A DNA stretch of 64,000 nt, taken from assembly GCA_937958695.1 (NCBI GenBank), contig CALGNK010000027.1, positions 44 through 64,043 of the forward strand, written 5' to 3'. This DNA comes from an uncultured bacterium. GTDB lineage: Bacteria > DUMJ01. The notes under the pieces were generated by a model. The model was not told the DNA's origin. It worked only from the letters and a program-made list of their open reading frames with translations, and did not search any database. Made by a program: the position numbers and the translations under genes. Numbering within the stretch: position 1 is the stretch's first letter; every line of letters starts with the position of its first letter. Positions 1 to 64,000 of the stretch are shown piece by piece.

Positions 1-641
1 AGGAAGGTATCTCAGGTGCAGATTATTTTATCTCTGCCATAGGCTCTTCTATTGAAATTTTTGGAAGATATGAAGAGGTGATGGACTACGAAGGAAACAT
101 CATAAGAGCAGATAAATTATTGGAATTTGTTAGAGAGGTAGTAACAGACTATACTGTGCGTCAGCTCTTACATAATGGCATCGCTGGAGAGCTCTCATCC
201 CTTACAAGGTTTTATCTACTCTGGAGATGGACTTATCAAGAGGCAAAAGTAGAGTTTGATGAAGCAAGAAAACTTGCCCAAAGTGTGGGGATAGACTTGA
301 CAAAAGAATGGAATAAGGGATTTATTATAAAAAACAAGGAATTTATAAAAGTCTTAGGTCCACATGAAAGAGATTATAAAGATCTTAAGGATCCGGAAGA
401 ACTTATTGATGTACTTCACTATGTGCTTCTCCTATGGGAAGATGGTAAAAGAGAGGAGATAAAAAAAGTACTTTTGGAAAAGGGCTTTGGCTCCAAAGAA
501 GCCTTTTATAAGGTTGCCCAAGCCATATCTGAAACATTACCTATAGAGAGTAAAGAGAAGAAACTTTTAGATGGTTTTCTTTCTGGTAGAGAAAAGTTAT
601 TAAGTGAATTAAATAAATATAGACATGGGAGGTTATTATGA
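1..641 (+). CDS. C-terminal fragment of a larger protein (5' end cut by window edge); function unknown, possibly a partner (DUF1156-methylase or DUF3780-type) of the downstream DUF499-like ATPase
   Basis: Frame 3 is open from nt 3 with no stop upstream of the first Met at 78. Its stop overlaps the start of the next gene (ATGA at 638-641), indicating translational coupling. No recognisable catalytic motif. Confidence 0.45.
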   Translation, partial: EGISGADYFISAIGSSIEIFGRYEEVMDYEGNIIRADKLLEFVREVVTDYTVRQLLHNGIAGELSSLTRFYLLWRWTYQEAKVEFDEARKLAQSVGIDLTKEWNKGFIIKNKEFIKVLGPHERDYKDLKDPEELIDVLHYVLLLWEDGKREEIKKVLLEKGFGSKEAFYKVAQAISETLPIESKEKKLLDGFLSGREKLLSELNKYRHGRLL

Positions 642-3190
642 AGCCTTTTTCAAGTATAGCAATCCCTCATAGGGATATAATTGAAGGCAGACTTACAATG
701 GATGTCTTTGCAGCAGACTTATGGGAGGTATTTAAAGGAAGGGCACCAGAGGAATATCAAAATCCTGATGAATTTTTTAGAAAAACTTATCTCACGTATG
801 GATTAAATAATCTATTAAATATTGCAGAGAAGAGACTTCAAGGAAAAGGTGGAGATCCAGTCATTCAGATTCAAACTCCCTTTGGAGGAGGAAAAACCCA
901 CTCTTTAATTGCCCTTTATCACAAAGCAAAAGACTGGAATGCCAAAGTTGTAGTTTTTTCTGGAGATAAATTCTCTGTAGGTGAAGAGGAACCATCTCTT
1001 TGGCAAGAGATAGAAAGACAACTCGAAGGAAGGATAGAAAAATTAAAAGGTTTTGTAACACCAGGCGGTGAGAGGATAAGAGAAGTTCTTTCAAAACATC
1101 AACCTCTCATTATACTATTAGACGAAATTCACGAGTATGTTTCAAAAGCGTTAGGGATAAAAGTTGGAGATTCAAATCTTGCTCAACAAACTATTACTTT
1201 CATCCAAGAGTTTACTGGTGTGATAAGAACTCTGGATAAGACTATTCTATTTGTTTCACTACCATCAAGCAATCCCTATAGAGATGAAAAATCAGAAGAG
1301 ATTTTGTTGAGCTTACAAAATATCTTGGGTAGGGTAGAAAAAATATATACACCGGTACAGGATGAAGAGATATCAGAAGTAATTAGGAAAAGACTTTTTA
1401 GTAGTATTGATGAAGATGAAGCTAAAAAAGTAATAGAAGAATTTCTGGATTATGCAGAGAGGGAAAAATTACTTCCTGAAGGAATTGAAAGAGTACATTA
1501 TAGAGAAAGATTCATAAAAAGTTATCCTTTCCAGCCCGAGGTAATTGATGTTTTATACAAGCGATGGGGAAGCTTTCCAAAATTTCAGAGAACAAGAGGT
1601 GTGCTAAGAATTCTTGCCCTAGTAGTACATTCATTAAAGGATTCTCGTATCCCTTTTATAAGATTAGGAGATTTTAAATTGGAAAATGAAGAGATAAGAA
1701 GGGAACTTGTAAATTATATCGGTTCAGAGTTTGATAGCATTATAAGTCAAGATATAACTTCAAGCGATTCTGGATCCGAAAAAGTGAATAGAAATCTTGG
1801 AGGTGCCTACCTTCCATTTTCATTTGGGACAAAGTGCGCCACTGCAATTTTTATGTATTCCTTCTCGGGCGGACAGGAGAAGGGAGCTACCCCTAATGAA
1901 ATTAAGCTTGCCTGCGCAGATCCTTCTGTACCGAGCAGTATAGTTGCGGAAGTAATAACACAGCTAAAGGAAAATCTATTTTATATTTCAGACACTGGAT
2001 TATTCTTCAATAACCAGCCAAACCTAAACCGTATTCTTTTAGATAAAATGGAGAACATCAGCGAGAATGAATTGGAATACGAGGAAAAAATTCTTCTAGA
2101 AAGTCTTTCTAAAAGTCAGTATTTTAAGACATACATTTGGCCCAATAATTCAAGAGATATTCCCGATACAAAAGATTTAAAACTGATTATTCTAAAAGAT
2201 AAGGGAAAAATTAGGGGGATTTTTGAAAATTGTGGAGATAAACCAAGGGTTCACCGTAACACCCTTATATTTCTCTCTCAACTGGAATCTGCAAAAGTAT
2301 CTTTCTATAACTTTTTAAAGAAAAAAATAGCATGGAGGTATATAAAAAGTGACAAAAATTTACATCTAACTGAGGAGCAAAAGAAGGAGGTGGAAAATAG
2401 CGTAAAAACAACCGAAAATGAAGCAAAAAGACAGGTAAGAGAGCTCTACCGTACTGTATTAGTTCCATCAAAAGATGGATTTAAAGAGATAGATTTAGGT
2501 ATTCCTACCGATAGAGATGATATTATTGTAGAAAGGGAAATATATGAAAAGTTGAGAAGCGATGGAGAAATTCTCGAGAGATTAAGTCCATTAACCATAA
2601 AGGAAAAATATCTAAAAGATAATGAATATGTTTTAACAAAGAACATAATAGAATCCTTTTATAAAACACCAGGAGAAATAAGAATAACTAAAGATGAGAT
2701 TCTTATAGACGCCATTAAAGAAGGCATCAAGCAGGGTTTGTTTGGAGCAGGCTACTTAGAAAATGGTACGCCTGTGCCTCAATACTATAAAAAAGAATAT
2801 CAACCAAGTTTAGAAGAAACTGAAATCATTATTAAGGCAGAATTATGCCAGAAACTGGATATAGAGGAGGAAATTAAAAAAGGGGATGATACTTACGTAC
2901 AAATCCGACCTATTGAACTTAAAGAAGAGATAAAAGGGGAAGAAGAGTCAAAAGGAAGATTTAAGTCTTATAAAAAAATCTATCTTAAATTAAGCACTAG
3001 ACCAGGAAAACTTTCAGACATTGTAAGAATAATTAATTTAATTAATAATAAAGATAAGTTTGAGGATGTAGAAATAACTGTAACCATATCTGCTCAAAAT
3101 GGAGAAATAACAATAGAAGATTATGAAAATAAGATCAAAGAAGCTATAGAGCAAGCAAGGATTACACTAATAGAAGAATATTTTGAATAA
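638..3190 (+). CDS. DUF499-family P-loop NTPase (BrxC/PglY-related ATPase of RM-like/BREX-like defense modules)
   Basis: 850 aa. The N-terminal ...ADLWEVF... and a degenerate Walker A QTPFGGGKTHSLIAL match the DUF499/COG1483 family from memory. Walker B-like ILLDEIHEY follows. Coupled to the upstream truncated gene and followed by a long noncoding gap. Confidence 0.55.
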   Translation: MKPFSSIAIPHRDIIEGRLTMDVFAADLWEVFKGRAPEEYQNPDEFFRKTYLTYGLNNLLNIAEKRLQGKGGDPVIQIQTPFGGGKTHSLIALYHKAKDWNAKVVVFSGDKFSVGEEEPSLWQEIERQLEGRIEKLKGFVTPGGERIREVLSKHQPLIILLDEIHEYVSKALGIKVGDSNLAQQTITFIQEFTGVIRTLDKTILFVSLPSSNPYRDEKSEEILLSLQNILGRVEKIYTPVQDEEISEVIRKRLFSSIDEDEAKKVIEEFLDYAEREKLLPEGIERVHYRERFIKSYPFQPEVIDVLYKRWGSFPKFQRTRGVLRILALVVHSLKDSRIPFIRLGDFKLENEEIRRELVNYIGSEFDSIISQDITSSDSGSEKVNRNLGGAYLPFSFGTKCATAIFMYSFSGGQEKGATPNEIKLACADPSVPSSIVAEVITQLKENLFYISDTGLFFNNQPNLNRILLDKMENISENELEYEEKILLESLSKSQYFKTYIWPNNSRDIPDTKDLKLIILKDKGKIRGIFENCGDKPRVHRNTLIFLSQLESAKVSFYNFLKKKIAWRYIKSDKNLHLTEEQKKEVENSVKTTENEAKRQVRELYRTVLVPSKDGFKEIDLGIPTDRDDIIVEREIYEKLRSDGEILERLSPLTIKEKYLKDNEYVLTKNIIESFYKTPGEIRITKDEILIDAIKEGIKQGLFGAGYLENGTPVPQYYKKEYQPSLEETEIIIKAELCQKLDIEEEIKKGDDTYVQIRPIELKEEIKGEEESKGRFKSYKKIYLKLSTRPGKLSDIVRIINLINNKDKFEDVEITVTISAQNGEITIEDYENKIKEAIEQARITLIEEYFE

Positions 3191-3625
3191 CTAATGAATT
3201 TATAACGATTTATGTGATTTTGGCCGATAAGTATTACAAACATATGATACACAGATTTACTTGACGCAAGTTTGACACCCTAAAATTTAAAAACTCGCAT
3301 GGCTAGCGGGTTATCTTAACTTTTAGACCTCAGGCGTAGGCACCAGGTCTACTTTACTGTACTTGTAGGGACGTAAATTGATGATCCAGAAAGGCGATAA
3401 AGGGTTAGGCATTAGAGGTTCAAAAAAGATATTAAACCCCTAACAGGTAGGTAATGATAATTTTGCATTTTTAGGTAGATTTTGCAAGGTTATAGGTCTT
3501 ATACAGGGGTAAAAATTTATAGAAATTTTTGATGTAAGATCCCCTAAGAGGGTATTTTTGATGTCTAGTTCGAAGGTGAAACCATATGATGTCCGAACTC
3601 CTGTCCGAATTTCATCCCAGCTAAT

Positions 3626-3655
3626 TTGCTCTCTTTTAGGAGCCTATGGTATAAT
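3626..3655 (+). promoter_or_regulatory. Putative sigma70-type promoter with extended -10 (TTGCTC, 18 nt spacer, TGgTATAAT) for the glycosyltransferase operon
   Basis: TGGTATAAT at 3647-3655 and TTGCTC at 3626-3631. A strong SD AGGAGGTGA at 3741-3749 precedes the ATG at 3757. Confidence 0.35.
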
Positions 3656-3756
3656 ATATTTAAGTAAAAAGATTAAAATCATTATTATCCTTTTTCAACT
3701 TAAACTGTAAGGTTATTCTTTTTATTAAAAACACATTCTTTAGGAGGTGATAGGGA

Positions 3757-4941
3757 ATGAGATTAGCATTTATAAGTACTTATCCACCTCAGGAATGTGG
3801 AATAGCTAATTTTACAAGGGACTTGGTGGAAGCTGTACTAAACAATGGTAAGAATGTAGAGGTATCTATCTTTGCTCCTACAGATTCTGATATCGACTTA
3901 GATTTTGACTATAGAAGATCATTTTTGATATTTCCTGGAAAAGATAGTTACATAGATACTGCAGATACTATAAATTCATTAGATATAGACTGTGTATCAC
4001 TACAGCATGAGTATGGTCTATTCTCTGGAAAAGATGGGAAAGATATCTTATATCTTTTAGAGAGACTCAATGTTCCTGTAGTTACCACACTACATACAAT
4101 ACTGACAGAACCAACAGAAAGCCAGAAGTATATATTGAGAGAGATAGGGAATCTCTCTAGATATCTAGTAGTTATGGCACCTAGCGGTATTAGATTACTA
4201 AAGGACATATACGGAATAGATGAGAAAAAGGCTATATTTATATATCATGGAATTCCAAACCTCTTACCAACAATATCCAAAGAAGAGATGAAAAATAGGT
4301 TAGGCATACCAGAAGATACATTTATCCTTTCTACATTTGGGCTTCTCAGTGAGGGAAAAGGGATTGAATACGTGCTTTGGGCTCTGCCTAAGATACTAGA
4401 AGAATTTAATGTTAAATATCTGATCATAGGTAGAACCCATCCTAAGGTTGTAAGGAATGAAGGAGAAAAATACAGAGAGAAATTAATAAAGATAACATCA
4501 GAGCTAGGTATTGAGGATAACGTTATTTTCGTAAATAGATACCTTACCCAAGAAGAGATAATAAATTATCTTGAGATGACCGATATCTATATAACTCCAT
4601 ATCTAAATCCTCAGCAGATAACTAGCGGAACACTCTCGTATGCTATAGGTCTAGGGAAGGTTGTAGTGTCAACACCTTATATATATGCCAAAGATATGTT
4701 ATCTGGAGGAAGAGGATTTCTCTGTAAATTCAGAGATCCCAATTCAATAGTAGATATAGTCTTTTACCTATTAAGGAACCCTGATGAGCTTGATAGGACT
4801 AGAAAAAAGATACTAAATCTTAGGGAAGAGATGAGCTGGAGTAATGTTGGGGCTAAGTATATCAAACTCTTTCAGGAGGTGACAGCCAATGAACTATATA
4901 TGTATAAAGGGTTATCCAGAGCTCTCTATCGCACATCTTAA
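3757..4941 (+). CDS. GT-B fold glycosyltransferase (GT4-like), divergent
   Basis: N-terminal STYPPQECGIANFTRDL (GT4 N-domain-like). C-terminal GRTHPK...YITPYLNPQQITSGTLSYAIGLGKVVVST resembles the GT4 EX7E region, but both Glu positions are replaced (QQ...S). Confidence 0.65.
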   Translation: MRLAFISTYPPQECGIANFTRDLVEAVLNNGKNVEVSIFAPTDSDIDLDFDYRRSFLIFPGKDSYIDTADTINSLDIDCVSLQHEYGLFSGKDGKDILYLLERLNVPVVTTLHTILTEPTESQKYILREIGNLSRYLVVMAPSGIRLLKDIYGIDEKKAIFIYHGIPNLLPTISKEEMKNRLGIPEDTFILSTFGLLSEGKGIEYVLWALPKILEEFNVKYLIIGRTHPKVVRNEGEKYREKLIKITSELGIEDNVIFVNRYLTQEEIINYLEMTDIYITPYLNPQQITSGTLSYAIGLGKVVVSTPYIYAKDMLSGGRGFLCKFRDPNSIVDIVFYLLRNPDELDRTRKKILNLREEMSWSNVGAKYIKLFQEVTANELYMYKGLSRALYRTS

Positions 4942-5953
4942 GAGACTTACAGATTGCTTTGGAATAATACAGCATTCTAAATATGGAATCCCAGATAAAA
5001 AGACTGGCTATACGACAGATGATAATGCTAGGGCTCTATTTGTAACACTCAAATATTGGAATATTATAAAGGAAGAAGATTTACTAGAACTGGCAAGGAC
5101 ATATCTAGGGTTTATATGGTATGTCCTTAGAGATGATGGATGGATTCATAATTTCGTCTCCTATGATAAGAGGTTCTTAGATGATATAGGCTCTGAGGAT
5201 AGCTTTGGTAGAACATTTCTAGCCTGTGCATATACTTACAATACTGCACCTACAGACATGGCACTGTGTGCAAGAGAAATCCTAGACAGAATGAAATTTC
5301 ATATAAATAAAATAAAATCTCCAAGAGCTATATCGTTCCTTCTTACAGGATATACCTTCTACAGAGAGGAAAAGAACATAATTTTTGATCTAGCAGAGAA
5401 AATAATAGGGCTATATAGGGATAATGCCAAGAATAATTGGAAGTGGATAGAACCTTACTTAGCCTATGATAATGGCATCATACCAGTAGGTCTTTTCTCT
5501 AGCTATCTGGTCTTGAAAGACAAGATACTTTTAGATGTAGCATTAGAAATGCTTGACTTCTTAGCTAATTATTCGTTTAAAAATGGTATCTTTATACCAC
5601 CTGGTAATGAGAGATGGGAATTGAATATAAACGGTGAAGGAAGACCGATGTTTGACCAACAACCCTTAGAGGCCTCATCATTTATAGAGGCATGTAAGAT
5701 AGCGTTCCACATAACTAAGGATAATAAATACATAAAATGGGCTATGAACGCCTTTGATTGGTTCTTTGGAAAGAACATAATAGGCGAAGATGTTTATGAT
5801 GCTACCATTAAAGCCTGCAGAGACGGGATTAATAGATATGGATTGAACTTGAATACTGGAGCAGAATCTACAATCTCATACCTTTCAGCTTATCTCTCCA
5901 TATATGAGATGTTAACAGAAGAAACCTTACATATCCTTCAGGGGGTGATATAA
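4889..5953 (+). CDS. Hypothetical protein, possibly an (alpha/alpha)6-barrel glycoside-hydrolase-like enzyme (GH63/GDE-like)
   Basis: 354 aa, helix-rich. C-terminal ...NLNTGAESTISYLSAY resembles the GAES segment of (alpha/alpha)6 glycosidases. Overlaps the upstream GT by 53 nt in another frame, but is preceded by a strong SD AGGAGGTGA at 4876-4884. Confidence 0.4.
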   Translation: MNYICIKGYPELSIAHLKRLTDCFGIIQHSKYGIPDKKTGYTTDDNARALFVTLKYWNIIKEEDLLELARTYLGFIWYVLRDDGWIHNFVSYDKRFLDDIGSEDSFGRTFLACAYTYNTAPTDMALCAREILDRMKFHINKIKSPRAISFLLTGYTFYREEKNIIFDLAEKIIGLYRDNAKNNWKWIEPYLAYDNGIIPVGLFSSYLVLKDKILLDVALEMLDFLANYSFKNGIFIPPGNERWELNINGEGRPMFDQQPLEASSFIEACKIAFHITKDNKYIKWAMNAFDWFFGKNIIGEDVYDATIKACRDGINRYGLNLNTGAESTISYLSAYLSIYEMLTEETLHILQGVI

Positions 5954-5955
5954 GG

Positions 5956-7302
5956 ATGAAGGTCTTTATACTAGCAGGAGGTAAAGGGACCAGGCTATGG
6001 CCACTTTCTAGAGAGAAATATTCAAAACAATTCTTAAGACTTATAGATGGAAAGGAGCTTTTAGAATCTACCTATGATAGGGTATTAAATCTCGTTGAAC
6101 CGAGTGATATAATTACTGTTACAAACTCTGACTATTATTTCTATGTAAAAGACATATGCTCTAGATTCTCTAGGGAGATGGAAGATAATATTATCTGTGA
6201 ACCGGTAGGAAGAAATACTGCTCCAAGTATAGCTATAGCCTGCCAATATGTGATAGACGTTTTAAAAAGTAATCCGGATGAAGTGATCTTTGTATTTCCT
6301 TCAGACCATATGATAAAACCAATAGAAAGTTTTATAAGATATATGAGTATAGGTAAAGAAGTAGCAGAAAAAGGTTATCTGGTCATATTTGGTATAAAGC
6401 CCAATAGACCAGAAACCGGTTACGGATATATACACCTAGGGGATAATATGGGTAAGTTTAATATAGTCAATAGGTTCATCGAAAAGCCTAGTTTAGAAAA
6501 GGCTAAACTCTATATAAAAGATGGTAACTTTTTATGGAATTCAGGCATATTCGCTTTTAAGATATCTACATTCTTAGAAGAACTAACGCATCACCAACCT
6601 GAGATTTACAGCATTATAAGCAAAGGCTATGAAAGCGCAATAAAAAACTTTGAAAAAATGCCACCCATATCGATAGATTATGGCATTATGGAGAAATCAA
6701 AGAGAGTGGCAGTAGTTCCAGTCTCTAATATGTTATGGAGTGATATAGGTTCATGGGATGCGCTATATGAGATTAGGGAAAAGGATGAGGATGGTAATGT
6801 GCTTATAGGGGATGTGTACCCTCTAGAGACAAAAAATTCTCTTATATTTAGTAATAACAGATTAGTAGCAACCATTGGTGTAGAAGACCTCATAGTGATA
6901 GAGACAGACGATGTTGTCCTTATAACTAAAAAGGGAAATGGTCAATTAGTTAAAGAATTGATAGAGAGACTAAAGGCAGAAAAGAGAGAAGAGGTGATAA
7001 ATCATACAGAGGTATTTGAGGTTTGGGGTAGACATAAGACTATAGAGGATGGGGACCACTACAAAGTAAGAAGACTTTTTGTAAAACCTGGATGCCTTAT
7101 AGAGTCAGAATTTCACAGGAGAAGGATGGAACACTGGATAGTAACAAGAGGACTTGGAGAATTGGAGACCAACGACAAGAGATATAGGCTGAAAGAGGGG
7201 GATAGTATAGTGATACCAAACTGTAGTTTACATGGGGTAAGGAATATAGGAGATACACCTCTAGAAGTTATAGAAATACAAATGGAAAATAGTTATAATT
7301 AA
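5956..7302 (+). CDS. manC: Bifunctional mannose-1-phosphate guanylyltransferase / mannose-6-phosphate isomerase (type II PMI cupin C-terminus)
   Basis: N-terminal LAGGKGTRLWPLS nucleotidyltransferase motif. C-terminal cupin ...EHWIVTRG...GDSIVIP...HGVRN. Confidence 0.85.
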   Translation: MKVFILAGGKGTRLWPLSREKYSKQFLRLIDGKELLESTYDRVLNLVEPSDIITVTNSDYYFYVKDICSRFSREMEDNIICEPVGRNTAPSIAIACQYVIDVLKSNPDEVIFVFPSDHMIKPIESFIRYMSIGKEVAEKGYLVIFGIKPNRPETGYGYIHLGDNMGKFNIVNRFIEKPSLEKAKLYIKDGNFLWNSGIFAFKISTFLEELTHHQPEIYSIISKGYESAIKNFEKMPPISIDYGIMEKSKRVAVVPVSNMLWSDIGSWDALYEIREKDEDGNVLIGDVYPLETKNSLIFSNNRLVATIGVEDLIVIETDDVVLITKKGNGQLVKELIERLKAEKREEVINHTEVFEVWGRHKTIEDGDHYKVRRLFVKPGCLIESEFHRRRMEHWIVTRGLGELETNDKRYRLKEGDSIVIPNCSLHGVRNIGDTPLEVIEIQMENSYN

Positions 7303-7306
7303 CTAT

Positions 7307-8191
7307 ATGGAATGCGCTAGAGAGAAGGATAGAATAGTCTCATACCTGAGGGGGAAGCTTGAAGAGGAGAAGAAGGATGGGTTTGTCATTGGACTAAGTG
7401 GAGGCATAGACTCATCAGTAACAGCCCATCTTCTCAAAGAGGCAGTGGGCAAGGATAGAGTCTTAGCCTTAATTATGCCAGAGTTAGACTCTGATCCGTC
7501 TAGCAAGAGAGATGCTATAAAAGTAGCCAAAGCTCTTGGCATTAGATATAGAGTAATCCCTATAACTAAAGCCCTCTGGTCCATAGGGGTGTATAGAGAG
7601 GTCCCCCTATGGATTTTCTTTTTTAGATCAATAAAAATTAAAGTAATAACAAGTATGTATGAGAAGTATACACAGATACTAGGTAAGCCACTGTTCTTTG
7701 CTCTTAAGGAGAAAATAGACCCTAGTCTACACTGGTTCAATAAGAGTAAGGCATATTACGGTATAAAACACAGGATAAGAATGGCAGTTCTGTATTTTTG
7801 GGGAGAGCGAGAAAATTATCTAGTTGTTGGTTGTACAAATCTAACAGAAAAGCTTATAGGATTCTACGTAAAATATGGAGACGATGCTTCAGACATATCT
7901 CCCATATCACATCTATACAAGACAGAGATTATAGAATTAGCCAGATATTTAGGGGTTCCAAAAGAGATAATAGAGAAAGAACCAACTCCAGATCTTATAC
8001 CTGGCATTACCGACGAAAAAAGTCTCGGTATGAGTTATAAAGACATAGACTTTCTCTTAGAAAATTTTGAACATGGAAAACAACCAGATGAGATAGAAAA
8101 CAAAATAGATAAGAGAATAGTAAAATTACTCTATGAGCAGTACTTATGGGTAAAAAATCAGGATAAAAAACCTTGGAGGTTAGAAAGATGA
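7307..8191 (+). CDS. nadE: NH3-dependent NAD+ synthetase
   Basis: PP-loop GLSGGIDSSV, and YVKYGDDASDISPISHLYKTE matching the NadE signature region. Confidence 0.8.
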   Translation: MECAREKDRIVSYLRGKLEEEKKDGFVIGLSGGIDSSVTAHLLKEAVGKDRVLALIMPELDSDPSSKRDAIKVAKALGIRYRVIPITKALWSIGVYREVPLWIFFFRSIKIKVITSMYEKYTQILGKPLFFALKEKIDPSLHWFNKSKAYYGIKHRIRMAVLYFWGERENYLVVGCTNLTEKLIGFYVKYGDDASDISPISHLYKTEIIELARYLGVPKEIIEKEPTPDLIPGITDEKSLGMSYKDIDFLLENFEHGKQPDEIENKIDKRIVKLLYEQYLWVKNQDKKPWRLER

Positions 8192-9069
8192 GTACTGAGC
8201 TCTCTAAAAATGATAGGTATCTAATAATCAATGCAGACGACTTAGGAATGTGTCATTCTTCTAATCAAGCCATATTTAAACTATTTGAAGAAGGGTTCAT
8301 AACATCAAGTACAGTGATGGCTCCTTGCCCCTGGATAAAGGAGGTAGCAGAGTTCTACAAAACACATCCTGAGGTGGATATTGGGGTGCACTTAACATTT
8401 ACAAGTGAGTGGAAATTGTACAAGTGGGGACCAGTAACAAGAAACGGTTCAGTAAATTCTCTAATAACAAAAGAAGGCTATTTCCCAGAAAGTGCAGAGG
8501 AGGTAGAGCTCAATGCTAAAAAGGAAGAGGTAAAAGAGGAGATTAAAAATCAGATAGAGTTAGTAATAAACTTAGGAATAAAACCCTCTCACTTAGATAA
8601 CCATATGGGGAGTCTATACGGACTTAAATATGGTAATAGCTTCTTAGATATAGTCTTTGAATTTTGTAAAATGTATAATTTCCCCTTTAGATTGCCTAAA
8701 AATTTAGACGAGGAGACCAAAAGAATACTCCCCCAAAAAGCTATCTCTAACTATGAGATGATAGTTGACTTAGCGGATAAAATCGGGGTAAGGTTGATAG
8801 ACTATCTAGTATCTTACTCTTTTTCTCTAGAAAATGGAGAAGACTATAGAGCATTCAAGAGGAAAGTGATAGATATAATCAGAAATCTAAAGGCTGGCGT
8901 GAGTGAGCTTTATATACATCCTGGATTAGCTACTGAAGAATTAAAAGGTATAAATCCACATTGGGAAAAGCGACAAATGGAATTTGATCTATTTAGAGAT
9001 GAAGAACTATACAAGATAATTCAGGAAGAAGGCATAAAGCTGATAAGCTGGAAAGATATTAAAAACTAG
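8173..9069 (+). CDS. YdjC/ChbG-family carbohydrate deacetylase
   Basis: LIINADDLGMCHSSN and DIGVHLTF motifs of the YdjC family. The true start is probably Met at 8188 (MSTELS...). Confidence 0.7.
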   Translation: MEVRKMSTELSKNDRYLIINADDLGMCHSSNQAIFKLFEEGFITSSTVMAPCPWIKEVAEFYKTHPEVDIGVHLTFTSEWKLYKWGPVTRNGSVNSLITKEGYFPESAEEVELNAKKEEVKEEIKNQIELVINLGIKPSHLDNHMGSLYGLKYGNSFLDIVFEFCKMYNFPFRLPKNLDEETKRILPQKAISNYEMIVDLADKIGVRLIDYLVSYSFSLENGEDYRAFKRKVIDIIRNLKAGVSELYIHPGLATEELKGINPHWEKRQMEFDLFRDEELYKIIQEEGIKLISWKDIKN

Positions 9070-9484
9070 AGGAGTCAGCCTCTCTATTTATAAAATCAAG
9101 GTAACTCTGCAGGATCAGCGTAGCAGCTATCTTATCTATCAACTTTCTATCCCTCTTTCTCATCTCTCTTGCAATCCTTTCCCCCTCAACTGATGTTAGC
9201 CTCTCATCCCACATGATAATCTCTATACCCGGTATAGATTTAAGCACCTCCACCACTTTATAGAGCTCTTTAGATAGATATCCAGGAGTGCCATTCATAT
9301 TATTAGGAAATCCAATCACTATCTTACCTACTTCGTACCTCTCCACTAATCTTTCTATGCTTAATCTTAAATCTTTAAGGCCTTTATTTTCTAAGGTAGT
9401 TAGACCAAAGGCTATCCTATTATTCTCATCGCTTATAGCAAGTCCTATCCTCTTTAATCCAAAATCTATGCCTAAGTACCTCAT
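9059..9484 (-). CDS. ruvX: Holliday junction resolvase-like protein RuvX/YqgF
   Basis: MRYLGIDFGLKRIGLAISD N-terminus and about 140 aa length, typical of YqgF. Confidence 0.85.
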   Translation of the reverse strand: MRYLGIDFGLKRIGLAISDENNRIAFGLTTLENKGLKDLRLSIERLVERYEVGKIVIGFPNNMNGTPGYLSKELYKVVEVLKSIPGIEIIMWDERLTSVEGERIAREMRKRDRKLIDKIAATLILQSYLDFINREADSSSF

Positions 9485-10446
9485 ACCACCTTTATAGAAA
9501 AATCAGGACATACCTGTGCACAATAGCTACAGAGAACACACTTATCAAAGAGTATTTCTACTTTACCATTTACCAATTTTAGAGCCCCTTGACCACACCT
9601 ATCTACACAGATACCACACCCTGTACACCAAGGTTCTATCTCTATGCGTCTAGTCTTCTTCTTACTTTTCTCTAAAAGAGTCTCTTCAACTTGTAAACCG
9701 CAAAGAAGAGATACATCTAGTTTTAACTCATCTATAGTCTCTACACCTAAGAGAAATGTATGGATAAAATCTAAATCTTTTATATATCGAATAGCCCTAT
9801 CTATACTCCTTGTCAAATGCCCACCTCCAAATACTTTCATACCTATTACACCAATATTAGCATTATAGCAGTCTAACAGGGCCGATTCCATCCCCTCTCT
9901 ATCTCCATCGTATATACCGAGTCCAGCATAGTTTATAATGCTCATAACAACATCTATGAGCTCTAAGAATGCTAATACTCCTCTAACTCCACTAATCCTA
10001 TGCGTTGATATTCCAATAGCCTTTAGATCTCCCCTCTCCTTTAGTTTATGCATATACTCTAATGCCTTCATATGCCCCTTGATAGTAAGTATAGATTCCT
10101 GTTCATGTAGCATAAAGATATCTACATCACGATTCATAAGTCTCTTAGCCTTAAGAAGACTTCTATCAACATCCCTTTCATTTACCGCATAAGATTTAGT
10201 TATAACAAAAGCGTTATCAAATCCATTTAAAGATCTTCCTAATAACTCGTAATTATCATATATCTCTGCTGTGTCAAAAAGGTTTATTCCAATACTATAT
10301 GCATACAAGATTAATTCTGAGAGGTCTTTTTTACTAGTTCTATATGAGGCAAAAGGCAATGTTCCCAATGCAATATTGGAGACTAAAAGATTGCTTTTTC
10401 CCAGTCTTACCTTTCTAATAATTGAATCCTCGATAGCTTCAGCCAT
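9481..10446 (-). CDS. Aldo/keto reductase with C-terminal 2x[4Fe-4S] ferredoxin domain
   Basis: AKR-like N-terminal (NLFDTAEIYDNYELLG). C-terminal CTGCGICVDRCG and CVLCSYCAQVCP cluster motifs. Confidence 0.75.
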   Translation of the reverse strand: MAEAIEDSIIRKVRLGKSNLLVSNIALGTLPFASYRTSKKDLSELILYAYSIGINLFDTAEIYDNYELLGRSLNGFDNAFVITKSYAVNERDVDRSLLKAKRLMNRDVDIFMLHEQESILTIKGHMKALEYMHKLKERGDLKAIGISTHRISGVRGVLAFLELIDVVMSIINYAGLGIYDGDREGMESALLDCYNANIGVIGMKVFGGGHLTRSIDRAIRYIKDLDFIHTFLLGVETIDELKLDVSLLCGLQVEETLLEKSKKKTRRIEIEPWCTGCGICVDRCGQGALKLVNGKVEILFDKCVLCSYCAQVCPDFSIKVV

Positions 10447-10991
10447 ATAACTTCTCCAATACTCTCTATAATCTCTACTACTTTCTTCGGGGAGGGGTAA
10501 CCCTTCTCAAAGAGCAGTAGAACAGATAATGAATTCTTAAGATGAAAAATACCAACCTGTGTAAGCTGTTCACTAGAGTATAACCAATCCTTTAAGCCAA
10601 GATTCTTTAATCCTTCCTCTAATTTAGTTCTGTCTGTATCTCCCAGCCACTGAAAGTTGTATAATCCACCAATAATAGATTCTCCCAAATCTGAATTCTG
10701 CACAAAAAATATGTTATTCACATAAATGCCATAAGGGGCTACTCTATTTATTCGATCTTTCAAGTCTAGGCGAGGCTTTTCTAACCTTATGTCAAGTAAT
10801 TCCCTTTCTCCTTCGAAACCTACAGGTAAAGGGGGGGAAAAAGAGAACTTAGGTCTGGGATGAAATCCTTCAGTAAAACTTACCCCGATATCTGCCCTTC
10901 TAACTATCCTCTCCCAGCATCTTATCAGGTCTAAATGAGATATAAAAGCTAAAGGACCAAATTTTCTATACTCAACCCGAGCAAACACCAC
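10407..10991 (-). CDS. DUF2344 (TIGR03936-like) protein, partner of the upstream radical SAM
   Basis: FISHLDLIRCWERIVRRADIGVSFTEGFHPRPKFSF matches my recollection of DUF2344. Overlaps the upstream gene by 20 nt. Confidence 0.6.
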   Translation of the reverse strand: MVFARVEYRKFGPLAFISHLDLIRCWERIVRRADIGVSFTEGFHPRPKFSFSPPLPVGFEGERELLDIRLEKPRLDLKDRINRVAPYGIYVNNIFFVQNSDLGESIIGGLYNFQWLGDTDRTKLEEGLKNLGLKDWLYSSEQLTQVGIFHLKNSLSVLLLFEKGYPSPKKVVEIIESIGEVIWLKLSRIQLLER

Positions 10992-12684
10992 AGTTATAAC
11001 ATCCTACCTTTCTACAATCTTCTCTTTTAAAACCGGAAAGACTCAACTGATACTCATTCCAGAGAAATTCTTTACTTATCCCTGTATCTACAAAATCCCA
11101 AGGAAGAGGATCAGAAAGATTCTTCTCCTTTAGATAGGAACTGATATCGATATTATTTTCTCTAAAAGATTCTTTCCATATATCCCAGGAGAACTTATCC
11201 GTCCACGCATCAAACCTTACTCCCTTTCTCCAAGCGGTAATTATCGCCCTACTTACATCTATGTCCCCCCTAGTCAGTATACCCTCTAAAAGACTCACTT
11301 TAGGATCATGCCAACTTATATTTATCTTTCTATTTAATTTACTTTTTAATAACCTAATCTTTTCCTCTGCCTCTTCTTGGGTTATTTGCCTCGTCCATTG
11401 GAATGGGGTATGCGGCTTAGGAACAAAAAGGGAGACGCTTACATTTAAATCAATCTTTTTGTATCTACTCTTAATATCATTGAGTAAATTGGCTATACCT
11501 AAGATGTCTTCATCTTGCTCTGTTGGAAGTCCTATCATAAAGTATAGTTTTATAGCCTCCCATCCTTCTTTGGATACTATCTCCATCGTCTTAAATATAT
11601 CCTCTTCAGTAATATTCTTATTTATAACGTCTCTTAATCTTTGAGTTCCAGCCTCTGGGGCAAAGGTAAGACCTCTTTTCACTTCCCCTATAGCTTCATA
11701 AAATTCTCTAGATAAGGTATCTATCCTAAGGGATGGGATAGATACCGATACATAGGACGGAATTAATTCTTCCTTTATATATCTAGCTAAACCTTCTAAG
11801 TTGCTATAGTCGCTAGCACTTAGAGATAAGAATCCCACCTCTCCATACCCTGTAGACCTAAGTATCTCTGATGAAAGCCTCTTTATGTTATCTAAGCTCC
11901 TCTCTCTTACAGGACGATATAGAAAACCTGCTTCGCAGAATCTACATCCCCTTGTGCATCCTCTCATTATCTCCACTACCGCTCTATCATGTATGATCTC
12001 TGTATTTGGAACAAGGGGTTTAGTAGGATAAGGAGCTTTGTCTAGATCTCTAATAAATCTTTTCTTTACAGTTTTACTAATTCCAGGGACATAAATACCG
12101 CTAATCTTACTTAATGCTATTAAGAGTTCATTCTTATCTTTACTATTCAAACGCCATTCTTTAAATGTATCAATGATCTCATTAATAAGCTCTTCTCCAT
12201 CTCCAACAGCAAAACAGTCTATGAATGGAATAATTGGAGCAGGGCGAGATGCACATTGGCCTCCAGCAATAACTAAAGGAAGCCCATCCCTTTCAGAGGA
12301 CAGTAATGGTAGTCCACAGAGGTCTAGAATAGTAAGTATATTAGAATAGTTAAGTTCATAAGAGATAGAAAAAGCTAAAATATCAAATTCATTTATAGAT
12401 TTACCACTTTCCAAAGTTAGAAGGGGAATCTTTCTTCTACGTAAAAGTTCCTCCATATCTACCCAAGGGGCAAAGATTCTCTCTGCCAAGGCATCTTCTC
12501 TACTATTTATAATATGGTAGATAATAGAAAAACCAAGATTAGACATCCCTACCTCATATGTATCAGGAAAGGCGAGGACAACTTTAACCTTACCCTCTGG
12601 ATCCTTCTTTACTAAGTTATACTCATCTCCAATATAACTAGCTGGTTTCTTTACCCTGTATAAAAGGTCAAACGGATAGTTCAT
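10972..12684 (-). CDS. B12-binding-domain radical SAM protein (TIGR03960-like), rodA-linked
   Basis: N-terminal Rossmann-like region (KVVLAFPDTYEVGMSNLGF...PLVIAGG) and radical SAM cluster motif CTRGCRFC. 570 aa. Confidence 0.8.
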   Translation of the reverse strand: MNYPFDLLYRVKKPASYIGDEYNLVKKDPEGKVKVVLAFPDTYEVGMSNLGFSIIYHIINSREDALAERIFAPWVDMEELLRRRKIPLLTLESGKSINEFDILAFSISYELNYSNILTILDLCGLPLLSSERDGLPLVIAGGQCASRPAPIIPFIDCFAVGDGEELINEIIDTFKEWRLNSKDKNELLIALSKISGIYVPGISKTVKKRFIRDLDKAPYPTKPLVPNTEIIHDRAVVEIMRGCTRGCRFCEAGFLYRPVRERSLDNIKRLSSEILRSTGYGEVGFLSLSASDYSNLEGLARYIKEELIPSYVSVSIPSLRIDTLSREFYEAIGEVKRGLTFAPEAGTQRLRDVINKNITEEDIFKTMEIVSKEGWEAIKLYFMIGLPTEQDEDILGIANLLNDIKSRYKKIDLNVSVSLFVPKPHTPFQWTRQITQEEAEEKIRLLKSKLNRKINISWHDPKVSLLEGILTRGDIDVSRAIITAWRKGVRFDAWTDKFSWDIWKESFRENNIDISSYLKEKNLSDPLPWDFVDTGISKEFLWNEYQLSLSGFKREDCRKVGCYNCGVCSG

Positions 12685-13688
12685 AGATTTCTCCTCTTTC
12701 CTATAGAAGATAGAATACCTATTCCAATCATATTCACTATTAGAAAACTCCTACCATAGCTTATAAATGGTAGGGGTATACCTGCCACAGGAAGAAGTCC
12801 TATAGTCATACCTATATTTATAAACATATGTATACATAACATAGATACTATGCCAATTCCAATGAGTGTTCCACTTTCGGTATCACTCTTAAAGGAGATA
12901 TATAATCCCAAGATAAATAGTATCATAAAGAGCAAGATTACCATCACAGCACCTAAAAATCCAAACTCTTCACCAATGAGAGAAAAGATAAAATCAGTAT
13001 GCTGTTCTGGTATAAATTTTAGTCTATTCTGAGGTCCATTAAGAAGACCATAGCCAAATAAACCACCAGACCCTACAGCCAATCTAGACTGTATAATGTG
13101 ATATCCTGCACCTAGAGGGTCCCTAGTAGGTTCAAGAAATGTAAGTATCCTCTCCTTTTGATAATCCTTTAAAAGGAAATCCCAAGCTAGAGGAATACTT
13201 ATCAATCCTAGTATAGCTAAGCTTAGTAGATACTTTATATTTAGTCCAGAGATAAATATAATACAGACAAATATGGATATAAAAATTAATGCAGTCCCTA
13301 GATCTGGCTGTAAAGCAGTAATAAGGAATGGTAAAAGCGTGATAGAAAGACATGCTATAAATAATAAAAGATCTCTCCATTCCTTCTTCTTACTACTTAT
13401 AAGTGCAGACAGCTCTAAGATTAGTGCTAACTTTGCTAATTCGGAGGGCTGAAAATTAAAACCACCTATATATAACCATCTCTTAGCCCCTTTTATTGGA
13501 GATGAGATAACTAAAGTGGCACCAAGTATGACTACAGAAGCCAGATAAAAGTATGGTGCAATCTTAAGCCATAACTTATAATCTATATACCTTAGAAAGA
13601 TAACAATAGGAATAGTTAAGATTAGAGAGACAAACTGTTTATCCCAAAGTTCTGGACCTTTCCAATAGGTGGCACTATATACAGCCAA
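12681..13688 (-). CDS. rodA: SEDS-family peptidoglycan glycosyltransferase RodA
   Basis: Multipass membrane protein of the FtsW/RodA family, placed after mrdA-minCDE. The annotated N-terminus is uncertain. Confidence 0.75.
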   Translation of the reverse strand: MAVYSATYWKGPELWDKQFVSLILTIPIVIFLRYIDYKLWLKIAPYFYLASVVILGATLVISSPIKGAKRWLYIGGFNFQPSELAKLALILELSALISSKKKEWRDLLLFIACLSITLLPFLITALQPDLGTALIFISIFVCIIFISGLNIKYLLSLAILGLISIPLAWDFLLKDYQKERILTFLEPTRDPLGAGYHIIQSRLAVGSGGLFGYGLLNGPQNRLKFIPEQHTDFIFSLIGEEFGFLGAVMVILLFMILFILGLYISFKSDTESGTLIGIGIVSMLCIHMFINIGMTIGLLPVAGIPLPFISYGRSFLIVNMIGIGILSSIGKRRNL

Positions 13689-13749
13689 TACACCAACGGT
13701 TGATAGGATAAAAGAGACTAATATTAAAGCTCCAGAGACAAAATCAACC

Positions 13750-14031
13750 TTAACTCTTCTTTTTATGCCTTCTCAACCCCTTTATTGGGATATTAGCCAC
13801 TAAAGCTACAGAATTTTCTTCCCCCTCGAGGGAAAACTCTACCCCGTCTTTATCTATCTCTAGATGTTTAGAGATAACCTGTATTATCTCCTCTTTAATC
13901 TGTTCCATAATTTCAGAAGAAATACTGGTCCTATCATGGATTAGGACAAGTTTAAGTCTTTCCTTTGCTATCTCCTTACTTCCACCTTCATGTGTAAATA
14001 ATCTTTTTATAGCATCTATTATTACACTCAT
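13750..14031 (-). CDS. minE: Cell division topological specificity factor MinE
   Basis: 93 aa, directly downstream of minD. C-terminal MinE fold-like sequence. Confidence 0.8.
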   Translation of the reverse strand: MSVIIDAIKRLFTHEGGSKEIAKERLKLVLIHDRTSISSEIMEQIKEEIIQVISKHLEIDKDGVEFSLEGEENSVALVANIPIKGLRRHKKKS

Positions 14032-14034
14032 ACC

Positions 14035-14829
14035 CTACCTCCATTTAAAGAGACGCCTAAACTTCGTAAATAAATCATCCTTATCAGTATAAATATTCAT
14101 AGGGACATCCTCACCAAGTATCCTTCTGGCTATATCCATAAAACTTTTTCCTGCAGGTGCGGTATTATTATTTACCAGTGGTTCACCTCTATTTGTTGAT
14201 ATAATAATATGCTCATCCTCAGGGATAACTCCAATAAGCTCTATAGAAAGGATCTCTAATACGTCATCTACACTAAGCATATCTCCTCTATCTACAAGTT
14301 TACTCCTAACCCTATTAACTATAAGTTTACTATCTTCCTTCTCCATAGCCTCCAACAATCCTATAACCCTATCCGCATCTCTAACAGCAGAAACCTCCGG
14401 AGTTGTTACTATAATAGCCATATCAGCAGGGGTAACTGCATTCTTAAATCCCCTCTCTATGCCAGCTGGAGAATCTATTATGATAAAATCAAATTCTTCT
14501 CTCAGTTTATTGCATAATCCAATCATATCTTCAGGAGAAACAGCCTCTTTATCCCTAGTTTGAGCTGCAGGAAGTAGATACAGTGAAGGAAATCTCTTAT
14601 CTTTTATAAGTGCCTGTTTTAACTTTGCCCTACCCTCTACTACATCTACGATATCATAAACTATCCTATTCTCCAAACCTAAAACCACGTCAAGATTTCT
14701 CAACCCTATATCCGCATCGACTAGGGCCACTTTCTGGTCTAATGAGGCTAACGCAGTGCCAATATTCGCTACAGCAGTAGTCTTCCCTACTCCACCCTTT
14801 CCCGAAGTTACTACAATAACTTTACCCAT
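14035..14829 (-). CDS. minD: Septum site-determining ATPase MinD
   Basis: Deviant Walker A SGKGGVGKTT. 264 aa. Confidence 0.9.
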   Translation of the reverse strand: MGKVIVVTSGKGGVGKTTAVANIGTALASLDQKVALVDADIGLRNLDVVLGLENRIVYDIVDVVEGRAKLKQALIKDKRFPSLYLLPAAQTRDKEAVSPEDMIGLCNKLREEFDFIIIDSPAGIERGFKNAVTPADMAIIVTTPEVSAVRDADRVIGLLEAMEKEDSKLIVNRVRSKLVDRGDMLSVDDVLEILSIELIGVIPEDEHIIISTNRGEPLVNNNTAPAGKSFMDIARRILGEDVPMNIYTDKDDLFTKFRRLFKWR

Positions 14830-14830
14830 A

Positions 14831-15448
14831 TCACCTTATACCTCCATGAGAAAATGTCTCAATAACAATATTATCATTTTCAACCCTAGCAATCTCAGGG
14901 ACAGATTTGTTTTTAACATGGTCAGGAGCCCTTGCTATTATATCTGCTATCCTAATCTGTAATGGAGAAAGGTCCAAAGCATATACTATAGCTGACCTGT
15001 CCCCCATAGCTCCTGCATGAGCCAAACCCCTTAAAGAGCCTAACACTATTATATTCCCTTCAGCTACGACCTCTGCACCAGCATTTACATCTCCAACAAT
15101 AACAACATCACCATTATAACTTATACTCTGTCCAGAACGAAGAGTTTTCTTTATTACTATAGCGTTTCCTTCTCCCTGGGGGATACCCTCTGTCAAGACT
15201 CCAAGTATAGTTATGTACTCTATACTAGATAGTATATCAATTATCTCATTTAAAGCCTTACAGGGCATCCCTTCTCCAGCATACCTTATAAGGACCTTTC
15301 CTTCTCTAAAAAAAGTCTTATTTCTCTCTATCTGTGTCTTGAGGCCCTCGATAGCTTCACTATCAACCTCACCGTCTATCTTTATAGTTATATAACTCCT
15401 CTCTCCTTTTACAGTAATACCCATCTTAGTCTCCCTGCCATCCTCCAC
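14831..15448 (-). CDS. minC: Septum site-determining protein MinC
   Basis: C-terminal beta-helix repeats GNIIVLGSLRGLAHAGAMGDRSAIVYALDLSPLQIRIA. The start may be the inner Met (MGITVKG). Confidence 0.8.
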   Translation of the reverse strand: MEDGRETKMGITVKGERSYITIKIDGEVDSEAIEGLKTQIERNKTFFREGKVLIRYAGEGMPCKALNEIIDILSSIEYITILGVLTEGIPQGEGNAIVIKKTLRSGQSISYNGDVVIVGDVNAGAEVVAEGNIIVLGSLRGLAHAGAMGDRSAIVYALDLSPLQIRIADIIARAPDHVKNKSVPEIARVENDNIVIETFSHGGIR

Positions 15449-17183
15449 CTCTAATTATCTTTTCTCCAGTCAAGTAATAGCTAATAATCTCAGCAGAAAT
15501 AGGAGCAGCGGTTGATCCCCCATGACCTCCCTGCTCTATTACTATTGAAACAGCTATCTTAGGATTATCTGTTGGGGCATAGGCTATAAACCATGCATGG
15601 TCCTTACCTAAAGGATTTTCAATATTAGGGAAGTTCTCCGCAGTTCCTGTCTTACCTGCTACAGTTACCCTATCAAGTCTAGCCAAGCTTCCAGTTCCTG
15701 CCTTTACAACCAATTCCATACCTTCTTTTATTATATCAATTTCTCTTCTAAATTTAGAGATGTCTCTTATAAGCCCTGGAGGTATGGTCTCAATAGTTCC
15801 ATCTTGATTAATTATCTTGGATACAATCCTAGGTCTATAAACTTTTCCTCCATTTGCTATAGCACTGACTAAAACAGCCATCTGTACAGGAGTTACTTGT
15901 ACATAACCCTGTCCTATAGACATATTAGCGGTATCACCAATATACCAAGGTTCCTTCTTCCAAGAAGGCTCAGGAATAAGTCCCTTTACTTCTCCTGGAA
16001 TATCTATCCCAGTAGATTCTCCTAAGCCAAGCATTTTTGCATATCTAGCTATTCTCTCTGCTCCAAGTTTTAGCCCTATAGTATAAAATGCTACGTCACA
16101 GGACCTTGCTATCGCAGTCAGAAAGTCTATCCTTCCATGTGAGGTCCAACATTTAAATCTTCTATTACCTACCATCATAGAGCCAGGACAGTAAAATATT
16201 GTATCTTTATCCACCACTCTTTCAGCCAAAGCAGCTAAGGCAACTGCAATCTTAAAGGTAGAGCCCGGTGGATATACAGCAGAGATAGCTCTATTAAGGA
16301 GTGGTTTCTTGGGCGATAAAAGCTCTCTCCACTCTCTTGGTGTAATACCTTTAGCAAAACTGTTTGGATCAAAGTTCGGGTAACTAGCCATCGCTAGTAT
16401 ATCCCCATTTCTCGGGTCCATCACAACTATTGCTCCAGGCAAACCTCTTCTCTGAAGAGATTCTTCAACGACTTTTTGAAGGTCTAGATCTATTGTAGTT
16501 ACTACAGTTGACCCTGGGATAGGTGGAACTTTCCCAAGAATCTTTATAGGTCTTCCCATAGCATCAACCTCTACCTGTTCACCACCATGAATCCCCATAA
16601 GCTTACTCTGATAAGTTCTCTCAATCCCAGATTTACCTATGATATCTCCCATCTTTACACCCAAATCCCTAAGAGATTTTATCTCCTCCTTAGAGACCTC
16701 CCCTACATATCCTAGTATATGTGAAGCTAAACTTCTATTAGGATATTCCCTTATCACGTTAGTTACAACCAAAACCCCTGGAAGTTTATCCCCTAATTCC
16801 TTTATCTTACTCACTATCTCTAAATTTGCGTCTAATATTATATTTACTGGCTGTAACCTATTTGGGGCTTCTTTAATCTTCTCTTTAATTTCACTATAAG
16901 ATACACCAGTTATCTTACTTAAAAGTTTTAGTGATTCCTCTTTTTCCCCTTCAAAGGGAATAACAGAGACGGTAAAGCTTGGTCTATTTTTAGCCAATAC
17001 CTTACCTTTTCTATCAATAATCTCTCCTCTAGGTGCAGAAACAGCAAAAAGTCTTATCCTATTACCTTCTGCTAGTTCTTTAAAATATTTTCCCTGTAAA
17101 ATTTGAATCTGGTATAGTTTTACTATGAGTACTACTCCTAAGGTTAATATAAATAGATAGAATATATAGACCCTTAATCTCAT
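15426..17183 (-). CDS. mrdA: Penicillin-binding protein 2 (elongasome transpeptidase)
   Basis: STFK, SCD (SxD) and KTGTAE motifs. N-terminal TM. Sits in the mreBCD-mrdA context. Confidence 0.85.
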   Translation of the reverse strand: MRLRVYIFYLFILTLGVVLIVKLYQIQILQGKYFKELAEGNRIRLFAVSAPRGEIIDRKGKVLAKNRPSFTVSVIPFEGEKEESLKLLSKITGVSYSEIKEKIKEAPNRLQPVNIILDANLEIVSKIKELGDKLPGVLVVTNVIREYPNRSLASHILGYVGEVSKEEIKSLRDLGVKMGDIIGKSGIERTYQSKLMGIHGGEQVEVDAMGRPIKILGKVPPIPGSTVVTTIDLDLQKVVEESLQRRGLPGAIVVMDPRNGDILAMASYPNFDPNSFAKGITPREWRELLSPKKPLLNRAISAVYPPGSTFKIAVALAALAERVVDKDTIFYCPGSMMVGNRRFKCWTSHGRIDFLTAIARSCDVAFYTIGLKLGAERIARYAKMLGLGESTGIDIPGEVKGLIPEPSWKKEPWYIGDTANMSIGQGYVQVTPVQMAVLVSAIANGGKVYRPRIVSKIINQDGTIETIPPGLIRDISKFRREIDIIKEGMELVVKAGTGSLARLDRVTVAGKTGTAENFPNIENPLGKDHAWFIAYAPTDNPKIAVSIVIEQGGHGGSTAAPISAEIISYYLTGEKIIRGGGWQGD

Positions 17184-17680
17184 CTATCTGTCTTGAAAAA
17201 TCTTCTAAAAAACAGAAGTATTATAATTCCGAAGATAGAGTTATATACACCTTGAGTTAACCCAAAATTTAATGCATCGTTAATAGTAAATATCCCTAAC
17301 TTATTAACATATATTAGTAAAAAGCTGATAAAAAAATAGAGTATTGCAGCTAAAAATATTGAAGTTATTATGACCCACTTACCACTCCACAGCCTATAAA
17401 AAAATAGGTATACTATACCAAGAGAACCTATCAAGCTAAGTACATTAACCCCTGGATTTATTCCCCTCCATATACTATCTACTAGCCCCATGATGACAAC
17501 TAAAGGGGCTATCTCCAAAAATCCATTAGAAAAGATCATAAATACGGATATTACTAGAAGAAAATTGGGAAGTAAAGAATTAATAGAGAACATATTTGGA
17601 TAAAAGATATTTAGAAAAGCGCCTAAAAGGAGCCAAATAATATTTATAAGTATCCTTATTATCTTTTCTTTTAAATCCAT
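17180..17680 (-). CDS. mreD: Rod shape-determining protein MreD
   Basis: 166-aa polytopic membrane protein immediately after mreC. Confidence 0.65.
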   Translation of the reverse strand: MDLKEKIIRILINIIWLLLGAFLNIFYPNMFSINSLLPNFLLVISVFMIFSNGFLEIAPLVVIMGLVDSIWRGINPGVNVLSLIGSLGIVYLFFYRLWSGKWVIITSIFLAAILYFFISFLLIYVNKLGIFTINDALNFGLTQGVYNSIFGIIILLFFRRFFKTDR

Positions 17681-17682
17681 CT

Positions 17683-18438
17683 TTATCTTACTATCCAGAG
17701 ATAATATATACTAGAAAAATCAACAGAGGGTATAACAGTAATATCTAAAAAAGTCTCACCTGGTTTATTATAAATATTGCTTATCTTTCCAACCACTATT
17801 CCCCCAGGGTATAATTCACTCGCTTCAGAAGTTACTATAACATCTCCCACCTTTATATCTGCCCCAGTAGAGATATACTGTAAACTACAGGTTCCATCAC
17901 CATTTCCTTTTAATACACCCATAACGTTATTTCGCAAGACTTTCACACTCACAGTGTTTCCAGGGTCTAGTATAAATAAGACCCTAGATGTATAATCACT
18001 AACAGAAATCACCTTACCAACCAAACCATTTTCATTTATTACAGCCATATTCGGTTTAACTCCGTCGATTTTCCCTCTATCCAAAAGAACAGTATTTAGC
18101 CATTGAGTTGGTTCTCTTCTTATCATCTTAGCCCCTATAAGGTTAAATCTCATGTTACTCTCTTTAAAGCCAGAGCTAACTTCCAATCGCTTTAAAGTAT
18201 TGATTTGATTATTAAGCATGTCTCTCTCTATTCTCAGTTTAGCTACTTCTACCTCTAAACGACTATTACGCTCAACAAGTCTATTCTGTTTTTGTAAGAA
18301 CAAATATACAAACTGAATCCCATCCTCTATAGAATTCTTTGCCTTAGCAATAAGACCTCCAATATCTCTTATGAAGTTTAATATCCTCTCTACAGGATTT
18401 TCTCCTCTAGAACTTACCGTATCTATAAAGACTATCAA
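17683..18438 (-). CDS. mreC: Rod shape-determining protein MreC
   Basis: N-terminal TM plus coiled coil, then beta-domain. Position after mreB. Confidence 0.8.
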   Translation of the reverse strand: MIVFIDTVSSRGENPVERILNFIRDIGGLIAKAKNSIEDGIQFVYLFLQKQNRLVERNSRLEVEVAKLRIERDMLNNQINTLKRLEVSSGFKESNMRFNLIGAKMIRREPTQWLNTVLLDRGKIDGVKPNMAVINENGLVGKVISVSDYTSRVLFILDPGNTVSVKVLRNNVMGVLKGNGDGTCSLQYISTGADIKVGDVIVTSEASELYPGGIVVGKISNIYNKPGETFLDITVIPSVDFSSIYYLWIVR

Positions 18439-18479
18439 AAGACACAGGGATATTATTAAAAGGGTAATAAGAAGATTTT

Positions 18480-19508
18480 TCAGAGCCCTCCACCTCTCCC
18501 CCTATAAGTAGTGACTCTCTTTAGTATATCAACCTCTTCTAGTATCTTTCCTGTCCCTAAGGCTACACAGGATAGTGGGTCATCAGCTACAAATACAGGC
18601 ATCTCTGTTTCTTGAGACAAGATCTTATCAATCCCTTTAAGCAAAGCCCCTCCACCTGCAAGTATAATACCTCGCTCTACTATATCGCTTGCAAGTTCAG
18701 GTGGGGTTGCCTCTAAGGCAGATTTTACAGCATCAACAATAGCAGATACTACAGGCTGTAAAGCACTACGAATCTCTTCACTATTTACTTCTATAGTCTT
18801 AGGTAATCCAGTCAGAAGATCCCTACCCTTTATTTCTATCGTCATTTCAGTCTCTAAAGGATAGGCAGAACCTATCTTCATCTTGACCTCTTCCGCCGTT
18901 CTTTCTCCAATAAGTAAGTTATATTCTTTTTTTACATACTGTATAATAGCCTCATCCATCTCGTCTCCTGCTATCCTTATAGACTTAGAGGTAACAATTC
19001 CACCCAATGAGATAACAGCTATCTCGGTAGTTCCTCCACCTATATCGACTATCATACTACCCCTTGGTTCTGCTACGGGTAAACCTGCTCCTATAGCAGC
19101 TGCCATAGGTTCATCTACCAGATAGGCTTCTCTTGCTCCAGCCCTTAAAGCTGCGCTATAGACAGCCCTCCTCTCAACTTCGGTACTACCGCTTGGAATC
19201 CCAATCACTACTCTCGGTCTTAAAAGACTTCTTTTCCCCTGAGCCTTACTTATAAAGTACTCTAGCATAGTCTGTGTTATCTCGAAATCTGCTATAACGC
19301 CATCTTTCATTGGTCTTATAGCTACAATGTCACTAGGGGTTCTCCCTAACATCTTTTTTGCCTCTTCTCCAACTGCTAAGACATCTGAGGAGCCTTTACT
19401 TACAGCTATAACTGTAGGCTCTCTTAGAACTATTCCTTTACCTCTTAAAAAGACGACAGTATTCGATGTGCCAAGATCTATTCCAATATCTTTAGAAAAG
19501 ATACTCAT
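18480..19508 (-). CDS. mreB: Actin-like rod shape protein MreB
   Basis: IDLGTSNT and DIGGGTTE actin-fold phosphate motifs. 342 aa. Confidence 0.9.
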
Positions 19509-20089
19509 ATCTCCTCCTCTAGCAAAAGATGTTTAAGGACTCCCATAATCCTTTCTATAGGAAGCCCCATTACATTATAATAACATCCCCTTATATACTC
19601 TATAAAATTACTACCATATCCCTGTATAGCATAAGCTCCCGCTTTATCCATATATTCCTCTCTGTTTAAGTAGTTTTCAATATCTTCGTCTTTTAATCTA
19701 CGAAACTTCACTGCAGTGATAACAGCCTCTGAAATCAATCGCTTACTTTTACCATCTATGATAGTAAACCCAGTAATTACTCTATGAATTCTGCCAGACA
19801 GTAACCTTAGCATATCTTTTGCTGAATCTCTCCCAGTAGGCTTTCCAAGTACTAGCCCAGAAATCTCAACTATCGTATCTACACCAAGGACAAAAACTTC
19901 TTTTACCTTTTTACTTATCTCACTAGCCTTTAACATAGAGACTCTCTTTGCAAAAGTTATAGGGTCTTCCCCTAGCAGAGGTTCGGGTTCTTCTATATTA
20001 CTCGGCAATACCTCGAAGTCTATCCCTACCTTATTTAAGAGTTCTATCCTTCTAGGAGAACTAGAGGCTAAAATAAGCTTCGTTTTCAT
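19505..20089 (-). CDS. maf: Maf-like nucleotide pyrophosphatase
   Basis: [14 protein letters not shown]-terminus. 194 aa. Upstream of mreB as in Firmicutes. Confidence 0.85.
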
Positions 20090-20619
20090 AGTCTTAACTT
20101 CAAAATATAAGAAGATATCATTCCTATAATAATCCCTGTTATGACACCTAAGATGGATAATATAGGGAAAAGATATAGAACATCTTTAGTATTCATAAGG
20201 ATACTCACTGTTAACAACTGCGCTAATATATGCATAAAGGCCCCAAAAGAACTTACAGATATAGGGGAGAGGTCTCTACCCAAAATGCTATAGGCTAATG
20301 ACATCCCAGTTACACTGGCTATAGCACCGCTCAGTGAGATATAAAAAGTTATAGAAAGTAGAGTACCTAGAAAGATAGATAGTATTATAACCCTAGATAT
20401 AGAAAGTAGTAAGCTGTCAATAAATCCATCAGAGTATAGAACCACTACGTTTACTATGTTTGCCAATCCCAATTTTACTCCTGGTACGGGCAATGGGGGC
20501 AAGATACTTTCTATTAATCCTAGTATAAGACCTAATGCCAACATTAGAGATAATCTTACTAGTTTTCTATTTCCCATACAATCTAAACCTATCCTTAAGA
20601 TTATCAGACACAAAGACAT
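20086..20619 (-). CDS. Gx transporter / heptaprenyl-diphosphate-synthase-component-I-like small membrane protein (PF07456-like), ApbE-associated
   Basis: 177-aa polytopic membrane protein next to ApbE, a recurrent pairing in Firmicutes. The likely true start is the inner Met (MGNRKLV) near 20577, which removes the overlap with apbE. Confidence 0.45.
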   Translation of the reverse strand: MSLCLIILRIGLDCMGNRKLVRLSLMLALGLILGLIESILPPLPVPGVKLGLANIVNVVVLYSDGFIDSLLLSISRVIILSIFLGTLLSITFYISLSGAIASVTGMSLAYSILGRDLSPISVSSFGAFMHILAQLLTVSILMNTKDVLYLFPILSILGVITGIIIGMISSYILKLRL

Positions 20620-21595
20620 TACCTTTTGAATCCACTATTACAACACCTATACCTAATTCCTCGGCTAAGTACAAACCTTCCTTGGGACCCAATACAAATA
20701 TAGCTGTAGACAGAGCATCCGCCTCAACTGCACTTTTACTTACAACGGTAACACTTTTACAGAATTTTGAAGGATACCCAGTTTTAGGATCCAATAGATG
20801 ATGATATTTAACCCCATCCTTCATAAAATAACGTTCATAATCACCAGAAGTGGCAACTGCCAAACCAGACTCCAGATAGAGAACTCCAAGGATATCCTTA
20901 TTTCCAGTAGGATCTTTTATACCTATCCTCCATACCCTCTTAGGATCCTTCTCCACTGTTTTTATCGTTCCACCTGCGTTTATAATAGCTCTCTTTACAC
21001 CTTTATTCTTTAAAAACTCATAGACCTTGTCTACAGCATAACCTTTTGCTATCCCTCCAAGGTCTAAGAACATTCCTTTCTTGACTAGTTCTACTTTTGA
21101 ATCATATATCTTTATATCTTTGTAATTTACTAACTTTAACTTATCTTTTATTTCCCTATCATCAGGAACCCTATAATTACCATCTGTAAAGCCCCACTCT
21201 CTAGTTAAAGCACCTATAGTTATATCAAATGCCCCTTTAGTAAGCTCTGATATTCTTATCGACTCTTTTAATAACTCTAATGTGTCTTCTGAAATCTTTA
21301 CAGGGTTTATACCTGCAGAAATATTAATCTTAGCTATATCACTTGAGCTAATATTTACATCAAACTTATTCTGCAGAGATTGCATTATCTCTATCCCTTC
21401 ATTTGCTATCAAATCCTTTTTACAAGTATCCTCTATCTCTATAGTTACTAATGTATCCATCAAAAAGGCTGTTACCTTGGTAATTTTAGGGAATAGTTCC
21501 GTATACCTCCAATATAAAACTAAAACTATTAGTACTCCTACTATTACAATAAAAAAGCTTTTTATACGACGAGGTGCATAACATGGACTGGACAC
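20567..21595 (-). CDS. apbE: FAD:protein FMN transferase ApbE/Ftp (lipoprotein-like)
   Basis: 342 aa, N-terminal membrane anchor. ...VTIEIED..., ...DLGGIAKGYAVD... and ...YHHLLDPKTG... are typical ApbE segments. Confidence 0.8.
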   Translation of the reverse strand: MSSPCYAPRRIKSFFIVIVGVLIVLVLYWRYTELFPKITKVTAFLMDTLVTIEIEDTCKKDLIANEGIEIMQSLQNKFDVNISSSDIAKINISAGINPVKISEDTLELLKESIRISELTKGAFDITIGALTREWGFTDGNYRVPDDREIKDKLKLVNYKDIKIYDSKVELVKKGMFLDLGGIAKGYAVDKVYEFLKNKGVKRAIINAGGTIKTVEKDPKRVWRIGIKDPTGNKDILGVLYLESGLAVATSGDYERYFMKDGVKYHHLLDPKTGYPSKFCKSVTVVSKSAVEADALSTAIFVLGPKEGLYLAEELGIGVVIVDSKGNVFVSDNLKDRFRLYGK

Positions 21596-22356
21596 TTTTC
21601 AACACAGGCTCCACAGGCTATACACTTCTCCTGGTCTATCACAGGCCAATTGTTCTCCATCTTTATTGCCCCAACAGGACAAACCCTTGCACACATCCCA
21701 CACTTTATACATCCTGCACTACATACCTTTCTAGTATCTCTCCCAGATAGCTCTCTAGCATTGCAGGCTACTATGACCTTGGTATTTTTTGGTACTAGGG
21801 CAAAGAGATGTCTAGGACAGACCTGAACACAGATACCGCAGGTCTTACATTTGAGATAATCTATCTTCGGAAGTCCATCCTCTCCCATACTTAGGGCAGA
21901 GAACGGACAACTTTTAACACAGGTTCCTCCTCCAAGACAACCATAAGGGCATGAGATATCACCACCCCATAAGATAGAACGTATATTACAGTCCTCTATA
22001 CCCATATAGTCAAATTTTCTAATAGCTTTATCCCTTGTCCCAGAACAGAATAATACTAGCTTTGTTTCCTGAAGAGAAGGGGCTTCCAAGCCAAGAATAG
22101 AAGCTATCTCTCTTGCGGTGCTTTCTCCTCCTACCGGACAACTATTTACAGGTGCATCCCCTCTGTATATTGCCTCTGCTAATCCATCGCATCCAGGATA
22201 TCCACATGCACCACAGTTAGTCCCAGGGAGAGCCTCTCTAATTCTCTTTTGTAACTCTGAAGTTTCAACATAGAAGACCTTGTGAGCTAAAGAGAGTAAA
22301 GTTCCAACCCCTGCACCAATTACTCCTAATATTAAAGTAGGCACCAGTATGTTCAT
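21562..22356 (-). CDS. RnfB-like membrane-anchored polyferredoxin (orphan, no other rnf genes nearby)
   Basis: N-terminal TM, CGACGYPGC, then three CxxCxxCxxxCP motifs (CKTCGICVQVCP, CIKCGMCARVCP, CIACGACVEKCP). Confidence 0.7.
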   Translation of the reverse strand: MNILVPTLILGVIGAGVGTLLSLAHKVFYVETSELQKRIREALPGTNCGACGYPGCDGLAEAIYRGDAPVNSCPVGGESTAREIASILGLEAPSLQETKLVLFCSGTRDKAIRKFDYMGIEDCNIRSILWGGDISCPYGCLGGGTCVKSCPFSALSMGEDGLPKIDYLKCKTCGICVQVCPRHLFALVPKNTKVIVACNARELSGRDTRKVCSAGCIKCGMCARVCPVGAIKMENNWPVIDQEKCIACGACVEKCPVHVMHLVV

Positions 22357-22359
22357 AGA

Positions 22360-24114
22360 TTATTCCTCCTTTTTCACCAAGATGCCAAGCTCGTCTAGTT
22401 GTCTATCTTCTACATCCGAAGGAGCCTCTGTCAAAGGACAAAAGGCACTCTGTGTCTTTGGAAATGCAAGAATCTCTCTTATACTCTCTTCACCTGCCAT
22501 AATAGCAATTATCCTATCTAACCCTAGAGCTATACCACCGTGAGGTGGCGCTCCATAAGAAAGAGCCTCTAATAAGAAACCAAACTTTTTATAAGAGGTA
22601 GCTTCATCTAACCCTAGAATAGAGAATATCTTCTTTTGCATCTCCGGTTCACTATTTCTTATGCTACCACTTCCAAGCTCTACACCATTTAGAACTAGGT
22701 CATACGCATTTGCCCTTACCTTTAGAGGATCGACGTCTAAAAGGTTAATATCTTCTCTCTTAGGGGAGGTGAATGGATGATGTTCAGCCTCTATCCTGTT
22801 TTCTTCCTTATTAAATGAAAATAGTGGAAAATCTACTATCCAGACAAAGGCATACTGGACATTTGGTTGAAAGAATCTCTTATTTACTTCCAGTCTAAAT
22901 CTTCCCATCGTCTCCCTTGCAACCTTAGGTTCATCAGCTATAAATAGTAGCAAGTCTCCATCTGTAGCGCCTGTAAGCTTCTTTAATTCCTCTATAATGC
23001 CATCACTTAATAGTTTAACAAATGGTCCTCTAAGTTCCTCTTGAAGACTAAGCCAAGCCAGACCCTTTGCACCAAGAGCCTTAGCAGACTCAGTTAATTC
23101 ATCTATAACCTTTCTTGTTATATCTTGTCCCTTTGGTATCTTTAGGGCTATCACTTCTTTGCCCTGGAAAGGAGGAAATGGGATAAGATTTGCTACGCTA
23201 GACACATCATAGAGAATTGTATCATATCTAAGATCAGGTTTATCTGTCCCATACTTAATATAAGCCTCTTGATATGACATCCTGGGAAATGGTAAAGAAA
23301 GTTCTACATTCAAAACCTCTTTAAACATTGAATACATAAGGCCTTCTACTATACTAAAAATATCTTCCTCATCTATAAACGAAGCTTCTATATCTATCTG
23401 AGTAAACTCTGGCTGTCTATCAGCTCTGAGGTCTTCATCCCTAAAACATCTGGCTATCTGGAAATATCTATCTATACCTGCCACCATAAGCATCTGTTTA
23501 AAGAGTTGAGGTGATTGAGGTAGGGCATAGAACTTTCCCTTATGAATCCTACTAGGAACTAGGTAATCCCTAGCTCCTTCAGGAGTACTCCTAGTAAGTA
23601 TAGGCGTCTCTACCTCCCAAAAACCGTTATTAGAAAGATACCTTCTAACTGTCTGCGTAGCTTTATGTCTTAACTCTATATTTTTCTGGAGCCTTGGTCT
23701 TCTTAGGTCTAAGAATCTATATTTCAACCTGATATATTCATCAACCTTCTCTTCTTCATTGACATTGAAAGGTAAGGTCTTAGATTTAGAGAAGACCTTT
23801 ATTTTATCTACTAAGACCTCAATCTCTCCAGTAGAGATCTTTGGATTCTCAGAACCAGTAGGTCTTCTAACTATCTGACCCCTTACTCCTATAACCCATT
23901 CATTCTTTAACTCTTGGGCTATATCGAAGGCATCTTTACTATGTACCGGATCAAAAACAAGCTGTATAATACCAGTTCTATCCCTTAGGTCTATAAATAT
24001 TAACCCTCCGTGGTCTCTACGTCTATGAACCCACCCATTTAAAGCTACCTCTTTTCCAATATCCTTTACTCCGAAATTTCCACAGTAATCTGTCCTTTTA
24101 AACTCTTTCTCCAA
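22360..24114 (-). CDS. aspS: Aspartate-tRNA ligase
   Basis: QSPQLFKQ signature, class II motifs, GLDR. 584 aa. Confidence 0.9.
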   Translation of the reverse strand: MEKEFKRTDYCGNFGVKDIGKEVALNGWVHRRRDHGGLIFIDLRDRTGIIQLVFDPVHSKDAFDIAQELKNEWVIGVRGQIVRRPTGSENPKISTGEIEVLVDKIKVFSKSKTLPFNVNEEEKVDEYIRLKYRFLDLRRPRLQKNIELRHKATQTVRRYLSNNGFWEVETPILTRSTPEGARDYLVPSRIHKGKFYALPQSPQLFKQMLMVAGIDRYFQIARCFRDEDLRADRQPEFTQIDIEASFIDEEDIFSIVEGLMYSMFKEVLNVELSLPFPRMSYQEAYIKYGTDKPDLRYDTILYDVSSVANLIPFPPFQGKEVIALKIPKGQDITRKVIDELTESAKALGAKGLAWLSLQEELRGPFVKLLSDGIIEELKKLTGATDGDLLLFIADEPKVARETMGRFRLEVNKRFFQPNVQYAFVWIVDFPLFSFNKEENRIEAEHHPFTSPKREDINLLDVDPLKVRANAYDLVLNGVELGSGSIRNSEPEMQKKIFSILGLDEATSYKKFGFLLEALSYGAPPHGGIALGLDRIIAIMAGEESIREILAFPKTQSAFCPLTEAPSDVEDRQLDELGILVKKEE

Positions 24115-25357
24115 TTATAGATACCTCCAATTTATCCAAACCTATCTCTTCCTGTTCTCCTGTAGTCATATCTTTAAGAATAACTTTATCATTGGCTAAA
24201 AGATCTTCTCTCATTATTATAGACTTCTTAGCCTTACTTCTATCCGCCTCTTTAAGCTGAGATTTCAAATTTTTAGCTGTATAGCTTATTTCCACTATAA
24301 AACCTTGATCTCTTAAGAGTTTACTAAGCATTATAGCCTTAGTAACTAGAATAACATCGTAGATAATAAAATAATCTGGAACATCTTCTTCCTCAATCAG
24401 GAGTCCTCTATCCCGAAGGATATTTACAAGTCTCTCCATACCAATTGCAAAACCTATCCCTGGTAAATCAGGACCTCCTAAATCTTTTATAAGCCCATCA
24501 TATCTTCCTCCTCCCCCAATAGATAGATCAAGTCCAGATACAGTTACCTCAAATGTTGTTTTCGTATAATAATCCAAACCTCTAACTAATCTAGTGTCCA
24601 GAATATATCTAACATCAAGAGAGTCTAAAACAGATCTTACATTTTCAAAATGTACTCTACAGTCATTACATAGATAGTCTAATATAGAAGGGGCTTTTAC
24701 AACTACTCTCTTACATCCTTCAACCTTGCAGTCAAGTATCCTAAGAGGATTATTTTCTAGTCTAACTTTGCAATCCTCACATAATTCATCTAAATATGGG
24801 GTAAAAAACTCTCTTAGGGCTTTAGAATATTCCGATCTACATTTAGGACATCCTACACTATTTAGTAGCAGGATGGTATCATTTAACCCTAGCTCCTTAA
24901 AGAATTCAAGTAAAAGTATTATTACTTCTACATCTAAAATGTATGATGACTCTCCTAAAGCCTCTATACCTATTTGATGGAACTCTCTCTGTCTACCAGC
25001 TTGAGGTCTGTCATATCTAAACATGTCTCCTATATAGTAGAATTTAGCAACCTTTCCAGGCACATAAAGGTTATTCTCCAGAAATGCTCTTACAACAGGA
25101 GCAGTACCTTCTGGTCTTAGAGCTACAAGCCTATCTCCTCTATCCTTAAAGACATACATCTCTTTTCTAACTATGTCGCTCTCTTCCCCAACAGTTCTGA
25201 CAAACATCTCTGCAGGTTCTATTATAGGAGTCTCTATCTCCTTATAGTTATACCTTCTAAACAGTTCTCTAGCTTTATCTTCTATTCTTCTCCAACTTTT
25301 AACTTCTTCAGGGAGTATATCCCTAACTCCTCTAAGCGATGTATATTTTGGCTTCAT
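24098..25357 (-). CDS. hisS: Histidine-tRNA ligase
   Basis: Class II aaRS motifs, GGGRYDGL. 419 aa. Confidence 0.9.
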   Translation of the reverse strand: MKPKYTSLRGVRDILPEEVKSWRRIEDKARELFRRYNYKEIETPIIEPAEMFVRTVGEESDIVRKEMYVFKDRGDRLVALRPEGTAPVVRAFLENNLYVPGKVAKFYYIGDMFRYDRPQAGRQREFHQIGIEALGESSYILDVEVIILLLEFFKELGLNDTILLLNSVGCPKCRSEYSKALREFFTPYLDELCEDCKVRLENNPLRILDCKVEGCKRVVVKAPSILDYLCNDCRVHFENVRSVLDSLDVRYILDTRLVRGLDYYTKTTFEVTVSGLDLSIGGGGRYDGLIKDLGGPDLPGIGFAIGMERLVNILRDRGLLIEEEDVPDYFIIYDVILVTKAIMLSKLLRDQGFIVEISYTAKNLKSQLKEADRSKAKKSIIMREDLLANDKVILKDMTTGEQEEIGLDKLEVSIIGERV

Positions 25358-25395
25358 AAAACTACAATATCCTCCATAAATAATCTACTGAGATA

Positions 25396-25809
25396 TTATA
25401 ACACATTCCTAGGATTGCTAGGTGGATAGAGAGTTTGACCTGAAGTACTATCTTCAACCTCTACTCCTCTTGGAACAGCTAAAAAAACATAATCTCCAAC
25501 TTTCTGTAAATTCCCTTCCAAGGCATATACTGCACCGCTTACAAAATCTAAAGCCCTTACTGCTTCACTTCTATCAGCAGATTCAAAATTAACCACTACT
25601 ATCTTACCTGCCTTAACTTCATCTATAACCCTTCTAACTTCATCATAGTTATTCAGTCCATATATAAATACAGTAACCGTTTCTCGCTCCTTAGAAGATA
25701 TAGAAAATATACCTTTACGGATCTTTTTATCTGACTCTAAATCAAGGAAATCTTCTTCTTCGTCTATAATTCCAAACATCCTCTTAAAAAAATTTCCTAT
25801 TCTAGACAT
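25396..25809 (-). CDS. sepF: Cell division protein SepF
   Basis: 137 aa. ...VFIYGLNNYDEVRRVIDEVKAGKIVVVNFESAD... is the SepF core. Confidence 0.8.
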   Translation of the reverse strand: MSRIGNFFKRMFGIIDEEEDFLDLESDKKIRKGIFSISSKERETVTVFIYGLNNYDEVRRVIDEVKAGKIVVVNFESADRSEAVRALDFVSGAVYALEGNLQKVGDYVFLAVPRGVEVEDSTSGQTLYPPSNPRNVL

Positions 25810-25847
25810 ATTCCCCTCCTATCAAAGAGATAAAACCTTAATAAAAG

Positions 25848-25856
25848 ATTATAGCA
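25848..25856 (-). promoter_or_regulatory. Putative extended -10 (TGcTATAAT on the minus strand) upstream of sepF-hisS-aspS
   Basis: The reverse complement of 25848-25856 reads TGCTATAAT. It is followed by SD TAGGAGGG and the sepF ATG. Confidence 0.3.
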
Positions 25857-25868
25857 CTACTAATATTT

Positions 25869-27041
25869 TTAATCTACAAACAAAAGCTCACCTTTATTTA
25901 TATTATCTATAACTACCTCCTTCTCATTCCCTCCCAAGATATCAACGAATCTTTTCTCTATAGAGTTACTGTTAACTACATAGACAAAGTATCTATCCCC
26001 TTCTTGTTTTATCAGACTTTTAGGCACTACTAAACCCTCTATAGTTCCGACATTTATATTTAATGAAACATACTTTGGTCCTATATAGTAAGAACTCTTT
26101 ATCTTACATAACCACAGCTCCTTAGGATACTTACTTATCCATTTGATAAATTCGATACTTACACCTTTTCCATCTAAATTTAACTTATAATTATTATGCT
26201 CAATAGGGGATTTACCATCAAGGGATACTTCAAGAAGGATGAATTGTTCCAAGTTATCGATAACCTTAGCAATAACTTCTCCCTTTCTAACAGAATCACC
26301 ATCATTTATAACTTTAGATTCCTTTAGAAGGGAATCTACATTTATATTATCTCCAACTCCTTTTTCTATTATAGTACTTCTTACATCCTCCCTGCTATCT
26401 ATGCTAAAAGAAACTAACCCCGAAGTATCAGATATTACTTTGATATTAGAGGATATTGCATTCTGCCTCAAACTGGCCAGTTTACTTAACTTTTCTTCTT
26501 TTAATACCTTTAGCTCCTTTGTTAAATTTGTTATTTCACCCTTTAAAGAATTAATTCTGCTATTTAACTCACCAATTCTAATCAAAACTTCAGCAATGTC
26601 CTGTTTATTTGCAACTAGACTGTTTAGGAGTTTACTCTCTTTATTTAAATCATTATAAATCTCTTCTATCTTTTTTTTCTTATCTGTTATTACATTATTC
26701 TTTTCCTTTATAATGTCATCATAGTAAGATATTACACTATCAACCTCTCTGGTATAATTTTTATAATCCTCAGTAGTTGGAAAGATAATAGCTATAGTAT
26801 CCCCTTTTGCTATCCTTGTAGAATTATCCTTCACCCTCATTATTATCCCGCTTACTGGACTTTCTATAACCCTTTCTCTATAGAGCACCACCCCCTTAGC
26901 ACTAACAATCCTTTGAATAGTCTGAGAGGAAGGAGAAAATGTCTCTAGGGTATACTCCCATACATTAGGTTGAACAAAGCATATATAAGCAATTATACCG
27001 ATAAAGATTCTAGTCAATGTAGTCTTAAATATTCCTTTCAT
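25869..27041 (-). CDS. HlyD-family membrane-fusion-like protein (TM anchor, long coiled coil, lipoyl-like and beta-barrel domains), no cognate transporter adjacent
   Basis: N-terminal TM. SPVSGIIMRVKDNSTRIAKGDTIAIIF (lipoyl-like). About 120-aa K/E-rich coiled coil. C-terminal ...RYFVYVV...VIDNINKGELLFVD, typical of HlyD adaptors. Confidence 0.55.
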   Translation of the reverse strand: MKGIFKTTLTRIFIGIIAYICFVQPNVWEYTLETFSPSSQTIQRIVSAKGVVLYRERVIESPVSGIIMRVKDNSTRIAKGDTIAIIFPTTEDYKNYTREVDSVISYYDDIIKEKNNVITDKKKKIEEIYNDLNKESKLLNSLVANKQDIAEVLIRIGELNSRINSLKGEITNLTKELKVLKEEKLSKLASLRQNAISSNIKVISDTSGLVSFSIDSREDVRSTIIEKGVGDNINVDSLLKESKVINDGDSVRKGEVIAKVIDNLEQFILLEVSLDGKSPIEHNNYKLNLDGKGVSIEFIKWISKYPKELWLCKIKSSYYIGPKYVSLNINVGTIEGLVVPKSLIKQEGDRYFVYVVNSNSIEKRFVDILGGNEKEVVIDNINKGELLFVD

Positions 27042-28417
27042 ATCTCGATAAACTCTATTGGCCTAAATGGAGTAAACGCACTCCTTAACAAAGTTTTTAA
27101 ATCCCTATCTATAATTAATGGTAATAAACTTCTACCTCCTTTAGAGAGTGCCATTTCCAAAAGAGATTCCCTAATACTGGCAATAGTAACCTTAATCCTC
27201 TCTCCTCTAAGTATATCTATAACCTGCCTCTTCTGTTCTTCTAACTCTTTTCTAGTAATAGAATTGTATGAGGCAAGTGGGGTAAAAGGTTTTGGAATAA
27301 GGGGTTGAAAATTAAAAGACACATTTGTCTTATAATACTTTAAGAGTTTATCAATTTTTTCTTTAAAATTCTTTAATGAGCTAATCTCTAAGTCGTAGTC
27401 TCCATAACCGAATATCATATAAAACTTTATATTCTTAAATCCAAGTTTAAAGGATGTTTCAAGTACATCTAATAACTTTTCATTACTCTCCCTTTTACCA
27501 ATAGAAAATCTTATATCCTCGTTTATAAATTCTGGGGCTAAGGTTATAGAAGTTTCTCCTGCCAATCTTAAGAGCTCAAGAAACTCTTCGTCCAAGGTTG
27601 ATATTCTTAGGGATGCAACGCTTACCTTCATTCCTTCTTCTATCAACCATCTAAGTAGGTCTTTTATATAAGGAACACCACCTACTAGTGGACCCATAAG
27701 TCCAACCTTTGAATAGATATCCCTATAGCAAGATATAAGTCTCTTTACAACCTCTATAGATTTTATCCTGCAGGGAAGGTATATATTTCCTGCAACACAA
27801 AACTTACAACCCATCGGACAACCTCTCTCTATCTCTATGAGGAACATATCACCAAAAACCGTATCTACAGATCTTACACAACTGTAAGCGGTTTCTCTAT
27901 CAAAATCTTTAAAGACCCTTCTCTTTATCTTCCTAGGCAAACCTTCAACTATGGGTTTTCCGTCAGAGTAGAATCTTGGTATATAAATACCTTCTATGTT
28001 GGCAAAAGATAATAAGAGTTCTTCCCTTGACTTTACCGAGTCTTTAACTTCTATATACCTATTAAGGATCTCTATTATAGCATCTTCTCCTTCTCCTATA
28101 AGAATAAGATCAAAGACATCTGCCAATGGTTCAGGATTATATGTTAGACAGATACCTCCTCCTACTACTAGTGGACAGGAAAGCTCTCTCTCTTTAGCTA
28201 GTATAGGAATAGAAGACCTTTTAAGGATTTCTATTACGTTAAAATAATCTAATTCGTAAGAGAGAGAAACGCCTAAGACATCATATTCATCTATATTCTT
28301 AAGGGATTCTATAGAGACAGGAGGAAGGTCTCCTTGGGGAAGAAATATCCTATGACAGGAGAAATATGGATTTTCATTAATAAGCCTATATAGTAGGTGT
28401 AGGGCAAGACTTGACAT
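27038..28417 (-). CDS. B12-binding-domain radical SAM protein, shorter paralog of the 10972-12684 gene
   Basis: CPMGCKFC cluster motif. Blockwise similarity to the rodA-linked paralog (DVLGVSLSYELDYFNVIEIL / DILAFSISYELNYSNILTIL; SLRISTLDEEF / SLRIDTLSREF). Confidence 0.75.
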   Translation of the reverse strand: MSSLALHLLYRLINENPYFSCHRIFLPQGDLPPVSIESLKNIDEYDVLGVSLSYELDYFNVIEILKRSSIPILAKERELSCPLVVGGGICLTYNPEPLADVFDLILIGEGEDAIIEILNRYIEVKDSVKSREELLLSFANIEGIYIPRFYSDGKPIVEGLPRKIKRRVFKDFDRETAYSCVRSVDTVFGDMFLIEIERGCPMGCKFCVAGNIYLPCRIKSIEVVKRLISCYRDIYSKVGLMGPLVGGVPYIKDLLRWLIEEGMKVSVASLRISTLDEEFLELLRLAGETSITLAPEFINEDIRFSIGKRESNEKLLDVLETSFKLGFKNIKFYMIFGYGDYDLEISSLKNFKEKIDKLLKYYKTNVSFNFQPLIPKPFTPLASYNSITRKELEEQKRQVIDILRGERIKVTIASIRESLLEMALSKGGRSLLPLIIDRDLKTLLRSAFTPFRPIEFIEI

Positions 28418-28563
28418 CCCTACACTGTAAGAATTAGGGTATACTAAACCAAAAGAATACTCCTTTACCTTAGGTTTTAAACCTACCTCTTTCTCCCTTA
28501 TCTTCTCTATATAACTTCTATACTTCCAGTTAATAGACGTAGTAGATATCTACCTCTCTATGC

Positions 28564-29592
28564 TCACTTCCTTAAGAATGGAGGTATGTCTAAGGCATCT
28601 AAAGAAACTTTAGATAACTCAATTCCCTCTTTCTTTAATGTCCTTCTAACCTTAGAGTCAAAACCTGTAGCTATTACTGTCACCTTTATCTTTCCTTCCA
28701 TCTTTTCATCTATGACTGCTCCAAACTTTATGTTAGCATCGCTATCTGCTACTTTAGATATTACCTCTGCCGCTTCATAAACCTCTGTTAGAGTAAGGTC
28801 TGGACCACCCGTAACATTGAATAGTATCCCTTTAGCTCCATCAATCTTATCTTCAAGGAGAGGATTTGATATAGCCTTAGAAGCAGCTTCCGTTGCCCTC
28901 TGCTCTCCAGAAGCTTCTCCTATTCCCATTATAGCAGACCCTGAATTTTCCATAATAGTCCTTACATCTGCAAAGTCTGGATTTATGATACCTGGAGTTA
29001 CAATAATGTCTACTATACCTTGAACACCTGCCTTAAGAACCTCATCAGCCATTTTAAAGGCTTCTATCATAGTAGTAGTTTTGGTACTTATAGAAAGAAG
29101 CTTATCATTAGGAATCACAATAAGTGCATCTACTTTACCTTTCAGCTCTTCTATGGCTTTCTCCGCAACTAACATCCTCCGCCTTCCTTCAAAAGAGAAT
29201 GGTTTAGTAACTATGGCTACAGTAAGAATCTTAGCCTCTTTCGAAAGTTGTGCAATAATCGGAGAAGCTCCACTTCCAGTTCCTCCACCCATACCTGCAG
29301 TAATAAATACCATATTAGCTCCTTCTATAGCTAGCATTATATCCTCTTTGCTTTCCTCTGCAGCCTGTCTTCCAATCTCAGGGTCAGCACCAGCTCCTAA
29401 TCCTTTCGTAAGTTCTGCACCTATCTGTATCTTTCTCTCCGCCTTAGAACGGCTCAGAACTTGTAAATCTGTATTTACTGCTATAAACTCTACCCCCTTA
29501 AGACCGGACTCTATTATCCTATCTACCGCATTTACTCCCCCACCACCAACACCTATGACCTTTATAGTTGCAGGGCTATTCGTATCACTCAT
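28564..29592 (-). CDS. ftsZ: Cell division GTPase FtsZ
   Basis: GGGTGSG tubulin signature, and N-terminal [14 protein letters not shown]. Confidence 0.9.
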
Positions 29593-29594
29593 TA

Positions 29595-30827
29595 TTATCC
29601 TCCTTCCTCGTTAAAACCTAAAAACCACTCTTTAACCTTATGTAAAATATAACCAAAAAGATTCCTCTTGATTAAGCCACCTTCCTGTTTTCTGTTAAGA
29701 AACTCCAAATCCAACATACCTAGAGCAGTTCCGTATATAGGATTTCTAAGAGTCTCCCATATATCTTCTGCTACCTTAGGATGACCTATTCTTACTGGCC
29801 CATCAAAAAACCTTTCAGCTACTATATTAATATCTCTAAGGAGAGACGAACCACCAGTAATAACCACTCCGCTAGGTATAAGATAGTCAAGCTTTAAGTT
29901 ATAAAGATTTGCACTTACTATATTAAATATATCCTCTACCCTAGCATTTATTATTTCAAAAATGGTCTCTTTGGGGAATTCTCTATCTATCCCTTTACAC
30001 TTTACTATAATACTCTCTTCTCTAATTGGCTTTAAAAGGTCACAACCACCATACTCAACCTTTATAAACTCTGCAGTATCAAATGGTATTTTAAGGAGTA
30101 TTGAAAGGTCGTTAGTAATATGATTCCCCCCAACCGGAACTACAAAGCTAAAATACAACTTTCCGTCTCTAAATATAGCAACATCAGTAGTCCCACCACC
30201 AATGTCTATAAGGCAAACCCCTTCTTTCATCTCCTCAGGAGTAAGAACAGCTTTACCTGAGGCATACGGTTGTAAGATTACATTTCTAACCTTCAAACCG
30301 ACATTCTCGGTAGCAGTTATCAGATTCTGTATATGAGAAATGTTTCCTATAATTAGGGTAACATTAGCGCCTAATCTTTTACCCTTCATCCCAACCGGAT
30401 TTTCTACTTCCCTTATCCCATCAACGGTAAAGTTTCTAGGTATAGAATGTAGAATCATCTTATCCGGTGGTAACCTACAGTTAATTGCACTCTCTATAGC
30501 TTTATTGACATCAGCATCAGTTATTATCCCATCTTTACTAGCTATCTCTATCTCTCCTCTATTTATAATGGTAAATATATGATGACCAGTTACACTTATA
30601 CTTACCTCTTTTAATTTAGCCTTACACATCTTCTCCGCATTAATTACTGCATTATTTATAGATCTAGATAACTTATTTATATCTGTTACGGCACCCTTCT
30701 TCATCCCAAAAGAAGAAGCCATTCCATAACCCACAATCTGATAACTAGCAGCATCTGCCTGTGCAACTAATACACAACTCTTTGTAGTTCCTATATCTAA
30801 AACAGAAATAAGCCTCTCTCTACTCAA
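29595..30827 (-). CDS. ftsA: Cell division protein FtsA
   Basis: Actin-fold motifs DIGTTKS and DIGGGTTD. 410 aa, directly upstream of ftsZ. Confidence 0.9.
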
Positions 30828-31188
30828 CCTTTCCCTCTTTCATCTTTAAAGATATCTTTGCTAAAACATATCTCCTTATAACCGCCAAATTCTGGAATAT
30901 CCTTACACCAAAAGCAACTATAGCAGCAAGATACAGATCAACACCAAGTCTGTCTCCTATAGCAATCAGTATGACACCCAAAAGAGAATTTACAAAGAAC
31001 CCTGATAGGAATATGGTAGCGTCAAACTTAAACTCAAGGATAGTTCTTATACCACCAAAAATAGTATCTAAGGCTACCAGTATTACTATCGCAATATATC
31101 TGGCATAAAAGGGTGTAACTTGCACTGGAAGAAAGACCCCAATTATAACCCCTATAAACAGTGCTATAAAAGGAATTAATACCCTCAT
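30820..31188 (-). CDS. Small basic membrane protein (Sbp/DUF1290-like) of the Firmicutes dcw cluster
   Basis: 122 aa with 3-4 TM segments, positioned between DUF881 and ftsA exactly as B. subtilis sbp. Confidence 0.5.
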   Translation of the reverse strand: MRVLIPFIALFIGVIIGVFLPVQVTPFYARYIAIVILVALDTIFGGIRTILEFKFDATIFLSGFFVNSLLGVILIAIGDRLGVDLYLAAIVAFGVRIFQNLAVIRRYVLAKISLKMKEGKVE

Positions 31189-31910
31189 TATTCTTTCACC
31201 TTAGCATGCTTAAGTGAAATACTGCCTTCATAAGGTGGAAGATCTATTGAATCGCTCTTTTCTACCTTCAGTATAATACCATACTCTTTAGATATATAAC
31301 TCAACGCCGAGACTATCCCTCCAGGCATATTAATAGCATTCAGTAGAGAATCGGGATTTCCAATAGCCTTTATCTGATAAGGTGGAGATAATCTTACTCC
31401 ATTTACTAGTATAGTGGTACCTACACATCTAATCTCACTAGTTACCGCTATCCTTTGGTCATTTATAGCTATAGCCTCTGCACCAGATGCCCATAGCTCA
31501 TTTACAACTTCTCTTAAGTCGTAGTCGTGAATTATATAATTTTCTGGATTCTCCCCTACTTTTATCTTTTTTTTACTGTCATCTAAGGTTATAATGACCC
31601 CAGGGCCATTAACTGGCAATAAACCTGCCCATAACTTTACTCTATTAAGTTCTTTTAACATTCCTTCTAAAACAGTCTTCTCCCTAGCTGAAGATTCTTC
31701 GTACTGTCTAATCTGCTCTCTTAGAGTATTTATCTCTTGTATAAGCTCATTCCTCTGAGCTTCAAGCTTTTCTACTAGATTTATAAGTTGCTCATTTCTC
31801 ATGCTAAATAATGTATATTTAGGGGATTCATAAAATTTTATCTGGGTAACAGATAACAGCCCTATTATGAAACATACTATAGATAATGCCCAAACAGCCT
31901 TATTACTCAT
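31188..31910 (-). CDS. DUF881 family protein (YlxW/YlxX-like)
   Basis: N-terminal TM, coiled coil, and a GPG-containing C-terminal domain. Conserved dcw position between divIB and sbp. Confidence 0.6.
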   Translation of the reverse strand: MSNKAVWALSIVCFIIGLLSVTQIKFYESPKYTLFSMRNEQLINLVEKLEAQRNELIQEINTLREQIRQYEESSAREKTVLEGMLKELNRVKLWAGLLPVNGPGVIITLDDSKKKIKVGENPENYIIHDYDLREVVNELWASGAEAIAINDQRIAVTSEIRCVGTTILVNGVRLSPPYQIKAIGNPDSLLNAINMPGGIVSALSYISKEYGIILKVEKSDSIDLPPYEGSISLKHAKVKE

Positions 31911-32353
31911 TTATCCTTCGATTCTCCTTCTAATATGGTAGGAAATCTCAAGCTTCTCACATCAATCTCTCTGATCTTTATGCCCTTTTCTCTAGCAGTA
32001 TTTAATATCTTTAATGTCAAATCTAATTTTCTATTTAGATTATTTAAATCTCCTAGTCTACAAGATATATCATTATAAAGTATAACATAAACTTCATCGT
32101 CTTTTATCTCTATCTTCTTTAGTAATGGAAGTTTCGTCTTAGGTAATTCCCTCTCTAGAATAGACATAACCATATTTTTCTTAGATAAAGGATAAACTTG
32201 AATCTTATCTAAAGCCAGATCATACTCTTCTCTTAGACTATACAGGTTTATATTCAACTTTATATCCTTCATTGGACTATTAATTCCCCATACCCCAGCA
32301 GTAACTGTAACAACTGTCAAAAACCATATAACCATTTCATATCTAGAACCCAA
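31907..32353 (-). CDS. Short FtsQ/DivIB-like cell division protein
   Basis: 148 aa with an N-terminal TM and a beta-domain-like C-terminus. Occupies the ftsQ slot after murB. Lacks an obvious full POTRA region. Confidence 0.45.
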   Translation of the reverse strand: MGSRYEMVIWFLTVVTVTAGVWGINSPMKDIKLNINLYSLREEYDLALDKIQVYPLSKKNMVMSILERELPKTKLPLLKKIEIKDDEVYVILYNDISCRLGDLNNLNRKLDLTLKILNTAREKGIKIREIDVRSLRFPTILEGESKDK

Positions 32354-33224
32354 TTAAATTCACCTCCGGTTCTAGTTTTATATCAAAAAGTCTATATACC
32401 TTATCCTGTATTACATTAATAACATAGTATATATCATCTGCACTATTTCCAAAATTAAGAATAAAATTTGCATGAATTGGAGAGACCTGAACATCTCTAT
32501 AGGTAAAACCTTTAAACCCTGCTTTTTCTATGAGTATTCCAGCACTCATACCCGGTGGATTCTTAAATGTAGAACCAAACTGTCTTGGATATTTTGGTTG
32601 TTTTTTCCTCAATAAGGCCGTCTTAAAAAGTCTCTCCCTTATCTCATCTAAACTAGTTCGTTTAAGTCTTAGAGATACTCTAGTTAATATAACCATTTCC
32701 TTCCTAAATTCGCTATCTCTATATCCAAACCAGGGGTTATTCTTAACTATATATGTCCCTTCCCTATTTATAAACTCTACAGTCTCTACTATATCGCCTA
32801 TAGAACCATACTTGGTTCCTGCATTCATTACTACAGCCCCACCAACACTACCTGGAATACCAACTAAGGGCTCAAGCCCAGAGAGATTATACTTAACTGA
32901 AATATTAATTAATTCTCCTACAGGAGAACCACCTTCTGCTATCAAAGTATCCCCCTCTAAAAAAGAACCCTTCAGCCTACCTGTATATATAGCAACTCCA
33001 TTAAAACTTCTATCAGGTATTAAAACCTTAGATCCATTTCCAAGCACAAACCAATCATACCCTTCATCATTTATAAAAGAGATAATCTCTAAGATATCAT
33101 CGATACATTCAGGAATAACAAACCAATTAACCTTTCCTCCTGCCTTTATTGTAAGATAAGGTGAGATTGGTTCATATCTTCTAATTTCTCCCTTAATTTT
33201 GAGACCACTCGCCTTCGTATACAA
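32343..33224 (-). CDS. murB: UDP-N-acetylenolpyruvoylglucosamine reductase
   Basis: FAD-binding-domain-like N-terminal. 293 aa. dcw position. Confidence 0.85.
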   Translation of the reverse strand: MYTKASGLKIKGEIRRYEPISPYLTIKAGGKVNWFVIPECIDDILEIISFINDEGYDWFVLGNGSKVLIPDRSFNGVAIYTGRLKGSFLEGDTLIAEGGSPVGELINISVKYNLSGLEPLVGIPGSVGGAVVMNAGTKYGSIGDIVETVEFINREGTYIVKNNPWFGYRDSEFRKEMVILTRVSLRLKRTSLDEIRERLFKTALLRKKQPKYPRQFGSTFKNPPGMSAGILIEKAGFKGFTYRDVQVSPIHANFILNFGNSADDIYYVINVIQDKVYRLFDIKLEPEVNLIGF

Positions 33225-34549
33225 TCTATATCCCCCGCTCCCATAAAAACTATAATACTATTATCTATCCCTATCTTCTCTAATTCTTCTTCCAATGGTT
33301 CTCTATCTTTTATCCATTTACTATTCTTATTTAGGGGCAATAATTCATTAAGAATCAACCCACTATCTACGCCTTCTATTTGAGGTTCAGAAGCTGGATA
33401 GATATCCAAAAGTAATATATAATCAGCAATAGAAACTGAATTAGCAATTTCTCTATAAAGATAGTAGGTCCTAGTATACCTGTGCGGCTGAAATACCAAG
33501 ATGACCTTTTTTCCATTGGCTAATAGTCTAATGGCCTCTAAAGAAGCTTTAATCTCTGTCGGGTGGTGAGCGTAATCCTCTATAATCTTAGAACTCCCAA
33601 TATTATCACAGATTTGAAGCCTTCTATTTACACCCCTAAATATCTTTAAGGCTCTATATATAGAATCAAAAGAAACTCTAAGCCAGTCTGCAACAGCTAT
33701 TGCTCCTAAAGCATTTTTAACATTATGTAAGCCAGGGATAGAAAGTTCTATAATACCAATACTCTTACCTTCCTTAGTTACCTCAAGGATACTCCCACTC
33801 TCTGTAAGAGTAATGTTTTTAGCAGAATAAATATTATGACTATCCAATCCGTAGGTGATTTTCTCTCTCTTTAAGGAGGCATCTCTCAAGAACGAATCAT
33901 CCCCACAGACAAATACCAACTCCTTTGCCTGATCCGTAAACTTAATAAAAGCCCTTTTTATATTCTCTATATCCTTATAGTAATCTAAATGGTCATTATC
34001 CACGTTAGTAATCACTTCTATGTTAGGAGATAGATATAAAAAAGAACCATCGCTCTCATCTGTCTCGGCTACTAATAGCTCTCCTTTACCAAGTCTAGCT
34101 GTACCACCTATATCAGTCGCCTCTCCTCCAACAATCACTGTTGGAGAAAGACCGCCTACATCTAACACTAAGCCAAGCATAGATGTTAGCGTAGTCTTAC
34201 CATGAGCACCTGCTACGCCAATACTTCTCTTTTTACTCATAAGATATGCTAACATTTCTCCTCTTTTTAGCACTGTTAGATTCCTTCTTCTTGCCTCTAT
34301 AAGTTCTGGATTATCATCATGCACAGCACTAGAAACAATCACTACCGTTGAATCCCCGATATTTTCTGGCTTGTGGCCAATATAGATAGGAATTCCTAGG
34401 CTAGATAATCTCTTAGTAGTTTCACTATTCTTTATATCCGAACCCTTTACTTTATATCCAAGCTGATGTAATATCTGAGCTATACCACTCATCCCATACC
34501 CACCAATACCAATAAAATATAGTTTATCCTCTGTACTTATTTCTACCAT
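33146..34549 (-). CDS. murC: UDP-N-acetylmuramate-L-alanine ligase
   Basis: Mur ligase P-loop VGVAGAHGKTTLTSM. 467 aa. Confidence 0.9.
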   Translation of the reverse strand: MVEISTEDKLYFIGIGGYGMSGIAQILHQLGYKVKGSDIKNSETTKRLSSLGIPIYIGHKPENIGDSTVVIVSSAVHDDNPELIEARRRNLTVLKRGEMLAYLMSKKRSIGVAGAHGKTTLTSMLGLVLDVGGLSPTVIVGGEATDIGGTARLGKGELLVAETDESDGSFLYLSPNIEVITNVDNDHLDYYKDIENIKRAFIKFTDQAKELVFVCGDDSFLRDASLKREKITYGLDSHNIYSAKNITLTESGSILEVTKEGKSIGIIELSIPGLHNVKNALGAIAVADWLRVSFDSIYRALKIFRGVNRRLQICDNIGSSKIIEDYAHHPTEIKASLEAIRLLANGKKVILVFQPHRYTRTYYLYREIANSVSIADYILLLDIYPASEPQIEGVDSGLILNELLPLNKNSKWIKDREPLEEELEKIGIDNSIIVFMGAGDIDCIRRRVVSKLREKLEDMNQSHLILQ

Positions 34550-35600
34550 AATAGCCTCCTATTATTCCTAGAGATTCTTCTACCACCCTGTAACTAGCGT
34601 TTGGTAAATTTGAAACTTCCCTATAACTCAAATCCTTCCTAGCATTACTTTCATCCTTAAATTTCATAATCTTCTCTGCCAAATCTTTTGGCAATAACTG
34701 GTCCTCATCAACTATCAGACATCTACCTTGCTTCACTAACCATTTGGCATTTAGATACTGATGCCCTTCGGCTCCTTTATATGGGATTAGAATAGCTGGT
34801 AAGTTTACAGTTGCCAATTCAATAACGGTTCCTGCACCCGCTCTAGATATTACCAAGTTTGTTCTTTCATAGAGGGTCCATATATCTTCCTTGTACTTAT
34901 AGACCTCATAATCTGGGGAGTTAATTTTTTCAATCCTATCCTTTAACCTTTCATATTCCCTAGTCCCTGTAACGTGTATAATTCTCACGTCTTTTAGTAA
35001 ACTATTCTCTACAATTTCTAAGATAGTATTATTTATAACTCTAGCTCCTTGACTACCTCCCATAACCAAAACTGTAAACTTATTATGTTTAAGAGGAGTT
35101 ATATCATAGAATTCCTTTCTCAATGGAAATCCGGTATAGACAACCTTCTTCTGAAAGATTCCAAAGTTAGTATCTGGAAAAGAGGTAAATATTCTATTTA
35201 CGAATGGGGCTAGTAGCTTATTGGCTAATCCTGGAAGAATGTTCTGTTCATGGATTGCTCTTGGTATGCCAAAAACAAAAGATATAAAGATAGGCGATAC
35301 GGAGATATATCCTCCCATTCCTAATACCAATAGAGGCTTTAAATGTAATAAGAGTTTAGTAGAGAGGACAAAATCTTTTAAAATACCCCAAAATGTCTTG
35401 AATATTCCCTTAAAGGTTCTATCCCATCCTATAGAGCATCCTTCAAAAAGATTTATACCATCCAATCTAATATTAGACGGCCTCTTTTTACTAGTCAAAA
35501 GATGAACTTGAAATCCTCTTTCAATAAAAACCCTAGCTACAGCCAAAGCAGGATATATATGACCTCCACTACCTCCAGCGGTAATAAGTATATTTTTCAT
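34524..35600 (-). CDS. murG: Lipid II synthase MurG (UDP-GlcNAc transferase)
   Basis: GGSGGHIYPALAV N-terminal motif. 358 aa, GT28. Confidence 0.85.
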   Translation of the reverse strand: MKNILITAGGSGGHIYPALAVARVFIERGFQVHLLTSKKRPSNIRLDGINLFEGCSIGWDRTFKGIFKTFWGILKDFVLSTKLLLHLKPLLVLGMGGYISVSPIFISFVFGIPRAIHEQNILPGLANKLLAPFVNRIFTSFPDTNFGIFQKKVVYTGFPLRKEFYDITPLKHNKFTVLVMGGSQGARVINNTILEIVENSLLKDVRIIHVTGTREYERLKDRIEKINSPDYEVYKYKEDIWTLYERTNLVISRAGAGTVIELATVNLPAILIPYKGAEGHQYLNAKWLVKQGRCLIVDEDQLLPKDLAEKIMKFKDESNARKDLSYREVSNLPNASYRVVEESLGIIGGYYGRNKYRG

Positions 35601-36805
35601 TCGCCTACCACCTCTGTTCTATATCTAGAGACCCCTAAAGCATACCCTATCATAAAAAGAGATACAATCCTAGAAGTGCCACCAGAACTAAGTAACGGAA
35701 GTGGGATTCCGGTAATAGGAAGCAATTTAATAACTCCGCCTATGTTGATTATCGCTTGAATAGTTAGACTGAGAGCAAATCCCAATACTACAAATCTAGA
35801 AAATTTAAATGGACAATGTAAACCTATCTCAAACATCCTTACACAGATAAGGGAGTATAATAATACTATAAAGATGGTAATAAGAAGACCAAATTCTTCT
35901 CCTATATGGGCAAGAATAAGGTCTGTATGGATTTCTGGTAATACATTCAATTTCTGTTGTCCCATGCCTAATCCTACACCTAAAAGTCCTCCTCTGGCAA
36001 AAGCACGTAAAGCTTGTATATACTGATAACCATCCCCATATGGATCCTTCCAAGGGTCTAGAAAAGCCAAAAATCTCCTTTCTCTATAAGAGGCGGTAAA
36101 TATAAGCCTATAGCCTAAAAATACAGAGCCAGTAAATATAGATAAAAACATTGTTAGAGGCATTCCGGCTGAGAATACCATCAGTAAAGAGGTCAAGAAG
36201 GTTATCATTGCACTACCATAATCTGGTTGAGAGAGAATCATACAGGTAAAAACGAGTATAACAGTAAGAATTTTAAGCATGGTAAAATTCCAACCCATAT
36301 GCTCTTTTGTAAGGACGTTACTTATATAGAGTATAATGGCTAATCTAGCAATATCACTAGTCTGAACAGATATTCCTCCCATACGTAGCCACCTAACTCC
36401 ACCCCTTGAGGAAGAACCCCAGAGAAGAGTCATTATAAGAAGCAAGAGGGCAATATAGAGAAAGTATGTGGCATATATACGAAGAAATCTAAGTTTCATC
36501 CTATAAGCTATTATTCCAGCTATAATTCCCAATACAGAATAAACTAACTGAGATCTAAAGGATACATCAGAATATCCCATAGTAGCGATCTGAATCCTCT
36601 CTATAGAATAAAGTGCAATTATACCTAAAACAAGTAAAATACAAGAGCTAATCAAAAGGATCCAATCTATTTCCGCATTAAACTTTACTACTTTTCCATA
36701 TATAGACAATCTCTTTAAATCTCTCTCCCCTCTCAGCATAGTTTTTAAACATATCAAAACTGGCACAAGCAGGACTAAAAAGTATACAGTCCCCCTTTTT
36801 GGCAC
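35597..36805 (-). CDS. ftsW: SEDS-family division glycosyltransferase FtsW/SpoVE
   Basis: Polytopic FtsW/RodA-family protein between murD and murG. The start is probably the inner Met (MLRGERD...). Confidence 0.8.
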   Translation of the reverse strand: MPKRGTVYFLVLLVPVLICLKTMLRGERDLKRLSIYGKVVKFNAEIDWILLISSCILLVLGIIALYSIERIQIATMGYSDVSFRSQLVYSVLGIIAGIIAYRMKLRFLRIYATYFLYIALLLLIMTLLWGSSSRGGVRWLRMGGISVQTSDIARLAIILYISNVLTKEHMGWNFTMLKILTVILVFTCMILSQPDYGSAMITFLTSLLMVFSAGMPLTMFLSIFTGSVFLGYRLIFTASYRERRFLAFLDPWKDPYGDGYQYIQALRAFARGGLLGVGLGMGQQKLNVLPEIHTDLILAHIGEEFGLLITIFIVLLYSLICVRMFEIGLHCPFKFSRFVVLGFALSLTIQAIINIGGVIKLLPITGIPLPLLSSGGTSRIVSLFMIGYALGVSRYRTEVVGE

Positions 36806-38018
36806 TATCTATGGCGGTCAAGACAGCCTCTTCTAAAGAAGTATGGATAGAAAAATTCTCAATACTATTTTCTAAAAGGAGCTTTTTTAGCTTCTCCCTA
36901 GTCTCACCTATAAGACAAATATGTCTTACGTTAGTTTGTCTTAGTTCATCGATCAACTCTGAAAAGTCCATGCCCTTATCCTGTCCACCTAAGATAAGGA
37001 CTTTATTTTCATTGATACTCCTTAAAGCACTTATAGTAGCATGAGGATTAGTAGCCTTAGAATCGTCTATAAAAGTAAGTCCACCATACTCAAGAAATTT
37101 CTCTAAAGTGTGCGGATATGGACTGAAAGTCTCTATTGCTCTTATCAAATCATCCAGAGGAATACCACACAACAGCCCTATAGTGCTAGCACACATTATA
37201 TTGGCAAGATTATGTTTACCTATAAGTCTTATATTATCTAATGGGATAGAAACATCAGAAAACTCTTCTATATTAAACTTTATATTTCCATCTTTTACAT
37301 ATACTTCGCTTTTGTCTGTATCTTCAAGAGAAAAAGATATCTTTCTACTTTTGGCATCTCTTACCGCTTCCACAACGTTAATATCGTCTCTATTGTAAAT
37401 CAGTATCTCCTCATTCCCTTGATTATAAAATATCCGCCTTTTAGCCTCTACATATTCTTCTATACTATTATGCCAATTTAAATGGTCACTTGCAATATTT
37501 AGCAATACTCCTATCTTAGGTCTAAAGAGCTTAGTTCCCTGAAGCTGAAAACTACTTACCTCTAATACAAAATATTCAGGTCTAGAATCAATTACTTCTC
37601 CAATAAATGGAATCCCTATATTCCCAACTAACTTTACATTCTTTTTAGTGGATAAGATGTGGGTAGTCAAAGATGTAGTAGTTGTTTTCCCATTCGTTCC
37701 TGTAATAGCTATAATGGGGACATCAGTAAGGCGGTAAGCTAATTCTATCTCACTTATAACCTCGATACCCTTATTTCTAGCTCTTTCTAAAAATAATTCA
37801 TTCCATCTTACCCCTGGACTTACAATTATAAGATCTGAATCCAATATAAATCCTTCGGTATGTCCCCCAAGTTCTACTTCTACCCCATCTGGAACAGTCA
37901 GATCTTCTTTTTTTTCTGAAAGCTTTACTCTTGCTCCTAGCCTCAATAAGGTTTTGACACAAGCCTCACCTGTTTTTCCATAACCTATTACTGTTACACA
38001 TTTACCTTTTAAATCCAT
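36678..38018 (-). CDS. murD: UDP-N-acetylmuramoylalanine-D-glutamate ligase
   Basis: IAITGTNGKTTTTSL P-loop. 446 aa. Confidence 0.85.
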   Translation of the reverse strand: MDLKGKCVTVIGYGKTGEACVKTLLRLGARVKLSEKKEDLTVPDGVEVELGGHTEGFILDSDLIIVSPGVRWNELFLERARNKGIEVISEIELAYRLTDVPIIAITGTNGKTTTTSLTTHILSTKKNVKLVGNIGIPFIGEVIDSRPEYFVLEVSSFQLQGTKLFRPKIGVLLNIASDHLNWHNSIEEYVEAKRRIFYNQGNEEILIYNRDDINVVEAVRDAKSRKISFSLEDTDKSEVYVKDGNIKFNIEEFSDVSIPLDNIRLIGKHNLANIMCASTIGLLCGIPLDDLIRAIETFSPYPHTLEKFLEYGGLTFIDDSKATNPHATISALRSINENKVLILGGQDKGMDFSELIDELRQTNVRHICLIGETREKLKKLLLENSIENFSIHTSLEEAVLTAIDSAKKGDCILFSPACASFDMFKNYAERGERFKEIVYIWKSSKV

Positions 38019-38949
38019 TTATAAATACCCCCATAATACCAGCTAACAGAGTTAATAAGGAGAACCTTGTAACAACCTGTGGTTCGCTCCATCCTGAAAG
38101 CTCAAAATGATGATGAAGAGGGCTCATCTTAAATATTCTCTTTCCAGTAAGCTTAAAGTATGATACCTGAAGTATTACGGAGAGATTCTCAAGTATAAAT
38201 ATAATGCCTAGTATAATAATAAACCATTCTTTACCAAGCGCTACTCCTATCCCAGCCACGCTAGCTCCAAGGGATAAAGAACCTATATCGCCCATAATAA
38301 GCCTAGCTGGATGGGCATTATAGAAGAGAAATACTAGTAAGCCTCCAAGAATGGCTAAAGAGAACGCTATTACATTGAAATCCTTAAAAATCAGTAAAAC
38401 AAAAAATAGCAAGATAGTTATAATAGTTCCAGCTAAACCATCTACCCCATCTGTAAAGTTTACTCCGTTTGCTATACCCACTATAAATACCGTTTCCAAT
38501 AGATACTGCCAAAAGGTATCACCTGAGCGAAAGATAAGAAAGTCTCCCTTTAACTCAAAGATACCAAACCTTCTAATCATCCAGAGCCAAAAGAGTGTAA
38601 TGGTACATTCTGCTATAAACTTGTACCTACCCTTCAATGGTTGGGATGACCTTCTCTTTATCCCTGCATAGTCATCTATCCCGCCTATAACTGCGTAACC
38701 CGTTATTAAGGATAGTAGAGCCATTATTTCTCGTGTGGGGTATAGAATCAATAGTGTCAGTAAAGTACTTAAGAATATGACAAGTCCACCCATAGTTGGA
38801 GTCCCTTCTTTAGTTAAATGCGACTTAGGACCATAATCCCTTACATGTTTAGGAAGCAGAGACCTAAAATACTTTAAATAGAGCTTAAATCCAACTATAC
38901 TAAGAGTTAGCGAAAGAAAAAGGGTAAATATACATCTAGTGCTTATCAT
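38002..38949 (-). CDS. mraY: Phospho-N-acetylmuramoyl-pentapeptide transferase
   Basis: 315-aa polytopic membrane protein of the MraY/WecA family in the canonical dcw slot. Confidence 0.9.
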   Translation of the reverse strand: MISTRCIFTLFLSLTLSIVGFKLYLKYFRSLLPKHVRDYGPKSHLTKEGTPTMGGLVIFLSTLLTLLILYPTREIMALLSLITGYAVIGGIDDYAGIKRRSSQPLKGRYKFIAECTITLFWLWMIRRFGIFELKGDFLIFRSGDTFWQYLLETVFIVGIANGVNFTDGVDGLAGTIITILLFFVLLIFKDFNVIAFSLAILGGLLVFLFYNAHPARLIMGDIGSLSLGASVAGIGVALGKEWFIIILGIIFILENLSVILQVSYFKLTGKRIFKMSPLHHHFELSGWSEPQVVTRFSLLTLLAGIMGVFINGFKR

Positions 38950-40408
38950 TTATCCTCCTCTTAATAGCTTCTAAAGCCACCTCTCTATCATCAAAGTGGA
39001 TAGTTATATCTTTAAATATCTGATATGTCTCGTGTCCTTTACCAGCTATTACTACAATATCTCCAGGCTCTGCCATATTAATAGCACAATTAATTGCCTC
39101 TTTCCTATCCTCTTGTATGATATAGTTATCCTTCTCTACTCCACTAATTATATCTTCTATGATCTTTGCAGGGTCTTCACTGCGGGGATTATCAGAGGTA
39201 ATGATAGCAAAATCGGATAACCTAGTTGCTATATCTCCCATAATAGGTCTCTTAGTCTTATCCCTATCTCCTCCACATCCAAATACAACTATGACTCTTC
39301 TCCCCAAAGACTTAGCTACTTTAAGAACCCTCTCTAGTGCATCTGGAGTATGGGCATAATCTACTAAAACCTGAAATTGCTGTCCCAAATCTATGCGTTC
39401 TAACCTACCCCTTACAGGGTTAAATTCACAAACAGTTCTTAGTACCGTATTCATAGGAATTCCTACTTTATAGGAGTAACCAATAGCTGAAAGGATGTTA
39501 TATACATTTATCTCTCCTAAAAGCTTAGACTTTACCTTAAAATGTTCACCTTCTAGAATAAGATCAAAAGACAAACCATCTTTAGACACCTCTATATTTT
39601 TAGCAGTTATTAGAGCAGGTTCTCTTATACCATAAGTAATAGGATGCTTATCCCGGAATTCTTCAACTAATCTCTTACCATATGGATCATCAACATTTAT
39701 TACCATAATACCATTTTCTTCCTTTGAAACCATTTCAAATAGACGTCTTTTAGCACTAAAATATGATTCCATATCCTTATGAAAGTCTAGATGATCTTGG
39801 GTAAGATTGGTAAAGACACCTCCCTCAAAATAGACCGCATCCACTCTATGTTGAACAAGGGCATGAGAGGATATCTCCATCACAATCCTTTCTATACCTA
39901 ATGTTCTAGCCTTATCATATAGTTTAGCCAAGAGTAATTGTTCAGGAGTTGTAAAATTGGTAGGAAGATCCTCATCATATAGTCTAGCGCCTAGAGTACC
40001 TATTATGCCAATCTTCTCTCCATTAGCCTCTAAGATCTTGCCAATAAGATTTACGGTAGTAGTTTTACCATTGGTACCAGTAACACCGACAGTCTTTATG
40101 AGCCTAAACGGATTTCCATAGAAATTACTGCTTATAAAGGCGTATGCCTTCTTACTGTCTGAAACCCTTATATAAGGAAAATTTCCTGTCAATTCTTCTT
40201 CTCCTACTGTTACTATTGCCCCATTTGCAATAGCCTCTTCTATAAAGGAATGACCATCAAATTTCTCTCCTTTTAATGCTATAAACATATAATTTTTCTT
40301 AATATCCTTAGAATTACTACTAATACCTTCTATCTCTGTCCCATCTAGACTCTCTATATTTCTAATATCTACTATTTCCACATTCTCTATTAACTTTACT
40401 AGCTTCAT
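38936..40408 (-). CDS. murE: UDP-MurNAc-tripeptide synthetase MurE
   Basis: VGVTGTNGKTTTVNL P-loop. 490 aa. Confidence 0.85.
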   Translation of the reverse strand: MKLVKLIENVEIVDIRNIESLDGTEIEGISSNSKDIKKNYMFIALKGEKFDGHSFIEEAIANGAIVTVGEEELTGNFPYIRVSDSKKAYAFISSNFYGNPFRLIKTVGVTGTNGKTTTVNLIGKILEANGEKIGIIGTLGARLYDEDLPTNFTTPEQLLLAKLYDKARTLGIERIVMEISSHALVQHRVDAVYFEGGVFTNLTQDHLDFHKDMESYFSAKRRLFEMVSKEENGIMVINVDDPYGKRLVEEFRDKHPITYGIREPALITAKNIEVSKDGLSFDLILEGEHFKVKSKLLGEINVYNILSAIGYSYKVGIPMNTVLRTVCEFNPVRGRLERIDLGQQFQVLVDYAHTPDALERVLKVAKSLGRRVIVVFGCGGDRDKTKRPIMGDIATRLSDFAIITSDNPRSEDPAKIIEDIISGVEKDNYIIQEDRKEAINCAINMAEPGDIVVIAGKGHETYQIFKDITIHFDDREVALEAIKRRINDKH

Positions 40409-41910
40409 AGCCTCTCTCCTTTTAACTGTTCATCATATAACAATATCTCAGCTATCTCTTTAAACAACGGGGCTGCTGTATCAGAAGCCCACTTACTTAC
40501 TTTTGGCTCATCCAATATCACACCAATTATATATCTAGGAGAATAGGCTGGTAAATACCCCACAAAAGAAACGATATGTCTATCCATAGAATAACATCCA
40601 TCTATGACCTTCTGCGCAGTTCCAGTTTTACCTGCTATTTCTACCCCTTCTATTTTTGCTTTCTTACCAGTTCCATTCTCTACAACATTTACCAACATAT
40701 CGGTTATCTTTCTTGAGGTTTCAGAAGATATAACTTGGTTCAAACAATTATTACTGGACGTGGACTTAACGATTGTTGGTTTCACTATATATCCTCCATT
40801 TGCTATTGGAGCATAACTGGAAACTAACTGTAGAGCATTTACAGCTATCCCCTGACCAAAGCTATTCTGAGTAAGAGAAATGACATCTTTCCTGAGAGGA
40901 AGCATTCCGGATGTTTCACCAGCTATCTCTATGCCCAAGGGAGAGCCAAAACCAAACGAGGTAATATATCTATAGAAGATTTCTGTACCTATCTTCATCC
41001 CAACCTGAGCCATACCTATATTTGAAGAAACCTTGATGATCTCTTTCAGGGTCATATCATAAGACTCTACCTCATGAGGAGCATCTTTTATAGAAACTCC
41101 TTTAATTACAAAAGGTGGCTTACAGTTAAACTTTTCCTCTTCACCGACACACCTCTCCTCTAGGGCAATGGCAGCTACTACTGGTTTAAATGTCGAACCT
41201 GGCTCAAATATATCTTGGATAGCAAAATTTTTAGTCTGAGGAAAGTTTACCATTGCCAAGACTTCTCCAGTCCATGGAGACATAACTATAACAATAGCCT
41301 TATCAAATTTAAGGGATTCCTGACTATCCTCTAGTAGACCATATATCTTCGTCTGTAATATACTATCTATGCTGAGATAGATATCTTTTCCTCCCTTTAA
41401 TATGTTATCTAGGGCTAGCTCTACTCCACTTAAGCCATTATTATCAATATCAACGGTTCCTATAATCTCTCTTATATCATTACTTAGACATACACGTTTA
41501 TACTCTTCCTTCATAAAAAGCGCCCTTCTATTCAAAGATAAAAGCCTATTAGCAGTTTCTAAGTCCAACTTTCTCTCTATCCAAACAAATCTCAATTTCT
41601 CTTTTAATCTATCTATATAAACTTTAGGATCTTTATTTAATATACTTCCTATCTTATTGCCTAGTGTTACTGGATCATCCACCATATAAGGATCTGCAAA
41701 TATAGAATATCTCACTTCATTCATCACTATAACCTTGCCATTTCTATCATATATCCTTCCCCTTTCTACCTGAGTCTCCTCTGGTAGACATTCAAGTCCT
41801 AGCCTCAATCTCCAAATTACATGCCAGTAGAATAGCCCCAAACTTTCTATAATAAAAAACCCTATAAAAACTCCAATTAAGAACTTAACCCTACTAGTCC
41901 TCAATGCCAA
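40405..41910 (-). CDS. ftsI: Division-specific class B PBP (FtsI/SpoVD-type transpeptidase)
   Basis: N-terminal TM. STFKP, SSN and KTGTA motifs. Confidence 0.85.
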   Translation of the reverse strand: MALRTSRVKFLIGVFIGFFIIESLGLFYWHVIWRLRLGLECLPEETQVERGRIYDRNGKVIVMNEVRYSIFADPYMVDDPVTLGNKIGSILNKDPKVYIDRLKEKLRFVWIERKLDLETANRLLSLNRRALFMKEEYKRVCLSNDIREIIGTVDIDNNGLSGVELALDNILKGGKDIYLSIDSILQTKIYGLLEDSQESLKFDKAIVIVMSPWTGEVLAMVNFPQTKNFAIQDIFEPGSTFKPVVAAIALEERCVGEEEKFNCKPPFVIKGVSIKDAPHEVESYDMTLKEIIKVSSNIGMAQVGMKIGTEIFYRYITSFGFGSPLGIEIAGETSGMLPLRKDVISLTQNSFGQGIAVNALQLVSSYAPIANGGYIVKPTIVKSTSSNNCLNQVISSETSRKITDMLVNVVENGTGKKAKIEGVEIAGKTGTAQKVIDGCYSMDRHIVSFVGYLPAYSPRYIIGVILDEPKVSKWASDTAAPLFKEIAEILLYDEQLKGERL

Positions 41911-42269
41911 TCTTCAGGTAGTATAAGAACTCTATCGCTAGGTTGTAGATTTAGTCTCTTTCCTTCTTCTTTGAGTCGAAAAGGAGAAGTCAGTCTTTCT
42001 ACTTCTAATTTCAGGACTTCGTTCTTGATTGAAAGATTATCTATCGCCTCTTCTAGAGACCTTATCTCTTCTCTGTAAGATACAAGTCCATTATAGAGCC
42101 TTACCTGCAATAAACCTAAGGTAAGTATGCTAGTAAGTAATAGGACTAGAATAAAGGATGATCTTGCCCAAGGATATGTAGCCTTTTTTGGAATAATAAG
42201 CTGATGTTCCTGGGCTTTTTCTAATACTACATCTACATATAAGCTCTTTCTAGCTAAAACTTTACTCAT
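41901..42269 (-). CDS. ftsL: FtsL-like cell division protein
   Basis: 122 aa with a single TM followed by a coiled coil, between rsmH and ftsI. Confidence 0.6.
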   Translation of the reverse strand: MSKVLARKSLYVDVVLEKAQEHQLIIPKKATYPWARSSFILVLLLTSILTLGLLQVRLYNGLVSYREEIRSLEEAIDNLSIKNEVLKLEVERLTSPFRLKEEGKRLNLQPSDRVLILPEDWH

Positions 42270-43147
42270 AACTTCTCTAACCCCCTAAGTCTAGCGCTTC
42301 TTGCTCGCCTATTATTCAATATCTCTTCTCTACTTGGTTTTATGACAGATTTGGTAATAATTCTCTCTCTACTTTCCCTAAAAAAGTTCTTTACAATTCT
42401 ATCTTCTAAAGAATGGTAGGAAATAACACATAACCTTCCTTTTGATTTTAAAAGGGATAATGCCTGAATAAGAGCCTTCTTCAAATTTCCCAATTCATCA
42501 TTTATATATATTCTCAAAGCCATGAACGCTCTAGTAGCAGGATGTATTTTCCCTCTTCGCTTAACTACAGAACTAATTATCTCTGCTAATTCCTTAGTTG
42601 AAGATATCTCTTTCTTTTTTCTATATGCAACGATAGCATCTGCTATCTTATGGGCAAAAGGCTCCTCACCAAGATTTCTAAAGATACTCTCTAATTCTTC
42701 TAAAGAAAAGGTATTAATAACCTGATGAGCTGTTAAAGAGATATCAGGATCCATCCTCATATCTAATGGACCATCATTACTAAAACTGAAACCTCGCTCT
42801 GAATTTTCTAATTGTATAGAAGATATACCCAAATCAAAGAGAATCCCATCAAATCTTTCTATCCCTGTTTTAGAGATAAGTTCTGAAAGATTAGCGAAAT
42901 TTCCCAGAATAAGGGTAAATCTTCCTTTATACTCAGAGAGGACATTCTCCGCTTCACTTATAGCTATAGGATCCCTATCTATACCTACTAGATAACCATT
43001 AGGACTACTATGCTTTAGAATAGCCAGACTATGTCCTCCACCACCTAAGGTACAATCTAAATAAAAGCCTCCTGGTTTTACATCCATCAATTTTATCACT
43101 TCTTCTACCATTACAGGTTTATGGAGAAGTTTAGATTCCAATAGCAT
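42266..43147 (-). CDS. rsmH: 16S rRNA m4C1402 methyltransferase RsmH (MraW)
   Basis: DCTLGGGGHS SAM-binding motif. 293 aa. Confidence 0.9.
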   Translation of the reverse strand: MLLESKLLHKPVMVEEVIKLMDVKPGGFYLDCTLGGGGHSLAILKHSSPNGYLVGIDRDPIAISEAENVLSEYKGRFTLILGNFANLSELISKTGIERFDGILFDLGISSIQLENSERGFSFSNDGPLDMRMDPDISLTAHQVINTFSLEELESIFRNLGEEPFAHKIADAIVAYRKKKEISSTKELAEIISSVVKRRGKIHPATRAFMALRIYINDELGNLKKALIQALSLLKSKGRLCVISYHSLEDRIVKNFFRESRERIITKSVIKPSREEILNNRRARSARLRGLEKL

Positions 43148-43565
43148 TTATAGCATCTCCCATGCCCTTATAGAATTCTCTTGGGTCACCCAAATATTTG
43201 TCCCACAATTCGGCACTCCATACTTCTAGCCTATTAGAAACACCAATAATTACTACTTCCTTCTCTATCCTTGCATATTCTCGAAGATTTTTAGGTATAA
43301 GCAGTCTCCCCTGCGTATCTAATTCATCCTGAACAGCTCCTGAATACCAAAACCTCATAAATTTAAGGATATTGGGATTTGTTAAAGGTAAATTCCTCAG
43401 TTTTTCATCTATCCTATTCCACTCTGCCAAAGAAAAGATAAAGAGCGCATTATCAAACCCTCTAGTTATATAAAGGCCATCCTTCAATAGAGGTCTATAT
43501 CTAGAAGGAATTACAATCCTCCCTTTTTCATCTAAAGTATGTCTTACTTCCCCTGAAAATGTCAT
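43131..43565 (-). CDS. mraZ: Transcriptional regulator MraZ (start revised to ATG at 43565 from the track's GTG at 43592)
   Basis: MTFSGEVRHTLDEKGRIVIPSRYR matches the canonical MraZ N-terminus. Two MraZ half-domains are present. Confidence 0.85.
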   Translation of the reverse strand: MTFSGEVRHTLDEKGRIVIPSRYRPLLKDGLYITRGFDNALFIFSLAEWNRIDEKLRNLPLTNPNILKFMRFWYSGAVQDELDTQGRLLIPKNLREYARIEKEVVIIGVSNRLEVWSAELWDKYLGDPREFYKGMGDAINAIGI

Positions 43566-43568
43566 CCC

Positions 43569-43592
43569 CCACTTCTCTCCACTTTGAACCAC
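43569..43592 (-). promoter_or_regulatory. Three direct GTGG repeats at exact 10-bp phasing (MraZ-operator-like) immediately 5' of mraZ
   Basis: Plus-strand CCAC at 43569, 43579 and 43589 (reverse complement GTGGggg, GTGGa, GTGGt). A perfect TTGACA lies a little further upstream on the minus strand. Confidence 0.4.
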
Positions 43593-43654
43593 CTTTTTCT
43601 TATGTTACTACTTATGTGTCAAAATTTCAATAGGGGTAAACTCTGAAATATTTA

Positions 43655-43663
43655 TGTTATAAT
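43655..43663 (+). promoter_or_regulatory. Extended -10 (TGtTATAAT) for the divergent mrp-hslO transcript
   Basis: TGTTATAAT at 43655-43663. SD GGAGG at 43693-43697 precedes the ATG at 43705. Confidence 0.4.
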
Positions 43664-43704
43664 AGTTCTGTTGGATGTTTAGAAAGAAGATTGGAGGAAC
43701 TTTA

Positions 43705-44478
43705 ATGAATGAAAACATAAAACACAAGATTATAGTACTTAGTGGAAAAGGTGGCGTAGGGAAAAGTACTGTAGCGGTAAATATAGCAGTAGGGTTGGCT
43801 CTAAACGGTTTAGAAGTAGGGCTGATGGATATAGATATACATGGGCCTAATGTCCCAAAGATGCTAGGGATAGAAGGTGCTAAGATTCAAAGTAAGGATG
43901 GCAAGATTGTTCCAATAAATTATGGGGAAAACTTAAAGGTTATATCTATAGGGTTTCTTTTACCAAAACAGGACGATCCAATAATATGGAGAGGTCCATT
44001 AAAGACAAATCTGATAAGACAGTTTATAGAGCAGACAGACTGGGGAAATTTAGACTATCTCATTATAGACTCTCCTCCTGGGACTGGGGACGAACCTTTA
44101 TCTGTAATACAGCTGTTCAAAGGTTTAGATGGAGCGATAATAGTTACAACTCCACAAGAAGTTTCGCTCCAAGATGCAAGAAAAGCCATAAACTTTGCTA
44201 AAGCGTTGAATATACCGATCTTGGGAATGTTAGAAAATATGAGCGGATTTATCTGTCCAAATTGCGGAACAATCACTGAGATATTTAAGTCTGGCGGAGG
44301 AGAAAGAACTGCTCAAGAGATGAATGTTCCCTTTTTGGGTAAAATCCCTATAGAGCCTAATATTGCAATATCTTCTGATGAAGGAAAGCCTTACATCTAC
44401 TTTTACAGTCGTATGAAATCTTCAAATATATTTGAAGAGATTATTAATAAGATAAGAAATAACTTAGAGGCAAGATAG
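43705..44478 (+). CDS. apbC: Mrp/ApbC/NBP35-family Fe-S cluster carrier ATPase
   Basis: SGKGGVGKST deviant Walker A and a CPNCG motif. The start is moved from 43675 to 43705 on SD evidence. Confidence 0.85.
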   Translation: MNENIKHKIIVLSGKGGVGKSTVAVNIAVGLALNGLEVGLMDIDIHGPNVPKMLGIEGAKIQSKDGKIVPINYGENLKVISIGFLLPKQDDPIIWRGPLKTNLIRQFIEQTDWGNLDYLIIDSPPGTGDEPLSVIQLFKGLDGAIIVTTPQEVSLQDARKAINFAKALNIPILGMLENMSGFICPNCGTITEIFKSGGGERTAQEMNVPFLGKIPIEPNIAISSDEGKPYIYFYSRMKSSNIFEEIINKIRNNLEAR

Positions 44479-44481
44479 AAA

Positions 44482-45357
44482 ATGGAAGATTACTTAGTAA
44501 AGGCTGCATCTAATGATTTATCCTTTACAGTAAGTATAGCCATAACTACAGAACTTGTAGAAAAAGCCCGAGAGGTCCATGAGACTAGTAAACTAGCTAC
44601 AGCTGCATTGGGAAGAGCCTTAAGTCTTGTTGGAATAATGGGAACAGAGTTAGAGGGCAAACAAACAGTGAGTCTTCAAATCATATCCAATGGACCACTA
44701 AAGGGGCTATTTGTTCAATCTGACGCAAGTGGAAACGTTAGGGGATATATAAAGAATCCATATATAGAACTGCCACCAAACGAGATAGGTAATATTGACG
44801 TAGAAAGCGGAATAGGGAAATCAGGTTATCTATATATAGTAAAAGATTTAGGATTTGGAAGTCCATACATAGGTATCACTCCTCTTATAAAAGGCGGTAT
44901 AGCAACAGATTTAGCTCATTACTTTTATACATCAGAGCAGACACCTTCAGTAGTAGCAGCTGGAGCCTATATAGGACCTAGCGGCAGGGTTGAAGCTTCA
45001 GGAGGAATGATTGGACGTATACTACCAGGGACAGCAATAGATAAAATAGAATTATTAGAGAAAAGGTTAGAAAAACTTCCTCCGTTAAGCGAACTCATAC
45101 GGGAGTTTGAATCTATAGAATCAATATTGAAGATAATCTTTGAAGATATACCCTATATAATACTGGAGAAGAGAAGTATAAGGTATCACTGTCCCTGTTC
45201 TAGGGAACGAGCTAAGACTACACTAATACTTTTAGGAAAAGATGAACTTTCCTCTATAATAGAAGAAGGCTCTGCAGAGGTAACCTGTGTTTTCTGCGGA
45301 AGAAGATACTATTTTGATAAAGAGGAATTAGAAGAGATATTAGCATCTATCGAGTAA
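44482..45357 (+). CDS. hslO: Redox-regulated chaperone Hsp33
   Basis: C-terminal zinc centre HCPCSRE...CVFCGRRY. 291 aa. Confidence 0.85.
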   Translation: MEDYLVKAASNDLSFTVSIAITTELVEKAREVHETSKLATAALGRALSLVGIMGTELEGKQTVSLQIISNGPLKGLFVQSDASGNVRGYIKNPYIELPPNEIGNIDVESGIGKSGYLYIVKDLGFGSPYIGITPLIKGGIATDLAHYFYTSEQTPSVVAAGAYIGPSGRVEASGGMIGRILPGTAIDKIELLEKRLEKLPPLSELIREFESIESILKIIFEDIPYIILEKRSIRYHCPCSRERAKTTLILLGKDELSSIIEEGSAEVTCVFCGRRYYFDKEELEEILASIE

Positions 45358-48196
45358 CCTTAAGAATTATAGATCTTGAAAAATCATCCCATATTCCTAG
45401 ATTAACTATCTTTCCTGGAGAAAGGAGAGACTGTAGTTTCTTTACCGCAGAATCAATATCATAATGGCTCCATCTTCTAATGTCTATATCCCAGAACTTT
45501 ACAGTATAACCGAGTTTATGAACTATATCTAATAAATCTCTATTAAATTTGTTCTGCGGTGGTCTAAAAAGTTTTATCTCTTCGTTTAATATATCCTCAA
45601 AAACTTTTTCTGCTCTTTTCAGACTAGAAATTATATATTCTCTAGGATAAGTTGTATAGTCTATATAATACTCCCCTAATAGACCTATCTTGTATCCCTT
45701 AGTTATCATCTCTTTCACTACATCCTTATGATAGGCTATGGCTTCTGCAGTAAAGAAGAACGTTCCTTTCAATCCTAACCTATCGAATATCTCTAAAATA
45801 TCCCTAACTTCTTCCTTAGGGTATCTAATCTCGAGGGTATACTCTACATAACTAGAATCTGGATTGGAAAATATAACACTAACACTATTAAATTCCCAAG
45901 GAATCTCGTAAAGATAAGCCTTAAGTCTATAATATTCTATACTACCAATCTTTTTATAATTACTATCTAACCAAGTCTTAATCTTCCCTTTCGGATCTGA
46001 ACTATACTCACCAGCCATTATATACCATACCCTTTTATAAGAATAAGTCGCCCTATATACGTCTACTGGGACATTACCAAAACCATCGATAGTAATATGC
46101 GGTAATTTACCCCTATCATAGTAAATAAATGGTCTATACATCTGAGGCGCAGTTATCAAGACCATATCACCATTTAAAGCGTTAGAATGTATATAATTCA
46201 CTAATTTTCGCCAAGGGCGTGATATAAAATCAAGTCTATTATTATAGTTATAGATACCTAATGCATTTATACACATTATAACGAGTAATATTAGGATAAC
46301 TACTGGGTAAAACTTAAACCTTCTAATTCCCCTCGCTAATAATATAAAATATCCAATAACAAATGGGGAAAGATACCTAGCACTAAAGAAACTCTTATCT
46401 AAAGAAAATAGAATCAATAAGAGAAAAGGCACAAATATATACAGGAAAACCAGGACAAAGCCTCTTTTTTCTTTGTATGGTGGAAATAATCCAAATAAAA
46501 ATATAGCTAAAAATAGAAAGAAGAGATAATCTAGTAAATTACCCTTAGCAAATATACTACGGGCATAACCCAGATTTATCTCTAAAAAGGAGTTTTTTAT
46601 AACTTCTAGAGTAAGGCTCTGTTTTCCTTGATATACCTCTGGAGTTCTGCTTTTCAATATTACATACATCCATGGTAAAAAAGCCATCGCTATAATGAGT
46701 TGATAGATCATCCATCTTTTCAATGTTTCTCTTTCTCTAAATTTGACCCAAAGTATATATAGGTTTTGCAGAAGCACAAGAAATACAGAATAGATATGGG
46801 TGTATAGAGACAGGATATTTATAAAAACTATACCCAAAAGAGTTCTCTTTTCGGATCTACATTCATTAATACTCCATATATAGATTAGATATATTGAGAG
46901 AATAGAAAAAAATGTAAGTAAGGGATACATTCTAGCCTCTTGTGAGTAATAGAATTGGAATGGGGAAAGAGCAAATAAAAGAGAAGAGATTATAGCTGTT
47001 ACCTGGTCAAAAACCTTATTAGCGAAGAGATAGATAAGCGGTATGCTTATTGTACTAAAGATAGCAGAAAAAGACCTTAAAGCTATCTCAGAATCTCCGA
47101 ATAACGATATCCAAAAATGGATAAAGATAAAATACAATGGAGGGTGTATCCCTGTAGAAGCCCTATTTAAAACTATATCCCTTATACTGCTCCAGGCAAG
47201 GTTTACAGTAATAGCCTCATCAAGCCAGAGACTTCTTATACCTATATTATAAAATCTTAAAATTCCACCCAATACTGTTATAAATACTGGAACAAGTTTA
47301 TTGTTTGTTAAATTCTTATTTATTGGGAATAATCCCCACAGAGCAGGTAGAGCGGTATTAATCAAAAATATCAAAAATGCTAAATTAAATGCGACAGTAT
47401 CTGGTATTCCAAATCTACCTAAAAGTAAAATCGAAAATCCCTCCCTTACACCCAACCCTCCAACAGTTATAGGAATAAGGTTAGCTAGCATTACTAGAGG
47501 ATATGCAACAAAGATCCCAAGATTAAATGTGTAACCAAAAGCCCTAAGTAAGAAAAGGGCTTCAAAAAGAACAAGGACATAGCTAGCTAACGTAATGGTT
47601 AAACAGAAGAGGATAATTTTTATACTTAAATTTCTGAGACCTTCTAGGAATTGAGGATATCTTTTGAGTACTGGAAGTCTAAAAAGTATAACTAAGCATT
47701 TTGGTTTGAGGATAAAGAAAAGGAATCCAATAGTTACTAAGGTTATTAATATAAAGATATAAGGACCTAAGAAATACCAAATTCCACCTAAAGAAAGAAA
47801 AACTACTATTAGTAGGTCAAAAATCTTATCCCACAAAACCAAGCCTAAGCCTGCAAGTTTTTTATCATTTGGAATCCCAACTATTCGACCAACTTCTCCT
47901 ATCCTGCCTGGGGTTATTATACCTAAAGACATCCCAGACAGATATCCATCTATAGAGGATAAAAGAGAAACATTTGGGTCTAAATTCTTAATCAAAAGAT
48001 GCCATTTATATATCTTAAGAAGTGTAAATAAAAGGCCAATCAAAAAGGCTATAACAAAGAATAAAAGTCTAATCTTAGCAAAAGAGTTTAAAATGGAATC
48101 TAATGGTACCTTTTTAGAGATAAAATAGATTATATAAATGGTAACTAAGAGTTTAGTTAGATTTAACAGTAAGTTCCTTTTTCCCTTCAGCATCAT
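45347..48196 (-). CDS. Tripartite membrane protein: N-terminal flippase-like (LPG_synthase_TM/UPF0104) domain, GT-C glycosyltransferase (GT39/GT83, PMT/ArnT-like), C-terminal CE4/NodB-like domain with degenerate catalytic motifs
   Basis: Residues 1-300 are multi-TM with GxxGExGR-like motifs (ITPGRIGEVGR; TVGGLGVREG). The middle region has the first-loop acidic motif LWLDEAITV and many TM helices. The C-terminus has RLGLKGTFFFTAE (TFDDG replaced), LFRPPQNKF (RPPxG-like) and GYTVKFWDIDIRRW (DxxDW-like). Confidence 0.65.
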   Translation of the reverse strand: MMLKGKRNLLLNLTKLLVTIYIIYFISKKVPLDSILNSFAKIRLLFFVIAFLIGLLFTLLKIYKWHLLIKNLDPNVSLLSSIDGYLSGMSLGIITPGRIGEVGRIVGIPNDKKLAGLGLVLWDKIFDLLIVVFLSLGGIWYFLGPYIFILITLVTIGFLFFILKPKCLVILFRLPVLKRYPQFLEGLRNLSIKIILFCLTITLASYVLVLFEALFLLRAFGYTFNLGIFVAYPLVMLANLIPITVGGLGVREGFSILLLGRFGIPDTVAFNLAFLIFLINTALPALWGLFPINKNLTNNKLVPVFITVLGGILRFYNIGIRSLWLDEAITVNLAWSSIRDIVLNRASTGIHPPLYFIFIHFWISLFGDSEIALRSFSAIFSTISIPLIYLFANKVFDQVTAIISSLLFALSPFQFYYSQEARMYPLLTFFSILSIYLIYIWSINECRSEKRTLLGIVFINILSLYTHIYSVFLVLLQNLYILWVKFRERETLKRWMIYQLIIAMAFLPWMYVILKSRTPEVYQGKQSLTLEVIKNSFLEINLGYARSIFAKGNLLDYLFFLFLAIFLFGLFPPYKEKRGFVLVFLYIFVPFLLLILFSLDKSFFSARYLSPFVIGYFILLARGIRRFKFYPVVILILLVIMCINALGIYNYNNRLDFISRPWRKLVNYIHSNALNGDMVLITAPQMYRPFIYYDRGKLPHITIDGFGNVPVDVYRATYSYKRVWYIMAGEYSSDPKGKIKTWLDSNYKKIGSIEYYRLKAYLYEIPWEFNSVSVIFSNPDSSYVEYTLEIRYPKEEVRDILEIFDRLGLKGTFFFTAEAIAYHKDVVKEMITKGYKIGLLGEYYIDYTTYPREYIISSLKRAEKVFEDILNEEIKLFRPPQNKFNRDLLDIVHKLGYTVKFWDIDIRRWSHYDIDSAVKKLQSLLSPGKIVNLGIWDDFSRSIILKVTR

Positions 48197-49778
48197 ATCT
48201 TCTTATTATTTTTATCTCATTTTTCATTGGCTCTACTACATCAATAAATGTAGATAGGTCTTGTATCTGGAAATACCTAGAAGATGGGATATAGATATAT
48301 GGATTTTCAATTCCAACGATAAGCCTTTCTATATCCTCAGGAGAATTAACAGTATCTTCTATTGTAATACAGGTATCAGATATCTCTATATTTCTATTTA
48401 CCTGAATATCACTCCTAGATTTATATGTTATAAGCATCCTTCTAAGTAAGTTCTTTATCTTAAGGCTCAGAGATGTAAATCTTCCTAGTGTAAACTGGAA
48501 TAATCGAGAAAGTATAAATTCTTTAGATCCCATAGTCTTGTAAGATAGCTTTAACATATTGGTTTTAACTGATATTTTCCCTTCTCTTATGTTGAAGGTC
48601 TCTTCCTGCCTAAGCCATCCGCTAGAATAGAGATTATCTCCAATCTTTACAATAACTCCACTATCATTGATAGAAAGGCCACTTTTCCTAATAGTTAATC
48701 TAAATACTCCACCCTTTTTCAGGTTAGAGACAAAGTAGAAACTCTTATTACTTATGATAAGTAGCCCTGAATTCCTAAAGAATTTGTTAAACTCGCTTTC
48801 ATACAGAGGGGGTAATAGATTCCCATCATATATATCCATATGTGCCTGTAAGTACGTATATCCTATATAAGAGAGATACCTATCATCTAAATTATACGGA
48901 CCTATTGTCCCTCTTTTCTCTAAAGAATTCCTTAGTACAAAAGCTATTCTCCTTGCATTTTCGTTCCAATGGCTCGAATACTCTATCCCAGATGGTATTA
49001 TATATTTGGTATTTCTAGATCCATACTCTCCACCAAAGGTTCCATCTGGATGGATAAAATAGGCAAGAAATTCTAGCGCTTTATCTATCATATCCCTAGC
49101 TAATAAATCTTTTGATTTATAATGATACTTACAGAGATAATCTATAGCTAGAGATAGATATCCTATATCTGGTCCTCCATACTCAGGAAACCATCCTTCG
49201 CTATTTTGTCTCTCTCTTAATTGTTTTAACTTCCCAATAGCTCCATCCTCATACTTCTTCTCACCAGTAATAAGGTAAACATTATATAGCGCAGAAACAG
49301 AACCTGCCACTTGGTTACAGGCAGTAAAATCTGTATATGACAGTAACCAGTCGGAAGCCTTCTTAAGACCTATTACAACTTCATTATAAGAAGGAACTTC
49401 TCTACCAAGTATCAATAGTGCCTCTGAAACCGCATAAGTGGTAAAGGCAGTAGCAACAAAACTATGCTCATTTGGATACCATTCATTAAAAGAACCATCT
49501 TTATTCTGTATCTTGAGCCAGAATCTTAGTGCTCCATCTATCCAGCTAAAGATACTCTCTCTTTTATAATAGATATTGTTAGGGAAATCATATTCATAGA
49601 GTAAAACTAAAGTAAGAACAGCCTCTTGAAACCTAGAACAGGAAAAATCTACCACATTATAGTGCCAAAACTGCCTATCAAAAGAACCAAATGTTGGACT
49701 ATTGGGATTTTTGTCTAGTAAACCTAGTAACCTCGGTATCTCTTTTAGAATAACATCTAAATATACACTACTCTTCAA
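48153..49778 (-). CDS. Hypothetical cytoplasmic protein, possibly an (alpha/alpha)-toroid plus beta-sandwich (heparinase II/III-like) fold. Function unknown.
   Basis: 541 aa with no signal peptide. Helix-rich N-terminal half (NEWYPNEHSFVATAFTTYAV; GWFPEYGGPDIGYLSLAIDYL) and a beta-rich C-terminal half. Overlaps both flanking genes. Confidence 0.35.
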   Translation of the reverse strand: MKSSVYLDVILKEIPRLLGLLDKNPNSPTFGSFDRQFWHYNVVDFSCSRFQEAVLTLVLLYEYDFPNNIYYKRESIFSWIDGALRFWLKIQNKDGSFNEWYPNEHSFVATAFTTYAVSEALLILGREVPSYNEVVIGLKKASDWLLSYTDFTACNQVAGSVSALYNVYLITGEKKYEDGAIGKLKQLRERQNSEGWFPEYGGPDIGYLSLAIDYLCKYHYKSKDLLARDMIDKALEFLAYFIHPDGTFGGEYGSRNTKYIIPSGIEYSSHWNENARRIAFVLRNSLEKRGTIGPYNLDDRYLSYIGYTYLQAHMDIYDGNLLPPLYESEFNKFFRNSGLLIISNKSFYFVSNLKKGGVFRLTIRKSGLSINDSGVIVKIGDNLYSSGWLRQEETFNIREGKISVKTNMLKLSYKTMGSKEFILSRLFQFTLGRFTSLSLKIKNLLRRMLITYKSRSDIQVNRNIEISDTCITIEDTVNSPEDIERLIVGIENPYIYIPSSRYFQIQDLSTFIDVVEPMKNEIKIIRRYDAEGKKELTVKSN

Positions 49779-50715
49779 TTCCCACTTCTTCCACTATGTA
49801 GTATTCTTCCTTTTGTCCATGAGTTAGATTATTGATCATCTCTCCTAGCAATCCTATAGAAAGAGTTTGAATTCCTAATATCATGCATAGAACACCAAGA
49901 GTAAGAAGAGGCCTATTACCTATGAGGGCACCAGTCAAAAATTTATAGAATACTAGATATAAATTTATAATAAAACCAACAATAAACAATAAAACTCCAG
50001 CTGAACCAAATACATGCATAGGCCTCTTTATAAACCTTGTAAGGAATACAACAGTAAAAAGGTCTAAAAAACCTTTAAAGAGTCTCTCCCAGCCATACTT
50101 AGAGGTCCCAAATCTTCTAGGATGATGTGTTACAACAAGTTCTCCTACTGTAAACCCTTTGCTATAGGCTAAAGCAGGTATATAACGGTGAAGTTCACCG
50201 TAAATATCTAGAGATTTCACAACTTCATTTCTATATGCTTTAAAACCACAATTAAAATCATGAATCTTTACTCCGGTAATCCAAGATGTAAGTTTATTAA
50301 AGAATCTAGAAGGTAAAGTTTTACTCGGGGGATCATGACGTATCTTCTTCCATCCAGAAACTACATCATAACCCTTATTAATCATCTCTATAAATCTAGG
50401 TATCTCTGTAGGATCATCCTGTAGGTCTGCATCCATAGTGATGACTATACTACCCTTAGCCAACTTAAAACCAGCAGAAAGTGCGCTAGACTTACCAAAG
50501 TTTCTCCTAAATCTTACCCCCTTTACTCTACCATCTTCCTTACCCAATCTTTTTATCAACTCAAAAGATCCATCAGTACTGCCATCATCTATAAAAATTA
50601 TCTCAAAAGATAATCCTAGAGGAGAAGTATTCTCTACTATTCCTTTATATAGCGACTCAATAGTCTCTACTTCATTTTTTAGGGGAATCACAAAAGACAC
50701 ATCATACTTATTCAT
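49768..50715 (-). CDS. GT2 polyprenyl-phosphate glycosyltransferase (Dpm1/ArnC/GtrB/CsbB-like) with C-terminal TM helices
   Basis: VIPLKNE...IFIDDGSTDGS...TMDADLQDDP (DXD) motifs. Two C-terminal TM segments are typical of ArnC/GtrB. Confidence 0.8.
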   Translation of the reverse strand: MNKYDVSFVIPLKNEVETIESLYKGIVENTSPLGLSFEIIFIDDGSTDGSFELIKRLGKEDGRVKGVRFRRNFGKSSALSAGFKLAKGSIVITMDADLQDDPTEIPRFIEMINKGYDVVSGWKKIRHDPPSKTLPSRFFNKLTSWITGVKIHDFNCGFKAYRNEVVKSLDIYGELHRYIPALAYSKGFTVGELVVTHHPRRFGTSKYGWERLFKGFLDLFTVVFLTRFIKRPMHVFGSAGVLLFIVGFIINLYLVFYKFLTGALIGNRPLLTLGVLCMILGIQTLSIGLLGEMINNLTHGQKEEYYIVEEVGIEE

Positions 50716-51967
50716 TATTAAAACCTCCTAGGAAAAGAAGTACTGCTCCCTGCCCATGTAGAAAAGACCCTAATCTTCTCTTTGCATAATAAATATAATC
50801 CCCAGGACCTGTCCCTTCAGATACACCTAATACGTCTCCCTCTTGGCTAATTCTAGTCTTTATTCCTTTAATAGCCTTACTTACCACATCCATATAACTT
50901 TCACCTACTATTCCTAGTTTGATAGCCCTATATATCCCGTATCCCAAAAGGGCACTACCAGATGTTTCTAAATAAGTGTCTTTCATATTTATAAGTGTAC
51001 GCCACAAACCCGATTTATCTTGAAACTTACTTAAGATACCAATAATATTCTTTACAATAGATCCTATATAATCTTTATCTTCCTCTTCTATATAAGGAAA
51101 TATTTCTACTAATGTAGCCAACATCCATCCATTCCCTCTTGCCCAATAATGCTGTGTTAATGAGAGCGTATTCTCATCCCAGGCATGGTAAAAGAGGGAT
51201 ACATTTGGATTCATTAGGTATTTTATATGGATATATAATTGTCTCAAACCTTCCTCCCTATAGGGCCCCCCCAACCTAACCATAAATGGACATATCATAT
51301 AAACTGTATCAATCCATAGTTGTCTAGTCCCCGACTCGTGCACAATACCACCAGAGGGGAGTCTATCTTTATAGGATAGTATAAAATCACCAAGTTCTTT
51401 AGCCCTTTCTAGATACTTTTCTTCTTTAAACATATCATAAAGGGTCAAAAGGACATCACCTATAGCACATTCATTTACATTCTTTGGCTTTATACCTCTC
51501 TCTATATACCTATCTACCAAAGCCTTTACATATCCCCAATTGCCAGTAGCAAGTAGTCCCTTCATTGCCACAGTCTGTCCCCAAGAATAACCTACAACCC
51601 CGTTTTTTATAGTTCTTTTTGCTATTAGCCTGGTTAGCTCAAGATTATCTAGGGCTAAATTTTTATTCGTTACTCTTAAAAGAGGATAAGAATTATATTT
51701 ATTTTCTATTGCCTGCATTATACGAATAGCCCTATCTATATAGATCTCTGCATTACTAATTCTTCCAGTTTTAAATTCATTCTTAGCTCTAATTATAAGA
51801 TTCTCTACCTCTGTCAAGTCCCAGCCCTTTGACCACTCTACCCTCATATTATGGAATTTGGTTTCTGCATAGGAAAGTTTTTCTAAAAAGTTTCCCGCAT
51901 TAAGGTATCTACAAATCCAGAACATTAATATAGAAATCTGTATAAAAACTATTATCACCTTTTTCAT
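50708..51967 (-). CDS. Glycoside hydrolase family 88/105-like (unsaturated glycuronyl hydrolase fold) with N-terminal membrane anchor
   Basis: QLWIDTVYM, HAWDE, WARGNGWMLATLVE and LETSGSALLGYG match the Glyco_hydro_88 (YteR/UGL) signature regions. N-terminal hydrophobic segment. Confidence 0.65.
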   Translation of the reverse strand: MKKVIIVFIQISILMFWICRYLNAGNFLEKLSYAETKFHNMRVEWSKGWDLTEVENLIIRAKNEFKTGRISNAEIYIDRAIRIMQAIENKYNSYPLLRVTNKNLALDNLELTRLIAKRTIKNGVVGYSWGQTVAMKGLLATGNWGYVKALVDRYIERGIKPKNVNECAIGDVLLTLYDMFKEEKYLERAKELGDFILSYKDRLPSGGIVHESGTRQLWIDTVYMICPFMVRLGGPYREEGLRQLYIHIKYLMNPNVSLFYHAWDENTLSLTQHYWARGNGWMLATLVEIFPYIEEEDKDYIGSIVKNIIGILSKFQDKSGLWRTLINMKDTYLETSGSALLGYGIYRAIKLGIVGESYMDVVSKAIKGIKTRISQEGDVLGVSEGTGPGDYIYYAKRRLGSFLHGQGAVLLFLGGFNNE

Positions 51968-52932
51968 TTTTGTCTATCTAGATGTTCCTCATAAGTTCTA
52001 GAAAATATATGAATTCCATCTCCTTTAGTAAAATAAAAAAGGTAATCTGTATTGGAAGGATTCACCGCTGATACTATAGAGGAAAGCCCTGGATTACATA
52101 TAGGTCCTGGAGGAAGACCGTAATGTAGGTAAGTATTATAAGGTGAATCAACCTTAAGATCTTCATAGCTTAAAACAGGTTTAGGCTTATCTAAAGCATA
52201 CTGGACTGTAGCATCACACTGGAGCTTCATCCCAATCTTAAGTCTTTTCAGCAAAACCTGAGCTATTATAGGCCTTTCGCTATCTATCTTGGCTTCCTTT
52301 TCTATAAGAGAGGCAAGAATTACAGCCTCTTTAGGTGTAAGACCTAGATGCTTAGCTTTTTCCTCAAAATCGCTAGGCAGAATCTCTATAAACCTATCTA
52401 AAAATCTCTTTATTACTAACTCAGGTGGACTGTTTAGAAAGAACTCATAAGTATCTGGGAATAAAAAACCTTCGTAAGGTGGTTGTATAAAATAGGGATA
52501 ATTACCCTTAATAGTTCTATTTAAAGCGCTCAAAAACTCTTCCTTGGAAACAATCCCATAGCTAGAAAGTCTTTCTGCTATCTCCCTAGAGTTAAACCCC
52601 TCAGGAATAGTTACCCAAACAGTCTTTGGTTTAGCTTCAAAGATAAATTCAAGCAGTTTATCCAATCTGAGTCCTCTGGGGATATCAAATGTACCGGGGA
52701 TAAATCTCTTTCCATCATCCCCCTTTAATTTAAGTATATAGAGAAATGTCGTTACAGAGGATATAAGTCCCTTCTCTTTTAAAAGAATAGAAATATCTCT
52801 AGCATTCATACCAGGCTTTATAGTTACTGTTTCGGTACCTCTATATGGTAAAGGGGGATATATAAAGAAAGAAGACAAAAAGACTCCTATAAATACAGTT
52901 AATAGAGCTAAACCTAAAACCTTATTCATCAC
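51964..52932 (-). CDS. mltG: Endolytic murein transglycosylase MltG (YceG)
   Basis: N-terminal TM and YceG-like domain with the ...[12 protein letters not shown]... signature. Confidence 0.85.
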
Positions 52933-54015
52933 CCATTTATCTTAAGCACAACACTTTTAAGATAAGAAGAGATAAAAGTATCTATCTCTCCATCCAATAC
53001 CGCCTGAATATTGCCAACCTCTACCCCGGTTCTATGGTCTTTGACTAAGGTATAGGGATGCAAGATATAGGACCTTATCTGGTTACCCCAAGCAATATCT
53101 CTTCTCTCCCCTTTAATAGCCTGCAACTCTTTTTCCCTCTTCTCTTTCTCTAATGCAAAGAGACGTGCTTTAAGGATTCTCATTGCAGTTTCCCTGTTCT
53201 GATGCTGAGATCTCTCACTTTGACATTCAACAACAATTCCAGTTGGTATATGAGTAATCCTAACTGCAGACTCTGTCTTATTTACATACTGACCACCAGG
53301 TCCGCTAGCCCTGAACGTATCTATCTTTAAATCTTCAGGTCTTATATCTACATCTACTTCATCACCTATATCTGGAATAACATCTACTAAAGCAAAGGAT
53401 GTATGTCTCCTGTGAGCAGCATCAAAGGGAGATATCCTAACCAATCTATGTACACCTCTTTCTGCCTTCAATAAGCCATATGCAAAGTCTCCCTTGACTA
53501 TAAAGGTAGCGCTCTTTATACCTGCCTCTTCTCCAAAAGAGGTATCTACTATTTCTAATTTAAACCCATTTCTCTCTGCCCATCTTGTATACATTCTTAA
53601 GAGCATCTCAGCCCAATCCTGAGCATCAACTCCTCCTGCTCCAGCATGAATAGTAACAACAGCGTTATAACTATCATACTCATCTGTAAAAAGAGCCTGA
53701 AGTTCTAGTTCCTCCAAGAGTCTTCTAGCAGTCTCTAATTCCTGTTTCAACTCCTCTTCTAATGTCTCATCCTCTCCCAATAATTCAGAAAATTCCTTTA
53801 AAGACTCTAATATTCCGGAGAGCTTCTTACCTTTTTCAACAAGTTTTCTCAGTTTATTCAGTTCAGACAAAATCTTCTGGGCTTCTTGAGGATTATTCCA
53901 GAAATCTTCTCTTTGTGTTTCCTCTTCCATAGTAGATACTTTAATACTCTGCTTGTCAAAGATAATCACCCAATTCTAGAAATCTCTTTTCTAATTCAGC
54001 TATTTCTCTCTTCAT
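52929..54015 (-). CDS. prfB: Peptide chain release factor 2, translated via programmed +1 frameshift
   Basis: ORF0 runs [19 protein letters not shown] then TGA. The +1 frame continues DKQSIKV...SPF...GGQ. The ATG at 54015 overlaps the secA stop (TAATG). Confidence 0.9.
53955..53961 (-). other. prfB: RF2 autoregulatory +1 frameshift site CTT TGA C
   Basis: The reverse complement of 53955-53961 is CTTTGAC. GGGTG, an SD-like element, lies 9-13 nt upstream. Confidence 0.85.
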
Positions 54016-56507
54016 TACTCATCCCTTCCACAACAATATTTGTACTTCTTACCACTACCGCAAGGACAAGGGTCATTTCTACCTATCTTCTTTGTCTTTA
54101 TAGGCTTCTTTATATTGTCCCTAGAAGTCTGAGATATAACTGCTATAGGCTTATTCTCTATTCTTTCTGGCCTGAGTTCTAATCTCATAAGAAATCTAGA
54201 AATATCTCTCCTTATACTAGAGAGCATATCTTGGAATATCTCATAAGCCTCTTTCTTATACTCTATCAGAGGCTCCCTCTGACCATAAGCCCTTAACCCT
54301 ATCCCTTCTTTTAAGAAATCCATATTCTCTAAATGTTCTATCCAATGGGTATCGACTACCCTAAGCATAATAAATTTTTCCGCCTGTCTCAGTAAGTCAG
54401 ACCCTATCTCTCTTTCTTTTTCTTCATACTTAGCATTTATCTTATTTCTAATTAGAGAAATTATCTCATTGTAAGATAATTCCTCTACAGATTTTATATC
54501 CACATCTATATTAAATGTACTCCTTACTTCACTAACAAATCCTTCTAGATCCCACACATCTTTTTTATCTTTTGGTATATAGGTCTCTGCTATCTCTAGT
54601 AGATAGTCATTCATTATCGAAATAACAGATTCTTTTAAATTATCATTAATAAGTATTTTCTTTCGCTCTTGATATATTACCCTACGCTGGGTTTCCATCA
54701 CATCATCGTATTCCAAAAGATGCTTCCTTATATCAAAGTGATAAGATTCTACCTTTTTCTGTGCACTTTCTATAGCTTTAGAGATGATAGGGTGTTCTAT
54801 AGGCTGGTCTTCATCAACACCTAGTTTATCCATAACGCCTCTTATTCTTTCGGAGCCAAACAGTCTCATTAGCTCATCCTCTAAAGAAACATAGAATCTA
54901 GAGGAACCTGGATCCCCCTGTCTTCCAGATCTACCTCGAAGTTGATTATCTATCCTTCTAGACTCATGCCTCTCTGTTCCTATAACATGTAACCCACCAA
55001 GATCTGCAACCCCTTCCCCAAGAACTATATCAACACCTCTACCTGCCATATTTGTAGCTATAGTAACACTACCTTTTTGTCCTGCTTTAGCTATGATCTC
55101 CGCCTCTTTTTCGTGGTATTTAGCATTTAAGACCTGATGAGGTATTCCCAATCTCTTAAGCATAGAACTAAGAAGCTCAGACTTCTCTATAGAACGTGTC
55201 CCTACTAGCACAGGTCTTCCTACCTTATATAAGTCAGCTATCTCATTCACTATAGCCTTAAACTTAGCCTTCTCTGTCTTATATACAGCATCTGGATAGT
55301 CTATACGTATCATTGGCTTATGAGTAGGTATTACTACAACTTCTAATCCGTATATCTTTAGAAACTCATCTGCCTCTGTAGCTGCAGTTCCAGTCATACC
55401 TGCTAACTTTTTATACATCCTAAAGTAATTCTGTAATGTTATAGTCGCTAAGGTCTGCGCTTCCTGTCTTATCTTCAGACCTTCCTTGGCTTCTATTGCT
55501 TGATGAATACCGTCGCTGTACCTCCTACCATACATAAGCCTACCAGTAAATTCATCTACTATAATAACTTCCCCATCTTTAACTATGTAATCAACATCCT
55601 TTTTGAAAAGTTCCTTAGCTTTAAGTGCTGCTACAAGGTAGGAAAGATAATCTATATCATTAACAGCATATATATTCTCTATACCCAAGATCTTCTCTAC
55701 CTTCCTAGCGCCTGAATCAGTTAGACTAACACTTTTAAGCTTTTCATCAACCGTATAATCAACATCCCTTATCAGATTTCTAGCAATATGGGCAAACTGA
55801 TAGTATAAACGGGTAGGTTTTTCTGCCACACCAGAAATGATAAGAGGAGTTCTAGCCTCATCTATAAGAATACTATCAACCTCGTCTACTATAGCATAGT
55901 TAAACTCCCTCTGAACCAGTTCATCTGCACTTAAAGCCATATTATCTCTAAGATAATCAAATCCAAACTCGGTATTAGTCCCATAAGTAATATCTGCACT
56001 ATAAGCTACTTTCCTCTCGCTGGGGGTAGAATCGTGTTGTAAGAGTCCAACAGTAAGGCCAAGGGATTCATATATAGGTCCCATCCAATATCTGTCTCTC
56101 TTAGCCAGATAATCATTTACAGTAACTATATGAACCCCTTCCCCTGTTAGTGCATTTAGATATGCAGGCATAGTAGCAACGAGGGTCTTACCTTCTCCAG
56201 TTTTCATCTCAGCTATCTTCCCTTCATGAAGTACAATAGCACCTATCAGTTGGACATCGAAAGGTCTCATATTAACCTTCCTTTTAGCAACCTCTCTAAC
56301 CACTGCAAATGCTGGGATCATTATTTCATCTAAAGTAGCTCCTTGTTTCAACTTTTCTTTAAATTCTAAGGTCTTCTTTGCCAAATCTTCATCGGAAAGC
56401 TTAGGAACCTCCGGTTCAAGTCTATTTATTTCTTCTACTATACGCCAATATCTTCTTAATTCCCTGTCGGAGCTCTTTCCTATAATCTTCTCTAAAATTT
56501 TAAACAT
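54015..56507 (-). CDS. secA: Preprotein translocase ATPase SecA
   Basis: [16 protein letters not shown] Walker A, DEAD-like [11 protein letters not shown], and C-terminal SEC-C zinc motif [13 protein letters not shown]. 830 aa. Confidence 0.95.
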
Positions 56508-56522
56508 GATTAACTTTTCTCC

Positions 56523-59500
56523 TTAAAATCCTATGACTACCTTTTCTCTATCTTTAGATACTATGCTCTCTATAAAAGATTTATATGAAGGGTATTCATC
56601 TGGTGTAATAAGTATACTTCTAATTTGAAAGACTCTTTCTACCTTTAGAGTATTCCCACTAGCATAAAACTTCATACTATAGTATGCAAAAGGTTTATCC
56701 AATACTAAATCTTCAGGTAGATGTACAATCTTGGAACCTTCTGGAAGTTTGTATGTAACTATGTCTTTAGTAGTATAGGGAGACCAATAATTGATTGGAT
56801 ATTTCCTCTCCTTCTTCGCTACAGATTCGCTTGTTTCTATCCTCTCCATAATTGACGGCAAGAATGAGATCGTGTCTCTGACTACCTGTGCATAGCCTGG
56901 AGCATTAAATGAGTATTTTTCCCAAACATCTACGCCCAAATCCCTAAGGTTAGAAAGCTCATAACCCTCAAGAGTCGCATTGGGGACAAGTGACCTCAAT
57001 GACCACTCTAAGTCCTCTCTTATCTCTCTATCAGAAGCATTCTTCCATACACTTCTAATATATGTATCATAGTATCCCTTAAATGTAACATGTGCTATGC
57101 CTTTGATACTTCCATCTTTAGAGAGGGTAATTTCTATATTCCTAGTCTTTTCATTATCTTCAGGTTTGTCTATAGGTATATCTACAAGTACTGGTTTCCC
57201 TTCATCTATTAATAAAGCCTTAGTCCCCTGATTCATAGATGGGATATAGCCAAAACGAGTATCCTCAGCAGTTCCATCAAGGAAATAGAGCTTGCCGTTA
57301 AGTCTTATTGCACATATTGCATGGTCAAATTGAAATCCTGGAGAATCTAAGGGCAAAGCACCTCTATACCTAGTTCTTACTAAAACATAGTAAGCAGGAA
57401 TACCTAACTCCCTATACATCGAAATTAATAATGTTGCCTTATCTTTACAGTCTCCATACTTATACTTAAATACCTCGCTAGCCTGATGTGGCATAAGTCC
57501 TCTTATTCCATACTCTAAACCAACATATCTGATATTATTTGCTACAAAATAGTATATTGCCTTGGCTTTATCCTCAAGCGTCTCTTTATCCTTAGTAAGC
57601 TCAACCACTTTAGCCTTTATAGCCTCATCAGGTTTTGTCCTAGGATTAGCTATATCGTAATACCAACCGGCAACCTCTTGCCAATCATTAAAAGTAGTTA
57701 TCTCTAATCTGGGAACGACATCAGCTAAAGGAGGCATATAGCTCTCTTGAATAATCTGTGGTGTATTATTCATCTCCCATGTGTATACTATAGTATTACC
57801 TCTCTCCTCAATCTTAGGTTCTAGTTCTCCGTTATACATCTTGTAGTAGAACTTTGTCCCCTTAGGAACTACTAAAGTATATCTAGAGATCAACATTGGA
57901 TCAAAATCTTGGAAGAGGAATTCATCCTGGAAATGTTTCCCAAGTGGACCTCTACCAAGGTCATCTATAGTATAGGCATATTCTATAATTGCATTATTCT
58001 CAAGTGAGGGCATAGATATAACTTTAGCCATAGCATCCGAATATAGATGATAACCTTCAGCCAAGGAAACATCATGTATGGCTGTAGCTTCTACTTCTGT
58101 CCCATCGGGCTTTATTGTCCTAGCCTTTAATATCTTTACCCTCTCACCATAGAGGCTATATGGTATATAGACCTCTCCGTAGATCTCTCTTCCTCTCTCA
58201 TTTAGTATTTTAATTACTTTATGATAGGTTAAAGACGAGGTTCCATCTGGTTTTATAATCCTTTCTGCACTATCAAGAATTATTATAGCCGATGCATCTG
58301 GATAGTCCTTCTGAGTAGGAGTGTCTTTGATAAGTCTAGACACATCAGCAAGTGTATAGCTTTCTTCTTTAAGAAAACTTAGATAATCTTTAAGATATAT
58401 ATTGCCTGGCTCTATCTCCAAAGTCTTCTCCCAATATAAGAAAGCCTTTTCCCTTTGCCCTAATTCATAATAAAGGTTTCCAAGATACTCATATATATCA
58501 GGATGATAAGGAGATATATCGCTGATACTCTCCAATAGTGTAATAGCTTCACTAAACATCTTAGATCTCATATAGAGGTCTACAAGGTCTAAATAGAGAT
58601 TGATATTATAAGGTTCCCTTTCTAACCTCTCCCTTATCATCATAATGGCTTCTTTATAGTTACCAGTACTTCTATATATAGAGATTAAATTCCTAGAGGC
58701 ACTATAAAATGCATTATTTATATCTAGTAGTTTCTTATACACAGAAATTGCATCACTATACCATCCCCTTCTCTCGTATATAAGCCCAAGGACATAGTAA
58801 CTTAGAGGATGTAAAGGATTTATCTTTAGTGACTCAGCGATAGTACTCTCCGCATCTTTAATCCATCCTCTCATAAGATAAGTCCAAGACAGATATGCAT
58901 AGAGCTGAGAATAATTCTTGCCATATTTTAACCCTTCCTGAAATAGCTGAATAGCCTCCTCATACAATTTTTTGTCATATCTATTCCAACCAAGATCCAC
59001 ATACGCTCTAACAAACTCTGGTATAGATACGATGACCTTTCTTAATTCATTAATACCCTCGTCACTTTTGCCTTCATCTAGATAGGTCAAACCAAGAAAA
59101 TAACGAGGGAGAATAGTATCTGAAATCTCTAAAGCCTTAAGAAAACTCTTCTCTGCCCTATCCCAAAGTCCCCTCTTCCTATAGATTATACCTGAATGGA
59201 TTAATGACCAATAATCCTGTGGTATAGTATCTTCTACAAGTACAAATTCAGCCCCTTTCTTAATCTTCTTTGGTTCTAGAGAATATTTTAGATTAGGGAT
59301 AGGACTTCCATCCTTATCGGTAATCCTAAGGACAAATTGCCAAAGTCCATTATCTTCACAGACCTTTACCAGAAGCTTATTCCAACCTTTATTTAATTTA
59401 ACTTTAACTACATCTTGGTCTATGTATATATTTCTATATATATCTTGAGATAAGACCTTAGTATCATTTAGCCAGATACTTAAAGCGCCTGTACTGCCAG

Positions 59501-60173
59501 ACTTAATAAATACCTCTTTATCTGAATCGCTATAGATAAAAGTAAGGGCATAAGCGGTCACTGCATTTGAAGGATAAAGCAAATTCCCAAGCTTCATAAT
59601 CCCAAAGGTAGTCTTACTAGGAAACCATCTTACTTCCATCCCATTCTTGCCAGTATAAATTTTATTAAGGTCTATCTCCTCTTCCGGAGGAAATACCTTA
59701 TAGAATCCAGAACCACCCACATTGTCAAATGGTCCTATTATAAGCCAATCATTAATTAATCCTAATTCGGATATATACTCTTTTGTAGAATTATAATTAC
59801 CAAGACTCATCAAAAACTGTATCTTCTCCCAGTAAAGAGAAGATAATAGTTCAGTACTCTTTGTCCTGCTAATTAATTTGTCTATAAAAGCGAGCGAGGA
59901 CTTATACAATCCTTCTTCATCATACAGCTCACTTAAAAGATACCAATAACTTAAAGAGGAATAATCATTAGGACTCTCCAATAATACCCTTTCCCAGCTC
60001 TCTATAGCCTTTGCATTATCACCCCTTATCCAGGAGTTCCACCCCTCTAATTCTAGAGGATTACTAAGTTCTAGAGCAAACTTTGATCTTGTCTCCTGAG
60101 TAAAAGATATAGAGGGAAGGATAAAAAGAAATATTATCAATAAAGCTAAAATTTTATTCTTCAAACTATACAT
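56523..60173 (-). CDS. Large secreted TPR-repeat protein with transglutaminase-like cysteine protease core and DUF3857-like domain
   Basis: Signal peptide, multiple TPR-like repeats in residues about 300-600, and YGDCKDKATLLISMYRELGIPAYYVLV (TGase-like Cys core). 1216 aa. Confidence 0.65.
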   Translation of the reverse strand: MYSLKNKILALLIIFLFILPSISFTQETRSKFALELSNPLELEGWNSWIRGDNAKAIESWERVLLESPNDYSSLSYWYLLSELYDEEGLYKSSLAFIDKLISRTKSTELLSSLYWEKIQFLMSLGNYNSTKEYISELGLINDWLIIGPFDNVGGSGFYKVFPPEEEIDLNKIYTGKNGMEVRWFPSKTTFGIMKLGNLLYPSNAVTAYALTFIYSDSDKEVFIKSGSTGALSIWLNDTKVLSQDIYRNIYIDQDVVKVKLNKGWNKLLVKVCEDNGLWQFVLRITDKDGSPIPNLKYSLEPKKIKKGAEFVLVEDTIPQDYWSLIHSGIIYRKRGLWDRAEKSFLKALEISDTILPRYFLGLTYLDEGKSDEGINELRKVIVSIPEFVRAYVDLGWNRYDKKLYEEAIQLFQEGLKYGKNYSQLYAYLSWTYLMRGWIKDAESTIAESLKINPLHPLSYYVLGLIYERRGWYSDAISVYKKLLDINNAFYSASRNLISIYRSTGNYKEAIMMIRERLEREPYNINLYLDLVDLYMRSKMFSEAITLLESISDISPYHPDIYEYLGNLYYELGQREKAFLYWEKTLEIEPGNIYLKDYLSFLKEESYTLADVSRLIKDTPTQKDYPDASAIIILDSAERIIKPDGTSSLTYHKVIKILNERGREIYGEVYIPYSLYGERVKILKARTIKPDGTEVEATAIHDVSLAEGYHLYSDAMAKVISMPSLENNAIIEYAYTIDDLGRGPLGKHFQDEFLFQDFDPMLISRYTLVVPKGTKFYYKMYNGELEPKIEERGNTIVYTWEMNNTPQIIQESYMPPLADVVPRLEITTFNDWQEVAGWYYDIANPRTKPDEAIKAKVVELTKDKETLEDKAKAIYYFVANNIRYVGLEYGIRGLMPHQASEVFKYKYGDCKDKATLLISMYRELGIPAYYVLVRTRYRGALPLDSPGFQFDHAICAIRLNGKLYFLDGTAEDTRFGYIPSMNQGTKALLIDEGKPVLVDIPIDKPEDNEKTRNIEITLSKDGSIKGIAHVTFKGYYDTYIRSVWKNASDREIREDLEWSLRSLVPNATLEGYELSNLRDLGVDVWEKYSFNAPGYAQVVRDTISFLPSIMERIETSESVAKKERKYPINYWSPYTTKDIVTYKLPEGSKIVHLPEDLVLDKPFAYYSMKFYASGNTLKVERVFQIRSILITPDEYPSYKSFIESIVSKDREKVVIGF

Positions 60174-61332
60174 CTTTCATCATCTCCCCATTATTCAGAT
60201 TATGATTATATATAACTAACCCAGCCCCTACCTTTGGATAAAAATAGGTTGTCTTTTGAGGTAATCTATCCCCCTTCTCCACAACATTCCTTAATGTATC
60301 CATCGATAGTGGGTTAACAATAAAAGCCGACTCATAAGCACCGCTATCTACTAGTGACTTCACCTCTTCTAAGTTATGTGAATAAGCTATAGAAAGGTTA
60401 TCAAAGTTATTTAAAAACTTATGTAAAGAGATGACATTAAGCTCTTCGGTTCTAAACTTAAAGGTTTCTCCTTTCCTGTAATAATAGAGTAAAAACTCAT
60501 CCTGAGTAATCTCTATCGAATCAGCCTTTTCTAAAGAAAAGAAGCCCTTCAACATATCTTCAAAATCCTTAGAAACTCCTTTTATGACTCTATGTGTAGG
60601 CAACAAACTTAATCCTCCACTATAGGCATCGATCAGAAACATCATAACAAAACTATAAGGTCCAGACTTACCATATTCTAGCTCCATTAGTTCTTTGTAT
60701 TCTAATGCTGTTTCATATCTATGATGCCCATCTGCTATAAGTACTATTCTATCTCTAAAGAAGTTCGAAATGTCTTCTAGCATATCATCTACAATCCACA
60801 TGTTGAACCTATCCGAAGAAAACAAAGGTTTTTTTAGCTTAACATTTCTCCACAATTCTTCACTAATACCTACATCATCAAAGTATATACTTAGTATAGG
60901 ACTTATATTTGACTTTATATGCTTTAAAAGATTAAATCTATCTTTCTTAGGTTTCGGAAAGGTAAATTCATGCGGAAGTATAACTCTCTTTTCAAATGGT
61001 TCAACCTTCACAATACCAAAGAATCCTCTCAGTACTCTTTCTTCCCTATCTAGTGTATATACCTCTTCGTAAAAATAGTAGGACGGTCTTTCACTGGGAA
61101 CTAAAGCCTTATCTTTCAGCCAGAGTCTAAGCGTTCTATCTGCTTCCAAATACCTCTCTTCACCATCGCCTAATGGTAACTCTAACCTAACTACATTATA
61201 AGGATGTTTAACATAAAGACTCCTCTGAAGCTCAGGTGAGATAATATCATACGGAGGAGCTATAACATCCTCTAATCTACCTACTATATCCCTATTATAA
61301 GTAAGCCCTATAAATGGTTTCACTTCTGCCAT
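60166..61332 (-). CDS. DUF1015 family protein
   Basis: IADGHHRYETA and PQKTTYFYPK motifs recalled for DUF1015/COG4198. 388 aa. Confidence 0.7.
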   Translation of the reverse strand: MAEVKPFIGLTYNRDIVGRLEDVIAPPYDIISPELQRSLYVKHPYNVVRLELPLGDGEERYLEADRTLRLWLKDKALVPSERPSYYFYEEVYTLDREERVLRGFFGIVKVEPFEKRVILPHEFTFPKPKKDRFNLLKHIKSNISPILSIYFDDVGISEELWRNVKLKKPLFSSDRFNMWIVDDMLEDISNFFRDRIVLIADGHHRYETALEYKELMELEYGKSGPYSFVMMFLIDAYSGGLSLLPTHRVIKGVSKDFEDMLKGFFSLEKADSIEITQDEFLLYYYRKGETFKFRTEELNVISLHKFLNNFDNLSIAYSHNLEEVKSLVDSGAYESAFIVNPLSMDTLRNVVEKGDRLPQKTTYFYPKVGAGLVIYNHNLNNGEMMKDV

Positions 61333-61336
61333 AGAA

Positions 61337-62413
61337 TTATCCAGACTCTCTCAGAACTATACTATCTTCTAAAAGATCTTCTACTAGAGATTTTACTGCT
61401 TCTAATCTTTTACTATCTAAAGCCAAGACATCTAAAGTATCATCATATATCCTAACTACTCCGAATTCCAAATCTTCCTCTGTTTCCTCTTCTGTAGGAA
61501 GGATTATCTGATTGGTACTAAGTAGGATATCAGTTCTAGGATTCCTAACACAGACAAATATCTTTCCTCTAGGGTTGTCCTCTCTTTTGATAAAGAAGGG
61601 GGATAACTCTAATACACTGTTTACCTTATTAATGTCCTTTATTTCATACTCAGAAATCTTAATCCTTGGCTCTTCTTCTTTATGCTGAAATATACTATTT
61701 ATATAGATGTATAATCGGTATCCATAATTGCGAAGAATATCCTCTATAGAGATTGCATCCTTCAAAAACGGTTCTAAGAATTGACTTAAAACGTCTTCTA
61801 ATCCGTCTGGTTTCCTCACTAGCCAAGGGAAAAATACATAGCCTAAGAAGTAAAAGTTGTCATGTGGAACAATCCTACCAAAAGATACTTCTCCCCCAGA
61901 AAATAACTCTATATTCTCATCAAAGACAATATATTCTCTACCAGTTAGAATATCTATGAGTCTAGCCTTACCCAACTTTTTAGTAACGTCCTTTACCTCA
62001 TATACCGACCAGTAAGTTCCCTGAAATCTTTTTAAAAGATTCTTCTCTTTCTCTGTAGCGATATCTTCTTCTAAAAATAACTCTAATGGGGTCTTCCCTT
62101 TAGCCACATACTCATTAAATATAAACCAATCTAAAACTTCTTCCCAATCAGATTTATTTCTAACTAGATCATCAAAACTTTCAGCTGAAGCAAGATCTCC
62201 TCTATCGAACTTCTTTGCAATATCACTAAACGCTTCTCGATAGTTTGTAAATGAATGATAGGCAATCTTATAATACAGAGAAAATTTTAAAAAGTTTACC
62301 GCCAAAGACTCCTCATATAAGGGAAGGCAACATTTTTTAAACTTTTTACCACTTCCACAAGGGCAAGGGTCATTTCTCCCTATATCTATATAACCTTTAA
62401 CTAGCCCTTTCAT
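61337..62413 (-). CDS. SEC-C-motif-containing protein (N-terminal zinc-binding SEC-C motif, remainder uncharacterised)
   Basis: [18 protein letters not shown] at residues 11-29, nearly identical to the SecA C-terminus in this window. Confidence 0.6.
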
Positions 62414-62425
62414 ATCGTACTTATA

Positions 62426-63712
62426 TTATTCTTCTCCTTTCTTGACTAATTTGATGAATAAAGGCATTAACTGATTTCCAAGCAATCTACCTAGAGAACC
62501 CTTAGCACAAGCACTTTCAGAAAAGGTGATAGTTCCATCACTATCAATATCTGCTCCGGCTACTAGTAAAGGAACTGGGTCGTCAGAGTGCGCCTTTAAA
62601 GAACAGGGAGTAGAATGGTCTGCAGTAACAGCTATAACAACCTTAGAAAGGTCTATCTTAGGTAAAAGATTTCCAAAAAAGTACTTATCTATAGCAGAGA
62701 TGCTATCTCTCTTTTCAATAGCCTTACCATCATGTCCTGGTACATCTGGACCTTTTAGATGTATATATAAGGCATCATAGTGATTCATATATTCTAAAGC
62801 CTTATCCGCCCTTAAAGGATAGTCTAGTTCAGGATCACCAGTAGGTTCAGGTAGTTCTACGATATCCATCCCGGTAAGCATAGCTATACCCATCTCCACA
62901 GGCATCTCAGCAAAACAGGCAAAGTTTAGTCCAAACAATTCTTTTATATTAGGAAATTGAGGAAGCTTATCACCTGCATCTCGGGTAAGTATAACATTAC
63001 CCATCATCTTCCCTTGCGCCTTCCTTTTCAGATTTACCTCTGCATTATTTAGAACTATATGACTCTTTTCGACAAATTCATTAGTCAAGTCAGCAGCCCT
63101 TTTAGCCTCTATACTGTCATCTAACGGTTTACAAACCTGAAGATAAGGTTCAAATTTTTCCTTGGCTATACCAAAATATCCAATCTTATCATATGCAGGA
63201 TCAGTATTTGTAATATTAGCAGAGAGTGGTCCTTCATGACACCTTATCCATAGTACTCCTCTATGGCCAACAGTACTTACAAACTTAAATTCAGCAGGAT
63301 GGCTTGTTAATTTCACCTTGTTATTTACTTCTTCAGCTAAAGCCTTTGCCTCTTCGGTAGTAAGGTCTCTTCCAGCTCTTCTGTCTACAAGGTATCTATT
63401 ATCATCCATAGTGGCAAAATTTACTCTAAACGCAAGGTCTCCAGGTTGAACATCAATACCAACAGCAAAACATTCTAATGGGCCCCTCCCTGTATAATAT
63501 CTCTCCGCATCATAACCAAGAATGCTAATAACTGCAATATCAGATTCAGGAGCTATCCCTGGAGCTACAGTGTCCACTATACCAGTTCTACCATTTTTAG
63601 CTAAGTTATCCATATTAGGAGTTTCTGCTGCCTCTAAAGGAGTTTTACCATTCAACTCCTTACAGGGCCTATCTCCTAGACCGTCCAATACAACATATAG
63701 TAATTTATACAT
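62426..63712 (-). CDS. apgM: Cofactor-independent phosphoglycerate mutase, archaeal type (ApgM)
   Basis: N-terminal LLYVVLDGLGDRP and alkaline-phosphatase-superfamily metal-site residues (ADHSTP). 428 aa. Confidence 0.8.
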   Translation of the reverse strand: MYKLLYVVLDGLGDRPCKELNGKTPLEAAETPNMDNLAKNGRTGIVDTVAPGIAPESDIAVISILGYDAERYYTGRGPLECFAVGIDVQPGDLAFRVNFATMDDNRYLVDRRAGRDLTTEEAKALAEEVNNKVKLTSHPAEFKFVSTVGHRGVLWIRCHEGPLSANITNTDPAYDKIGYFGIAKEKFEPYLQVCKPLDDSIEAKRAADLTNEFVEKSHIVLNNAEVNLKRKAQGKMMGNVILTRDAGDKLPQFPNIKELFGLNFACFAEMPVEMGIAMLTGMDIVELPEPTGDPELDYPLRADKALEYMNHYDALYIHLKGPDVPGHDGKAIEKRDSISAIDKYFFGNLLPKIDLSKVVIAVTADHSTPCSLKAHSDDPVPLLVAGADIDSDGTITFSESACAKGSLGRLLGNQLMPLFIKLVKKGEE

Positions 63713-63875
63713 TCTAACTATTCACCTCTTTCTTACCAAGGATTAATTGTGTTTATTCCATTATAACATATAAAAACAAAAACTCTTATATCTTCTGAAA
63801 TTTCTGCGACTTATCCCCCTGCAGAAGTTGCATAACATAAGAGACTATTACTTATAGGAAGGGGTGTCTCTTAGA

Positions 63876-64000
63876 ATGAAAGGAAGAGTAGGAGTACCTC
63901 AGAAAGCTATGCATATTTACTATGGAACATCATTGTATAATAGATCTATTATGAAGACTTGGATTAAAAAATTAGATTTCTCTAAAAATGAAGTAGCTAA
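63876..64000 (+). CDS. Start of an unidentified ORF (3' truncated by window edge), divergent from apgM
   Basis: ATG at 63876 preceded by AGGAAGGGGTG, open to the window end (MKGRVGVPQKAMHIYYG...). No family assignable. Confidence 0.25.
   Translation, partial: MKGRVGVPQKAMHIYYGTSLYNRSIMKTWIKKLDFSKNEVA

Follow-up and report, generated by a model that had tools for sequence, protein, structure and literature searches.

A radical SAM enzyme and a transporter-less adaptor-fold protein between ftsZ and sepF in an uncultured bacterial lineage: two candidate division factors

Background

SepF is essential or important for cell division in Firmicutes, Actinobacteria, Cyanobacteria and archaea, and most of its neighbours in the ylm gene cluster are poorly understood. 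Published descriptions of the ylm/DCW2 cluster (PMC8136486, PMC13584725) list neither of the two families considered here, a radical SAM enzyme and a membrane protein with the fold of a periplasmic adaptor, whose present annotations are generic ("B12-binding radical SAM" and "HlyD family efflux adaptor"). Our literature search found nothing on either family, and no paper on the function of the TIGR03960/TIGR03936 module, in which a radical SAM gene is accompanied by a gene for a DUF2344 protein.

The closest relatives of the radical SAM enzyme outside its own lineage are TIGR03960 (rSAM_fuse_unch) proteins of ~580 amino acids, from Pelosinus, Sporomusa and other Negativicutes among others, with 33–37% identity and scores of about 300 bits. 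In the five contexts retrieved for them, a biased sample in that all belong to one ~580-residue subgroup and most come from Negativicutes, ylmD (YlmD, Cu-oxidase_4) lies directly downstream of the radical SAM gene every time. The genes ylmE-sepF come directly next in three of these contexts and lie 4.7 kb farther downstream in a fourth, sepF being within 5 kb in four of the five, and no HlyD_2 gene occurs in any of the five loci.

The next-best matches of the adaptor-like protein are HlyD_2/TIGR02828-like proteins of Thermoanaerobacterales, Tepidanaerobacteraceae, Thermosediminibacterales and Clostridiisalibacter, which at 32–89 bits are themselves under the TIGR02828 cutoff. Eighty metagenome loci with such relatives (24 clusters at 50% identity) form a biased sample as well, having been retrieved by two peptide patterns from five related sequences; sepF lies 0.3–1.4 kb downstream at all 50 that offer at least 2 kb of downstream sequence, and every sepF ORF found (60/60) is on the same strand. 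The commonest order is HlyD_2-YlmE-SepF-YGGT-YlmH-DivIVA, with HlyD_2 directly before SepF in 12 loci. Upstream of the Clostridia-type genes the neighbour varies (miaA, gpsA, spoIVA or a Met gamma-lyase-family gene, PF06838), and ylmE-sepF downstream is constant. The radical SAM gene of the pair was found at none of the 80 loci.

A first-pass annotation of the locus described below stated that in Firmicutes the ftsZ-sepF interval normally contains ylmC/D/E or sporulation sigma genes, and that the two genes found there had been inserted. The first statement is incomplete, since TIGR03960-type radical SAM genes (5/5) and HlyD_2 genes (50/50) recur beside sepF and ylm genes; the second is misleading, because relatives of both genes habitually adjoin these genes elsewhere.

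Results

Organization of the locus

The window is the whole stretch of DNA that was analysed, 64,000 nucleotides from an uncultured bacterium. Two co-directional ORFs on its minus strand occupy the interval between ftsZ and sepF, at 27038–28417 (459 amino acids as called) and 25869–27041 (390 amino acids), the arrangement that the first-pass annotation had reported together with the 4-nt overlap of the two genes. The features of the locus are:

28564..29592, minus strand: ftsZ, 342 aa, the upstream neighbour of the radical SAM gene (TIGR00065, 420 bits; Tubulin and FtsZ_C domains)
28553..28558, minus strand: Shine-Dalgarno-like GAGAGG, followed by TAG and then ATA (anti-SD duplex -7.4 kcal/mol)
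28418..28549, minus strand: in-frame 5' extension of the radical SAM gene, reaching 44 codons up to the previous stop and free of ATG, GTG and TTG
27038..28534, minus strand: radical SAM enzyme, most likely coding sequence of 498 aa (459 aa from ATG 28417 in databases)
27797..27820, minus strand: CPMGCKFC, the CxxxCxxC motif of the radical SAM [4Fe-4S] cluster, read from the sequence
27038..27041, minus strand: ATGA, 4-nt overlap of the radical SAM stop and the adaptor-like start, read from the sequence
25869..27041, minus strand: single-pass, membrane-anchored protein of periplasmic-adaptor (MFP/HlyD_2) fold, 390 aa
25396..25809, minus strand: sepF, 137 aa (PF04472, 84.5 bits), after a 59-nt gap

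The adaptor-like gene lacks a Shine-Dalgarno sequence of its own (best duplex just -3.0 kcal/mol), and the 4-nt overlap makes its translational coupling to the radical SAM gene likely; the junction overlaps or abuts in relatives too. A strong Shine-Dalgarno sequence (-10.7 kcal/mol) precedes sepF, and within the pair no promoter or terminator signal exceeds shuffle expectation.

Conservation within the lineage

The order ftsZ-radical SAM-adaptor-sepF-hisS-aspS is kept in all nine lineage representatives, which answers a check proposed in the first-pass annotation. Because the pair adjoins ftsZ and sepF in every relative examined, a strain-specific insertion is ruled out. The conserved block also contains genes for an RnfB-like protein, ApbE and Maf. 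Identity across the lineage is 55–100% for the radical SAM enzyme and goes down to 34% for the adaptor. The enzyme forms about 22 clusters at 55–100% identity, after which identity falls to 37%, and the adaptor has just three representatives at E<1e-30 in a set of 1.84 billion proteins. Among the loci examined, only this lineage has the two families side by side. The carriers are all uncultured, unclassified MAGs, one relative having been deposited as Dictyoglomi/Dictyoglomota, so the framing of the locus in terms of Firmicutes is not supported.

The radical SAM enzyme

The assignment of the upstream gene to the radical SAM superfamily (PF04055), first made from its CPMGCKFC motif, is borne out by matches to Radical_SAM_N2 (144.7 bits) and Radical_SAM (55.4 bits, cutoff 29.5) and by an AF2 model (pLDDT 92.3) that resembles radical SAM structures. 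An N-terminal Rossmann-like Radical_SAM_N2 domain precedes the AdoMet-radical core. The Pfam B12-binding match, at 23.3 bits, is below the threshold of 32.1. Foldseek returned MgmA, TsrM, AprD4, MiaB and OxsB, and no sequence-level match to PDB chains was found. The class-B-like enzymes (MgmA, TsrM, OxsB, AprD4) and MiaB/RimO are the best structural matches (E 1e-16 to 1e-9, TM 0.5–0.7) but share only 12–16% identity, and the fold resembles cobalamin-binding enzymes (MgmA, TsrM, OxsB) as well as non-binding ones (AprD4, MiaB).

A TIGR03960 search, also proposed in the first-pass annotation, does not place the enzyme in that family: it scores 258 bits as the 459-residue call and 277 bits as the 498-residue form against a cutoff of 462.3, and aligns to positions 28–512 alone of the 605 in the profile. 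The ylmD-linked TIGR03960 proteins resemble it in domain layout, in location upstream of sepF-region genes, in N-terminal signature and in an initiator codon that precedes an invariant Trp by two residues. They differ in scoring above the cutoff (495–517 bits), in starting at ATG, in being followed by ylmD instead of an adaptor-like gene, and in retaining a C-terminal Cx4Cx2Cx2C motif together with Cys256 and Cys299. The three cysteines of CPMGCKFC are invariant across all 34 aligned homologues. The C-terminal four-Cys motif (Cx3-4Cx2Cx2C), in contrast, is present in 18 of 18 aligned canonical TIGR03960 members and in none of the 16 members of the ftsZ-sepF clade; the window protein ends in a P-x-EFIEI motif (PW.FI in relatives). 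Since the alignment and cysteine inventory also show two further cysteines lost and one invariant cysteine gained, the chemistry of the enzyme has probably diverged from that of its TIGR03960 relatives.

The start of the radical SAM gene

The coding region reaches upstream of the called start at 28417, to about 28534 or 28549. The extension codes for the N-terminal domain's helix and first beta-strand (..INWKYRSYIEKIREKEVGLKPKVKEYSFGLVYPNSYSVG-M), which the AF2 model places at residues 8–20 and 31–37, with pLDDT >87; residues 1–5 are below 50. A conserved extension of 39–44 codons without ATG, GTG or TTG is found in seven of the nine lineages. Its amino acid sequence is conserved in all nine, with no indels across 39 codons, and differences are most frequent at third codon positions (427/331/634 at the first, second and third). 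In lineage L013 the favoured start position is occupied by TTG, and the database model of the protein (P0032) uses a GTG 12 codons downstream. The start is mis-called, and a core beta-strand missing, in every database entry seen for this lineage, with the exception of one fragment at a contig edge and a few longer calls that begin at internal start codons.

There are two candidate starts, ATT at 28534–28532 and ATA at 28549–28547. An M-[ST]-W N-terminus occurs in 61 of 98 close TIGR03960 relatives exactly at the position of the ATT, and relatives favour this codon, two before the invariant Trp, at a distance of 16–18 nt from the Shine-Dalgarno site. The spacing of that site, which reads AAGGGG-TAG-ATA or GGGAGGTGAT in relatives, favours the ATA, a codon in frame in just five of the nine lineages. 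We infer that translation begins at a codon other than AUG, GUG or UUG, with ATT and ATA as the candidate sites. Such initiation is exemplified by the AUU start of E. coli infC; the radical SAM gene resembles infC-type genes in having a near-cognate codon (AUU, AUC, AUA or CUG) at the ancestral initiator position, and differs from them in that its initiation is deduced from comparison alone. The favoured candidate is 29 nt from the ftsZ stop in the window and 15–29 nt across the nine lineages, and because ftsZ is presumably well translated, termination-reinitiation is an alternative mechanism.

The adaptor-like protein

The downstream gene had been described as encoding a membrane-anchored HlyD-family protein, and this description holds. 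The protein matches Pfam HlyD_2 (PF12700) at 84.9 bits (cutoff 25.1) over residues 11–380, corresponding to profile positions 18–387 of 416; its best NCBIfam match, TIGR02828 (putative membrane fusion protein), at 39.3 bits is below the cutoff of 154.4. The AF2 model (pLDDT 84.1) has an N-terminal transmembrane helix (residues 2–23) and all four parts of the MFP fold, namely a lipoyl-like domain, an alpha-hairpin (90–198, ~55 residues per arm), a beta-barrel and a membrane-proximal domain, and Foldseek gives full-length matches to AcrA, MacA, MexA and EmrA (E 1e-13). The tip of the hairpin carries an invariant LNSLVxNKQDI motif, and no cognate inner-membrane transporter is encoded next to the gene.

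Homology to the HlyD_2/TIGR02828-like proteins of Clostridia-class Firmicutes is colinear and full-length, at 17–29% identity. Both share the motifs G(I/L)VSFxxD..E and (F/A)K(I/V)IDN, have TIGR02828 as best NCBIfam match, lack a transporter partner nearby and are encoded directly upstream of the sepF region. The window protein differs in being very divergent and lineage-restricted, its next-best match scoring 76 bits, and in having the radical SAM gene before it and sepF directly after it, with no ylmE.

Discussion

A proposed role for the pair in division

Adjacency to sepF across distant lineages, in 9/9 loci for the pair, 50/50 for HlyD_2 relatives and, within 5 kb, 4/5 for radical SAM relatives, places both families in the ylm/DCW2 neighbourhood. 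The explanation that we favour is that the two genes form a vertically inherited accessory pair within the dcw gene cluster and that both most likely serve SepF-dependent division or septal envelope biogenesis, because each family on its own is linked to sepF and ylm genes in other bacteria; taken as a whole, we regard this explanation as about evenly poised between right and wrong. The division-associated function suggested in the first-pass annotation is plausible. The first gene encodes a cytoplasmic AdoMet-radical enzyme whose [4Fe-4S] cluster, bound at CPMGCKFC, would cleave SAM reductively, the resulting 5'-deoxyadenosyl radical acting on a substrate. The second protein would serve the septal envelope in a structural or coupling capacity instead of acting as a drug-efflux adaptor, and it may be physically linked to the enzyme. 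With no promoter or terminator signal setting the pair apart from ftsZ and sepF, the unusual start of the radical SAM gene might keep expression low and tied to translation of ftsZ, and the adaptor gene would follow by coupling.

Several features of the locus count against this explanation. The genes hisS and aspS and those for the RnfB-like protein and ApbE share the conserved block and are not division genes, and gene order by itself proves no function. There is no obvious route by which an enzyme in the cytoplasm and a protein that is largely extracytoplasmic could act on each other, and outside this lineage each family is found on its own.

Alternative explanations

The pair may instead be neutrally hitchhiking in a rigid housekeeping supercluster, the enzyme modifying RNA, a cofactor or a lipid and the adaptor serving general envelope transport. 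This is rather unlikely in our judgement, though it would accommodate hisS, aspS, the RnfB-like protein, ApbE and Maf, none with a known division role, as well as structural neighbours of the enzyme such as MiaB and RimO, which methylthiolate RNA and protein, and MgmA, which methylates protein. However, the inertia of one gene cluster hardly explains why two unrelated families should stand beside sepF and ylm genes in distant lineages where their other neighbours differ, nor why the genes upstream of the Clostridia-type HlyD_2 genes change and ylmE-sepF downstream does not.

Clostridia-class Firmicutes, the source of many of the HlyD_2 relatives, are monoderm and lack TolC, which argues against a second possibility, that the protein serves as adaptor to an ABC, MacB-type or RND pump with a TolC-like channel, the other components being encoded elsewhere. 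The full adaptor fold and its best matches (AcrA, MacA, MexA, EmrA) speak for such a split efflux or secretion system, as do the database label of the relatives ("HlyD family efflux transporter periplasmic adaptor subunit") and the cultured Dictyoglomus, a diderm with TolC, HlyD and ABC genes elsewhere (PMC5167688). The protein shares the four-part fold and N-terminal anchor with the adaptors of tripartite pumps (AcrA, MexA, MacA, EmrA, HlyD), but identity to them is 10–16% and no transporter is adjacent in any lineage. As the first-pass annotation had noted, no partner is evident: ABC, RND, MFS or TolC-type genes are absent among the scanned ORFs of the 64-kb window, no transporter gene was found in the flanks of the lineage loci, up to 8–10 kb a side, and the Walker A plus LSGGQ signature of ABC ATPases is absent from all 593 ORFs that surround 77 related HlyD_2 genes. 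The R-x3-L-x6-S motif by which the hairpin tips of Gram-negative adaptors dock to TolC (PMC3391258) is missing from the tip (residues 144–150), the sole [RK]x3Lx6[ST] match being far away at residue 187. We consider a split system quite unlikely, and the efflux annotation of the family is probably misleading. In a variant of the same idea, its partner could be a MacB-family ABC system of the division type, such as FtsEX, for which the coiled-coil proteins EnvC and PcsB are known partners.

According to the first-pass annotation itself, the pair looks like a second copy of the rodA-linked module, with the HlyD-like protein replacing DUF2344; this would make it a recent copy. That module is indeed present in the window:

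10407..13688, minus strand: rodA (FTSW_RODA_SPOVE, 338 bits), a TIGR03960 radical SAM enzyme of 570 aa (685.7 bits) and DUF2344/TIGR03936 (112 bits)

The two radical SAM enzymes are homologous across 478 residues (32% identity, E 9e-69), with the same superfamily and two-domain layout, and each has a morphogenetic gene, rodA or ftsZ, immediately before it and overlaps the partner gene that follows. Yet the ftsZ-linked enzyme scores 219 bits to this sibling against about 300 bits to ylmD-linked TIGR03960 proteins of other phyla; it shares with the latter the N-terminal signature x-W-K...YxFGLVYPN, where the rodA-linked sibling has ..PASYIGDEYN.., and its clade is old, on a long branch of its own. 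The module also has the C-terminal Cys motif and the DUF2344 partner that the ftsZ-linked enzyme lacks: no TIGR03936/DUF2344 domain is adjacent or fused to it, the downstream gene encoding the HlyD_2-fold protein, and DUF2344 accompanies only the rodA-linked copy within the window and is absent also from ylmD-linked members that pass the TIGR03960 cutoff. As the HlyD_2 partner has an independent history beside sepF, recent duplication is very unlikely, and the interpretation in the first-pass annotation stands only in part, its observation of the pair being confirmed.

Decay of the radical SAM gene into a pseudogene, leaving the adaptor-like gene alone functional, might explain the conserved 5' region without ATG, GTG or TTG in seven of nine lineages and the missing C-terminal Cys motif, but is scarcely credible given a full-length frame intact in all nine without indels or internal stops, substitutions concentrated at third positions, invariant radical SAM cysteines, a pLDDT of 92 and the TTG of L013 at the favoured start.

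Conclusions

The pair is best described as a variant of known, uncharacterised families, and since relatives of each gene adjoin sepF in other bacteria, both are candidates for a part in division. The sepF neighbourhood is thereby extended by two families, one of radical SAM enzymes and one of adaptor-fold proteins that lack a transporter. A wider reading, which we offer tentatively and think rather unlikely to be right in all its parts, is that both are widespread and unrecognised components of SepF-dependent division, occurring apart in Negativicutes and Clostridia and as a pair in this Dictyoglomota-like lineage; the enzyme would perform a radical modification required at the septum, the adaptor-like protein would form a bridge from the cytoplasmic membrane at the site of division to the wall or the outer envelope, and dosage in this lineage would be set by non-AUG initiation coupled to translation of ftsZ. 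The occurrence of relatives in named and possibly cultivable groups (Pelosinus, Sporomusa, Thermoanaerobacterales, Clostridiisalibacter) makes the idea testable. Should either protein act in division, it would be the first case of radical SAM chemistry, or of an MFP-fold protein, to be tied to the SepF divisome.

A conserved gene pair between ftsZ and sepF

Two ORFs occupy the interval between ftsZ and sepF, co-directional and joined by an ATGA overlap, as the first-pass annotation had described:

27038-28417 (-): radical SAM gene as called, 459 aa, probably longer at its 5' end
25869-27041 (-): adaptor-like gene, 390 aa, coding for a membrane protein of HlyD_2 fold, between the radical SAM gene and sepF

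Both family calls hold, the first ORF matching Radical_SAM_N2 (144.7 bits) and Radical_SAM (55.4 bits) and carrying the motif CPMGCKFC, with a B12-binding Pfam match below threshold, and the second matching Pfam HlyD_2 at 84.9 bits over nearly its whole length. When the window ORFs were scanned against Pfam, ABC, RND, MFS and TolC-type proteins were all absent, in agreement with the reported lack of a transport partner. A strain-specific insertion can be dismissed: the order ftsA-ftsZ-radical SAM-adaptor-sepF-hisS-aspS is kept in nine of nine lineage representatives (the window and the related loci L001, L004, L007, L009, L010, L011, L013 and L015), with identity to the window falling to 55% for the radical SAM protein and 34% for the adaptor-like protein, and because this order recurs in every representative examined the pair is not absent from close relatives.

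Homologues of the adaptor-like protein are very few and come without exception from unclassified MAGs; when 1.84 billion representative proteins were searched exhaustively with HMMER, only three had E<1e-30, the next match scoring 76 bits. The radical SAM protein has ~22 clusters in the database with 55-100% identity, after which identity falls abruptly to 37%. A pattern scan of genome contigs with the adaptor alignment reached five close relatives only, because both peptide patterns are lineage-specific. The content of the dcw cluster is Firmicutes-like (DUF881, DUF1290, SepF), and the premise that the host belongs to the Firmicutes is not established, the sole taxon name on any relative being Dictyoglomi/Dictyoglomota bacterium; the other relatives are labelled plain "bacterium" and none is cultured.

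Gene order of the window

The window is part of a contig of 115,727 bp. The pair lies within a morphogenesis supercluster of ~33 kb (window 10407-43592 (-)), co-directional and without interruption from mraZ to DUF2344, in which the genes follow one another on the minus strand as listed here.

Gene order of the supercluster
Part 1 (-): mraZ, rsmH, DivIC-like, PBP, murE, mraY, murD, ftsW, murG, murC, murB
Part 2 (-): short FtsQ-position ORF, DUF881, DUF1290, ftsA, ftsZ, radical SAM, adaptor-like, sepF
Part 3 (-): hisS, aspS, RnfB-like ferredoxin, apbE, Hpre_diP_synt_I (heptaprenyl-diphosphate-synthase-I-like) membrane protein, maf
Part 4 (-): mreB, mreC, mreD, PBP2, minC, minD, rodA, TIGR03960 radical SAM, DUF2344

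The genes of part 3 are non-division genes embedded between sepF and mreB, and this embedded block is kept in the loci of all relatives. A scan for promoters and terminators found fewer promoter-like sites than in shuffled sequences and no terminator between the genes. Several further features of the window were recorded:

36678-40408 (-): murE, mraY and murD in succession, with no murF separating the first two; the scanned window ORFs showed no second Mur ligase
31907-32353 (-): ORF at the FtsQ/DivIB position, 148 aa only, no Pfam match at E<0.001; relatives carry counterparts of 146-153 aa, likewise with no Pfam match on record
9481-10446 (-): aldo/keto reductase fused to a C-terminal 2x[4Fe-4S] ferredoxin, overlapping and directly following DUF2344; it could be a redox partner of the rodA-linked radical SAM protein
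78-3190 (+): 850-aa DUF499 protein at the window edge, on the strand opposite to the morphogenesis cluster; a 187-aa ORF lacking any Pfam match precedes and overlaps it, and the two may be part of a defence-type island
45347-48196 (-): 949-aa fusion of LPG_synthase_TM, PMT_2 glycosyltransferase and polysaccharide deacetylase domains; a 541-aa ORF without a Pfam match comes next
56523-60173 (-): 1216-aa protein with TPR repeats, DUF3857, transglutaminase core and DUF3858, adjoining secA
61337-62413 (-): 358-aa protein with an N-terminal SEC-C motif as its sole Pfam match, adjoining secA

Relationships of the radical SAM protein

The pair had initially been read as a second copy of the radical SAM/DUF2344 module beside rodA with its partner protein swapped. 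The two radical SAM proteins of the window are indeed homologous, at 32% identity, and the rodA-linked one is a canonical TIGR03960 protein (685.7 bits against a cutoff of 462.3) followed by a TIGR03936/DUF2344 protein. The ftsZ-linked protein, in contrast, reaches only 258-277 bits in the TIGR03960 HMM check and thus stands outside that family by the NCBI cutoff. Its best outside matches are proteins of ~580 aa, mostly from Negativicutes (Pelosinus, Sporomusa, Dendrosporobacter, Lucifera), which pass the cutoff narrowly at 495-517 bits.

Five of these ~580-aa relatives, picked across neighbour-joining subclusters yet all of one subgroup and therefore a biased sample, were examined for genomic context (L097-L101). 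In every one ylmD (Cu-oxidase_4) lies immediately 3' of the radical SAM gene (e.g. L098 7001-9573); ylmE, sepF and proC come next in three of the five, a fourth has ylmE-sepF 4.7 kb further downstream, and ylmH and divIVA are seen where the contig continues (L098). Upstream are a PRC-domain, ylmC-like gene (3/5), nrdR and nrdD (4/5) and an nrdG-like gene (3/5). No description of the radical SAM-ylmD pairing was found in the searched literature.

By BLAST bit score the proteins form three groups, the ftsZ-sepF clade (the window protein and its lineage relatives), the ylmD-linked group and the rodA-linked group. The ftsZ-sepF clade reaches ~300 bits with the ylmD-linked group and ~219 bits with the rodA-linked copy, the ylmD-linked and rodA-linked groups reach ~330 bits with each other, and in a neighbour-joining tree the clade is a single long monophyletic branch. 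Its N-terminal signature is that of the ylmD-linked group and not that of the rodA-linked copy. In the numbering of the 503-aa translation from ATA 28549, the clade retains Cys65, Cys134 and the three cluster cysteines and has an invariant Cys260 particular to it, but, unlike both other groups, it is missing Cys256 and Cys299, and it is without the C-terminal Cx4Cx2Cx2C motif that occurs in 18/18 canonical TIGR03960 sequences. The similarity scores, the long branch, the N-terminal signature and the cysteines therefore do not support a recent copy with a swapped partner; judged from these sequence comparisons, the window protein represents a divergent branch with a shortened C-terminus whose nearest kin are also genes of the sepF region.

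The AlphaFold model of the protein is confident (pLDDT 92.3) and resembles MgmA, TsrM, AprD4, MiaB, OxsB and RimO in combining an N-terminal Rossmann-type domain with a radical SAM core, while a sequence search of the PDB gave no chain at E<0.01. Literature searches on DUF2344, TIGR03960, TIGR03936, PF10105, PF19864, TIGR02828 and PF26018 found no relevant paper; the radical SAM protein with PDZ and DUF512 domains in a C. difficile CRISPRi paper is a different protein.

Start of the radical SAM gene

The gene callers place the start at ATG 28417 (459 aa), and the frame remains open for 44 codons 5' of it, to TAG 28552-28550, with no ATG, GTG or TTG. A canonical start before the last two codons of the extension is absent in seven of the nine lineages.

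Extensions without ATG, GTG or TTG
Window: 28418-28549 (-)
L001: 6493-6624
L004: 6493-6624
L007: 8493-8624
L009: 8472-8624
L010: 8481-8621
L011: 7860-8000
L015: 7878-8000

The extension is clearly coding, since exactly 39 codons, with zero indels, separate the codon two before an invariant Trp from the annotated Met in all nine lineages, pairwise differences at codon positions 1/2/3 number 427/331/634, synonymous changes are frequent, and in the AlphaFold model its residues 8-20 fold as a helix and residues 31-37 as the first beta-strand of the N-terminal domain, both at pLDDT >87 (residues 1-5, <50). Most of the database entries seen (458-462 aa) begin at an internal Met and omit this conserved extension of 39-44 codons. 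In L001, L010 and L011 the stop codon of ftsZ abuts the extension in frame.

Stop-codon reassignment was rejected, the remaining window ORFs all being normal under table 11, and an FtsZ-radical SAM fusion by readthrough or frameshift is excluded because the frame relative to ftsZ is 0, 1 or 2 among the lineages. Two start candidates were weighed. Candidate (b), an ATA directly after the SD-TAG, has the more nearly typical spacing and is in frame in only 5/9 lineages. Candidate (a), the codon two before the Trp (seven lineages have ATT, ATC or ATA here, one has TTG and one CTG), is the sole candidate found in all nine, and 61 of 98 close TIGR03960 relatives have an M-[ST]-W protein start at exactly this position; its distance from the Shine-Dalgarno-like element is 16-18 nt in three measured lineages and ~12 nt in a fourth, more than the usual 3-9 nt of strong-SD genes in the window. 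A hairpin drawing the SD nearer the ATT candidate was considered and rejected: a GTAGAT/ATCTAC palindrome is present in the window, with a 4-bp version in L007, and is not kept in L001, L004 and L009 on inspection of the sequences. We favour candidate (a) as the putative start, and with either candidate initiation is predicted from the sequences to be non-canonical in most lineages. The ftsZ stop lies 15-29 nt from candidate (a) in every lineage, a closeness that suggests low-level expression coupled to ftsZ translation. The adaptor gene is without an SD of its own (-3.0 kcal/mol), and its translation would follow from that of the radical SAM gene by coupling.

The adaptor-like protein and its relatives beside sepF

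The AlphaFold model of the adaptor-like protein (pLDDT 84.1) has an N-terminal helix, a two-helix hairpin (residues 90-198; helices of ~55 and 49 residues) and beta domains, and matches AcrA, MacA, MexA and EmrA over the full length (Foldseek E down to 1e-13). Searching its profile against PDB sequences gave weak MacA and coiled-coil matches only, and a weak Peptidase_M23 match (19 bits, cutoff 28.7) was not taken as a sign of a LytM domain. The hairpin tip, LNSLVxNKQDI (window 26583-26618 (-), residues 142-153 region), is invariant in the window family and, in a comparison of 14 sequences, is one of the best-conserved parts of the protein; that it stands out at overall identities down to 34% suggests that the tip has a conserved partner to bind. 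The tip lacks R-x3-L-x6-S, the motif for TolC docking that has been described in Gram-negative adaptors (PMC3391258).

The best outside matches are full-length colinear HlyD_2 proteins of 400-430 aa, for which TIGR02828, "putative membrane fusion protein", is the best NCBIfam match, always under its cutoff; those with names come from Tepidanaerobacteraceae, Thermoanaerobacterales, Thermosediminibacterales, Clostridiisalibacter and Bacillota MAGs. An alignment of distant relatives (A3) was too diverse for pattern scanning and a narrower one (A4) served; a metagenome scan with five HlyD_2 relatives gave 80 loci, a sample biased by pattern-based retrieval, with HlyD_2 proteins in 24 clusters at 50% identity and a GC content of the loci from 25 to 52%. 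In all 50 loci with >=2 kb of downstream sequence, sepF lies 0.3-1.4 kb downstream of the HlyD_2 gene, and all 60 sepF ORFs found are on its strand. Pfam scans of cluster representatives gave HlyD_2, YlmE (YggS-type), SepF, YGGT (YlmG), YlmH, DivIVA as the commonest order, HlyD_2 directly preceding SepF, as in the window, in 12 loci; upstream neighbours vary (miaA, gpsA, spoIVA, a Met gamma-lyase-family (PF06838) gene). None of 593 ORFs neighbouring the HlyD_2 genes has an ABC ATPase signature (Walker A and LSGGQ), and none of the 80 loci has a radical SAM homologue. A transporter partner encoded elsewhere in the genome is possible. Linkage to sepF, missing ABC neighbours and the missing TolC motif argue that the adaptor-like protein represents an adaptor-fold family that lacks a transporter and is bound up with the sepF operon, and not an ordinary efflux component.

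Discussion

Of the earlier interpretation, the observation itself stands, as does the conserved position beside ftsZ and sepF, while the recent duplication of a module does not. Both families recur beside sepF, the radical SAM proteins with ylmD in Negativicutes-type genomes and the HlyD_2 proteins with ylmE in Clostridia-type genomes, and only in the window lineage do the two sit side by side, immediately following ftsZ and with ylmE missing. EnvC and PcsB engage the MacB-type ABC system FtsEX through coiled-coil hairpins, and by analogy the adaptor-fold protein may work similarly. In published descriptions the cluster comprises ylmD/E, sepF, ylmG/H, divIVA and ileS, with no mention of either family (PMC8136486, PMC13584725), and no paper mentioning both sepF and HlyD was found. 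Papers on YlmD/YfiH-family proteins describe them as peptidoglycan-precursor editing enzymes (PMC8844914, PMC12280929) and also as multifunctional purine nucleoside enzymes (PMC6978800); speculatively, by-products of radical SAM chemistry could in principle be cleared by the latter activity. The window itself has no ylmD.

The most economical reading of the gene order is that both proteins would be accessory factors in division linked to SepF or in biogenesis of the septal envelope. Both families were already known; what is new is the linkage of both to sepF across distant lineages, and a second point of interest is the apparently non-canonical start of the radical SAM gene throughout its lineage.

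What the first reader, a model, noticed from the sequence alone, without database searches (positions are those of the whole stretch)
45347..48196. Single 949-aa polypeptide fusing a flippase-like domain, a GT-C glycosyltransferase and a degenerate CE4 deacetylase-like domain
Three activities normally on separate proteins are fused here. In Arn (ArnE/F, ArnT, ArnD), Gtr or CsbB/YfhO/GtcA systems the lipid-linked sugar flippase, the periplasmic GT-C transferase and the deacetylase are separate. The CE4-like tail has lost the TFDDG Asp-Asp (it reads TFFF) but keeps RPP- and DxxDW-like motifs, so it may be a pseudo-enzyme or carbohydrate-binding module, or use different chemistry. I do not recall this flippase-GT-C-CE4 architecture being described.
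Basis: partly seen in the sequence, partly recalled or inferred. Interest (0 to 1): 0.75.

Follow-up and report, generated by a model that had tools for sequence, protein, structure and literature searches.

The report
Flippase-glycosyltransferase fusion with inactive deacetylase tail
One 949-residue membrane protein of an uncultured Dictyoglomus relative joins a lipid-flippase-like domain to a membrane sugar-transferase and adds a catalytically dead deacetylase-like domain outside the cell membrane; it is a rare, real variant of a known cell-surface sugar-decoration pathway, not a new kind of system.

Summary

TFDD aligns to T-L-E-I-R, not to "TFFF". Four of the five CE4 catalytic motifs are broken; only the motif-3 Arg survives. 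The tail is nevertheless under purifying selection (dN/dS 0.17).

The gene closes a conserved cassette: ArnC/GtrB-like GT2, then a ~540-aa unknown protein, then the fusion. Gemmatimonadota encode GT2, flippase-like and GT-C as separate adjacent genes. Dictyoglomus has the flippase-GT-C fusion without the tail. The three-domain form occurs in only 13 protein clusters from one uncultured lineage.

Best reading: this is the flippase and transferase of a three-component periplasmic glycosylation system in one chain, plus an extracytoplasmic PdaB/BA0150-like pseudo-deacetylase that probably binds glycan. Sugar and acceptor are unknown; neighbouring genes hint at a uronic acid and LPS.

Verdict: new variant of a known kind, moderate interest.

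The parts
45347..48196 (-). Whole 949-aa ORF (stop codon included): flippase-like + GT-C + post-TM soluble domain + CE4-like tail
47312..48196 (-). aa 1-295: MprF-type flippase-like (PF03706 / PplT / UPF0104) membrane domain, with two re-entrant motifs (TPGRxGE at aa 95-101 and PITxGGLGxRE at aa 242-252)
46238..47311 (-). aa 296-653: GT-C transmembrane glycosyltransferase module (PMT_2; GT39/GT83-like)
47216..47221 (-). D326-E327: invariant acidic pair in the first extracytoplasmic loop, right after GT-C TM1 (context W324-L-D-E). This is the position of the catalytic DE/DxD motif of GT-C enzymes.
   Evidence: Invariant in 18 of 18 sequences. Assigning it as catalytic is inference from established knowledge of GT-C enzymes.
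45902..46237 (-). aa 654-765: alpha/beta soluble domain after the last TM helix. It is shared with the two-domain Dictyoglomus proteins, which end here. It is the counterpart of the periplasmic C-terminal domain of ArnT-like GT-Cs.
   Evidence: The most conserved segment (71% mean pairwise identity).
45350..45901 (-). aa 766-949: NodB/CE4-fold tail of PdaB/BA0150 type, lacking catalytic and metal-binding residues
45818..45841 (-). aa 786-793 'YTLEIRYP': the true counterpart of CE4 motif 1 (TFDDG). Catalytic Asp has become E789 and the metal-binding Asp has become I790.
   Evidence: Alignments. Conservation.
45653..45688 (-). aa 837-848 'IGLLGEYYIDYT': counterpart of motif 2 (HSxxH). Both metal-binding His are lost (L840, Y844).
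   Evidence: Similar to the PdaB-like proteins P0168 and P0169.
45542..45571 (-). aa 876-885 'LFRPPQNKFN': motif 3 (RPP), retained
45461..45499 (-). aa 900-912 'KFWDIDIRRWSHY': counterpart of motif 4 (WxxDxxDW). D905 is kept and the Asp of 'DW' has become R908.
45383..45409 (-). aa 930-938 'IVNLGIWDD': counterpart of motif 5 (IVLxH). The catalytic-acid His has become G934.
48153..49778 (-). Conserved 541-aa middle gene of the cassette. It overlaps the fusion's start by 44 nt. Weak alpha/alpha-toroid (lyase-like) signals; no obvious N-terminal hydrophobic segment by inspection; function unknown.
49768..50715 (-). GT2 with two C-terminal hydrophobic helices (read directly from the sequence). ArnC/GtrB/PgfS-like candidate polyprenyl-phosphate sugar synthase.
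   Evidence: PF00535 E 6e-31. ArnC model NF007986 186 bits, below its cut-off of 529. Sequence.
50708..51967 (-). GH88-family protein with an N-terminal hydrophobic anchor. It lies directly upstream of the GT2 in the window and in all four distinct related three-domain loci examined, and not in the Dictyoglomus loci examined.

Best explanation
The gene encodes the membrane half of a three-component extracytoplasmic glycosylation system, condensed into one polypeptide.

Proposed mechanism:
1. The ArnC/GtrB-like GT2 two genes upstream loads a sugar from a nucleotide sugar onto polyprenyl phosphate at the cytoplasmic face.
2. The N-terminal MprF-type (PF03706) domain moves the polyprenyl-phosphate-sugar to the outer leaflet.
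3. The GT-C module, using the invariant D326/E327 loop on the outer face, transfers the sugar to an envelope acceptor.

The C-terminal NodB/CE4 domain lies outside the cytoplasmic membrane and is not a deacetylase. It descends from the PdaB/BA0150 branch, which had already lost its metal site, and it has since lost the remaining catalytic residues. It is kept under selection as a non-catalytic module. Most likely it binds or positions a glycan, either the acceptor or the cell wall. Its groove carries three arginines that canonical CE4 enzymes lack at these positions (R791, R907, R908), plus the retained motif-3 R878, and conserved Trp and Tyr residues.

What is shown and what is inferred:
- Shown: the domain identities, the fusion, the loss of catalytic residues, purifying selection, the conserved cassette, and the existence of a split version elsewhere.
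- Inferred: flipping of a polyprenyl-P-sugar by the PF03706 domain, the outside location of the tail, and its binding role.
- Weakly inferred: a sugar derived from UDP-glucuronic acid and an LPS or envelope-glycan acceptor.
For: Domains and folds.

Cassette. GT2, then a ~540-aa protein, then the fusion, with overlapping reading frames, is conserved in the window, in the three-domain relatives L001, L006, L007 and L014, and in Dictyoglomota L003, L009, L013 and L015.

Links between the three components:
- Gemmatimonadota L019 encodes GT2, PF03706 and PMT_2 GT-C as three separate adjacent genes, followed by a Wzy_C gene.
- Parcubacteria L044 has PF03706 followed by a weakly GT-C-like gene (Glyco_transf_22, 19.3 bits, below its cut-off).
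- GT2-PF03706 fusions (AglD) and PF03706/GT-C/GT2 neighbourhoods are described in archaea (PMC5898192).
- A GT2-GT-C fusion was seen here (P0111).

GT-C competence. W324, D326 and E327, the TGIHPP motif and the EARMYP motif are invariant in 18 sequences.

Topology.
- Loop 621-630 averages 4.0 K/R and 0 D/E across 18 sequences and is followed by a single TM helix (630-653).
- Loops 484-494 and 570-578 are also positive.
- Helix 530-549 is amphipathic.
- ArnT aligns over 416 residues.
- The nearest CE4 relative, BA0150, is listed as N-terminally membrane-anchored, which I take to mean its NodB domain is extracytoplasmic (PMC6115787).

Tail is inactive. MT1, MT2, MT4 and MT5 substitutions are shown. 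BA0150 contains no metal and is catalytically inert, and BA3943 is a described CE4 pseudoenzyme (PMC6115787, PMC10967932).

Tail is functional. dN/dS is 0.17, against 0.12-0.13 for the other domains. 31 of 42 invariant tail residues fall in the motif windows that line the NodB groove (hypergeometric p about 9e-10).

Hints about the sugar and acceptor. A TuaD-like UDP-glucose 6-dehydrogenase lies next to the cassette in L001, L003, L010, L012 and L015, in different arrangements. A GH88 gene and a lyase-like toroid gene are in the operon. The D. thermophilum cassette lies about 1.3-5 kb from heptose-synthesis, GT9 heptosyltransferase and Wzy_C genes.
Against: - No flippase activity on polyprenyl-phosphate sugars has been shown experimentally for any PF03706 protein. 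Known substrates are glycerolipids (MprF; proposed for HexF and GpgF).
The topology rests on the positive-inside rule and on analogy.
- The helix count between EL1 and loop 484-494 only fits if one short helix (354-366 or 398-418) does not cross the membrane.
- No glycan-binding assay or ligand-bound homologue exists for BA0150-type domains.
- The hints about the sugar conflict. UDP-Glc dehydrogenase points to a uronic acid. A YdjC deacetylase directly downstream in L008, L009 and L013 points to an amino sugar.
- The GT2 scores far below the ArnC and PgfS equivalog cut-offs.
Confidence: 0.6

Rival explanations
1. The CE4-like tail is still an enzyme that uses non-canonical, metal-independent chemistry. 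For example, E789 could act as base with R791, R907, R908 and tyrosines. It would modify the transferred sugar or the acceptor (de-O-acetylation, de-N-acetylation or another hydrolysis) right after transfer.
For: The groove residues that replaced the catalytic set are nearly invariant and the tail is under purifying selection. A carboxylate (E789) persists at the position of the catalytic base. Metal-independent NodB-fold enzymes exist, such as PuuE allantoinase 3CL6 (PMC10967932). Deacetylases recur beside PF03706 flippases (HexSDF, PMC10128005; GpgSDF, PMC12713373) and beside this cassette (YdjC in L008, L009 and L013).
Against: All three metal ligands, the motif-4 Asp and the motif-5 catalytic His are replaced together. 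PuuE-type enzymes keep the motif-4 Asp and the motif-5 His (PMC10967932). The closest solved relatives, BA0150 and BA3943, are catalytically inert or described as pseudoenzymes (PMC6115787, PMC10967932).
Confidence: 0.12
2. The PF03706 domain does not flip the polyprenyl-phosphate sugar donor. It translocates or scrambles a glycerolipid or glycolipid, and that lipid is the acceptor which the GT-C then glycosylates on the outer leaflet (a lipid-modifying machine comparable to MprF, HexSDF or PimE).
For: Every PF03706 protein with experimental data handles glycerolipids, and MprF from P. aeruginosa is reported to be a promiscuous scramblase (PMC11980842, title and abstract seen; PMC10128005; PMC12713373). 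GT-C enzymes that glycosylate lipids exist; ArnT and PimE both appear among the structural matches.
Against: The conserved GT2 partner of ArnC/GtrB type creates a need for a donor flippase, and no GtrA, SMR or MATE-type flippase gene is present in the cassette. The split GT2 / PF03706 / GT-C gene order in L019 mirrors Gtr-type operons. The two readings are not mutually exclusive.
Confidence: 0.15
3. The system is a PMT-like protein O-glycosyltransferase. The GT-C glycosylates secreted or S-layer proteins rather than LPS or polysaccharide, and the tail tethers the enzyme to the wall.
Against: There is no MIR domain. The C-terminal alpha/beta domain is ArnT-like. Neighbours point to LPS-core and uronic-acid metabolism in several genomes. 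All scores are far below any equivalog cut-off, so the acceptor class cannot be read from homology.
Confidence: 0.12
4. The fusion is an artefact: a frameshift, a mis-assembly or a read-through of two or three separate genes.
For: None found. One apparently free-standing homologue (P0125) exists.
Against: The continuous ORF is seen in 13 clusters from many independent samples and assemblers. The junction is conserved. One confident model covers the whole chain. P0125 lies on a contig in which many genes are broken by frameshifts.
Confidence: 0.01

Closest known systems
Two-domain PF03706-GT-C proteins of Dictyoglomus / Dictyoglomaceae (P0014-P0025, about 758 aa, annotated 'flippase-like domain-containing protein')
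   Same: They are orthologous over aa 1-765 (44-49% identity). They share the GT2 / ~540-aa / fusion cassette with the same overlapping starts, and the same invariant GT-C and flippase motifs.
   Different: They end at the 'YLYE' of the post-TM domain and have no CE4 tail. No CE4 relic lies nearby. No GH88 gene lies upstream. Some have a YdjC deacetylase gene directly downstream instead.
Three-component periplasmic glycosylation systems (GtrA/GtrB/Gtr*; CsbB/GtcA/YfhO; ArnC/ArnE-F/ArnT; the MATE-dependent GT136 system, PMC11127046)
   Same: The logic is the same: a GT2 polyprenyl-phosphate sugar synthase, a flippase, and a GT-C transferase acting outside the cytoplasm. The GT2 is ArnC/GtrB-like and the GT-C has an ArnT-like fold.
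   Different: The flippase candidate belongs to a different family (MprF-type PF03706, not GtrA, SMR or MATE) and is covalently fused to the GT-C. A conserved ~540-aa protein of unknown function is an extra component, and a dead CE4 domain is appended.
Archaeal AglD and the PF03706 / GT-C (arCOG00563) / GT2 neighbourhood (Makarova et al. 2015, PMC5898192)
   Same: The same three protein families are associated. PF03706 was predicted to be the flippase of a glycosylation pathway, and fusion of the flippase-like domain to a pathway enzyme occurs there too.
   Different: In AglD the fusion partner is the cytoplasmic GT2, not the GT-C. AglD is archaeal and acts in S-layer N-glycosylation. It has no CE4 domain.
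BA0150 (PDB 4M1B) / PdaB-type and BA3943 CE4 pseudoenzymes of Bacillus
   Different: BA0150 is a free-standing, N-terminally anchored protein that keeps the motif-1 catalytic Asp, the motif-4 Asp-Trp and the motif-5 His. The tail has lost those too, scores below the PdaB equivalog cut-off (97.8 against 237.4 bits), and is fused to a GT-C.
ArnD / NaxD / LgmC-type deacetylases or deformylases of lipid A aminosugar pathways, and HexSDF / GpgSDF operons
   Different: Those enzymes are active and separate proteins, and they are cytoplasmic or of undetermined location. The tail is catalytically degenerate, only 10% identical to ArnD, gave no ArnD HMM hit, and is inferred to be extracytoplasmic.
RgtE / RgtA-D,F galacturonic-acid modification of rhizobial and Aquifex LPS (PMC7663294)
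   Same: A GT2 makes bactoprenyl-phosphate-GalA from a UDP-GlcA-derived donor, and ArnT-like GT-Cs add it to lipid A or the core. This matches the UDP-Glc dehydrogenase and LPS-core neighbours seen here.
   Different: No specific sequence relationship to Rgt proteins was tested. The uronic-acid donor here is only a hint from gene context.

Membership tests
CE4 / NodB polysaccharide deacetylase (PF01522) | NodB (beta/alpha) barrel fold and a sequence match to the family HMM | tested here: met
CE4 / NodB polysaccharide deacetylase (PF01522) | Motif 1 TFDDG: catalytic-base Asp and metal-binding Asp | tested here: not met
   It aligns to T787-L-E789-I790-R791, and this is conserved in 12 orthologues.
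CE4 / NodB polysaccharide deacetylase (PF01522) | Motif 2 H(S/T)xxH: two metal-binding His | tested here: not met
   The His positions are L840 and Y844.
CE4 / NodB polysaccharide deacetylase (PF01522) | Motif 3 RxPY/RPP: Arg that orients the catalytic base | tested here: met
   F877-R878-P879-P880 are invariant.
CE4 / NodB polysaccharide deacetylase (PF01522) | Motif 4 DxxD(W/Y): buried Asp that tunes the catalytic His | tested here: not met
   The sequence reads W902-x-x-D905-I-R907-R908-W909. The Asp of 'DW' has become Arg.
CE4 / NodB polysaccharide deacetylase (PF01522) | Motif 5 LxH: catalytic-acid His | tested here: not met
   The sequence reads I-V-N-L-G934, so the His has become Gly.
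PdaB / YbaN sporulation CE4 (TIGR02764 equivalog) | Score above the curated equivalog cut-off | tested here: not met
   This is the best NCBIfam hit, but 97.8 bits is below the cut-off of 237.4. The tail is related to this family, not a member of it.
ArnD (Und-P-Ara4FN deformylase) | Sequence membership and the active-site set of a metal-dependent CE4 | tested here: not met
GT-C glycosyltransferase (PMT_2; GT39/GT83-like) | HMM match and a multi-TM GT-C fold | tested here: met
GT-C glycosyltransferase (PMT_2; GT39/GT83-like) | Acidic catalytic motif in the first extracytoplasmic loop after TM1 | tested here: met
   W324, D326 and E327 are invariant in 18 of 18 sequences, directly after helix 301-315.
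GT-C glycosyltransferase (PMT_2; GT39/GT83-like) | Uses a polyprenyl-phosphate-linked sugar donor | not testable with these tools
   Supported only by the adjacent ArnC/GtrB-like GT2.
ArnT (Ara4N transferase) specifically | Equivalog-level sequence similarity plus the Arn operon (ArnA, B, C, D, E, F) | tested here: not met
   There was no ArnT NCBIfam hit. No ArnA, ArnB, ArnD or ArnE/F genes are in the cassette. The resemblance is fold-level only.
MprF flippase domain / PplT (PF03706, UPF0104) | HMM match and fold | tested here: met
MprF flippase domain / PplT (PF03706, UPF0104) | Lipid translocation activity | not testable with these tools
   Inferred from family membership and gene context only.
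Three-component extracytoplasmic glycosylation system | A GT2 polyprenyl-P-sugar synthase, a flippase and a GT-C encoded together | tested here: met
   The window cassette spans 45347-50715. It is conserved in 8 related loci. A split version exists in L019.

The most novel reading that the evidence does not exclude
The covalent flippase-GT-C fusion is a substrate-channelling 'flip-and-transfer' machine. The MprF-type domain hands the polyprenyl-phosphate sugar directly to the GT-C active site. The dead NodB domain is a new kind of acceptor-selecting module on a GT-C enzyme, a pseudo-deacetylase re-used as a lectin for an anionic envelope glycan. This would give the first tractable single-chain system for demonstrating which protein flips polyprenyl-phosphate monosaccharides, a step that is still unproven for Gtr-, Arn- and Csb-type pathways.
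Probability: 0.25. Interest if true: 0.7.

Novelty: new variant of a known kind. Interest (0 to 1): 0.5.

Why it matters
The flippase step is the weakest link in three-component glycosylation pathways. [quoted passage not shown] For GtrA and ArnE/F-type candidates, my own recollection is that the assignments also rest mainly on genetics and gene context.

This fusion is Rosetta-stone evidence that MprF-type PF03706 domains serve bacterial GT-C pathways:
- The PF03706 domain is joined to a GT-C in one chain.
- The same parts are split into adjacent genes in another phylum.
- Fusion to the GT2 is already known in archaea.

It also offers a thermophile-derived single polypeptide, modelled with high confidence, that is well suited to cryo-EM and proteoliposome assays.

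The tail adds a clear example of a carbohydrate-esterase fold kept under selection after losing four of its five catalytic motifs. It is attached to a transferase rather than free-standing. That is useful for understanding what BA0150/PdaB-type pseudo-deacetylases do.

It also corrects partial automated names. Sources call these proteins variously 'flippase-like', 'YbhN', 'mannosyltransferase' or 'Ara4N transferase-like'.

Tried and rejected
Rejected. Alignments to 4m1b, 7y51 and 6hm9 place TFDD at T-L-E-I-R. TFFF is beta-strand 2.
- **Frameshift or mis-assembly origin of the fusion.** Rejected.
- **A free-standing flippase homologue (P0125) as a natural split form.** Rejected. Its contig is riddled with broken genes. 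A genuine split form was found instead in L019.
- **An ArnB-like aminotransferase next to the Dictyoglomus cassette.** Rejected. It is a NifS cysteine desulfurase.
- **Structure of the 541-aa middle protein.** The single-sequence model was unusable (pLDDT 41). Profile searches gave only weak alpha/alpha-toroid hints: Pec_lyase in 9 of 9 members with best E 2e-6, and heparinase II/III at E 0.47.
- **AFDB50 fold search for other full-length three-domain proteins.** The library was not available.
- **Sequence search of the flippase domain, and of the whole-protein profile, against the PDB.** Only CE4 entries were found, with no MprF or GT-C at the sequence level.
- **Word-indexed homologue search with the tail alone.** It returned only three weak hits. 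The exhaustive representative search was needed.
- **Promoter and terminator scan of the operon.** Counts were not above shuffled controls.
- **Literature searches for PF03706 or LPG_synthase_TM together with flippase.** These found nothing relevant. 'UPF0104/YbhN' found the useful papers.
- **Window YdjC homologue (8173-9069).** Its neighbours (GT4, ManC, NAD synthase) do not link it to this cassette.

Full report
**1. Observation**

Window 45347..48196 (minus strand) is one ATG-initiated ORF of 949 codons without internal stops.

Pfam finds three domains, all above their gathering thresholds:
- PF03706 LPG_synthase_TM, aa 13-288, 111.7 bits.
- PF13231 PMT_2, aa 351-510, 52.9 bits.
- PF01522 Polysacc_deac_1, aa 792-899, 64.2 bits.

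Foldseek agrees.

**2. The fusion is genuine, and rare**

A search of 5.8 billion clustered proteins found the same three-domain architecture in 13 clusters (946-961 aa, 54-100% identical), from NCBI, ENA, JGI and Logan assemblies. The junction is conserved.

The next relatives are 12 clusters of about 758 aa from Dictyoglomus and Dictyoglomaceae (44-49% identity). They carry only PF03706 + PF13231 and stop exactly where the tail begins. Beyond those, only plain GT39-like GT-C proteins match (30% identity or less, over the GT-C part only).

A scan of one genome for each of 185,579 GTDB species was limited to two peptide patterns. It found the three-domain form in three unclassified 'bacterium' MAGs (L006, L007, L014) and the two-domain form in seven Dictyoglomota MAGs.

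An exhaustive HMMER search of 1.84 billion representatives with the tail alone gave 4,297 hits. Among the best 150, the only protein carrying the match at the C-terminus of a ~950-aa protein was this family's own representative. No separate CE4 gene or relic lies near the two-domain genes.

Source annotations are partial and automated: 'flippase-like domain-containing protein' (MBC7319482.1), 'YbhN (UPF0104)', 'mannosyltransferase', 'Ara4N transferase-like'.

**3. The CE4-like tail, corrected**

Residue-by-residue alignments to 4m1b, 7y51 and 6hm9 show that TFDD corresponds to T787-L-E789-I790-R791. 'GTFFFTA' (aa 811-817) is the following strand, which reads 'ATFF' in genuine CE4 enzymes.

| Motif | Canonical role | In this tail |
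|---|---|---|
| MT1 | catalytic Asp, metal Asp | E789, I790 |
| MT2 | two metal-binding His | L840, Y844 |
| MT3 | Arg-Pro-Pro | kept (R878) |
| MT4 | first Asp; Asp of 'DW' | D905 kept; R908 |
| MT5 | catalytic His | G934 |

So the metal triad, the acid and its tuning Asp are all gone. The only change that is not drastic is base Asp to Glu.

The nearest relatives are themselves degenerate. BA0150 contains no metal and is catalytically inert, and it is thought to derive from MurNAc deacetylases. BA3943 is a described CE4 pseudoenzyme (PMC6115787, PMC10967932). Free-standing PdaB-like proteins P0168 and P0169 share the motif-2 replacement pattern G-x-x-G-(E/Y)-x-Y.

**4. The tail is not decaying**

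- Among 12 three-domain orthologues, the tail averages 57% pairwise identity. The other domains average 63-71%.
- For the one pair not saturated at synonymous sites (window against L006), dN/dS is 0.17 for the tail and 0.12-0.13 for the others.
- 31 of the 42 invariant tail residues fall in the six motif or strand windows, which make up 59 of 175 columns (hypergeometric p about 9e-10). Caveat: I chose the windows after seeing the alignment, and strand ends are conserved for folding reasons too.
- The replacement residues are nearly invariant: T-(V/L)-E-I-R-Y-P, G-x-L-G-(E/L)-x-Y-x-D, F-R-P-P, F-W-x-x-D-(I/V)-R-R-W, N-L-G-x-W-D. They put three arginines not found at these positions in canonical CE4 enzymes (R791, R907, R908), alongside the retained R878, and several Trp and Tyr residues where a zinc site used to be.
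- Inference: the former active-site groove is retained as a binding site, plausibly for an anionic sugar or phosphate.

**5. Topology (inferred, not measured)**

- The invariant W324-x-D326-E327 follows helix 301-315 directly. In all characterised GT-C enzymes this acidic loop is extracytoplasmic (my own knowledge of the family).
- Across 18 sequences, loops 484-494 (net +3.8), 570-578 (+1.6) and 621-630 (4.0 K/R, 0 D/E) are strongly positive.
- Helix 530-549 is amphipathic, with 4 charged residues.
- One hydrophobic helix (630-653) follows the most positive loop. This places residues 654-949 outside.
- For this to fit, one of the short helices 354-366 or 398-418 must not span the membrane. 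The result is a PMT-like 7+4 arrangement.
- Supporting points: ArnT aligns over 416 residues. BA0150 is listed as N-terminally membrane-anchored (PMC6115787), which I take to mean its domain is extracytoplasmic. Fusing such a domain to an outside-facing C-terminus simply replaces its anchor.
- I put the outside location at about 85%.

**6. Genomic context**

The gene is the last in a run of overlapping minus-strand genes: prfB, a YceG gene, GH88 (50708-51967), GT2 (49768-50715), a 541-aa gene (48153-49778), then the fusion.

- The GT2 has two C-terminal hydrophobic helices. Its best matches are ArnC (186 bits, cut-off 529) and PgfS. This is the polyprenyl-phosphate glycosyltransferase class, although it is not an equivalog of either.
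- The core of GT2, ~540-aa protein and fusion, including the overlap of about 41-53 nt at the fusion's start, is conserved in the three-domain loci L001, L006, L007 and L014 and in Dictyoglomota L003, L009, L013 and L015.
- In Gemmatimonadota L019 the parts are separate, adjacent genes: GT2 (4871-5947), PF03706 (5470-6891), PMT_2 GT-C (6875-8281), followed by a Wzy_C gene.
- In Parcubacteria L044 a PF03706 gene precedes a weakly GT-C-like gene (Glyco_transf_22, 19.3 bits, below its cut-off).
- Makarova et al. (PMC5898192) predicted PF03706 as a flippase from archaeal neighbourhoods with a PMT/STT3-like GT-C and AglD-like GT2, and from the GT2-PF03706 fusion AglD.
- P0111 is a GT2-GT-C fusion. 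So all three pairwise fusions of the three components now exist. That is a consistent Rosetta-stone argument that they form one pathway.
- Hauser et al. (bioRxiv 10.1101/2022.03.11.483950) list 148 architectures for this domain. They name GT-A, GT-B, kinase and O-antigen-ligase partners among the common ones, but not GT-C or CE4.

**7. Hints about the sugar and the acceptor (weak)**

- A TuaD-like UDP-glucose 6-dehydrogenase abuts the cassette in L001 (downstream), L010 and L012 (downstream), and L003 and L015 (upstream, divergent).
- GH88 is the unsaturated glucuronyl hydrolase family. It precedes the GT2 in every three-domain locus examined.
- The ~540-aa protein gives weak but consistent alpha/alpha-toroid, lyase-like signals: Pec_lyase in 9 of 9 orthologues, plus DUF4962 and heparinase II/III.
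- Together these point to uronic-acid chemistry. The RgtE/RgtD galacturonic-acid modification of LPS is a functional precedent (PMC7663294).
- In D. thermophilum the cassette lies about 1.3-5 kb from heptose-synthesis, GT9 heptosyltransferase and Wzy_C genes.
- Against a simple picture: a YdjC-family deacetylase sits directly downstream of the two-domain gene in L008, L009 and L013. This is the family of NaxD, which deacetylates undecaprenyl-phosphate-GalNAc (PMC10927774; the YdjC assignment of NaxD is my own recollection).
- The window's own YdjC homologue is 36 kb away, in an uninformative context.

**8. Mechanism proposed**

1. The GT2 charges polyprenyl phosphate at the inner face.
2. The fused PF03706 domain translocates the lipid-linked sugar.
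3. The GT-C transfers it outside, using D326/E327.
4. The pseudo-NodB tail binds glycan, either to select or hold the acceptor or to tether the enzyme to the wall.

Steps 1-3 follow from family knowledge plus context. No PF03706 protein has been shown to flip a polyprenyl-phosphate sugar. The role of the tail is inference.

Rivals considered:
- A non-canonical active tail (0.12).
- The PF03706 domain acts on a glycerolipid acceptor (0.15).
- A protein acceptor, as in PMT enzymes (0.12).
- An artefact (0.01).

**9. Comparison and novelty**

It works like Gtr/Arn/Csb-type three-component systems. It is an orthologue of the Dictyoglomus two-domain proteins with an added tail.

It is a member of the GT-C (PMT_2), PF03706 and NodB-fold families. 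It is not a member of ArnT, ArnD or PdaB equivalogs, and not a catalytic CE4, because four of the five motifs failed the test.

The system type, the flippase-GT-C association and CE4 pseudoenzymes are each known. What seems undescribed is a dead PdaB-like NodB domain fused to the extracytoplasmic end of a flippase-GT-C protein. This judgement is limited to the open-access library and databases searched here.

Verdict: real, correctly spotted, partly mis-read. It is a new variant of a known kind, with interest 0.5.

Noticed in passing
window 48153-49778 (-): A 541-aa protein is conserved between the GT2 and the fusion in every cassette (50-78% identity across 9 orthologues, with many invariant residues). 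It has no Pfam hit above threshold, only weak alpha/alpha-toroid or lyase-like signals (Pec_lyase, DUF4962, heparinase II/III, GH88, squalene cyclase). No N-terminal hydrophobic segment is obvious in the sequence. It is a conserved fourth component of unknown function.
   Followed up: partly
window 45347-45357: The fusion gene and the convergent Hsp33 gene (44482-45357, + strand) overlap by 11 nt at their 3' ends.
   Followed up: no
window 48153-48196; L001 8001-8044; L003 8001-8041: The fusion's start overlaps the end of the upstream 541-aa gene by 41-44 nt here and in distant relatives. This suggests conserved translational coupling.
   Followed up: partly
window 50708-51967 (-): A GH88-family protein with an N-terminal hydrophobic anchor lies directly upstream of the GT2 in the three-domain lineage (window, L001, L006, L007, L014) and not in the Dictyoglomus loci examined. 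It therefore co-occurs with the CE4-like tail.
   Followed up: partly
L008 5116-6000; L009 8359-9261; L013 8359-9252; window 8173-9069 (+): A YdjC-family carbohydrate deacetylase gene sits immediately downstream of the two-domain flippase-GT-C gene in three Dictyoglomota MAGs. The window has a 54%-identical homologue 36 kb away, after GT4, ManC and NAD synthase genes.
   Followed up: partly
L001 10905-12194; L003 2837-4138; L010 4800-6089; L015 2109-3395; L012 from 8305: A TuaD-like UDP-glucose 6-dehydrogenase is adjacent to the cassette in five loci, in different orientations. None was found in the 64-kb window.
   Followed up: partly
window 56523-60173 (-); L003 10274-13963: A ~1,220-aa TPR + DUF3857 + transglutaminase-core (+ DUF3858) protein is the convergent neighbour of the fusion gene in D. 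thermophilum. In the window it lies about 8 kb upstream.
   Followed up: no
P0158 (1288 aa), P0159 (1654 aa): These proteins carry five tandem CE4 domains. P0158 mixes canonical units (TFDDGD / HGYSH) with degenerate ones (TISDITS / GNQSYQH).
   Followed up: no
L005 (JGI Ga0065718_1004955): This Dictyoglomus-like contig has many genes split by frameshifts, which produces spurious 'stand-alone' flippase-like and truncated proteins (for example P0125).
   Followed up: yes
window 28564-43592 (-): A complete division/cell-wall (dcw) gene cluster (mraZ, rsmH, ftsL-like gene, PBP, murE, mraY, murD, ftsW, murG, murC ... ftsA, ftsZ) lies just beyond Hsp33 and the Mrp/NUBPL ATPase. Several gene names are assigned by eye from the translations.
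   Followed up: no
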